This document shows positions 1-64,000 of a stretch of DNA of 64,000 nt, piece by piece. Made by a program: the position numbers and the translations under genes. The notes beneath the pieces are model-generated. The model was not told where the DNA came from and searched no databases. It worked only from the letters and a program-made list of their open reading frames with translations. The stretch covers positions 16,430,001 to 16,494,000 of the forward strand of contig NC_135253.1 of assembly GCF_964204865.1 (NCBI RefSeq). The letters run 5' to 3'. Origin of the DNA: Styela clava (Eukaryota). Position 1 is the stretch's first letter; every line of letters begins with the position of its first letter.

Positions 1-3000
1 ACCAATTGCAATTTCCCTTCTTTCTTGGGGAGTTTCAGGGCATGGATACAGAGTGGCTCGGAACCTAAAAATAATGGCATAACAGTGAAACACAAAAATT
101 CATTTTCAAGTCAAATTAACTGTATAACGAAATGAAATTTCCACTTGGAAGTACCGGTACATTTTCTACAAATAATGACCGATCATCATCGAAGTGTTCA
201 CAAAAAATAGCATAACTTGACATACCCTTCACAAATCTTTTTAACTCTAGTTTTGAGTTGATCTCCTTGAAAAAATATGATAAAGACACATTTGTATACT
301 TTTTCACCCTGGAAAAGAATATAATTCATATAAAACGAGAAGAATTGGATACTAAAACTTTCTGAAAGATACCAGAAAAAAATCTGCTTACTGTATGTGG
401 ATCCTCCAATGGTGTTTCTATTTCTGCATAACGCAAGAATACATTTCCACGACATGCTCGCCATAATATTCGCTCAAAAGCAGGAACCTTTTCGCGAGCG
501 ATTACGCCAGCAACAAATCTAAAAATCACCGATTAAAGTGCACGAACACAAAAATTGAGTCAAACAGCCATATTTTAAAATTTTTAATTAGTAGTTATCA
601 CAACACAAATTAACTTAAAAATAGCTAAATCGATACAATACTTCAAAACAGGAATTAAATCTCTACCAGAGATAACTAAATAGTAATAATTCTACTGCAT
701 TATCGAAAAAAAGAAATAAATAGCACATGAATTCTTTCAAAAGTTGTCTCATTATACAAAACAGTTAAATCAACTTAGAAAATATTGGTCTACATCCCTT
801 ATAAATCAGGACAGTCGTGGTCTTACCCCAATTTAAGTGCAAGACGTTGCTGCCTTTCTATGTCATTTAGAATTTCCTCCTCATAGCTGGAATCCATCTG
901 TGACATTTCAATGAAAACGAGAGCAAGAAAGCAAAAAAGAAAAAGGCAATTTTATAAGAAAAGTGAAAGAATTATTAACTTCAAAAAAGAAATATATCAG
1001 TATCACACACTCCCACACACAAAGCAACATGTGCTTTCAACTCGTCGAGTGGTTACATGTGGAATTGTGATTTATGTGTTCACATATTATTAATGAAGGT
1101 GTTAAAAGAGAAGTAAGAGCTTTCAAGAACTAATTTAAAGCTAAAGAGTTGAATGCTAATTTTTCAATTAATAATTGCATAGGATTTGCAGAATGAAGGC
1201 GTTTGTAAATTCTCTACTCTGAATCGTTAGTAACACCAGCATCAAAGACTTGAGAGGTAGTTGGCCATGCGCTCATTTCCCACTACAAACTATAAAGCAT
1301 TATTTGCAGTTAGTCTTAGTCAAATTACACAAGTTTCGAAGATACTTTGTTTGATAATTATATTTTTATGTCGACCCAGTATGCAAATTCGATTGCTCAA
1401 ACAAAATCTGTCTAATATTGCAAAGATGACAAGTGCATGGAATTAAAAATAAAGTCCAAAAATAAAATATCATGCATATTGTTCTATGTTCACCCAATGT
1501 GAAACGAAACTATGCTATAATGATTGATTGCTGTCAAATTGTTTAAAAAAATGAAATTTCGTAATTTTTCGATCAAATACCATCACAAAACAGAAATCCT
1601 GCAATTTCCCACCAGTAATCTAACATGGATCAATTATTTGAAAATTTTAGGAAATTTATTTTCTTACATAAGCTATTCCCTAATGAATAAATATTCTGAG
1701 AGTCCATGTCATAATGATATAAAGGTTGCTATCCTCCAAAGAAGCTTCAATATATAGCTCTAAAATTTGGAATTGCTATATTGATGTCCATCCATCACTG
1801 CACAATAGACAATATCAAGCACTCTTTTTCCAACTTTGAACAACGAACAAGCAAATTTACAAAAGAAAAACAAGCATGCAACAACAATAACTACACAATT
1901 CAGACAAGGAATGTTGAAAGAGAACATCGCAGACAGATTCTACGCTAATCATTGAGAAGGAAATTCATCGGCAGCGTCTTTTGTGCTTCAGTTTTTTTCA
2001 CAGAGTGAGCACCTAAATATTTATTCTGTTCACTTTCCTCACTCACCCAAGTTTTGTAAAAGGACCCCTGTTGAACTCATTACCGAGTAATGCATGGGCC
2101 GATTCATCGTCGGAAAAATCAGCATTCTGCTGTCGCTGTTGGTGTTGATACATTGCTGCCTGTGATTGAGGATGACAACAACATCGATACACAAAAAAAC
2201 ATGTAAATGGTGGCTAACAGATGCATCACATACAACATCATACCACACAAAAGTCCGAATTTAATTCTTAAAATTTGGATAGATCCATACATTCTGACAT
2301 TCGTAATGTTCGGATAATATAGTTTGAAATTGATTGAATAATTTAAATATGATATTATTTTATGCAAGATGAATACTTGAATACACTTGCTTACTTTTAC
2401 GAAAAAAGTTATTGTAAAAGCTATTGAGAAAATTCATAACATATCTCACAGTAAACCGCAAGCAAACTCTCAAACAAGTACTAATCAATCACATTTTTAT
2501 AAGAAAAAAATTAATAGTTATGGGCAAAGAGATAATAAAACAGACAAACATTACAGCATATTCCAGCTACATATGTTTTTTTAAACTAGAAATCATGAAT
2601 CGAATAAAAACTGATTCCTTAAGAATAGAGAACTGCAAAACCAACTCGTATTGACTTCAGCCATATTTATTAAAGAATAAGTACCCTGAACAATTTTTTT
2701 CATACATGTAAATATACTTTCTTTTTGGGTACAATATTAAATATCCCATAACACCAGCATCAAAAATTTTAAGTTTTTTTAAATTCCTGGGCCTAAAATT
2801 GTTTCAAAGCTCATGATATGAACGGAGAAAACCGAGAATGTTGATAGATGGCATGCAGCAAAGCAACATGAGAGTACATGCAGTGATTTGATGGTCACAC
2901 GTTAAAATGATTACAGCATGCATGTCAAATCAAACTCCAGAATAACCAGTCAGAAACTGCTCTCGTGGACCATGGACAGTGTACTCCATCCATGGCCCAA

Positions 3001-5708
3001 ACTTGACTATGTACTATAAACAAACATTTTATGATTGGAAACAGTTAAGGATGATGAAGATGATGCAAATCATATCCGATCAGGCATGATTAATTATCCC
3101 AAATTAGAATATTCAAAGCAGAAAATATAAGATCAATCTCTCACTAAATTTTAGCAGAATCAGATACTCAAGCACATTTGTGTGTGATAATGAAATCAAA
3201 TTTGAAAAAGTTGATGACAATGATTAACAAACATTGTTGGACAAAAATGAATTAAGAATCTGAACGATGCAGCACATTTCACATCACAAAGAGAATAAGA
3301 TGCACAATTTTAACATTGATCATAACTTATATTATTTCACATACACACAAGAAGTAATGAATAACATGTTGACTAACGGAAAACTGCATTTCCTGTTTAT
3401 AATGTAATTTCAACAAGCGAAGTCTGTCATACAATTTCACAAGGCAACTATATTATGAATGTAACAGTGAACTATGTCTGTATTAATGTTTAGGTCTATT
3501 TCAGTTGAAACTAGGAATTCTAAAGGACTAAAAATTGAACGCATTGAGATTACAAAACTAATTCAATATAATTTGACAATATGATCTTGCTAGTTTAAAA
3601 AATGACAATCCGCTGGCAGGAGCCAAGCACCAATAAGTTTTTGTCATAAATTGTAAAATTTTATTGAAAGTACTGTGCTGAAACTTTTGATAATCTAATA
3701 GACATAATCATAAAATATTTTTTTTTCTGATTCAGTGAGCAACTCTTGAAATTGTACTTGTTAAGTAAACAAAAAACATTTCACTCCAACCTTCTAAATA
3801 TTATAAACACAATTTTGCAAACAGCTAAAACTAGCCTAAGACCGACTCACTCAGATATTCTTTATTTAAAAATATTATTAAAATAAAGTATGCTAAAAAC
3901 AATCTATGGCCAAGATTATATATCACCAAGTTTCAGTGCAAGGGCCAGCCAATAAAAAAATTTGAGTTGTATAGCAGTTTAAAAATATGCCAACAATTTA
4001 TGTATTAAAAAAGGGTTTTAGCAGTAACTATGAATTTCAGTAACTATGAATTTACGTAACCAAATGATTGAATATGATAAATTTTATATCACAAAATTTA
4101 TAAAAGAAATATTTTTAGGAAATTGTTAATCAAATCAACTTTTCAAAATCAAATTGATTGTTAGACAATTTTGAACAGTAGCTTATTAGTCCAAATTTCG
4201 GTATTTGTAAATAAAATCACATGTCCAGTGCAAATTCACACACCACAACACACTCAATTCACATGCCTGTATTCGCCCATCATTTAAACATTCATATTAT
4301 TAAATTTCGTACCTCTTCAAAAAAGTTTTGTGTTTTACGAAGAATGTGTTTAAGCTCTGTTAGTTCAAGGAAATTACGCTTGAGTGCCTCCTGATTTGTG
4401 TTTACTTCTTTCATGTCATTTTCCAGCTTTTCAAATGTTGACTAAACAGAAGAGTGCAGAATTTTTAAACTGAATTCGTTAGAAAATGAAGTACTTCTAT
4501 GGGGTTAGTACAAAGATATTCTAATTTTGGAAGAATTTTGAATTCAATTTAAAAAGAGCAAAATTAGCGCAAAACTGTAGAAATAATATATAAATATGAT
4601 AACGTTAAGGATGTAAAATTAGAAATTTTTATGGAAATCGCAAACAATGACATTGACAATTAGCCGCAATTTTTACATATTTCGCAAACATATTCATAGA
4701 GCTATTTAAAAGCTTGATCAAGTGACAATGTTTTTTTTTTGTGCATGTTTATAATATTTATGCGGATTCTTGACCTTAAAATAATAAACAAACAGAACCG
4801 CTTCACTATTGATTATCTACCTTACAAATTACAGCTGTATAGAAATAGATGCCTATACAATAGAAGAACAAGTAAATTAATAAGATACATACTTCTAAAT
4901 CAATCATTTCTCTGGGAAGAGGAGCATCAGGATTTTCTCCAGTATCCTCAATAATGATGTTGTCCTTGTTCAACTCTCTATCAAGAAATCCTGGAAATAT
5001 TTCATATTATTATTCTCGATTCACAGATCATTATGGCTCTTCTTAGTTTAATATATATCTTCAGAGTAAAGAAGCATCATATTTTTGTTTTCAGCTTTTG
5101 CTAATTCATTTTTCACTTTGATATAGGTAATTTTTTCACCAAGAAATTTACTTACTGAGTTTTCTCTCCATTTCGTCACATCTTCTAACTTCATTGACGA
5201 ATTTTCGTTGAAATGCATTTACATCAGGATTAAGCTGACAAGGCAAAGAAAATCTTTAAATATCAAGTTATATAATGTATAGGTAAATAATAGGAAATAT
5301 AAATATCATATATATAATAATAATAAATATGAACAAAGCAGTGAGAACGCAATATTATACCACTAACAGACTAAAGATATATGATTAAAAAAAATTTTGT
5401 GGAGGAAATTCGCAAAGTCAGATTTTTTATTCATATAATCTGTTCACATCCAGATATCTCTCAATGTCTCAAAACAGTCAAAATAAACTCATTAATGTTA
5501 CAATAGAAAAGTGAAACTCCATCTGTTTGTTAGATTAATATACAGAATCTGTCTCATTTCAAAGTTCATTAACAAAAGATAAATAACTTACGTCTCTGAA
5601 TTGCACAAGCCCAAGTTCTCCTAACTCACTGACACATGCATAAGCAGCTTCAGTTTGTAGATAAAGTTGCGCGAGACACATTTCCTCGCTTCGAAATAAC
5701 GACCCCAT
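1..5708 (-). CDS. ATP6V0A1: V-type proton ATPase V0 subunit a (a1-like), 5' part; gene continues past the window start
   Basis: GT-AG exons 5592-5708 ([39 protein letters not shown]), 5156-5234 ([26 protein letters not shown]), 4893-4990, 4313-4441, [2047-2159 or 827-897], 392-518 ([27 protein letters not shown]), 226-308, 1-64 ([17 protein letters not shown]). Phases are all compatible. The a1 paralog label is by closest recalled similarity. Confidence 0.95.
827..897 (-). CDS. V-ATPase a subunit alternative exon 5B ([24 protein letters not shown])
   Basis: cacag acceptor, gtaaga donor, 71 nt, phase 0 to 2, open frame, also ends in KLG. Confidence 0.75.
2047..2159 (-). CDS. V-ATPase a subunit alternative exon 5A ([38 protein letters not shown])
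   Basis: cacag acceptor, gtgagt donor, 113 nt, phase 0 to 2, open frame, ends in KLG joining FVAGVI. Confidence 0.8.
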
Positions 5709-5917
5709 ATTCAGATATTTGTGTATTTAGATTTCCCAGTCGCTTTATGTTATATAGTTCACATACAATATACCAATAATACAATGTCTGAATACCAGCC
5801 ACAATACAGTTACAGTATTCACTAGAAACACAGCTTGGAAATAACGCCGAACAGAATAACCATCAGCCGATGAAACTATGAAGAACGGCCAAGACCAGCG
5901 GGATACGTGATCGATAC

Positions 5918-6002
5918 TGACGTCACTAAGAAACAAATAGGAAATAGTCATGTGAATTTAAACTACAATCAGCCTCGCTTAAAATTTTCAAATACATGTG
6001 AC
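5918..6002. promoter_or_regulatory. Putative V-ATPase promoter motifs: CRE (TGACGTCA 5918-5925) and two M-box/CLEAR-like E-boxes (GTCATGTGA 5947-5955; CATGTGAC 5995-6002)
   Basis: Motif matches 210-300 bp upstream of the ATG. MiT/TFE control of V-ATPase genes is established in animals; function here is inferred. Confidence 0.45.
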
Positions 6003-6524
6003 GCATAGTCGTATACGTAAGGAAAATCACCTGAAAACGAAAAACGAGTCCCTATTAAATCAAAAACACCCCAATCGAACACCAATTCTTGCTGAGCTAC
6101 AGTTTTTTTTATCTGTATTTCATAAAAGTTTTCATTCGTTTTTGTTGTACAATATTTTTTGTATCTGAACTTATTCAAAGTTTTGTGTGCTTTGCAACAT
6201 TGACTAACTTATTCTGAATATTTGAAAGATCAGTTATTAATTTTGCATACATAAACTTACATAACACAGGAAGTGACAAATGATCAATGGTTACGAAGAG
6301 ACGAGCAATCCATAACTATCCCCAACAGGATTCGAACCCTCTTAGTAATTTGGTGGTAATGATAATTCGCTCCGCATTATATGGTTATTTCTATTTTAAC
6401 AACGGTCTTGTTTGACACATTTGCAGATCAAATACACGGAATTCAACGTTACAGATCTTCGAAGTTTTGGATATTTTATCGAATATACGACACGGGTCAA
6501 TGACTAGAGTTTCTACGACCACCG

Positions 6525-6538
6525 GTTACCATGGTGAT
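6525..6538. promoter_or_regulatory. Putative RFX X-box (GTTACCATGGTGAT) upstream of the WDR49-like gene
   Basis: Near-palindromic match to the X-box with one perfect GGTAAC half-site; the downstream gene belongs to a ciliary family. Confidence 0.35.
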
Positions 6539-7814
6539 GACCCGCAAGCTTCTCTGTGTAAATTTAATGCAGAATGGTTCAAACAATGAATTTATTTCTT
6601 GTTCTATGTTAAAATGGGGAAATGAGATGCTGGAGATTAATTTATATTCATAATACAATAATAAATATTGATACTAGGGGCCTATAAAGTGACTATGATA
6701 ATATTGATACTATGGGTCAGTCAGTTTATTAGGTACCCTATGTACTTTTCGTAAGGTTACCCTTACTGACTTAGGGTTTTCTATAATTATTTGGTAATAA
6801 ATTTGAAATAACCTAGTAAACTTTTTTCATCGCAACGAAAATTTCTATGAACATGCAATGTACAGTGGGAAATAATGGTATAATTGAAAAAATATTAAGT
6901 TATATGAAATATAGTCTGAAGGATTTTTTCAATTGTGAAGAACCTGAATATTCTGATATTGGTTTGATGGCATGGTTGAATCAGATAATCTCGCATCACA
7001 TATATAAGATATCAAATGCAACGACCCTATTCTTTAATGTATATTAGGGAAAAATCACTGCAGGCGTATCATTATTCTGACACACATACCAGCAGTCAAA
7101 ATAAATCGATAAATGCACCTCAACAACAATTACTGTTATTTTTTGAACAAAGGGTATAACCTATCTAAAACTTGCTCAAATGTGTGTTGCTGTGGATAAA
7201 ATAATTGTACAATACCCTTAAGGAATTAAAATGGTGACCAGGGTTATAGCATACAGTTTACATTCACTGATTTAAAGTATTTTTCTGAGCTAATCCTTAT
7301 ATGATAAATCATTCCTCATCTACCCTTCAATATGATAACCATGTAAAGAAGCCAACTAGCGTCACATGTCTGTATAAATGACCATACTACTTGTATTTAT
7401 CCAAAAGGATATATACTACACATTCATATTTTAGTCCAGTATGGTCTTGTGCATGTATCCTGTTTTCAGCATTGGTAATTTTGCAACTTTGCCTATATAT
7501 CTTGACATTACAGAATGAGTAACCATATACATACAAGTAATCAAAAGTTTATAGACTTTTCTGCAAAATGGTATTCAGATATTTATGACGCTTTAAAACA
7601 AGTACTGGGTATAGGAGGAAGCATTTTTTGTCCTCAGTATTGGTTGGGTTATATTTGTACTGACCAAGTCTACAGGATAACCCAAAAGAAACATGCTATT
7701 GAGATATCCTGACAGCAGAAATAGCGGCTCAGAAGGACCAAGTGTTTGACTATTTTGCGCAGCGGATGCTCATGTCTCTATTGTCAAGGAGGTAATTTGG
7801 AACATATTCTATAG

Positions 7815-8759
7815 CAGGGGCGTCCTATTGGCCCGCGGGCAACATGTGGCCCGCTGAAGGTTTCCGAGTGGCCCGCGCTGTATTATTCGAATCCCAATGT
7901 CTTTCACAAACCTGAGCCATTATTGAAACTACTAATAAAAAAATTGTTGTTCAAACGTGCGAGAAGCACCACCTAGATATGGAAAGCTTCTTTTGTGTCC
8001 ATTCGTGGTCGTTATTGCTAGTGAGACATGTTTGAATCTATTTTTATCGCTGCCATATATTTCAATCAGTTTTCCTGTCTTTTTTCTGTGAAGCTAGAAG
8101 AGGCAGTTTTATGACCTCAATATTTGACAGCATTTACTTCTACGAGCAAGTTTTTTTACGGATGAACCATGTAAAATCCTCTATGAGACAATAATTTCTG
8201 ACAGCCACATGAAAAATTCGCATTGCTACATCGTCCATTGTACCTACTATTGACAAACTTGTTGGATAAATGCAGTGCCATACTCCCCATTGAAATATCT
8301 ATGTGTGGGTAAAACTTTTGACTTTACTATATCTTTGTATCTCAATTGTTCTTATAAATTAGGTAGTTACTTATCGATCTTAAGATCGGTAAGTATATTG
8401 ATAGGTATTTGTCTGTATGTATGTATGTCTGTGTGTGTGTGTGTCTGTTAGATGAATGCGATATCTCGCGAACGCGTGTTTGAATCTGCTCCAAATTTTG
8501 CATGTGCATGCATCTTACCTCGGACCAAAAGCCTATAGATTTTGGGTTAATTATGTCGTATGATTAGCGAGTTATTAACTAATTACCGATCTAAGATCGA
8601 TAAGTCTTCGGTCTCCGACCGATATTCTTGTTTGTTTGTTTTTCCATTGATCTGTAGTCGGTGTAGTGAAAACTAGAACATAACTACCATGTCAAGTGAC
8701 CTGCGCAATCATTCGTAGACTTAAGGTGACCCTTCGTCCAAAAAGGTTGGACAACCCTG
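7815..8759 (+). mobile_element. Non-autonomous hAT (Charlie/Buster-like) element with a decayed transposase C-terminal dimerisation remnant
   Basis: Termini CAGGGGCGTCC...GGACAACCCTG, GGCCCGCG subterminal motifs, imperfect TSD ttctatag/ttctgtat. ~8120-8293 reads FDSIYFYEQVFLRMNHVKSSMR...RIATSSIVPTIDKLV..QCHTPH*. Confidence 0.75.
8367..8633 (+). mobile_element. Helentron-associated non-autonomous element (HINE/DINE-1-like) nested in the hAT element
   Basis: Palindromic subterminal inverted repeats (8369-8392 vs 8583-8605), internal (GTAT/GTCT/GT)n microsatellite, 3' hairpin TCGGTC-tcc-GACCGA (8608-8622), T-rich ends. Confidence 0.7.
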
Positions 8760-9156
8760 TTCTGTATAGAAAATAACTTTATGTACAAAGTGTCCTAGAT
8801 TTATGAAGCTTTGGGTATAATCATACACAAACAGAAGTTCGAGCACAAACAAAATTAATCTTTTTCGTAGAAGTCATTAGGAAATTCATGAATTATGTTT
8901 TTTAGGATCACCCTTACGTGGCTTTGCAAGTTCTTATACCCACCTTACTCAGTGTATGGGGAGTGTCGGGATTGATGCTTTGTTTAATTGGTGTGACAGT
9001 AGTAGCGGCTTAGACAAGAAAGGCTAAAACATACTACTGAAAGTTGCTATTAATGTTATCGAGACATCCGGCGATATAATCATAATGGTCCCAGTAGATC
9101 CAAATAATTTTTTATTTTTATTTATTTATGACCTTAATTAGAATTGATTAATTAAA

Positions 9157-12100
9157 ATGACTGCTACACAGTCCTCAGATACATTGACTCAAGATGGAGA
9201 AACAGAAAATCCGTTTGGGACAAAATCAGAATCAAAACCCAATGCTATGTTACCTTCTGTTGGATCAACAAGCAGCAGTGTCCATGGCAGTAAAGTCCCT
9301 GTATTTACAGGCGAAAGACTTGAAATCCGACTCCATGAAAAAGATCTGAAAATTTTAATGTCTGGTTTTCATCCTGATGGCGTCGTTAAAACTGAAGTAT
9401 TGGAGAAAAATGAATCACTGAAACTTGATCGTGATGAGTTCAGCACAAAACTTTCTACTTTGGTAAATAAAGGCACAAAGGAAGAATATGCAGAACTTTT
9501 TGATAGAATCGACATCACAAAATCAGGAAGAGTGACTTGGGATGCATTTGTACAATTTATGTTATATGAATTTCTTGAAAAAGATGAAAAAGTCAAAACA
9601 ACGCAGGTTCCTCAATGGAAAGAACTCAGAATTATTCAAACGCCACACAAAGATACAATTGAAAGAATTCAACACATGCGTTCTTCAAATCGTTACTTAT
9701 CTATGAGTCGTGAAGGCTGCATTTCATTTTGGGATCATCATCTGAAATTGCAAAAGAGTTTGAAACTTGCTACAGAATCCGTGAAACCACGTGATCTATG
9801 GGTTACTGATTTTGTTCTGCTACCAAATTTAAATAAAATTGCAGTTTCATTTACGAGCAAAGAAATTGCATTTTATGACTTAGGCTCAAAAGTTGAATTC
9901 AACTGCCAGTATAAATTGAAAGGATTGCACAGTACACCCTTATGTATGGATTTTTATGGTAATCCTGAAGATCCAAATGAAGCTATTTTGGTTTATGGAG
10001 ATGTGGGTGGACAAGTTTCTGCTTTATGTTTTTCCTCAGCCCAAATTGCCCTTTTTGACAGACCACAGAGAGAGGCTTCTGACAACAAACAGCAAAACAA
10101 TGCTACAGTTTATGTGAGACTAAAAGAATTGGTTAGAGATACATCTAAGCATAAAAACTGTCGATTCGTCCATCACATTGGACATAAAGGTTGGGTAAGG
10201 CAAGTGAAATATGCAGAACACCTGGAGTGCTTTATAAGTTGTTCTACTGGAAGAGAAAAAACAATCATTCTTGGTTTTATTGAAAAAGCAAGCACAACAA
10301 TGCGTACCACATCTTTTCGGTTTCATCATGGTGTGCATTGCTTTGATTATCACCAGCAAATGAATCTTATTGCAACAGGTAGTGTGAATAATCATGTCTG
10401 CTTATGGAATCCTTATGTTATATCAAAACCAGTTGGAATTTTAACTGGTCATATGGCAGCTGTTGTACGAGTTACTATAAATTTTAACAGACAACAATTG
10501 ATGAGTTTCTCAGTCGACAAGGTGCTTCGTGTTTGGGATATTCAACAACAAGTTTGCTTGCAACGTTTGGCTGGAATTTTCCCAAAAGGTCCAGAAGTTC
10601 AAACGATATTATATTTTGATGATATTAAGAATCGGTTGTTCGTTACATTCAATTATCAACTGACAATGCTTGAAATGAAAATTGAAATCCGAGATAGAGT
10701 GATGACTCATGAACGTCCAGTCACAGCTGCTATTTATAACAATTTGTATAATCAGGTTGTGACCACTTGTCAAGATGGCACTGTAAATATGTGGATGATT
10801 GATAATGGACAAAAAGTCAAACAATTTACCAATTGCCATGGCAACCATGAAATTACAGCACTTGCTTTTGATGACAATGAAACACGGTTTCTGACCGCAA
10901 GTACAGATGGCACAGTGAAAATTTGGGATTTTAATGGTCATTGTCATCATCTTCTAATGGCAGGTCGTGATAATCCAGCAGATATAGCACAGGTTGTTGT
11001 GATGAAAAGATCAATATTGGCGATAGGGTGGGATAGGTACATTACTGCTTTTCGATCTATGAACATGACACAATATCATTTGCAGTCGGTCGACTGGAAA
11101 GGAGGCCAAGAGCATCAGGACGATATTCTTTCAGCAGCGTATTCTTCACCCACTACTCTTGCGACGGGAAGCTATGATGGTGAAATTATAATTTGGAATA
11201 CTCAATCCGAGCATGTATCAAGAAAACTACAAGCTAGATGTCGTCAAAGATGGGCAAAACGTCCTGTGACCGGTGCAGAAATTGAAGCGATTTCTCGTCC
11301 AACAACATCTGAGAGTCAAACAAGTGAATTGGAGTTTAGTTTTGTCATATCTTCTCTTGTCTTCTTGAAAACAAGGATGAATGGAGGGAATCCTACTGGT
11401 ACTTGTGCCGACCTCGTTTCATGTGGTGGAGGAGGCTGGGTTCGATTTTGGAATGTTAATCAAACAAATTTAATGTCTGAGTTTGTTGCTCATTCTCATG
11501 CAGGCAACGCGATATGTGCCACAGATTCAGAAGATCATTATCTCATAACTGGTGATAGCGATGGGGCTATTAAAGTCTGGTTTATCAAAAATTATTTGAT
11601 GAATGATTCTGGGCACTTGGTGAGTGATCCTCCACCTGTACATGCATCTTGGCAACCTCATGCAGATGCTATAAATTGTATAAACACCTGTATAAGAAAT
11701 GATCGATTGTTAGTGATTACCGCATCATCAGACTGCAGTGTATCACTCAGTGATATACATGGAAATCACATAGGTGAATTTGGGCAAGATCAACACTGGA
11801 GAATCGATGTAATTCCGCAAGAAAAATCTGAGGATGAGGAAGAGAATGTTGATTCTGATTTGGCAACAGATAAGGAAGAACAAGCTGAAGAAAATGATGT
11901 AACCAATGAACAACCTGAATTCATAATGAGTTTAGAGTCAAAAGATGATTTCATTTACGATCCAGAATTTCGTGCAAGCACTTGGGATTCTACCGTCCTT
12001 GGTAAAGCATATCAGGAAAGTAGACTGAACAAACGAGAAAGAAAGCAGCCAAGCACAATTAACGGTTACAAAGAACATATTGAAGAATCTGCAGTTGGCC

Positions 12101-12588
12101 CCTATGGCATTCTTGATTATAATGACCTAGCACCGATGCCAAGTATGAAAAAGCCAGATTTTATGCTCCACCCACATAAATATTTTGGCGAAAAGCAAGT
12201 TAAGGCTTCTGGCAAGAAGGAGGAATCTGAAGAAGCTCCTGTTATAAAGGAAGCAAGAGGTATGCTAAAAGCCGCTTTTGATGAAAGAACGCTTTTTCCT
12301 AAAGAGCTTTTAGACTTTGAGGCACAGGTGAGAAATGAGCATGCTCAGAAACTGAGAAGTAGTATGGCGATCAAGAAGAAACCTGTAAGCATTTTGAAGT
12401 CATTTGTGTCTAGCAACCTTATGACAGGTTCTACAAATAGTCTTGGTGGCTCAAAAATGGGGAGCAGAATCGGTTCATCAATTCAAGATAAAAGAAATGT
12501 AGCAAAGCGTATACCTAGCACAAGCACACTTAATATGGGAGTAGATCCTGGAAAAATGTCCGGAGCATCATTTTCTAAAGTTTCCTAA
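9157..12588 (+). CDS. WDR49: EF-hand plus WD40-repeat protein, WDR49/CFAP337 (WDR64/WDY family)-like; single coding exon
   Basis: 1143-aa uninterrupted ORF. N-terminal EF-hand (LFDRIDITKSGRVTWDAF), many GH...WD repeats (GHMAAV..VLRVWD; TASTDGTVKIWDFNG; ATGSYDGEIIIWN), AATAAA at ~12717. Confidence 0.85.
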   Translation: MTATQSSDTLTQDGETENPFGTKSESKPNAMLPSVGSTSSSVHGSKVPVFTGERLEIRLHEKDLKILMSGFHPDGVVKTEVLEKNESLKLDRDEFSTKLSTLVNKGTKEEYAELFDRIDITKSGRVTWDAFVQFMLYEFLEKDEKVKTTQVPQWKELRIIQTPHKDTIERIQHMRSSNRYLSMSREGCISFWDHHLKLQKSLKLATESVKPRDLWVTDFVLLPNLNKIAVSFTSKEIAFYDLGSKVEFNCQYKLKGLHSTPLCMDFYGNPEDPNEAILVYGDVGGQVSALCFSSAQIALFDRPQREASDNKQQNNATVYVRLKELVRDTSKHKNCRFVHHIGHKGWVRQVKYAEHLECFISCSTGREKTIILGFIEKASTTMRTTSFRFHHGVHCFDYHQQMNLIATGSVNNHVCLWNPYVISKPVGILTGHMAAVVRVTINFNRQQLMSFSVDKVLRVWDIQQQVCLQRLAGIFPKGPEVQTILYFDDIKNRLFVTFNYQLTMLEMKIEIRDRVMTHERPVTAAIYNNLYNQVVTTCQDGTVNMWMIDNGQKVKQFTNCHGNHEITALAFDDNETRFLTASTDGTVKIWDFNGHCHHLLMAGRDNPADIAQVVVMKRSILAIGWDRYITAFRSMNMTQYHLQSVDWKGGQEHQDDILSAAYSSPTTLATGSYDGEIIIWNTQSEHVSRKLQARCRQRWAKRPVTGAEIEAISRPTTSESQTSELEFSFVISSLVFLKTRMNGGNPTGTCADLVSCGGGGWVRFWNVNQTNLMSEFVAHSHAGNAICATDSEDHYLITGDSDGAIKVWFIKNYLMNDSGHLVSDPPPVHASWQPHADAINCINTCIRNDRLLVITASSDCSVSLSDIHGNHIGEFGQDQHWRIDVIPQEKSEDEEENVDSDLATDKEEQAEENDVTNEQPEFIMSLESKDDFIYDPEFRASTWDSTVLGKAYQESRLNKRERKQPSTINGYKEHIEESAVGPYGILDYNDLAPMPSMKKPDFMLHPHKYFGEKQVKASGKKEESEEAPVIKEARGMLKAAFDERTLFPKELLDFEAQVRNEHAQKLRSSMAIKKKPVSILKSFVSSNLMTGSTNSLGGSKMGSRIGSSIQDKRNVAKRIPSTSTLNMGVDPGKMSGASFSKVS

Positions 12589-25835: not shown

Positions 25836-28800
25836 ATCTAGTATGACTTGTGCGAGTAATTCCAATTCTGCTGTTGTTTATTTTTTAGATTGCTTACTCT
25901 GTTTTTTTTAGTTTTCCCTACCTTCATCGTTGACCCTTGGTCCCTTACTGGCGGGCCTTTTTCATTTTCCTCGCTGCTCAGCGGTTGAACGTCTCCACTA
26001 GTTTTGTACAGCTTGCTGCTCAATTTTTATTATATTTTGCTTGTTAGTTTCTCGACCTAGGCTAGCTACTTTTATTACTTCTTTCATGCCTTCGCCTCCA
26101 CGGTTTGCGTATATCATCCCGCTTCATCTTTTACGCTTGCTTGCTCTTTCTTCGTCATCTTGCTCACGCTGCTTCTTCCTTCATTTTTGTTTTTTATTTC
26201 CCGGGCTTTTCATTCCTTCACCTTGACGGTTTGCCTATATCCGCTTCATCTTTCACGCCTGCGCTTCATCATCATCTTGTTGTATTGTTGAGTCACTAAA
26301 CTTCGCCTGCTTACATTTTTGACGGTTTGCATATCTGCTTCACCTTGGGATGTTGCAACTCCGTACAGCTTGCGTTGTTGTTTATTCTTGTTTCGCATCA
26401 TCTCGCTTGCTTGCTACTTTTTGGACTGCTTACGGCTGCTGCCTCTTTCTTCCACCATTTCTGTTTTTTTTTTCACAAGTTTTTTTTAGTTTGCAGATCG
26501 TCGTTATTTTTTTCTTGCCGATTGCTCGTTTTTTCTTCTGCTACTTTCTTTCTTCATCCCTGGTTTCTTATCTCCAGGGGGCTTTTGAATTTCTTTTTTC
26601 AGTGACCGGCTCATTATATACGTTTGGATAACTAATTTTGTTACTTCGTTTCCTTGACTGGCTGGCCTACTGCGTGTTTGTTATATCTATGCTTAGATAT
26701 TTATTTCTCTTAGACCGCTCAAATCTCGCTGATTCCCTGCTTTTTCCATTTCTGATTTCGGCGCGACCGCAATTCTCGACTCCTGCTGGCGTCCCTGTCA
26801 CTTATTTTCTAATTTCTTTTTCTGACTTTCTTTGACGGTTTGGGCTGGCTGATCTGCCTGTCACTGGGCCGCTGTTTTAGTACTCCATAATTTCCACTCT
26901 ATCTTTATTTGCAGTGTTTCTGCTGCTTTTCCGACCGTCGTCTCACCACCTCCCTCGAGCACCTGTCTTGTTGGTTGTGGCCTTCCCTACCAACTCGGTC
27001 TAACCAGTGGGGTTCCGACTCACCACTACCACCATACTTGACCTAATGTCTGACTATGCCTCTACGCTTCCCCTGCGCCACGGCTACTGACGAAGATCGA
27101 GTGAATCAGAATCTTACTTAATTAGCAACGTCACGCTTGGCCACCTACGACAATGCTAATTAACACAAAAAATATACATCGAACATACTGCGACTCAAAG
27201 CAGATGTATTCATGCGGTAAAGTAGGCCAAAGTCTGTATATATGGGTAAGCTAATGGAAGGTGTACATCGTGGGCTTTGGTGGGACTATCGCATACGCTG
27301 CTTTAACTATTGAATATGTGGATATTTGTGGATATACGTTTTTAACCGTGTTTCATTTTAGTTTACTTTTATCACAAAAAAATGCCCTTTTATGCAATCA
27401 TCGGCGACAAGACACATAAAAGTAGTGAATCGGCAAACCCAATTTCTGACCGTCAGTGGAGAAACACTTAAACTGGAAAACGTTTCATCACATCATAGAT
27501 TTTACATAACAACGTTGTTATGCATTGTATCTCTTTTGCTAAATAATCGTCTCATCTCTGATTTACTGTTAAATTTATAAACCATCTCACGAAGAAATGT
27601 TGAAATTGGTGTTATATTTTTTTTAGTTTTTTTTTTTGTGATGCCAAAATTGTTATCATATATTATCGACCAAAGATGTAGACTGCCAATCACATCATTC
27701 AACTTCGCAGGTTGCCTCAGCTAGCCCAATGACATATAACAATATCTCATTGGCCAGCCACAGCATTAGTCAATTCAGTGACATTAGTGATGTAACAATA
27801 TGCCAAAAGATTTTTCTGGTTAATTTTATGATGAAACAACACTTATTTATCCCGAGGAAAAGTAAAGAATCATTAATCAGTATTTTATTTTGCTACCATC
27901 ATGCAATACAACAATGTACAATACAACAATACCAAATGCGATTTTAGGCCGCGAGTCGAGGCCCTGAAAAAACGCCTAAAAAGTGAGTTTTGTAGCGCAC
28001 ATCAGGTAACTAACTACCTGAAAATGATTTTAAAATGTTCCTTAAAAATTAAGTAACAAATATTGCCTTGTTCCCACTTCAAAAGTTGCATGTTTTACGG
28101 AAAAGACGCTTTTACTACAAGAAATATGTGCTACGATCTGTCCTATATTCTCTACATTTCCGGCAATGAACAATGACTTCTGCATGACGTAACAATTGAA
28201 TCCAATCAGCTGTTAGCGAGCGGATGAATCTTAGTTATTACTGTTCGATCTTGCGTTGAGTTAGGCAGCCTTTCCATAGCCCTGTTTAGTTATTATTAGT
28301 TAAGTTATGCTAAGACGTTGTTAAAAAGTATAAGAAGGTTTTAAACACTTGTAGATCCTTACCGCGGATATGGGCCGTGAGACGAAGCCTTGAAAACGCC
28401 CTGAAAATAAGTTTCGTAGCGCACATCTGGTAACTAGATAAATTCTTCAGTTTTGTGTGAAAACGAACATACTGAACGCATTACAGCTTGTTCCACAATC
28501 CTGATGCGAAATTGAATATAAAAGGTTCCCGGAAATTCAATAACCATAAGTTTACAACACATACATAAGAACTATGCAATTCGAGAGCCCTACAGCACAC
28601 TAACACAAATGTATTCCTGTAATGTTTTACCTGACCAAAATCAGACTTCCTCAGTCAATCATAATTTATTAGGTAGATTACGAAAAATATGGCATACATG
28701 TAACCAACAACAAAATATACTTTAATTGTGTGACAGGAGTCGCGAGTGACCTCGAAAGGTCTTTAAGCAGTTTACAACAAGAACAGCATAAAAAGCTACA

Positions 28801-29053
28801 TCCATTTTATAGAATCTATCAAACGTATTTATTTTTAAGCAATAAAGTCACAAATTAACATCGTGAGCACGAAAACACAAATAAATCAGTTATTTTTCAC
28901 TTAGAAATTTACCGGAAAAGTCAAGAAAATTAAATGAATGTACAATATGTACATAACATAGTGAACAGAAATATTACAATTAGTCTTTTTTTAGTTTATG
29001 TGGTTATGTATTTGAACAAAGGCAATATATTTTCTAGAAACAGGACTACGACA

Positions 29054-29520
29054 CTAACAAATGTCCAAAAAAACAAACAAATAAATGATACTTATTAAAT
29101 CAACTGCAATATCTAATTCACTTTCTTCTGAATTGTTTTCGAAATCCACTATCTCGAAAATCGATTTTTCCTCTACAAGTTTACTGTGATTTTTGCAGTC
29201 AATACAAGAACAAAACTCTGTGCAATTTAAGTTGATTTTGGCACTCTTGCATAAATTATTTTGACTATTTTTCTTACACTTGCAGTTTGCCAACTCAAGA
29301 ACTGATTTAAAGGCCACATGCTTCTTCAGTGAATCATTGTTGGGTGAGGGAGTATAATCCTTATGTTTGCCAGTGTTAAATAGACGTGCCCTGGTATCAT
29401 TTACATTCTTCATATCCTCTTCATACAGTGAACAAACGAATTCCTCAGCTTTATTCTTAATGCCCCGTTAGCCTCAAAAGATCTTCATAGTTAAGAAAAA
29501 AAAATGAATTGAAAACCTCA
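29054..29520 (-). pseudogene. Academ-type transposase C-terminal remnant (tesmin-like CXC tail)
   Basis: NVNDTRARLF...PSPNNDSLKKHV...LELANCKCKK..NNLCKSAKINLNCTEFCSCIDCKN matches the recalled VNEARY.LF..LPPT.D.L..H...C.C...C.C....L.CTE.C.C tail; upstream sequence is frameshifted or deleted. Confidence 0.7.
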
Positions 29521-30624
29521 ATGAAGTCTCCAACATGAGTTTGATGGGCAGTTCCAATTGCACGAAGGGGTGCTTAAGTATTTCAATATGAATAGCCCAT
29601 CTAAGCTGTTTGCAACTATTATGATTCTCATATACCTTTACGCTTCAAGACTTCTTGTTTAATCCATTTTATAGCACTGATAGCAGCAGGGATTAGAGCC
29701 TGCGTTAGATCGGATTGGTGGAACATTGCCGTTTTCTTTTGCAGTACAGTATCTAAAATGAGGAAGAAAATCATATTTGGAACAAACAGCATGAGTGTAA
29801 AAATACCACTAAATACTAACCACTACCTTGAATACATGATGCATTTCATCTGATGTACTCAATGAGCGTATATATGCTCATTGCATGTACTACAGTCCAA
29901 CAGTGTTTGCATACCAGTACTAGAATATATCTACACTAAATTTTGATATAGGCCTATCCCAGTCTGAAATTCCCTATGACAGTATGAGTATGGACTATAC
30001 ACTACATCAACAGTCGGTCTACAACTTGATTTATCACCTCTCAATCGCTTTCAATGCTACTTCCTTTCCACTCCGGCATAACTTATCATTGCTTCCCATG
30101 TTCTTGTCGACTCAATGAATTTAGATTTAGACCAACCGAGATTAGTAAAATTGATTATTTCCTTCTCTTTCACACAAACGTGCATTACAGAAACAGCCAT
30201 TAATTTCTATTTCCAAATATGCTGTGGCCTATATAGTAGTATAAGTCTGCTGAATAGTCAAGAAGAGTCATTAAATTAATCATAGACATTTCATGCAAGC
30301 CAGAAAATATCGTTGTTTGTGACATATTATTCTAGGTCTAGCCTTCCTTGGAGTTACCCAACGACTAACATACGGAGTTACCGCACCCTACCTATTTAAC
30401 AACGTCTTATGAGCTAGTGCTCAACTAAAGATGCTATTTATGGTAAGGATATACAAGTGTTTAATATCTTACTTATACTTTTCAACACCTCCTTATAATA
30501 ACTGAACTAATAATAACTGAAAAAAATATGGAAAGGCTACTCAACGCAAAAGCGAGCAGTAATAGTAGTACATCTGATATCCACCCGACCACGCAACAGG
30601 GGTGATAACTTTTTTGTGGCTTTG

Positions 30625-30743
30625 GAGCCAGGCCACACAAAAGGGGCCAGGCCACGGAGAAATCGGGGCCAGGCCACGGAAAAATCGGGGCCAGGCCACG
30701 GAGAAATTGGGGCCAGGCCACAAAATATTTGGGGCCAGGCCAG
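30625..30743 (+). repeat. Left subterminal 22-bp tandem repeat (GGGGCCAGGCCACGGAGAAATC), 6 cores
   Basis: Period 22 (e.g. 30643, 30665); inverted counterpart at 48957-49076. Confidence 0.95.
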
Positions 30744-30874
30744 CGCATTCTTATTATTTTCATCTTGCACAGATGTACTAGTACCCATATTTGTTCAGTT
30801 ATATTTTGTTTATAGGTAATGTGGAAACTGCCAAACTGGTAATGTTAAGACATGTACGGTACCGGTGCCGGTAC

Positions 30875-31400
30875 AGGATAGAAAATGGAGCCACAGACTT
30901 GAGCAGTTCAGTAATATGGAGCCACACACAAATTCTGTTTTGAGGTGTGGATAAGTCTTATTTTTTGTGTGTTTAACAGGTCAGTAATGATCTTGAAGGT
31001 ACAGGCAAACCTTATTAGTGAAAAGAATACGATTAAATCACATTTAACTAAGAATTTATTGCCTGGAAATACAGGATGGAAAATGGAGCCACAGACTTGA
31101 GCAGTTCAGTAATATGGAGCCACACTCAAATTCTGTTATGAGGTGTGGATTAGTCTTATTTTTTGTGTGTTTAACAGGTTAGTAATGATCTTAAAGGTAC
31201 AGGCAAACCTCATTTGTGAAAAGAGTATGTTTGAATAGCATTTAACTGAGAATTTCTTGGCTGGAAGTACAGGATAGAAAATGGAGCCACACTCAATTTC
31301 TGTTATGAAAAGTGGATTAGTCCTATCTTTTGTGTGTCCAACAGGTTAGAAAAGATCTCGAAGGTACAAGCAAACCTTAATAGTAAAAAGAATCGAAATA
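30875..31400 (+). repeat. Left ~197-bp subterminal repeat array (~3 copies; further degenerate copies at ~32430-32700)
   Basis: AATGGAGCCACAGACTTGAGCAGTTCAGTAATATGGAGCCAC... units; reverse complement of the 47795-48945 array. Confidence 0.9.
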
Positions 31401-31490
31401 TATTTATATAATATATATTTAAGCGAAAAAATATTGCTTGGAAGTACTGCATAAAAAACACGAGACATTAGCCATAGTGCTATATTTATA

Positions 31491-32142
31491 TCGCCGGATG
31501 AGAACAGAAGGGGCCTAAGTCACATTTTTGCAAAATTCACTTTTTTCAATATTTTGGGGTTTTGAGCCATGCTCTACAAGTTGGTGGTCTTGAAATCCTG
31601 AATTTCTCAATAATAAAAATTTTAGGTGGACTTAGGACTGTGGAAGTTAAGAACAGAATGGGCCTAAGTCCAGCTAAAATTTTTAATATTATGAAATTCA
31701 GAATTTCAAGACCACCACCTTGTAGAGCATGGCTCAAAACCCTAAAATACTGAAAAAAGATAGTCCTAAGTTCCAATATGATGGGCATGAACATCAGAAA
31801 TGAAATGTCCGAAACTTACATCCCTAAAAATATTTTCAGTGCAACTTAGGCCTAAGTCACCTTGTTTTACCTTGCATCCCATACAAAAAAATTCAGAAGT
31901 TGTTGAGAACAGAATGGGCCAAAGTCCATTATGGGGTTAAAAAAGCAGGAAGGAATTGAAGCTGAAGTGCCAAAAATATTGATTACAAAGATATTCACAT
32001 CCACATTAAAATAATCAGAGCTCAGGGGTTTACTAAGTGTGAATATCTAGAAATTCAAAAATAAAAAAATTCCAAATTGTTTTTTGCGTTTTTCTCAAAA
32101 CTCAAAATTGTGACTTAGGCCTGTTCTGTTCTCATCCGGCGA
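31491..32142. mobile_element. MITE with TATA flanks and a long internal palindrome
   Basis: TIR TCGCCGGATGAGAACAGAA..GGCCTAAGTCACA at both ends; internal inverted repeat 31541-31760 with ~95-bp arms. Confidence 0.8.
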
Positions 32143-34974
32143 TATAGTCTGATATATATTTAAGCGAAAAAATATTGCTTGGAAGTACTGCATAAAAAAC
32201 ACGAGACATTAGCCATAGTGCTACTGTGCTTACCCGAAAAAAAGACCTAGCACGAATTTTAAAAATAATTTTAATATAAGCCCTCCCCTTAAAATAAGAC
32301 CAAGTCAATACCGTGAGATTTTTTTATCCCCCTTACACGTTTTAAATGATTGATAATGATCTATGTTTTGCAGTTGTTTTGAATAAGAACGTGTTATTCA
32401 TAAGTAAATAGATATTCTCTACTTTTTAATCATGTTTTTAATTATTTTTTTTTCATGGTTTTCAACAGGTTAGTAAAGATCTTCAAGTTACAGGAAACCC
32501 TAATAGTATGAAATCATGTTTGACTGTCTGAAAAGTAAATACTTTGAAATTTGTTGCCTGGAAGTGCAGTTTAAAAAGTGGATTCATACAGCGAGGTGAT
32601 TCGGGGACGCAATGTCTGAATGTTGTTGGAAGTGGATTAGTCATAGTTTTATTGCATATAACAGGTTTGTAATGACGGTTGAGTTACTTTACAACAATAG
32701 TCTTAGTACCACAAGATTTGTTTCTAACTTATCGACACCTTGTGCCTTTTTGGGGAATTAATGTTTTTTGTTCAGTATATATGCTGATATGAGTCATGAT
32801 CGCAGTGAAACAGATACTACTCGATAACTGAGGAATGTATACAAGAATTAGGCTGTAAGAAGCTGGTATCATATCAATTTGATCATAGATTATGAATAAG
32901 AAAGCTAATTTGTAGTTTACATTTACCAGGTTGGGAAAAATATTTCAAGCTTATCCCACTCAAACTATTTATAAGTAATACTCATATCAGACTGTATACA
33001 TTTAAGCCTAATATTAAAATGTATATTATTTATTCGGAGCATTCATATCAGATAACATTAGCTGGCGCACTGGTCTTTTTATTTAAGACGGGTTTTGGGG
33101 AAAGCTTTGGTTCACACTTGTATATTCGTTCGTCATTCAAATGGTTAGAGTAGAGATTTAGGTATATATTTGTTTTTGAGACTTAGTAATTTCCATTCTC
33201 CTATGTTTTACGGTTACGACAGAAAGCTAAAAATACTTATTAATATTCCTTATTTCCTGGGAATGTAACACATAACTGCATTTCAGAAAGTCCTTATATT
33301 TCTATATCCACCTGAAGCATGCATAACATATTTGTATTATTTTCTTGTGATGATTACTACCACATGCATAATTGGATCTGATTTCAGGGATTGTTTCAAT
33401 TGATAATGAAACCAGGAATCAAGCGAAAAAGTTTTACAATTACATTACAAAGATTAAATAGGATGGTAATATTTGGTATTATCTGCCTTGATCACATTAT
33501 TGTAACAATACCTGTACAGATGAGACCTGAATACAATCCCCATGGTTACATTTCAAGATTGTGTCTAATAGTCAAGTCTGAATTTTGTACATTTGTTTTC
33601 CTAAAATAAGGTTTGCAAGTTCTTTCACAATTTTTATACTGTCTTTGGAGAAAGAGAGATGATCATCAAATGGTGTTCCCTATTAAGCACTCTGTTTTTT
33701 ATACAAGTGTAAGACAATGTGAATTTTTTGCCACTATCGGTTTCATTTTTGAATATTGCCCAATCACTAATCATCATTGTAAAGAAATACATGTAATGCC
33801 TTTTGTATCACATGATAAAAAATTATTCAGTATAACTTTAACAAAAAACATAGTTTTTATGACATTTCAGGTGCTCACGTCGTAACAACATAAAAACAAG
33901 TATCCATGTTATTAATTTTGCTTCTCCAAAACATCGCGTACATAAAACAAAATAATGACGTAAAATTAGCAAGTGTGGTAATATGATTGATTCTGCATAC
34001 TTCAATGTAAGTTTATCGTATAGTTTATACTGTGCTTTATAGCAGGACATAGGTAAAAACGGAATAAAACATAAAAATTAGCCCATTCATTCGTTTGCTA
34101 ACCTGATGAGTTTTTGATAATCAAATGATCAATCAGGGATGGACCAAGCAGTCTCTAGTCGAATAAACATCATGTTAAATTTGAATTGATGATGATAAAA
34201 ATGATGTGATAAGATCTATGAAACAGATTCTGTTAGATAAATTTCATCTCATATTGTTGCTAACAACCGTGCCATAAAACCCCACTCCCATTTAATTTTA
34301 CGTTTTACCTGTATTCTCAAAATGGTGTGCAGGATCAAAAAGTATTTATTGGTGAAATTATGTATTTTGATTTCCAGTACTTTAAAATAATAAACCACTC
34401 AAGTCATCACGAATTTTAACATATTTTTTTGTTTTATAGCTCGGAGAGAAGAAATCAAATCATGGTGTCTGCTATGATGACAACAAAACGGACTTTACCG
34501 GTTTTGTATTGATACCTCAAGGTTAATATAGAAATTTGAGAAAATAGGCTCAAAACTACCAAATTCCCTTGAACCTCTGAACCAGTTCCAGTCTGGTGTT
34601 TGCAATTTTATTTTTGCATATTTTTCAATAAATGAAACAGGTAATCGCATGGATCTTGTATTCTGTAAGGGTAATTTATAACCGGGAGAAGAATATGTTC
34701 GTTCCCGTGGGAGTATTGGGATAAACAGTGGTTGGGCCTGCAATTTGTATGACAAATCTAAAACATCTTATAGTGTGTAAACCCCTGTCAATTGCATATA
34801 TCAGTATGTACTTTAAAACTCATTTGAGCCACTGGTGGAATTATTCAGGCATTGATTGATGTACACATGACGAGGTGATAAAGAAGACAGGTAATATATA
34901 TAAACTCTAATAATAATATGATATAAATAGACCCATTAATGAATCTATATTTATCTCTTTCTGAAATAATAAGC

Positions 34975-35170
34975 AGTTGGACCTGACAACATTATTTAAG
35001 AGTCATGTATGATATCCTATCGAGTTCGGTATTTTCCGTGATGCTTAAAAATGTGCTAGAGTGGTGCCCGTTTTCAAATCTGGTAACAAAAAGCATATAT
35101 CGAATTATAGGCCAATCTCAGTGCTCCCAGTAATTTCAACTGTCTTTGAAAAATTATTAAATAGCCGGTT
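34975..35170 (+). pseudogene. LINE (CR1/L2 group) reverse-transcriptase fragment
   Basis: GIFRDA*KCARVVPVFKSGNKKHISNYRPISVLPVISTVFEKLLNSRL: classic NYRPIS motif with an in-frame stop. Confidence 0.85.
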
Positions 35171-35450
35171 ATTATGTTTTATAGAAAAACACAATATCAT
35201 AACCAGATCTATAATGTACTAAGTTTCAGTTATTTAAAATTAATTATACAACAACACATATTCTCTGAACAAATTAACAATCGCAACAATATAACTTATT
35301 TCACTGAGTTTTGCCTGGTACACCAGAGCAGTACTTTATGTGTGATGTTCATGAGATGTGTATTACCGACATCTGCACATAGCCCAAATCTTATGACCCG
35401 GGGCATATTTTTTTCAATTATAAGTAAATATTTAAAATAAAATAATCACG

Positions 35451-35493
35451 CTGGCCTGGCCTCAGAGACACAAAAAAGTTACCACCCCTATTC
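35451..35493 (-). repeat. Internal third copy of the Zisupton terminus
   Basis: Revcomp GAATAGGGGTGGTAACTTTTTTGTGTCTCTGAGGCCAGGCCAG matches both element ends. Confidence 0.8.
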
Positions 35494-35780
35494 AAATTTC
35501 AGCCATTGTGAAGTAGGTTACAGCAAAGTAATTAATAGGCACCAGTTAACGCTACAGTAAAAAGACAATGAATGTGGTGAGGAATATAAATATCTAGATA
35601 TGGCAACCAGTAGGAATTTATCGCTCGCAAAAAAAATTTATCATCTAATTCTGCCGGCTGGTATTTGTGAGAAGCCAACTCACCACGGCAAGGTTCCAGC
35701 CTTTGAGTTGGATCTCTTTTTAAACAGAAGAAACCCAAGCATGGATAGGCAGATCGCCAATGCTTAGTAAAGAAACTGCT

Positions 35781-36010
35781 GTGGATGCCGTTGGCTGAAC
35801 AAAGTTCAGCTCGTCCGCCTTCTGGTAAACCAAGGGTCCCACTACCCAAAGAGGTACGTGTGGATGCCGTTGGCCGGATAAAATCCAGCTCATCCGCCTT
35901 TTGGTATACCAAGGGTCCCACTACCCAAAGAGGTAAATTACTTGTGGATGCCGTTGGCTGGATTGCTCCAGCTCATCCGCCTTTTGGTATACCAGGGGTC
36001 CCACTACCCC
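35781..36010 (-). repeat. Three tandem ~80-bp structured repeats in the putative 3' UTR of the Zisupton gene
   Basis: Units start at 35781, 35860 and 35944; constant flanks around a variable hairpin. Confidence 0.9.
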
Positions 36011-36055
36011 TAAAACCATGCTGTTCTTTTTGGCATGGCATGGTTGTTGATTTAA

Positions 36056-39000
36056 TTAAGCACTGCTTAATAAGCATAGCGGGCATCTCCATGATTTTTT
36101 TATTTTCACCCTCGCCTCCTTCTTCGAGTATTTTAGGCATTCTGAATGGAACCAGCGATCGCATGCATCACAACCAAGCTGTCAAACAAATGTGTGTGAA
36201 ATTTTTATCAAAAACATAATAGGAGCCCACTCATTTAGGATACCATCACAACAAGCAACATGATGAAATGATTCCAGGCACTGGAGCAGTGCAGGAATGA
36301 ATACAAAAGCTAACTCACGATATTGCCATCAGGTAGACATTACTAAGTGCAGCCCTTCATCTGGACAAATTCAGATACTACCAGGGCTCCCAAACTATTT
36401 TACCCCAAAGATTCGTATACAGAATCTCGGGATTACAGACGTGTCTTTCAGATAATATACCTAGCAGTGCGCCTAAATATATTTTAGTACATCTAACTTC
36501 AAAGTGTTATATATTGATAAAATAACCTTCGAAAGTATAAATAAAATCAGTAGAAGGAATTCCTCATATATCTAAGTTATCGAGTTGAGATACGTTATTA
36601 TTTACGTAAAAATACGAGTTTCAGTATTTCCAGTTTGAGATTAAGCCATACTTTTAGGTACAATTACTACGGGAGTCACTTTCCTAGTCACCGAGTTATA
36701 GGACTAAAATAAGGAAAATTGAAATAAAATTATAACCTGGTGCACATACTTCTGGAGCACCAAATTTCCACCCTTCTTGCGACCCTCTCCAAACTAAGCC
36801 CATTGGCGCCATACCCTAGATACGCCACTGACAAATATTAATTTATAATGTAATTTTAAAAAATAAATGTGAGAACAAACCCAAGTTCCATGAGGCGTCG
36901 CAGTGCCACACATGCTGCACACATCGATCATATCTAAGAACATTGAGGTAAATATAAATAGAATGAACACACAAGTTCACACTAGACCAACGGTTCTCAA
37001 CCAGTGGGCCACTGCTGGCCACAGAGCTAATGATAATTGCTAGTTTAATTTATGTCAATATTGCTTTGATTTTAGGCTGCTTTCTGCTATGGCTTAAACT
37101 TTCATTCTGAATATTTAAGTGAAAGTGTCCATTTTCAAACAAACATCTTGATTTTTCTTGTAGTTTTCCCCTTGCAACAAAAATCGACCATGAACGAAAA
37201 AAGGTTGAGAACCACTGCAGTCAGTTGAGGCTTGCTTCCTCCACCATCAATTTCATGCATCTGAGACTAATCGTATATTTCAATACCTGACATTTCCAAG
37301 ATCTCTTCAGCTATTTGTAACCTGTATCTTTTAATATCTTCTAATGTCGACTGAAAAGTAACTCTATCAAAACTATTAAGCAGTAAGCTCTCTGCAATCT
37401 GAACAAAACATTTAATATTATGAATTATAATATACCTATTGAAAATGGCTCAAAATTTTCTATAACCTCACCTTCATGACAAATACCCCGCAGCTGGAAC
37501 CATCAGTTTGTATTGGATGTTTAATTTTTCCACTTTTGAAACATGTTATTGACTCCTTAATTCCCTCACCCTCTCTTAACTGCAGGAATTCACTTGAAAT
37601 AAGAAAATCGGGGTAAATAATGGCAAACATAAATTACTGTAATCAAATCTGTCCTATTGTTTGAAAATTTATTATACCTAACGCTCCTTTCAGCATCTTG
37701 GCTTTCTTCTAGGTTGCTACCGACCGGATCCACTAAATATAATATCCGCCCAGTAATGTTGATCACCTAACAAAAAAATTTCAAATAACTTTCAAGTAGA
37801 TAATCAAGAGAATGAAAAGCGAAGATGGCAATACCAAAAGTTTCCAATGATTATCATCCACGTTCCATATTCCGACAATAATTTCATAGGCCGAGAATGA
37901 TATCTGAAAATAAACAAGGATCATTTACAAATATGGGATATTTATGAGCAAAAACCTTCATCACAAAAGAGCTCAAACATACATCAAATACTGCAACTTC
38001 GTTGATTAGCTCTATTTTATCTACCAAAATTTTTCAAAAGAAAAGAAACAGACCTTCGAAAGTAATTGACGGGAAAGAACAGGTCTGTTTCTTTCCAATA
38101 TATTTTTGGTCAAAAAGGAGTCTAATATGTAGACTTTCTTTGTGCATCTTGCCGCCAATATTGATAAATATATTTCGATTGCCTATAACGAGAAAATTTT
38201 TTTATTTTAGTAAAATCATACGAACCCATGGAGTCTACATAGCAAATGCTTATCTTTTGATTTGTAAGAATTCAGATTTGTTTTACAGTCATCAATTAGT
38301 ATAAGCTATTTATTATATTCAGCAAGAAAGATGAAATTTGTCAAATACATAACATTTGGGGCAAAGCGCTAGCCCATTAAAATTTTCTTCATTGATATAT
38401 TCAAGTGCAAATGAAATTACTTACTTCATCCATAATCCAACGGTGGGGTTTCAAGGAGGTAAATCCTTTCAGCCAGATTTTTCGTTGAGCATGCGTTGCA
38501 ATTATGATTTCAGGTAAATCATCTTCGTCTTTCTTGATAAGCAACCACATAGTTTCTGCATTCGAGGGTATTTTTCTAATAACAATTAAAATTCCTATGA
38601 ATCAAAACTGTATGTCAATTAACGGGGACAGTTGCCACATTGAATGAGGAAATTTGCTAACTTTGTAACCCTAAGGCAAATTTGATATATGAATGATGGT
38701 GAAAAAATTTGATAAAATATAAAACTTAATAATTTTACTTTTTAATTTCTAATTTTGTAGAGTTTCCCAGAATGTCGTCTTTCATCAATTCCTCCTCACA
38801 CTTCTCTAGTAAAACTTCAGCTACCTAAAATTCATATTGACAAGTAATGAACCAAATGTACAAGTAAGAAAATAGTGCAATGGAGCATTTATTTCAACAT
38901 CAATTGTAATTTTATAACAGACAAAATAAACTACTGACAATGAATTTTAGTCAGTGTTATGACTTACATAAAATTCAATGAAAAAATAAACAAAAAGCAA

Positions 39001-42000
39001 TTACTATGGCATTTTGTGAAGAAAGTTGGTGATCAGGAGTACGAAGCAGACGCCGGTCTGTAAACAATCAAAATATATTTATAAAGAAACATGCATTTTA
39101 TGTGTATTTTATGCACATCAAACAACATTCAAGAATTTTCTCCTTTCCTCACAGAGAACTAAAATCAAAATTTAATCAAATACATGCTAAGAACTTTTTG
39201 AACCAGAAATAATTTGGGATATGAAAATATATATTAAAAAATTATGAATCAAAATTGGATCAAATACGGTACATGCCAAGATGAAAAATATATATACAGG
39301 GTGTCCAAAAAATTTTGCCTCAAGTTCATATTAATAATAAATAAAAATTTCATAAAAAATAAAATTCATTGTATGATAAATGAGAACAACAAAGACAAAG
39401 AAATTTTAAATTGTTATTACTATAAAATCGGGCGAAATTTTTTGGACACCCTGTATATAAAAAATTATCACTAAAATTTCCTCAATCTAGCAACTGTCAT
39501 GTCATTTTTTATGGTTAACCTTGAGGGAGTGGGATCGCAATTCCTCTTGCATCAATCGTCACACCACCACATGTTTTTTCCATTACATTCATGATAGTTT
39601 TATTTATCCTCACATTCTGGAGGTGCATAATCAATCGACTCATAAATATGAAATTGATAGTATCCATGTTGCAAAGAGAGTACCTGTGAAGTAATCAAAA
39701 TGACATTAAAAATCATAACTATATTAAGATTACAGCAATTCACAGAATCATATTTTCAGAAACATTTACGTAAGCCAGGGGTCGGAAACCTTTTTCGACA
39801 AAATCTGCTAAATTTTAACTGCAAAATTCTGCCTTGTGCCGACCAAAATTAAAAGCAATGCTTTGTTAAATAATAAACCACTCAAACATATACAGACAGA
39901 CTCACTATTCTGGAAAATATCAGTCCGACAAATAGATTTGAAAACCTTTTTTATTCTATATCAGTGACACTTCTACTGCTGCATTACCGCTAATAGACAT
40001 TTTTACATTGGGTTTATATTTTGTAATTTTCAAAGAAATACACAAACTACGGGTTTCATCCCTCAGGCTACTCCTGTTACGAGACTTAAACAAGTTCATA
40101 ACTGAGAACAGAGATTGACAAGCATATGTAGATAAAAACATTAAATGAACACCTAGTTTCATCAGATAATTCAGAGTTTGAAACTTCTTATCTGAAGGAG
40201 AATGATCTTGTTTCTGATACCTCGCTCGCGTGCCGAATAAATGGGCTCACCCCTGACCAAAGCCAATAAAAATGTTTTGTCTCATTCCTAATTTACCTGT
40301 CTCGGGCCATTACAGCATTTTGCTGTTCTGCTACACTTGAGTTTACGTCAAGCATGCAATTCCGAAGATCTCGAAATGACCTTTCAGGTCCTTTCTTTTT
40401 AGATTTAGTATGAAACCTGTCGAGTAGGCTGTAATACTTTTCAGGATTTGCATCTGGGTCTATTTCTACTTTTTTTAACAAGCCCTCCTTTTGTAGTAAT
40501 AAATTTTTTTTGCTCCACTCGTATAGCATGCCTTTATATGGCTCAAACATGTCTGGGAGGCGATTTTCACCATGATGAGCAACCTGAAAGAATCAATACT
40601 TCTGATCCATATGTTATTGCAACTAAGATAAACCAACATAAACTTTCACACTCTATGCTTCATAATATAATTTCAAGTTCTAAACATTGATACTGAGAAT
40701 TTTAAAATCCATCTTCAAATATTGAGAGATTGGATTTCTGAATTGAGAAATAAACATTCCGATTTGTAACCTCTCACTGAAAACTACCTGTGATGCAATA
40801 TCCGAAATGTATACATTTGGACGTTGTATAAATGACAATAATCCATCGACATGGTCCCTTGCCGATTCCTGTCGAAGAGTGTATTTCATATACACACACA
40901 CGCCATGTGGACATCTAAAATGAACGATGCCACCTAGGAGTAGAAAGATATATCTTCAGGCATATTGTTGGTACAAAATATGAGTACGCAAGTGTTACAA
41001 GGGCATTCTGAAACCTGACACTTTATCATATGGCCAGTTATGCACATTCATGTATACTAAACTTCACAAAAGGAGCTCAATATGTCATAGATTTCCGCCC
41101 TTGTTCATAATATTTCTTCTGAAATATAAAAAATATGATATAAATATTTCAAGACAAAATTGTACCACCACATTTCTTCATGACCTTGTACATTTTCGGA
41201 TGTATATCTTTAAAAAGTACTGATTCATGCAATCTGTTTATGATCTGTTCTTTATTTCCTCCATCACTCAATCCAATTCTACAACACAGGTCCTTCAGTT
41301 TCGCAAGGCTCTGAAAGTCCCAACAATTTTTTTTCTTTTTCTACACTCCTGAAACTACACTTCAGGAAACAACAAATGATAAACAACAAATTGTGCATAT
41401 CTCAAATCTACTAAAACGCAATATATTTACAATTGATCCTATCATTTTGCTTCACTCAGCTCATCTTATCCCCAGCCCAGTACATATCCATAATATACTT
41501 CTTACTAATATCACATTCATCCTACTCCATTAGCTATACTCACATTTGCTTTGTCATGAAGTATGTTCATGATTTCTTCATGGGTGACGGTTCCATCTGA
41601 TTCTTTTTTTTTATCAGGGGCTTCAACCAAAACACCCTTTTTATATTCAGTGTTGAGGACTACGCCTCTTGATTTTTCGCCAATCCATGGTACTATTGTA
41701 TCATATCCAATCTCATTTTTCCATGGATTACATTGTGATCCTGAATACAAGCTTATTGCTATAATATCATGAGTATAAAAAAAACAAATACAAATCATAC
41801 CATAAATTCCACGCCCCAGAATCTCCATTTGATAGTTTGACCAGGATCTTTGGCAGTCAACTTCATCCCCTTGGGGGATAGAACTTTGTGGAGTTTTTGC
41901 TAAAATAACATTTATTTTTAGCCTCAAAGTTTTATAATCAATGAATAACATTGAGCCAAAATCTAAAAAGGTGCCGAAATTTCTAACTTTCGCAATGCAG

Positions 42001-45000
42001 ACTTATCTAATCATTTGTCCAATTTTTTTTGCTATGATTTTTAATGCCTTATTCAATGCCCTTTATTTAAATGCATATTGCACTGTCATAGTGCAATCAT
42101 ATTTACATGGTTAGGCTAAAGAATGGTGCTTCTATATACCATATGTCCGTATGTTGATTTCCTATTGTTAGAATCAAATTACAGCATAACATTGCACGAT
42201 AGCATAAACAAACAAAAATGCATAGCAAAATACATGTGTGGCAAGTTTATTATAGTGCGAGGGGGTAGATAGTAATGTAAAATACAAAGGTTACATCTAC
42301 TATTGTGATTCAATGCCTGGTGCAATTAAGAGTGTGAGTTACCTTCTCGGACACATGTGTTCTTCCAATTGCCGTCTCCAATCAACACCTTGGGATTAGA
42401 TCCACATTTGTAACATACGAAATCATAATCAATATCGAGTAATGCACAAAAGTGATAAAAACCATTTCTTATTGTTGTTTCTTCCACAGAGTCATCGAAC
42501 AATGTCCTTAGACTAGTACCAACAGATATGTGATTCTGGAAATGGAAAAAGATTTCTCATTACCCTTGAATACGAAAAACATTTGGCATCTGGAAATATA
42601 TATTATGAAGCAATTGATGTGGTACATCTCTAGTGGATAATATAGTTGCAAATTATCAGATCTGGAATTTTTTGCAATTCACTGTTTTATGTTATGCATC
42701 TACGAACAAATGTAAATAAAATTAATTTGTGGCACTTTTACATGATTAAGATTCTATTAAATTGTATCTATTTAAGTAATTATCTCAGTTAATTATCAAT
42801 CTAATTATAAGTATAATTTTATTATCATTTTGTATGGGAATTCATAGGAGTAATCATGATCATAATATCACAACTTTTTTCAGGACAATAACATGACTGA
42901 CATCTAAGACACACAGCAGTATATTAGATATTTTTTAGGTATGCAACCGGTAAATAAATGGAAAAGGTTGGCAAAATGGATGGCACCCTATACACAAGGT
43001 TTACTCACAAGTAAGGACTATGGGCAATTAAAATAACAGTTGATAAAACAAAATAGAAAACCTACTTCCACTCCTTTCATCAAATAGACACATAGCTTTA
43101 ATGAAAGAATCGTTCTATTATTGAAGTTATGAAATCCACTTTGGTACTCTTGGAATCTAACAATCAATCCACATGACACACATTTTTTATTCATTATGGT
43201 AATTCCTGAGATAAAAAAAAAATATGAAATTCATAAACTTTGATTACCAGAGTCATCAAGCAAAGTACGAAAATAGTTGAACAATCTTCACAATAGTAAT
43301 TTTACAAGCACTGTATTAGTAGTAATCTCACCATTCCACTTCTGACCCAGACTGTACACTGTTGCCTTTTTCCTTTCAAATATCATCAAATCACCCTGGC
43401 AGTGAGGGCAATGATTTTCAGGAGGACAGAAAATATCAGGTGGGGATAATTCACTCAAATGCGTTATCATTCTTGACGAATGATCGAAAGGTATTTTTTT
43501 AGACATCAAATACTTCATTGAAAGGACATCCATCTCAGAAATTGTTCGGGTACTGGGAATACTGAAATAAAAATCAACATAAATAAGATTGAAGGGTCAA
43601 AATGTCCAACACCTGATATTTATCACTCATACCTGGTTTTCTTGAACAGATCTGCATCATTCGATGCTAAATTCCACTTGCATAAAATTTCGTGAATGCA
43701 TGTCCTCGTTTCATTAGAAATGGGACATGCACAAGACCAGCGACAAATATCTTGGTCGAATGTTACTCGAACTCGACCTAACTTCGAATAATACTGCGCT
43801 GTTTCCTCAAAAACGGAAAAGTATATTTGTCTATCTTTATACCCAAGACTAGCGAAGTCAAGACGAACAGCAAGGGGACAACATTTATCATTGCAAGCAT
43901 TCAACAAATTTAAGCACAGCTCTTCCCTCTCTGCACCTATCATATTTATTCGCCTCAAATATGATAGTGCAGAAATTTGCAGAGTGTTGCCGGTACTTGT
44001 TACCATTTGTGCATTATTTACAGCCTCTAGATGGACACACTCGAATCCGGGATTTTGCGAATTTTCCATTGCATGAAGACAATTACTATTAGAACACCTA
44101 CTGACACCAAGTTTCAAATGCTTCTGAACATGAATTGGTGCCAGCAAACCGGCTGACTGAGCAACCATGTAGATTCCATTTGCGGAATCAACACATATGC
44201 ATGGATGTTTTACTTGTATAATTTTATGTTCTATCTGTCCATGATTTCTCAACGAAATCAAGTTGACAAAACACTTTCCACATATACGGCATTGATACAT
44301 AGCACTTGCATCTGAAAATACATAAATTTCAAAACATTCAGTCATGTTACCACAATGACATGCCTCAAACTTATTTCAATGACACTGACAATGAGAAGCC
44401 TTCACATAAATAGTATAAAACCCACAATTCTCATTTAAATATGTAATTCTTTTTTAGTTATATAAAGCCAGCGTCTGTAAACTTTTGTTGTTCGTGGGCC
44501 AAAATCAAAGGCTGCAAGTCATTGGCGTGCTGCACATGTTTTTTGGAAAGTTAAAAACCGAGGGAATAGCCAATGAATCATATTTTTTCACACAGATTTT
44601 AGTTATATTTCGAGCAACGTGCGAAGACTGATCATTTGAATATTTTATGCACCATTAAACCATTTGCACTCAGCATCAACTTTTTGCGTTCTATTTCCAT
44701 TGGTCTAATGACAATCAATTTATAGGCCCATTAAACGAATGATTGTGAATTATATACTTGTTAGGTTATAATATAATTTATCGTCTCAAAACAAATTCTG
44801 TTACGTAAAGAATATAATCTTCGATACAGTTTTTTGTTTATATAATTCAGTAAAGCGTCACGGGTCGGATTATATTGTTCTTGCCCGCGGGCCGTAGTTT
44901 GCCCACCCTTGGTATGAAGTCTAATATAACAGCTTGATTACTATTCAACTAGCAACTTGAAAAACAAATGCCAAATATAAATCAATCACCATATTCAATT

Positions 45001-45756
45001 TCCTTCTTTGTTTTTGCATAACCATACTGTTCCGGTATGACCGAAAACAATGTATTTTCTTGTAATCTCCTTTTTTTGAATCCATCGCTTTTCAGGCCGC
45101 TTTTTTGATTACATTCCAATTTTGAACTACAGCATTTCCCTCAATTCAAAATATCAACATGAATAATTCACGGTTATAAATATAATAACATTATCAGGCT
45201 GTGTATAACATTGTCAATAATTTTATAATAGATAAGGGATGTATTTCTGAAGTAACTTGCAATTCAACACAAACTCCGGTCTTATACCAAACTCCAGTCT
45301 TATTACTGAATATATCACCAAAATTTGATTCTAATGAAAATAGAAATATTCTATTTGATATACATATATTACCTCTTTGAGAAGATAAGTGACTTTTCAA
45401 ATAAGCACTTCTTCCATACATTTTAGGGCAGTAGGGACAGTGAAAATGACTTCTTTTTTTTTCTGACTCACTTTTGCGAAACAATGCAAAACACTTCCGG
45501 CGACATGGCAAGATAAACACTGAAAAAAAACGGAAATAAGTTAGTTGGTGTTCAGTATTATAAACAAATTAAAATTTATAAAACTCGCCAACTGACCGTT
45601 AGAAAATGAAATGGCATTATTTAAATGCATCACTTCTAAATGCTTCCCCAAATGCACAATCGCAGTTTTTGGATGACAAAGAGGACATTCACTTCCACTC
45701 GACAACTTCTCTAGAATTTCTGATTTGGACCCTTCGAATGCTCCATTATATTCCAT
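36056..45756 (-). CDS. Zisupton/HMGXB3-related KDZ transposase: C2H2 fingers, SWIM, CxC, SAP, KDZ core, Ulp1 (C48) protease, PHD; ~1190 aa
   Basis: Phase-compatible GT-AG exons: 45597-45756, 45373-45519, 43633-44311, 43332-43561, 43066-43205, 42343-42535, 41801-41899, 41544-41740, 41166-41310, 40788-40933, 40297-40583, 39520-39683, 39005-39057, 38739-38824, 38425-38575, 38054-38182, 37835-37903, 37678-37766, 37472-37592, 37287-37398, 36881-36933, 36056-36178 (sum 3573 nt; two extra exons near 44990-45330 are possible). Motifs: WSCACP..TCIH (SWIM), CYKCGSNPKVLIGDG, LAKLKDLCCRIGLSDGGNKEQIINRL (SAP), CPHG..ESARDHVD..YISD, DRFH, NSSVAEQ, NHW..VDP..QTDGSSCG, CSMC..WLGCDACDRWFHSEC..WRCPLC. Confidence 0.88.
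36988..37217. mobile_element. hAT MITE in a Zisupton intron
   Basis: CAACGGTTCTCAACC ... GGTTGAGAACCACTG TIRs. Confidence 0.65.
39297..39453. mobile_element. Tc1/mariner MITE in a Zisupton intron
   Basis: TA-flanked TIRs CAGGGTGTCCAAAAAATTT ... AAATTTTTTGGACACCCTG. Confidence 0.85.
39776..40255 (-). mobile_element. Non-autonomous hAT with a transposase dimerisation-domain remnant, in a Zisupton intron
   Basis: CAGGGG...CCCCTG termini, TSD acgtaagc/accaaagc (6 of 8). ORF 39956-40162 MFLSTYACQSLFSVMNLFKSRNRSSLRDE matches the hATC motif. Confidence 0.75.
44469..44911. mobile_element. hAT MITE in a Zisupton intron
   Basis: Left CAGCGTCTGTAAACTTTT..GGGCC, right GCCCGCGGGCCGTAGTTTGCCCACCCTTG, degenerate 8-bp TSD. 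Confidence 0.6.
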
Positions 45757-47794
45757 GTCCAAACTTAATATTTTGCATCCAACCAACCTGATACAGTCTG
45801 ACAGTGATGCAGGTGTATCGGCACAACAAAATAAAATATTAGAATGTATAACTTTACGTAAAATACCAACACTGAAACAAAATTGAAGTATTGGATATCA
45901 GCATATATATATATATATCCAGTACGGAAGTATTTTACTATTAGTTCGATACCGGCTTCAAAAACTAATTTTGAAACAGCAAACACAATGACAGAAAAGC
46001 TGTCATTTGTAACCGTATTTTCAGCTGCAATCTTGCACTTTACGGTCTGCATCAGCAGATCAGTGATCAGGCCAGCAATAAATAAAATATAAGTTAAATC
46101 CTTTATCCAATTTTCACAATCAAACTAGCAAGCAATATACCTCCCTCACATTAAGTAATACATTCAGACATTTGTAATGAGTACCGGTAAGTGTTCGAAT
46201 ACATCATTTTACTGGGTTGTAACATACCTGCATACGAGAGAGAGATTTATTGATTCGTCAACCAAAACAAATATGAATATGAAAGCATAAATACAAATAA
46301 ATAAACACTGTTTATGGTAAAGACTGGAGGGAGCGATACGACCATACGGTCATCCAAGTCAGCTCCCCCCAAATTCACTGTTATGCATAAGATTCACAGG
46401 TATTGGATGACTATGTGTGTAACAGCTAATTATAGAGTATTATACACTTGAATAATTGTAAAAAGCACAATTACAAGGGGCTAATGATTTCAGTTAGTTA
46501 TCACGCTCATATGATCATTGATCCATGCATATTAAGAAAAAATTACTAGGGGTCTGGAGAATTACTAATATGGAGAACAAATTGTGGTAGTTATACCCAA
46601 TGAGCGTATTTGGATAATTATTATTGTAAATGAAAAGGAATATAAATGAAAAAAATTAAAATATTGGATTTACGAAGATAGGATTAACTTTGGATCATGA
46701 AAAACAATTAAAACACAATGTGAATATGAAGATCAATATCAATGACTACTGAAAGGGATTTTTCAAAGTACAAGAAGGGGGTTTGTAATCAAATATCCAA
46801 ATAACTAATATCATTAATTAACAAGGGATGAAAAATAGAACTCTGAAACCAAATTGGGGTCTGTAGAGATCTAAGTTCTAGTGTCTACAGGGGGTGTACT
46901 GTGGAACGGGTGTACCCATTTAAACATTTTCATCAAACAACAAAAATCTCAAAAGGTAATTGAATATATCAAATATAAAGGAAACTTCCAGCAATATTAA
47001 ATTTTCAAATAGTTCAAATACCTATAGCAGTGCTATTGATAGGAAGTGGAGCTAATGTATTTGTGTTAATTAGCCAAAATATAGTAAAATTTTTACAATC
47101 AGGGATGTAGAGGGATGAATATTTAAACTCAAACTTCACTTACTATATTGTGAATAGAATATTAATTTGAGTTTGAAAATTGTCTATTGATTTGAAGGAT
47201 ACAAAGAATTGCGCTTTATTTGATAGAAAAAAAATGGATGGAATTCAATATTATGCTAATCCAGCCACTATCTGGAAAAACTATTTCAAAGTTGGGTCAT
47301 ACATGAAAGGAGGATTATATATATGTAATCGAATATTACAACATTATATAGAATATCCACATAACTGATTTGGTTGATTATATTTTTGCAATATTAGACC
47401 AGCGGAATTAATCAGTTGACAACTTTTGAGTTGTTGCATCAATATTAAGCCAAGAATAAACTACGGTACATCATATACAACTAATTTCAAAACAAGTTAT
47501 TCAGTTGAAACTTTCTGAGAAACTAATTCAGAGGATACAAGTTCAAAGTGCGATCATACATGAAATGAGAGTTATATACAGTATTTATATTCAAATATTA
47601 CAATATTATGCAGACCACCAGCAGAAATGATTTGATTGAATTTTATTCCTGCAATGTAGGACCATCAGAAATACTCTTGTGGCAGATTTACAAATTGTTA
47701 AATTAATATTTGATCATGATCCACTACAAGGAGAACAACCAGTTACAATACTGATTATGTTATTCAAAGTTCCCAACTTGCAAAATGTACCGGT

Positions 47795-48945
47795 ACCGGT
47801 ATTTCCAGGCAATAAATTCTCGGTTAAATGTGATTCAAGCGTATTCTTTTCACTAATAGGGGTTGCCTGTACCTTCAGGATCATTACTAACCTGTTAAAC
47901 ACACAAAAAAGAAGACTAATCCACATCTCAAAACAGAATTTGAGTGTGGCTCCATATTACTGAACTGCTCAAGTCTGTGGCTCCATTTTCTATCCTGTAT
48001 TTCTAAGCAATAAATTCTCGGCTAAATGGGATTCAAGCGTATTCTTTTCACTAATAAGGTTTGCCTGTACCTTCAAGATCATTACTAACCTGTTAAACAC
48101 ACAAAAAATAAGACTAATCCACTTCTCAAAACGAATTTGAGTGTGGCTCCATATTACTGAACTGCTCAAGTCTGTGGCTCCATTTTCCATCCTGTATTTC
48201 AAAGCAATAAATTCTCGGTTAAATGTGATTCAAGCGTATTCTTTTCACTAATAAGGTTTGCCTGTACCTTCAAGATCATTACTAACCTGTTAAACACACA
48301 AAAATAAGACTAATCCACTTCTCAAAACGAATTTGAGTGTGGCTCCATATTACTGAACTGCTCAAGTCTGTGGCTCCATTTTCTATCCTGTATTTCTAAG
48401 CAATAAATTCTCGGCTAAATGGGATTCAAGCGTATTCTTTTCACTAATAAGGTTTGCCTGTACCTTCAAGATCATTACTAACCTGTTAAACACACAAAAA
48501 ATAAGACTAATCCACTTCTCAAAACGAATTTGAGTGTGGCTCCATATTACTGAACTGCTCAAGTCTGTGGCTCCATTTTCCATCCTGTATTTCAAAGCAA
48601 TAAATTCTCGGTTAAATGTGATTCAAGCGTATTCTTTTCACTAATAAGGTTTGCCTGTACCTTCAAGATCATTACTAACCTGTTAAACACACAAAAAATA
48701 GGACTAATCCACTTCTTAAAACGAATTTGGGTGTGGCTCCATATTACTGAACTGCTCAAGTCTGTGGCTCCATTTTCTATCCTATACTTCCAGGCAATAA
48801 ATTCTCGGTTAAATGTGATTCAAGCGTATTCTTTTCACTAATAAGGTTTGGTTGTACCTTTAAGATCATTACTAACCTGTTAAACACACAAAAAATAAGA
48901 CTGATTCACTTTTCATAACAGAATTTGAGTGTGGCTCCATATTAC
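47795..48945 (-). repeat. Right ~197-bp subterminal tandem array (~6 copies) with a 393-bp dimeric higher-order structure
   Basis: ATTCAAGCGTATTC anchors at 47833, 48031, 48228, 48424, 48621, 48818; identical spurious ORFs 393 bp apart. Confidence 0.95.
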
Positions 48946-48956
48946 TGCATATCACC

Positions 48957-49076
48957 CTGGCCTGGCCCCAATTTCTCCGTGGCCCGGCCCCGATTTCTCC
49001 GTGGCCTGGCCCCGATTTCTCCGTGGCCTGGCCCCGATTTCTCCGTGGCCTGGCCCCATTTTAGTGGCCTGGCCTC
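48957..49076 (-). repeat. Right subterminal 22-bp tandem repeat, 6 cores
   Basis: GATTTCTCCGTGGCCTGGCCCC units; inverse of 30625-30743. Confidence 0.95.
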
Positions 49077-49777
49077 AAAGCCACAAAAAAGTGACCACTC
49101 CCTCTCCGACCACGGGGGCTCCACCTACAGCTGACTAATTTGCTTGTTACGTCATGCAGAAGTCTGCGTTCATTGGCCCATGATACCGGAAAAGTAGAGA
49201 AAATAGGACAGATGGTAACACATATTTGTTGTAGTAAAAGCGTCTTTTCTGTAAAACGTGCAACTTTTGGAAGTGGAAACAAGGCAATATTTGTTATTAA
49301 ATTTCTAAGAAACATTTTAAAATCATTTTCAGGTAGTTACCTTATGTGCTCTACGAAACTGAAAGATGAATGACCTCGGCTCGCGGCCTATTTTTGATTA
49401 CTCTTCGAACGCGACGCGGGCTAAGATAATGAAGACGAGGACCACATCTGAACCGTGAACCGATTATATTAATTGAAATTATTTTTTTTAATTTAAGCTA
49501 GGTAATAAAGTAAATCCTAACCCTACGTGGAAATCTGTCCAATGCAAAAAATTTCAATTCGTGCGTCACCATCATGCTACTGCTGATTGGCAAATGTTAC
49601 GGATATGAATAAGGAAGTTGAAGCTCGCGGGGGACATGCAAACAGAACTACAGATTCGTGGTCTGGCCTGTTGTTTCGCACTTTCCAGTGACACCCTCTC
49701 GTCGCAGCGTCGCGAAGCCTTGCAGCTTCCAGGACTTATTTTATTTTTAATTCGTATCCCTTTTCAATCAATGGTCG

Positions 49778-52700
49778 ATGGCTTTTTATGAAGAAATTCC
49801 TTATTCGAAAATTGGAGTTGGAATCGCTATATTCCTTGGCGGGGGAGTAACAACTTATGCAGTCTTAAGGTATGATAAAATATGAAAACATTACGTACCT
49901 ATTTCATCATGTCCAATTTGTTTACTCAGTTATAATGCTGCCACAGGAATTAGCTCCGGTTACTGTATTGGTTTGTTAATAGCTAAATGAGCACTTTTTC
50001 ATGGGTCATTTTGTTTTGTTTTCCCTTATTTCGTTGTTTCAAATGAGTTAGATTTATTATAAAAGTTATTGCTTTATTCTGGGGAGAGGAAAATAAATAG
50101 CGAGGCTCAATCCTACAGTCGTTTGATGAACCCAGGTTATCTTACGGCAGTACGGTTATCAGTCCATGTCTGGATTTGTAAGCCGGATAGGTACTTGTTT
50201 TAAATGCATGGACTTGATAGCAGAGAAGCTGTAACCGACCTGCGTTTACGTGAACCACCCTACGACGGCCTCACACAGTCACAGGATTCGGATGCTGCAG
50301 CTGGGATGCTAGTTTTTTAATTCAGCCGTATTTGGCCACACAGTACAGCAGTACATTTTCATCAATAGCCAAGAATTATCAATTGTGTTACAGATATACT
50401 GGTTCTGCTGAAGAAAGAAAAGATGAGGAAGCCATTGCAACACTATCAACGAAAATTGACGAATTAAAAATAGAAATAGAGGAATTGAAGAAACTTATTC
50501 CATGTGAACTCGGAAATATCAATTCTGAAATACAACTCTTGCAAACCGCATTCAATGACAGGTAAAAAGGTTAAAACATCATTGCTTTTAACTATAAATT
50601 TGCAGTTGGAAATTTAAAATTGATGTTTCGGAATATTAAATTCAGATGCCACTTTGGTAGGCCTATGTGAATTCACTTGCTTACAGTGATCTTAATCGCA
50701 TACCAAAGTGGCACAAATAGTGGTGCCACTTTGGTATGCGTTTAATGTCATAAAGACATTCTCATAGAATTCAGTTCCTAACCCAAACTAAAATCACTGG
50801 GATTGCGTACCAATGCAGCACAGAATTATATGATTTTTTTGATTCTGTTTAATTGCATTCAGTAAAGGTATGTAACATAGAAAGTTCAAAAATTTTCATA
50901 TTTCACTAACAAACTATACTAGTAGTGGGATTCTCAACGATAACTTTATTAGTATCTTCTTCACATACCAGTGACTGGGTTTTGTTTGAAGTTGGAGCCA
51001 TGAAATGCTTTCTATAAAAAATTGAAAAACATGAATCTATAGTCACAATTTGTAATGAAATAGATTGTCCGTAGATGAAATGAATGATAAATGAAGATTT
51101 ATATTTTGCAGGAGGACAAAATCACAGTCGAATTTTTCTGTATATAGTTACAAAACTGCATGGAGTGATGATGACAATGAAAATATAGATTCCAGGTGAA
51201 TTTTTTGCATCTATTTTTAATTTGATTTTGAATCTATTTTAAAAATCGATTTTATTGCTTATTGCTGTAAGCAAAATTATAAGCTATAAAAATATGAATG
51301 AATCTTAGTTGTAACTATAAACATAAGAGCAGTATATAATTCTGCCTCTTTGGTAGTGGCATGCAAAAAAACAAAAAAAAATTACTGCATTCTGCATATG
51401 TATCGTTTGTTCTTTTGGCAAATTCAAAATTACTTGCTAAGGTATAATATGAAAGTTGAAGATACCAGTACCTAATTTTTATTTTATTTTTTCTAACAAT
51501 AGATATTTTTAATATCTAGGAAGCAAGATGTACCATCCCCTATTGAAGGTGGAGATTCTTTGTTGCAAAACAATAACGCAGTTTCCAATGAGGAAAAGAA
51601 ACGTTCATTGTATGCAAAAATTGATTCGCTTTACACAGGGAGTGATGAAGATAAAGAAACTGCAATGAGAGTTCTTCAAGATAACGAAATTAATGTAAGT
51701 TTTTTATTGGACACAAAGTGGACATATGGATCGTTTTGTTATTATGTCGTTGTTGTATCACTTGTATGGTATATTATGTTATGGAAATTTTCTCTATTGT
51801 AGAGTGTTGTTTACATGTCAAGCAGTTAAAGCAGATACACATTTCATTAATATTTTCTTTGCATGATGTCTTCATATTGTCACGCATATGGATAGTTATG
51901 TTATTATGTTGTTGTTATTCTTGTTAGTCTTCATCCTGTTATGAAAAAATCGCTTTTAAAAATTGTGCACATTTTTGCGGTTCTGCATTTGCTGCTATCT
52001 GGTGATCACTGCGATACCGGTAGTTCACTGTGAATAATTGCATAAATGTACTGTACTACTTCGTTTTGGCCATTTATCCATATATTTGATCATTGCTCCC
52101 TTGTTTTTATCATGGATTATTTGACTAAATCGTTAACGCAGATGGAATTACTTCCTCAATTTTTACATCAATAATATCTACTTGAATTAATTTGTTGTTT
52201 ATTGAGGGTATTACGAGGTCAATAATAATCATTTTTTGGCCTCACTGGTTACTATCTCACCTAAGGAGCATAGGCAATCACAACACATTGTATTATTGTA
52301 TCCTATATTGTGTGAATTTTCTTTATTTTAGAGTGTTTTTACAGATCATGCAGTTAAAGCTGATACACATTTCATCCATATTTTTTTACTCAATGTTTTG
52401 TTTTTCCACGCCTCCATTTTTTGGTGGCCATCATTTCCTTCAAATGTTGTATTCCTATTTCTTATCTGCTACAAATCATGTTTTTTTCATTTGAATGTTT
52501 TTCAGTATAAAGATGATTGGGAATTCCTTTGGAGGTTGGGAAGGTCTCATGTTTCTGTTCATGAAATGAGATATCTTGTAGAAGAGAAAAGAGTTCATGC
52601 ATTGGCCGGACATGAATATACTGAACGAGCTTTAGATATTTATGAAGCCTCATCAGATGTGCATAAATGGTGAGTTTGTTTTATTTCAGTATAACACAAT

Positions 52701-54990
52701 AATAGTACTAACAGCTGTTCTAATGGTATGTCATTAGCAAACTCTTGCCCTGAGGCTAATAGCAGTAAATTACTTAGAAATTTATAAAATAGGGTATTAA
52801 CTAGTGTTCTTCAAACTTTTATACATCTCGACCCACTTGGCATAGCCAAATTTTTTTGCAACTCTCTGGAATTGTAATAAAAATAATGTAAAATTGAACA
52901 ACGGAAGAAAATAATAATGAGAGCAAAAAATCATATCTTGGCCATATTGACTTGGTGATGGCGGGTCTCACAACTGTTCTAAATCTTTCAAATTTGATCG
53001 ATCTTTTGTTTAACATGAGTTAGTGTCGAGAAAGATTTTACTGCGTCCTCCATTGAGCCCTTCCATGACCCATCGGGGCGTCGAGACCCCCAGTTTGAAG
53101 GGCCCTGGTATAAACAAAACTTTGTTTTGATGAACATTTATATAATTTTAATATTTTTGTGATATGTTTTGATTAGATGCATATACTGGGGATTCTAAGT
53201 CTGGTAACATAGCAACACTTTTTATTCATTTTTTGACTGAGAAAAAAAGTTATTGAATGTGTGTTTACTCCAGTATATACCTATTTGCTGTCATTGCTTC
53301 ATTTCAGAAGCTTGTGTACTAATGTTCTAATAATATTTTTATACTTTGTCCAAATTCAAGTAGCCGGCAATGACATACTTTACTTTATTTCAGACTTTTT
53401 TTTACGTTTTTTTACTCAATGCACGCGGCAATGATTTAATAACATTTTAATTCAAACTTTTTCTGTTTCATTGTTTCTTGACTTTATCAACTTATACTAT
53501 TCAGGTATGCTATTGCTTTGGGTACAATGATGGACTATGTTTCAACTAAAGACAAGATTTTGAATGGTTATAAATTGAAGCAACATATATCAAGAGCTTT
53601 AGAATTAAGTCCTGCAGAAGCAACCTTGCACTTCATGCTTGGTAGATGGTGCTGGGGTACGATCCATTTCAAATTGTTCTAAAATCAGTAAATTTAGTTG
53701 CCTTGGGTGTTTCTGATATTTTGTTTTTGTACTCAATTCTATCAACATTAACACCTCAGCAAAAGGATCACTCTGTAACTGACACTTTATTTATAGTATG
53801 TATTTTGTCACTGTTGCATATTGTCTCCTCAACATAGTGGCTTGTATGACTTGACAGAACCAAAGCTAAGGTTCTAATTTAAAGCTATCTGATTAGACCA
53901 GTTTTCCAGCCTTTTTACATCAGGTGATATCAAATGATCTCGTGAATCGGCAACAAAATATTGAACTGACGCAAAGCAGGAAAGTAAAATATGAATGAAG
54001 TCTCATTTTATTGAGTGCCATTTCTTATTGTGTTGCTTTTGACTGCGTGAAACACTTTGAAATTATAAGATAATAGAATAGGAAATTGTTATATACATTG
54101 TCTTCGGCATGCAGATGAAAATGTTTGTATAAAAAATACCTTTAAAAATGATAAGCGCTTTTCTGATAGTAATTTCATATGAATTTGTTCCTAAAACAGT
54201 ACCGAGTTTTAAGTCATGTTGCTGATAAATCGTACATGCTGAAACAATTTTGTAAAATCATAAGACCATTATCGTAAATATAAAAGTATTGGAAAGAAAT
54301 CGCATAATTAGCGTTGCGAAGTACACATAAAAAATGAAAAAATACTGATATCTGTATAAAAAATATTATTCTTTCCTTATTCAGGCATTTATATGCTGAC
54401 TTGGATAGAGCGTAAACTTGCATCTACATTATTTGCGACACCGCCTACCTCATCTGTTCAAGAAGCTTTAGAATGTTTCCTCAAAGCAGAAGAACTTGAT
54501 CCCGGGTTTTATAAATCAAACCAACTTTATATTGGCAAGGTAAATAAATTTATGCAATGTATTGGATCTCTAGCTCTAGAAGACCCTTATTTCCGTTCGC
54601 TCAGTTTGTTTGTTTAGCTGTAGCGTAGAAATTTGATTTTCACTTGTATGATTTGCATCAAAGCTGTATTGTAGAATGTGACAGATTGTTTTAAATAATG
54701 ATCATTATTTTTTAGGTTTATATTTTATACATATATTTTTTTTCTATAAAAATGTTCTCTTATCTGTATTTCAATAATATTCTGTCAGATTTTATTATTC
54801 GATACAAAATGTATGTATAATACTTGCACCTTCTTTTACTTCATATTTTTCTCCTTTACAGTGCTATTATGAAATGAGCAAGTACAAAGAGGCAAAGAAT
54901 TGGTTAGAAAAAGCAAAAGAGTTGAAAATTGTAAACATCGAGGATCAAAAAGCTCACGATGAAGTTGTTCAATTTTTGACAAAACTATAA
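49778..54990 (+). CDS. Regulator of microtubule dynamics protein (RMDN/FAM82; RMDN2/3-type with N-terminal TM and coiled coil, C-terminal TPR)
   Basis: Exons 49778-49869 (MAFYEEIPYSKIGVGIAIFLGGGVTTYAVL), 50394-50561, ~51112-51195, 51520-51694, ~52506-52670 (DDWEFLWRLGRS..SDVHKW), ~53506-53655 (YAIALG..KDKILNGYKLKQHISRALELSP..LHFMLGRWC), ~54386-54539 (LTWIERKLASTLFATPPTSSVQEALECFLKAEELDPGF), 54862-54990. Confidence 0.9.
50080..50300 (-). mobile_element. SINE copy in RMDN intron 1
   Basis: Shares TCAAGTCCATGCAT, GACATGGACTG.TAACCG and the TTTCCTCTCCCC tail with other copies. Confidence 0.5.
52802..53107. mobile_element. hAT MITE
   Basis: TAGTGTTCTTCAAACT ... AGTTTGAAGGGCCCTG, TSD gtattaac/gtataaac. 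Confidence 0.6.
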
Positions 54991-55160
54991 CATGATTGCA
55001 GCGTTTTTGCAGGATTATACAAACAATAGTACATCTTTAGTTTTCATTTGGATTCTGTCTCACAAGAATTTCATTTTTGTGCCATTGTGAACAATTTTAT
55101 TGACATTGAAGCCCCTTGTACCCTGAATCACCTTATTTATGCTAGATCTGCTAGATAAAT

Positions 55161-55454
55161 CAATATTTTTCAACCAGGGTTCAGCGGCACCCTAGTGTTC
55201 CGCCAGTCCAGGGGCTCCGCAAGTTTACATTCAAATTTGTGAAGGGTATATTGTTCCAATACATTTATATTCACTTTGCCACTATTTATAAACTTGCCAC
55301 ACTCTCAAATCATTTTGTTTTGCCAGTATATGGTTGGCTTTTATATAGATTTATAGCTTGAACAATTAAGACAATTAAAATATTGTACAGGGGTTCCGAA
55401 TCTCTGGAATGTTTCATTGGCGTTCCGTTCCACTGAAAATGTTGAAAACCACTG
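55161..55454. mobile_element. hAT MITE
   Basis: CAATATTTTTCAACC ... GTTGAAAACCACTG with GGGTTCCGC subterminal motifs. Confidence 0.6.
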
Positions 55455-56716
55455 GCGTAGATGTTTATACAACTTTTTTATTAGTAATCGAACGTCTCTG
55501 TGACCAAGTGACTGCAACAAATGAATAATAAGTTATAATCTAGTACAGCTTTAACCTCCATTGATTTGTTTTATTATTTATGTTTAATATTTGTGTTGTA
55601 AGCAATGTTACACAGTCTTAGCACAATGTCTCAACTGCCAGTAACTTTTGCTTCATGATTTTAAATTTTATTTTATGGTCTTTCAAACTAAGTAAATTAC
55701 AAAGATTTTATTTAAAAATGTAAGCATATTGCTTTTTAAGAGTTGAGAAACCTAATTTTATAAATAATAATTCACTTGGTTGAAAGTTAACCACATATTT
55801 AATATTGTGTATAATATACCGGTATGTTTAGGAGCCAGTATCGGCAGTTAGAAAATTCATTTTTTGTTCAAATTTTCATGTCGATTGCCTACTGCAGGTT
55901 TATCAAAACTGTAGCAATTTATGTTAGTCTGATAAGGTCAATAACATCGTATATTTTCACTTATTGCCACATGAATTTAATTGCTGTTAAAAAAGTGATG
56001 GATATAAAATAGCATTTAATTCATTTTCCATCAGCTCATAATCAGTTGTAATTCAAATGGAACAAGCTTCACTAATGCTTATTCTTTAATAGAAAATTTT
56101 CAACCATACGATACATAATTATGGGTTTAGCTGCCTTATATCTCAACGTAAATGTAACAGTTTGGGGTAACAATCCTAATCGACATTTCCAACCTGACCC
56201 ACTGTTAAATCTCAGTTTTCCATTTCTATAATCTCCTAATTTATTGTTTCGTTGGTGTTTAATCTTATTTTTGTGTATCTATGCATATTTGCGATAGTTG
56301 TGTGGAAGAATGTAGCGATTGGTTTTATACATTTATAAGGGTGATTTTTATAATCAATTTGTGTGTTAGTGTTTTAATTATCCATGATTATTTAAATTTT
56401 GAGTTAATTTGTTTTAACTTTTATATGCTGTGATGTAGTTAGTGAAACTGATGTTTCCAAGAAGGTATTTGGTTTGTTAGCAAGCAGAAATTTTAATGAT
56501 ACCCATAAAAGTTTATGTCTGATTGACCATGCAAAGAAATTTTTCTTCATATTTCCCTCCAATATAATCAAATTTATGTCTGGAAAATTCCGATTGCATA
56601 CCATAACGGAACACTGCCCTATCATCTCTAAAATGAAGTAGCAGATCAACATTTGAACAAATTGATTTTGATGTGGTTTTGAATTTGTCAGTAATGGCAA
56701 TGAGTTTTATGGATGC

Positions 56717-56877
56717 CAGTTCTAGAACTGAAAGCAATTGCGCCTTATTTATGAGTTTGTGTTTATCATATTATTGTATCAAAATCTTTGTATCTCAGTT
56801 CTAGTACTGAAAGCAATTGCGCCTTATTTATGAGTTTGTGTTTATTATATTATTGTATCAAAATCTTTGTATCTCAT
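56717..56877. repeat. 79-bp tandem duplication
   Basis: Two near-identical copies of CAGTTCTAG.ACTGAAAGCAATTGCGCC...TTTGTATCT. Confidence 0.9.
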
Positions 56878-56899
56878 TTCCTTACATGAAAATTAAGTT

Positions 56900-57070
56900 T
56901 GTTTTTAATAAGTTATGGGTATGCATAGGAAAGTCTCATCTCCCCTGTTCAGGCATCTATCTGAGCTAACTGATCCAATACCCGACATGGACTGCTAACC
57001 GAACGAGAGGGTGTGGTACGCCTTACATATGATTAAGCCGCTCTATCGGGTTTTCTCTCCTCTGGATGAA
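56900..57070 (+). mobile_element. SINE 3' portion
   Basis: GACATGGACTGCTAACCG ... GATTAAGCC ... TTTCTCTCC shared with the 50080-50300 copy. Confidence 0.45.
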
Positions 57071-58900
57071 TTTTAGTTATGACACGTTACGTCATTGCTT
57101 CATATTTGGACTGATCAAGAAAACCAGTCGGTCGGTTGTCTATTTTATTACATGCCGAAAGTACACAATGGACAAACATAGTTAAGATAAAAAAATTGTT
57201 CCCGTGCCAAGGGAGACGCGGTAAACCAATTGATTGTATGGTAGTGAAAGGCCATCATCCTGCTGGTAAGACTTATTTTGTGTTATGCGGCAAAATGCCT
57301 AAATAGGATCAGAATTTGACAGAGGTAAAGCGTAATTAAACTAAACACCAATATGCGAAACGCGATGGTAAATTCCCATCCCGTGCATTTTGAACATTTC
57401 TCTGAGCATATATTCCTAACATATCAGGATGGTACTTTAGTGAAGGACTTTATAAATGAACTTTATATTTATCCGTCTGAATCAATTTCGAAATGGCGTC
57501 ATTGATAAATTCCTCGCCTTCAAAATCCACGTTTCTACAACAGTTAGACTAAACTGACAATTAGCCATTCCCGTAACCGACCTGGACTACTACACAACCG
57601 GACGAGAAGCTGTGACTGTGACTGGCTATAGAATCAACTTGTCACATCAATGACATTTTTCATTGTTTGAAAAACTTTTCGGTAAAGGTTTGTCCGTGAG
57701 GTAGCGCTCACGGATTCCTACAATCCGATCTTAAATATTGATGAATGGACAAAACCCGTAATTAATACAGATTCTGGAAGAGCCACCGCTTAAAATAAAA
57801 AAAAACTTGTAATTATTCGGTTACAATTTTTATTCATTGATGGATTCAAGGGTAGAGAACGCGCAGTTAGTTTAGACGAGCGCAATCTGCAGTACTTAAA
57901 ACGTGGTGGAGGTATTTTCTCAAATCTCAAATTTTTACAGTAGTGGCGTAAGGCTTACGCCTTCTGCGAAAGAATCCAACATTTTGAAAAAATATTGGAT
58001 TACCCTACGATGCACACATATATATTCGCGTCAGCAAAATCAGCAATTGTATTTTGTATAAATTCGACAATTAAACTAGCAGTTTTTATCAATAAAGAGT
58101 GCTCGCGTAGGCGGAAACAACGACGGCGATAATAGTAATACAAAAATGTTTGTGTTAATTATACTCGTTTGAACTTCATGTTTCAACTTCAGCCAGTACG
58201 CGCTGTTCGTAACAAAATACAACATATTAATCTAGTTCCTGTTGTGACAATGGCACGCGCCGCTATCTCGTCACGCTGCTTTATTTGGGATTCATATATA
58301 CTATATATCAAATTGCAAACAAAAGAATCCTACTGAGACTAATTACCATAATTTGAAGTCATATCCTAAAATGAAAAGGGAGTACTGCGAATTGCAGGAA
58401 ATACAAAGCCGACATGAATGAACGGAAGTGTGTAAAAAGAAAGCGAGAGAAGACACCTACGATTCACCACCGTTCGTCAACGCGTCGCTGCGGCAGTCTC
58501 TTCGAGAGTCGCCGGCGTGTGTTTTCACAACAGTTCGGTGGACCTAGTTTTTATGGCGTCGTGTAAGCGGATACCTTGTTCCGTTTTAGGTTCGTTAGAT
58601 GAGTTGGTCAGCAATTGTCTTCATTGGCAACCTTTGTAAAGTATTTGTAAGCAGTCACAAAAAGATAGCATCGAACAAAAGAACTTCGGCGGAAGGCAGC
58701 GTACAGAAATTAGTGTTCTGATACAGGCGTTCTGTGCGCACAAAAAGCCGTTGAAATGAAATATAGGTTCAGCTTCGTTCGCTTGCTTATTTTTACAGCG
58801 TGTAGCGGGAATTTCATCTGATTTTCATGCAGAAACTATACAGAATCTGTTTTGACTAGAAATTAAATTTTGTTATTTTATCTTCAATCATTTTAATTAG

Positions 58901-60303
<1,403 letters not shown>

Positions 60304-63300
60304 GTAGGGAATATATTCATAATACATGTTCGGTCACCTGTGTGATACACGGAAAATTGTTGTCAGCCATCAGTAATTCTGGACAAGCTGGTCAATATCT
60401 TTGTATTTTTAGTTTTTCTCTCCGGGGATTTTCATTCTGAATATTGCTATTTTAAACTTGATCGCGAGAATTAGTGGCTCTCCTCACACATGAGAAATAT
60501 TCGATATATTAAAAACTTATAAATAATAGATAAAACTCTTTTAATGCCGTTAATGCCAGACTACTAATGACATTTGAAACGATGATAGGTCTCGTAATTT
60601 GAACAGTAATAGTCCTTGAAAAGATAAGCATTATTACGGCGTATATATTTTTGTTGATATCCAGTCAACCCCTAGTACTTGAAAGTGCTTCACATTTAGT
60701 TTTTGGCCAGTGTGGTATAACAAAATGACTGTTCGGTGATCGGGGTATATGTATATCATTAACGTAATTTCTTATTGTTTCGTCTTCAACGTACCGAACT
60801 GTACCACTCCTTCTGCTTTTTACTATTTTAATCGGAAAAATTAGTTTTCTGAAGCCATTCATCATGCAACAAACCTGACATAATCCTAGTTTTTATTCAT
60901 TATATTTTTTCTCTTGTTGCGCTGCCATGGTAACATCATTGGCCTTCCCGGTCCGCTCGACATAATCTCGTAGTTTTGGGCAAGATTTGAGTTTATTGCG
61001 TAGCAGGGGTTCACCATTTTACGTATATCGTCTTTGGTGTCTATTTATACACATAACTCGGTGAAAATTTATTCAATGTGAATTAATTTTCTCTTGGTAA
61101 CCCGCAGAGAGTTCGTTGGAAAACCTAATGGTTCCACCACTAAAGTCTACCCATAACGCGCTAAAGCCAACACCCCGTCGTTTCTTAAAACCGCAATACC
61201 GATCCAATTACTGGATATGACAACTTTTGACAAATGATAGTTTTGGGTTAGGTTTCCTCAACCCTCAACATCATCGTTACTCATGTGACCTCGCTAATGA
61301 AAATTGAGTTCGCAAACATATCTTCATTTGGACCGAATCATTCATATATTGCAGTTAATTTTACTGATTTCTTTACATCGCAATATAAAAATATAGTAGA
61401 TATATTTAACTTATATACAATATGAACACGAATTGATGAAAGTTAATTAGAACCTTCGTTGAAAAGCTCAAATTAAACGAGTTTGTTGACGCACTCCTCA
61501 ATTGTTCGGCTTCAGACCGCGTGAAACCAGTGGCTTACTCGTCCCATTGAAATGATTGAAACCCAACCGCCCACACCTGTACCGGAGGCGTCAAATTGAT
61601 TTGAGACACGAGCGCACTATCATCGCAGGTATTGATTTGAATAAATATTTGCAAACAAACGTCCAATATTGGATTTTTTATTTACATTCATGACAGAAAC
61701 TTTACCTAAATTTCAATAACCATCGACATTGATGTCTATGCGCAGTTATTGTCAAAGAACATTTGTTTACTAGAAACTGATTTAGGAATTACCAGCTACT
61801 TTCCCAACACTTTTGAGTTTTGATCAATCAAATTTTTGAATTTTATGAAATCTTCGAGGCCGTTTTGGATTGTTGTGTCCAAGTGATTTTTGTCATGAAC
61901 ATGAAAATATTGCACTATCTTTTTGTAAGTAATAAATTAACAATAAATACAAGTATCAATCTCAATTTCTAACAATTATTATTACAATTACAATTATTAG
62001 TATAATAAATATTTTTATTTACAATCATAAAATGAATATTATGCTGATGGAAATGACACCTTTTTCAAAACTTTTACATTTTGGACACATAATTTATTTC
62101 ACATAAAAAGAACACATACATAGATCGTAAAATTAAGTCGTAAAATTTCAGATTATCATCATGGTAATGTAATCTAGTTATTTTTATGTTTATCAAACAT
62201 TCAACGTGTTTATCTATCTATTCCTCAACGCCAGTCAATAAAACTAACTTCCGTTGCCCAAGGCGCCAAAGTTTATATAAGAGTAAGATATGGGATCAAA
62301 CTTGAACTGTATCAGTCTGTTGTTGAATTTATTGATAAAACACACAGAGAGAAGGGAGTGATTTTCTCCCATTTTTTAATCATAGTTTCTGGCGTGGGTA
62401 GACAGAGTATATTGAAACATTTCGATTGAAACGGTTCGAAGTTCTTTTTATCGTTATCAAATTTCGTTGAAATCAGCCAACCGACCAGATATCAGTTGAC
62501 TTGTGATTCTCCGAAAATACTACGATATCGCCGTCACTAAACAAAAATAAAATAATGAGATTAATAACATGTAATAAGTAGTGATCTACTTGTATATATG
62601 ATGAAATTCTAGCGTTTGGCGGAAATAAAAACAACAAACAGTGCGTCAGTGATAGTTAAAACCTCCAGTGACGTCAGTATGAGTCTAGACCCGCGTGTAG
62701 AATACTCCTTACAACTTAAACAATAAGCTCCATAGAATCAACGATCTTTTGAAAATCGATTCAATCTGTGGGGAGTGATCACCTGCTGATTTCAACAAAA
62801 GCTAAATATAGTACGTCGGCTACGAATTCAGTCATTTTACGGCCTACTTATATTTCTTGGGGATATAATATGATATTGCACGTTATTCTCATTCTGATCA
62901 AGGACCTCGCATGGCCCTAGGATACATCCCAACGAAACATAATTCTCTATCCATGGCCCATACCCGGCTATATACTTATATACCGGTATATTTTTAATAG
63001 ATGCCCTGCGTCTTTGCTACGTTACAGTTGATCATTTTATGTGGTTTGAAACTAATCGCACTCTGCAGACTTGCTGTAGCATAATTTATTTGAGCGTGTT
63101 TGCAGAACCGTTGTATGTATACTTTAAAGCAGTTTAAAATTTCTACAAATAAGAGTTTGTAAATTTGTTAAAGTTTGGGAGTCGGAAATCAGCGTTTGCA
63201 ATCAAAATCATTGTGTTTCTTGCATCTTCAACCATATACTTTGCTTAATTGGTGCGATAAAATTTCATCGTACCACCTTACTTTTCTTTTCTCCATTCAT

Positions 63301-64000
63301 TAAGCCTGTTTCAAAAGATTAGTTTTAATTGGATTTGTGGTTACGTGGACGTGAGTTAAAGCTCTGGGCTAGACATGTATTAGCGTGGTTTCTATTTTAA
63401 TACATTGAACAGAAACAAAAAACCTACACGCACGATTGAAAAACAATACCAATGTTTTTTCAAGTGAAATCGTTGAAACAGTAAAGCAAGTTAAAGCATG
63501 CATTGGCATTTACTGAACCAAAATTTCTGTGTTTATACCTGGAATGAAAAATGAAATTGCCGACCATACTTCCACCTTTTTTAAACTCATGTTTGTCTCT
63601 ACTACTATTGCATCAAGGGGTGTTATTTTTACGTGTTTCTAACTTTGAAAGGCATTGAAGAACTTATGATAGATTAGATACTTTCAATTCTTTTGATTCA
63701 CTTTGTTTCTTAAGCGAAAGCATGCAATAGGGATGATATGGAAATGTTTGTTCAAACTGATTTTATGGAGTAATATGAAATGTAAATTATGGTAATCGAG
63801 TTTCTCACCATCCGCATAGCATAAATACAAAATGAAGTTTTCCTATTACACATGAACGTTTATGTGACTAATTCCTCACTTCACATTTTCAAATCGGCTT
63901 ACGTAGGTCTGGTATATAAAATTTCTATCAAGACTCATGAAAATTTTATAGCAAACGGTAAAATTTTAATGTGACTCCCGGAAAACGACGTATGATCACA

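Follow-up and report, generated by a model that had tools for sequence, protein, structure and literature searches.

Does the segment between positions 30594 and 49106 of a 64,000-nucleotide window of the Styela clava genome (GCF_964204865.1, NC_135253.1, positions 16,430,001 to 16,494,000, forward strand; all coordinates below are relative to this window) represent a recently mobile transposon, and does its gene join a transposase to a SUMO protease and a PHD finger? An initial annotation had delimited an 18.5-kb element with an 8-bp direct repeat at its ends, and we recovered the same bounds: the element extends exactly from 30594 to 49106, carries its gene on the minus strand and has the 8-bp duplication CGACCACG at both edges (30586-30593 and 49107-49114). 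Its inverted arms (30599-30743 and 48957-49101) span 145 nt and are imperfect, with 89% complementarity. Direct repeats of 22 bp occupy subterminal positions on the left (30627-30742) and on the right (48958-49074), and are likely candidates for transposase binding sites. We consider the element to be probably a cut-and-paste (class II) transposon of the Zisupton type that has moved very recently and exists in two near-identical copies.

30586..30593, unstranded: left target-site duplication CGACCACG, single copy in paralogous empty sites
30594..30743, plus strand: left terminal inverted repeat, tip CAACAGGGGTGATAAC, common to 8 other elements
48957..49106, minus strand: right terminal inverted repeat, plus-strand tip ending in GTGACCACTCCCTCTC, termini shared with relatives
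49107..49114, unstranded: right target-site duplication CGACCACG, single copy in paralogous empty sites

The second copy (G000:C9, approximately 13779290-13797190) lies on another chromosome-scale contig, starts and stops at identical bases, with CAGCGAGG on either side. The two young copies are 99.95% identical across 13.8 kb (7 mismatches in 13,761 bp), while their flanks are unrelated and their 8-bp duplications differ. The non-autonomous relatives are 96-99.6% alike, and seven of them, of 5.4-8.7 kb, share these termini, each with its own perfect 8-bp duplication; further copies with different duplications, as the initial annotation had anticipated, thus do exist, and all nine elements (9/9) carry a perfect and different one. 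Given the few mismatches between the copies and the similarity among the non-autonomous relatives, movement must have been very recent. Paralogues of the host repeat are continuous across the insertion point and contain one CGACCAC(T/G) copy, i.e. they represent empty sites; collapse to a single 8-mer was accordingly observed at paralogous sites.

The arms of the element contain further repeats and nested segments.

30872..31291, unstranded: 197/198-bp tandem repeat, 2.1 copies, in opposite orientation to the right-arm array
31488..32146, unstranded: miniature element (about 660 bp) nested here and bounded by 44-bp inverted ends of its own; no fewer than 40 copies in the genome, 93-97% identical
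32432..34494, unstranded: non-coding arm, common to the 6-kb non-autonomous relatives in inverted orientation
34775..35346, unstranded: 572-bp segment, replaced by 18 bp in the C9 copy
35780..36009, unstranded: 79-bp tandem repeat, 2.8 copies, directly 3' of the stop codon
47799..48947, unstranded: 197-bp tandem repeat, 5.8 copies, right arm

As both young copies carry the nested miniature element, it was inserted before the last jump. The 572-bp segment, which contains a weak reverse-transcriptase-like fragment, is ancestral since an old C5 copy carries it too. Open segments of the arm at 32432..34494 gave no Pfam match.

The reconstructed gene comprises 21 GT-AG exons with 3603 nt encoding 1200 amino acids, with zero internal stops in both young copies and only two, conservative, amino acid differences between their frames. 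Same-phase alternative donors give 1185-1207 amino acids. The stop-free frame of about 1190 amino acids proposed before was essentially reproduced, with 21 exons against the 22 proposed without coordinates. In older copies, changes at the third codon position are in excess (49 versus 23 and 28; 38 versus 25 and 24; 44 versus 26 and 29). GT-AG phase compatibility alone is weak evidence, and the splice-site search gave several open chains for the tail. Exons 1-9 are identical to the RefSeq model; for exons 10-13 support comes from the Ciona orthologue, a second RefSeq model and the paralogous family, and RefSeq LOC144425590 has the junction of exons 11 and 12. Junctions of exons 14-20, the C48 part, were picked by scores for splicing and coding, anchored on motifs; alternatives exist, and these junctions are predictions. 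A single 21-exon mRNA encoding a protein of about 1200 amino acids would follow from this reconstruction.

45597..45756, minus strand: exon 1, start codon at 45756; RefSeq match
45373..45519, minus strand: exon 2, C2H2-like finger; RefSeq match
44990..45139, minus strand: exon 3; RefSeq match
43633..44311, minus strand: exon 4, C2H2 finger and conserved N-terminal domain with SWIM-like CxCx(n)CxH; 320 relatives, RefSeq
43332..43561, minus strand: exon 5, CxC4 cysteine cluster, part one; RefSeq match
43066..43205, minus strand: exon 6, CxC4 cysteine cluster, part two; PF18717
42343..42535, minus strand: exon 7, LIGDG with candidate first catalytic Asp; RefSeq match, Asp in 22/29
41801..41899, minus strand: exon 8, transposase core; RefSeq match
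41544..41740, minus strand: exon 9, transposase core; exact match to RefSeq XP_077967989.1
41166..41310, minus strand: exon 10, SAP domain; PF02037 at 21.8 bits, Ciona orthologue, paralogous family
40788..40933, minus strand: exon 11, YISD with candidate second catalytic Asp; Ciona, RefSeq, paralogous family, Asp in 17/20
40297..40583, minus strand: exon 12, DRFH and NSSVAEQ with candidate catalytic Glu; Ciona orthologue 57/95 identical, Glu in 18/21
39520..39683, minus strand: exon 13, conserved linker; acceptor 39683 as in RefSeq, frame shared with Ciona and Clavelina
38425..38594, minus strand: exon 14, putative C48 start, RWIMDE matching the W-L-N-D motif; predicted acceptor
38054..38182, minus strand: exon 15, C48 N-terminal helices; predicted junctions
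37835..37903, minus strand: exon 16, putative C48 catalytic His, DDNHWKLL; predicted junctions, homologue alignment
37678..37766, minus strand: exon 17, putative C48 catalytic Asp, LYLVDP; donor uncertain, homologue alignments favour 37629-37638
37472..37592, minus strand: exon 18, putative C48 oxyanion Gln and catalytic Cys, QTDGSSCG; PF02902 at 12.3 bits, paralogous family z 6.5
37287..37398, minus strand: exon 19, helix following the C48 catalytic Cys; predicted junctions
36881..36933, minus strand: exon 20, first CxxC of the PHD finger; weak donor, same-phase alternative at 36815
36056..36178, minus strand: exon 21, C-terminal two thirds of the PHD finger and stop codon; PF00628, paralogous family z 9.2

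The element might be structurally complete and yet non-autonomous, yielding truncated products only and owing its last jump, like those of the 6-kb relatives, to another Zisupton lineage of this genome acting in trans. RefSeq indeed annotates only truncated products (692 amino acids and a separate 130-aa fragment), the former omitting exons 10-12 (578 nt), so that the frame is shifted and stops at 39600; however, Gnomon models of transposon genes are frequently fragmentary, and neither copy has a stop within the 3.6-kb spliced frame. Only two intact gene-bearing copies face dozens of non-autonomous ones, and at least one sister Zisupton lineage is present, with five near-identical copies at 41% amino acid identity; a terminus approximately 80% like that of our element is found some 6 kb from one of these (C1). 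With so few intact gene copies, a sister lineage could mobilise the non-autonomous elements, but several of the latter share the tip of the 18.5-kb element itself, their first 60 nt being 100% identical to it. On balance we regard such a non-autonomous element as unlikely.

All motifs listed previously, i.e. KDZ-type residues, the Ulp1 triad with oxyanion Gln and the C4HC3 PHD finger, were found in frame. In the 1185-aa model LIGDG is at 553, YISD at 755, DRFH at 817, NSSVAEQ at 843, NHW at 1015, VDP at 1032 and QTDGSSCG at 1078, and the last two exons together hold the complete C4HC3 pattern. Pfam searches bore out the domain assignments in part. CxC4 (PF18717) scored 27.8 bits with exon 6 alone and 37.6 bits with the RefSeq protein (cut-off 26.9) and is present in 26 of 36 long relatives; for PHD (PF00628), the last exon by itself reached 35.7 bits (cut-off 24). 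SAP (PF02037) remained below its cut-off (21.8 versus 23.9 bits), and C48 (PF02902) likewise stayed below threshold, single exons reaching 12.3 bits at most; when spliced alignments to three relatives bearing C48 were set against shuffles, the z values were 7.9, 5.8 and 4.2. Pfam KDZ (PF18758) had no match in the exons or the 36 long relatives, nor in a genome-wide search, in which the control was likewise silent. The columns of the D, D, E residues are conserved, and the N-terminal domain with the SWIM-like motif, whose C, C, C and H are invariant, gave Z 5.7 in a fold comparison with ZSWIM8. For the Ciona orthologue, Foldseek with an AlphaFold model of all 1002 amino acids (mean pLDDT 72) returned nothing significant; residues ~450-872 of this model match DDE transposases and integrases, best the ISCth4 transposase with Z 9.6 over 213 aligned residues at rmsd 3.9. 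Language-model neighbours of the Ciona catalytic core in the Atlas were HMGXB3 clusters at 0.96 (206/256 features) and KDZ clusters at 0.83-0.89.

Together, the 8-bp duplications, inverted ends, CxC4, SWIM-like motif, SAP, Ciona DDE/RNase-H fold and HMGXB3 neighbours support assignment to Zisupton. Of the earlier label, Zisupton/KDZ, the hallmarks and multi-exon gene were thus found and the Pfam KDZ profile was not. Zisupton makes 8-bp duplications (PMC12730594), its multi-exon genes specify proteins of as many as ~1400 amino acids (PMC9297572), and its canonical architecture combines a KDZ domain with CxC4 and SWIM (PMC11343200). The view that complete invertebrate copies are poorly described is partly outdated, as relatives from lancelets, sea stars, mussels and nematodes have been published (PMC9297572).

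It is very unlikely that the C48-PHD part is a separate cargo gene or transcript instead of the C-terminus of the transposase. The step from exon 13 to exon 14, across an intron of ~925 nt with a weak acceptor, is bridged neither by annotation nor by homologue alignment, and the Ciona orthologue ends without C48. Against this, tunicate Clavelina XP_076799422.1 combines C48 and PHD with the Zisupton N-terminus in a single chain, C48 is fused to CxC4 or SAP in amphioxus and two other relatives, and the frame continues from exon 13 without requiring a start codon context or promoter. That the locus is a domesticated or domesticating host gene is hardly conceivable: the intact frame and the repeat-filled introns and arms would fit, but 99.95% identical copies on different contigs with unrelated flanks and different duplications, intact ends common to young non-autonomous relatives, and paralogues empty at the insertion point contradict it.

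For the mobile element we thus propose a protein of about 1200 amino acids that would comprise, from the N-terminus, C2H2 fingers, a SWIM-like motif, CxC4, a DDE/RNase-H core with inserted SAP, C48 and PHD. It may bind to the 22-bp subterminal repeats, bring the two ends together, and then cut the element out and integrate it with an 8-bp stagger; trans-mobilisation of the 6-kb non-autonomous elements may fall to this protein or to its counterpart from a sister lineage. One may speculate that the C48-PHD tail acts on chromatin, in target choice or as a counter to SUMO-dependent silencing; the anti-silencing role suggested initially is purely conjectural.

How does this element compare with known systems? 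The type Zisupton (type protein UniProt G3KL21), described in 2012 (Mol Biol Evol 29:631), reportedly has SWIM, SAP and an Ulp1-type protease. By features rather than sequence alignment, both share inverted ends, 8-bp duplications, a large multi-exon transposase gene, recent activity and KDZ-class cysteine clusters. In contrast, the Styela element resides in a tunicate, has long arms with 197-bp arrays and 22-bp subterminal repeats, and would encode a PHD finger after the protease, found here only in Styela and Clavelina. Ulp1-carrying plant transposons include Kaonashi-type MULEs and some CACTA elements, in which the protease, long suspected to act in chromatin or silencing, mostly has a gene of its own or one that was captured. 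They likewise place a C48/Ulp1 protease on a DNA transposon but differ in transposase superfamily and duplication length, and we know of no PHD fusion among them. HMGXB3 of vertebrates is the nearest language-model neighbour of the Ciona catalytic core but, as a host gene in single copy, has neither ends nor duplications; these neighbours would fit its descent from Zisupton as given in the initial annotation and are a lead only, and our literature search found no paper tying the two. Fungal KDZ elements such as KDZx1 from Cryptococcus deneoformans (PMC11343200) and the TET/JBP-carrying Zisupton, Kyakuja and Dileera elements (PMC12730594) share 8-bp duplications, CxC4 with SWIM, and a large size with a chromatin-related accessory enzyme on board. 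Fungal proteins match Pfam KDZ, whereas those of the Styela lineage and the 36 long relatives do not; and where the TET/JBP dioxygenase is a separate gene, in Styela C48 and PHD appear fused to the transposase.

The transposon occupies window positions 30594-49106 in the 377-Mb assembly (G000; G+C ~33%) of Styela clava, a solitary ascidian that is an invasive and experimentally tractable tunicate; the window corresponds to G000:C4:16430001-16494000, and the proteins of the locus are filed in RefSeq under Styela clava. The ends proposed for the element in the initial annotation proved exact, as the 8-mer CGACCACG directly abuts both of them. The insertion lies in a high-copy host repeat, which gave 735-948 first-look candidates and was scored at 40 places with 84-96% identity.

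30586-30593 and 49107-49114, direct repeat: 8-bp target-site duplication CGACCACG, read from the window sequence
30050-30593 and 49107-49390: high-copy host repeat around the insertion, ending ~284 bp right of the insertion point

The terminal inverted repeats of the window element have arms of 145 nt with a complementarity of 89%. The outermost 14-16 nt of both ends are only partially complementary, yet they are kept between copies. Inward of the arms lie 22-bp subterminal repeats, followed by 197-bp tandem arrays of 2.1 copies on the left and 5.8 copies on the right. To the left of the host repeat, window 29057-29467 (minus strand) carries a cysteine-rich open segment of 137 aa with several CxC/CxxC spacings, which may be part of the host-repeat element.

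A search of the genome DNA revealed a second copy on contig C9, colinear with the window copy over window 35347-49107, where 7 of 13,761 bp mismatch, and 98.9% identical in the left arm; the two gene-bearing young copies are 99.95% identical. The C9 copy has the same first and last nucleotides as the window copy, with unrelated DNA around it and CAGCGAGG on both sides. Moreover, the terminal 287 bp of the element recur at at least 40 further genomic places. Seven complete relatives (5.4-8.7 kb) were inspected, all with the same asymmetric tips and each with its own perfect 8-bp duplication. Other copies with different 8-bp duplications, as the initial annotation had suggested looking for, were found in the C9 copy and these seven relatives, and perfect 8-mers, all different, border 9 of 9 elements sharing these termini. 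The non-autonomous relatives (six of the seven compared) lack the gene, are composed of arms and tandem arrays, and show a mutual identity of 96-99.6%. At paralogous empty sites, i.e. in paralogues of the host repeat, both flanks abut with one CGACCAC(T/G) only; the single 8-mer expected where the flanks meet was hence observed on host-repeat paralogues, not on alleles. Based on the exact ends, the second copy, the different duplications, the relatives and the paralogous empty sites, the element has transposed recently, with an 8-bp staggered cut. Segmental duplication as the origin of the two young copies is ruled out by their unrelated flanks and differing duplications, and the same observations, together with the existence of the second copy, rule out domestication of the window element.

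Another structure was seen in the non-autonomous relative at G000:C18:14281700-14290750, which has the same termini, its own 8-bp duplication TAAGTTTG, and a nested Ty3/gypsy-type retroelement. The ORFs of this retroelement (2027-3613 and 3610-7476) are open and encode gag with a zinc knuckle and pol with protease, reverse transcriptase (RT), RNase H and integrase.

Contig C5 harbors three older degenerate copies, 91-95% identical, at ~0.95, 1.21 and 1.40 Mb (within 0.5 Mb). Two of these have a 4.6-kb insertion in common, at the position equivalent to 41697/41715, and are therefore segmental duplicates rather than products of transposition. Third codon positions are over-represented among the differences between the C5 copies and the young copy, indicating that part of the C5 divergence arose under selection on the protein. 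The 572-bp segment at 34775-35346, considered as a new insertion in the window copy, was rejected as such because it is ancestral and was lost from the C9 copy. A miniature inverted-repeat element (31488-32146; ~660 bp, 44-bp ends) was inside the transposon before its last jump. It belongs to a separate, young and abundant family, of which at least 40 copies with 93-97% identity were found in the genome.

All coding segments of the transposon are on the minus strand. The RefSeq protein XP_077967989.1 (692 aa) of this locus matches exactly as ten GT-AG exons. Our own protein-to-genome spliced aligner recovers the RefSeq model; run with the Ciona orthologue as query, it revealed three exons that RefSeq skips.

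41310-41166, minus strand: exon 10 (SAP), from the Ciona spliced alignment
40933-40788, minus strand: exon 11 (YISD), from the Ciona spliced alignment
40583-40297, minus strand: exon 12 (DRFH, NSSVAEQ), from the Ciona spliced alignment

The 578-nt skip of exons 10-12 shifts the frame and accounts for the early stop of the RefSeq model at 39600. The acceptor of exon 13 at 39683 is common to the RefSeq and the Ciona-based model, and in the latter the reading frame is the one used by Ciona and Clavelina; exon 13 was extended to 39520, since this stretch is conserved in both. RefSeq splits the transposon gene into LOC144411704 (39600-45756; the 692-aa exon-skipping model with its frameshifted end) and the 130-aa fragment LOC144425590 (window 40293-40889), which contains the exon 11-12 junction and runs on into the intron. 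The Clavelina RefSeq protein is likewise devoid of the part that corresponds to exons 10-12 but keeps the frame; skipping of this second half of the catalytic core may be a genuine isoform.

In the tail (39520 down to 36056), the distance of the homologues and the small size of the exons prevented a clean spliced alignment. When the C48 parts of three relatives were aligned, they fell on the tail exons expected, with their His, Asp and Gln-Cys motifs matched, and scored 7.9, 5.8 and 4.2 standard deviations above shuffled controls. Tail junctions were set with motif anchors and a small model of splice sites and coding sequence, for which exons 1-12 served as the training set. As the ab initio search over-predicted mini-exons at low intron penalties and returned several open chains, the tail junctions are given as inferred from sequence. 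Older C5 copies as exon guides displayed a third-position excess but differed too little within any one small exon to help, and a sister family with 41% identity showed recognisable conservation in the Cys exon and the PHD exon only. The resulting model comprises 21 exons, 3603 nt and 1200 aa, and is open in both young copies with two residues differing; same-phase alternative donors would yield products of 1185-1207 aa. The stop-free, multi-exon frame of ~1190 aa initially described was thereby recovered with 21 exons and 1200 aa, the junctions of exons 14-20 being the less certain part, and every motif named at that time is in frame. Directly 3' of the stop codon, window 35780-36009 contains three tandem 79-bp units.

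A full-library HMMER search with a 250-aa open segment around exon 4 retrieved 320 relatives, among them one S. clava RefSeq protein for each of the two young copies, as well as sequences from Clavelina, Ciona, amphioxus and many fishes. The fish relatives from Polypterus, Sander and Lucifuga match exon 4 with E values of 1e-12 to 1e-17; their sources do not label them Zisupton. Against a cut-off of 26.9 bits, the CxC4 profile (PF18717) scored 37.6 bits on the RefSeq protein of the locus and 27.8 bits when exon 6 was searched by itself; CxC4 was found in 26 of 36 long relatives. A SWIM-like CxCx(n)CxH motif is located at aa 346, with its four ligands invariant in 36 relatives; Pfam SWIM gave no match, and in the Ciona model the stretch 228-334 was matched to ZSWIM8 with Z 5.7 (VIA-align). 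SAP scored slightly below the Pfam threshold on its own exon. The KDZ transposase profile (PF18758) matched neither the exons nor any of the 36 long relatives, including the fish proteins, and found nothing over the whole genome, with control genomes equally silent. The profile may be unable to pick up this lineage, or the lineage may fall outside its coverage. Given that the profile also misses the fish relatives, its silence speaks neither for nor against a KDZ domain.

To model the core, the Ciona orthologue, which is 50-60% identical to the Styela core exons, was folded from an alignment of 36 sequences (mean pLDDT 72, mostly >85 in the core). Foldseek with the 1002-aa Ciona model against the PDB returned nothing at E <= 0.001. 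VIA-align against 48,161 chains produced a list full of DDE transposases and integrases, matching Ciona residues ~450-872. ISCth4 transposase was the top fold match (Z 9.6), followed by Tn5, Mu, TnsB, retroviral integrases, piggyBac, Hermes and the P element. The motifs LIGDG, YISD and NSSVAEQ, proposed earlier as catalytic, coincide with columns conserved as Asp (22/29), Asp (17/20) and Glu (18/21), respectively. The model of the Ciona orthologue thus predicts a DDE core with an RNase-H fold. Together with the conserved acidic columns and with the ends and duplications of the element, this fold predicts a cut-and-paste mechanism. The nearest ESM Atlas neighbours of the Ciona core were HMGXB3 clusters (0.96), followed by KDZ clusters (0.83-0.89), which we regard as leads only.

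Several Zisupton-like lineages were detected in the genome by protein search. One sister lineage is colinear with exons 2-13, the catalytic-Cys exon and the PHD exon, and three of the places listed look like intron-poor Zisupton versions.

G000:C1:23277251, C14:17686714, C18:1506334, C4:377624 and C8:11761084: five-copy sister family, 41% amino-acid identity, intron positions colinear
G000:C4:10149338: lone Zisupton-like copy, 36% amino-acid identity
G000:C6:7925347, C19:14077214 and C5:3611110: three Zisupton-like places with uninterrupted frames of 1242-1588 aa

In the tail, NHW, VDP and QTDGSSCG are in frame and in the order of the C48 family (putative His-Asp-Cys triad and oxyanion Gln), and they align to the same motifs of an amphioxus relative that itself has a 50-bit Pfam C48 match. 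Searched exon by exon, PF02902 (C48) reached at best 12.3 bits on the Cys exon (cut-off 20.7), the domain being split over 5-6 small exons. The Ulp1-type protease of the initial annotation is hence borne out in its triad and Gln, while the Pfam score of any single exon stays below threshold. The complete C4HC3 PHD finger it reported was confirmed: the pattern extends across exons 20-21, with the first CxxC in exon 20, and the last exon by itself gave a PF00628 score of 35.7 bits (cut-off 24) over profile positions 14-47. This finger is kept in Clavelina and in the paralogous family. The pairing of transposase and C48 recurs in amphioxus, Clavelina and two other relatives, and the PHD finger was seen only in two tunicates (Styela and Clavelina).

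An anti-silencing role of the tail is a reasonable hypothesis, no more. In this scheme, the PHD finger would recognise a certain state of histone H3 and so guide the protein there, the C48 protease would remove SUMO from factors that build heterochromatin over transposons, and the low-copy element would thereby stay active in the germ line. C48 members act on NEDD8 and other modifiers as well as on SUMO. As a whole, such a transposon-borne counter-silencing device appears improbable to us. If true, the presence of the tail in two tunicates would represent a lineage-specific invention on top of the older Zisupton-Ulp1 pairing.

Zisupton is among the least studied DNA-transposon superfamilies, and to our knowledge no animal Zisupton transposase has been reconstituted so far. 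Two 99.95% identical gene-bearing copies with exact ends offer unusually clean material for a first biochemical test, to which young non-autonomous elements that define minimal ends and the paralogous empty sites can be added. With the fused C48 and PHD domains, the long-standing question of what Ulp1 domains do for transposons can be put to concrete tests. The findings also concern the activity of transposons in a tunicate that is both invasive and amenable to experiments.

Zisupton elements generate 8-bp duplications and, among the KDZ lineages, they alone are well characterised as having both inverted ends and duplications (PMC12730594); their canonical architecture consists of a KDZ domain, CxC4 and SWIM (PMC11343200). 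Their genes are multi-exonic and encode up to ~1400 aa, and relatives are known in lancelets, sea stars, mussels and nematodes (PMC9297572). The window element shares the 8-bp duplications, the terminal inverted repeats and the CxC4 cluster. By these structural features and CxC4 it is classified as Zisupton-type, with the caveat that PF18758 is silent here and in the fish relatives. The original observation was confirmed, and its interpretation was largely right. The element leaves knowledge of the superfamily unchanged in kind.
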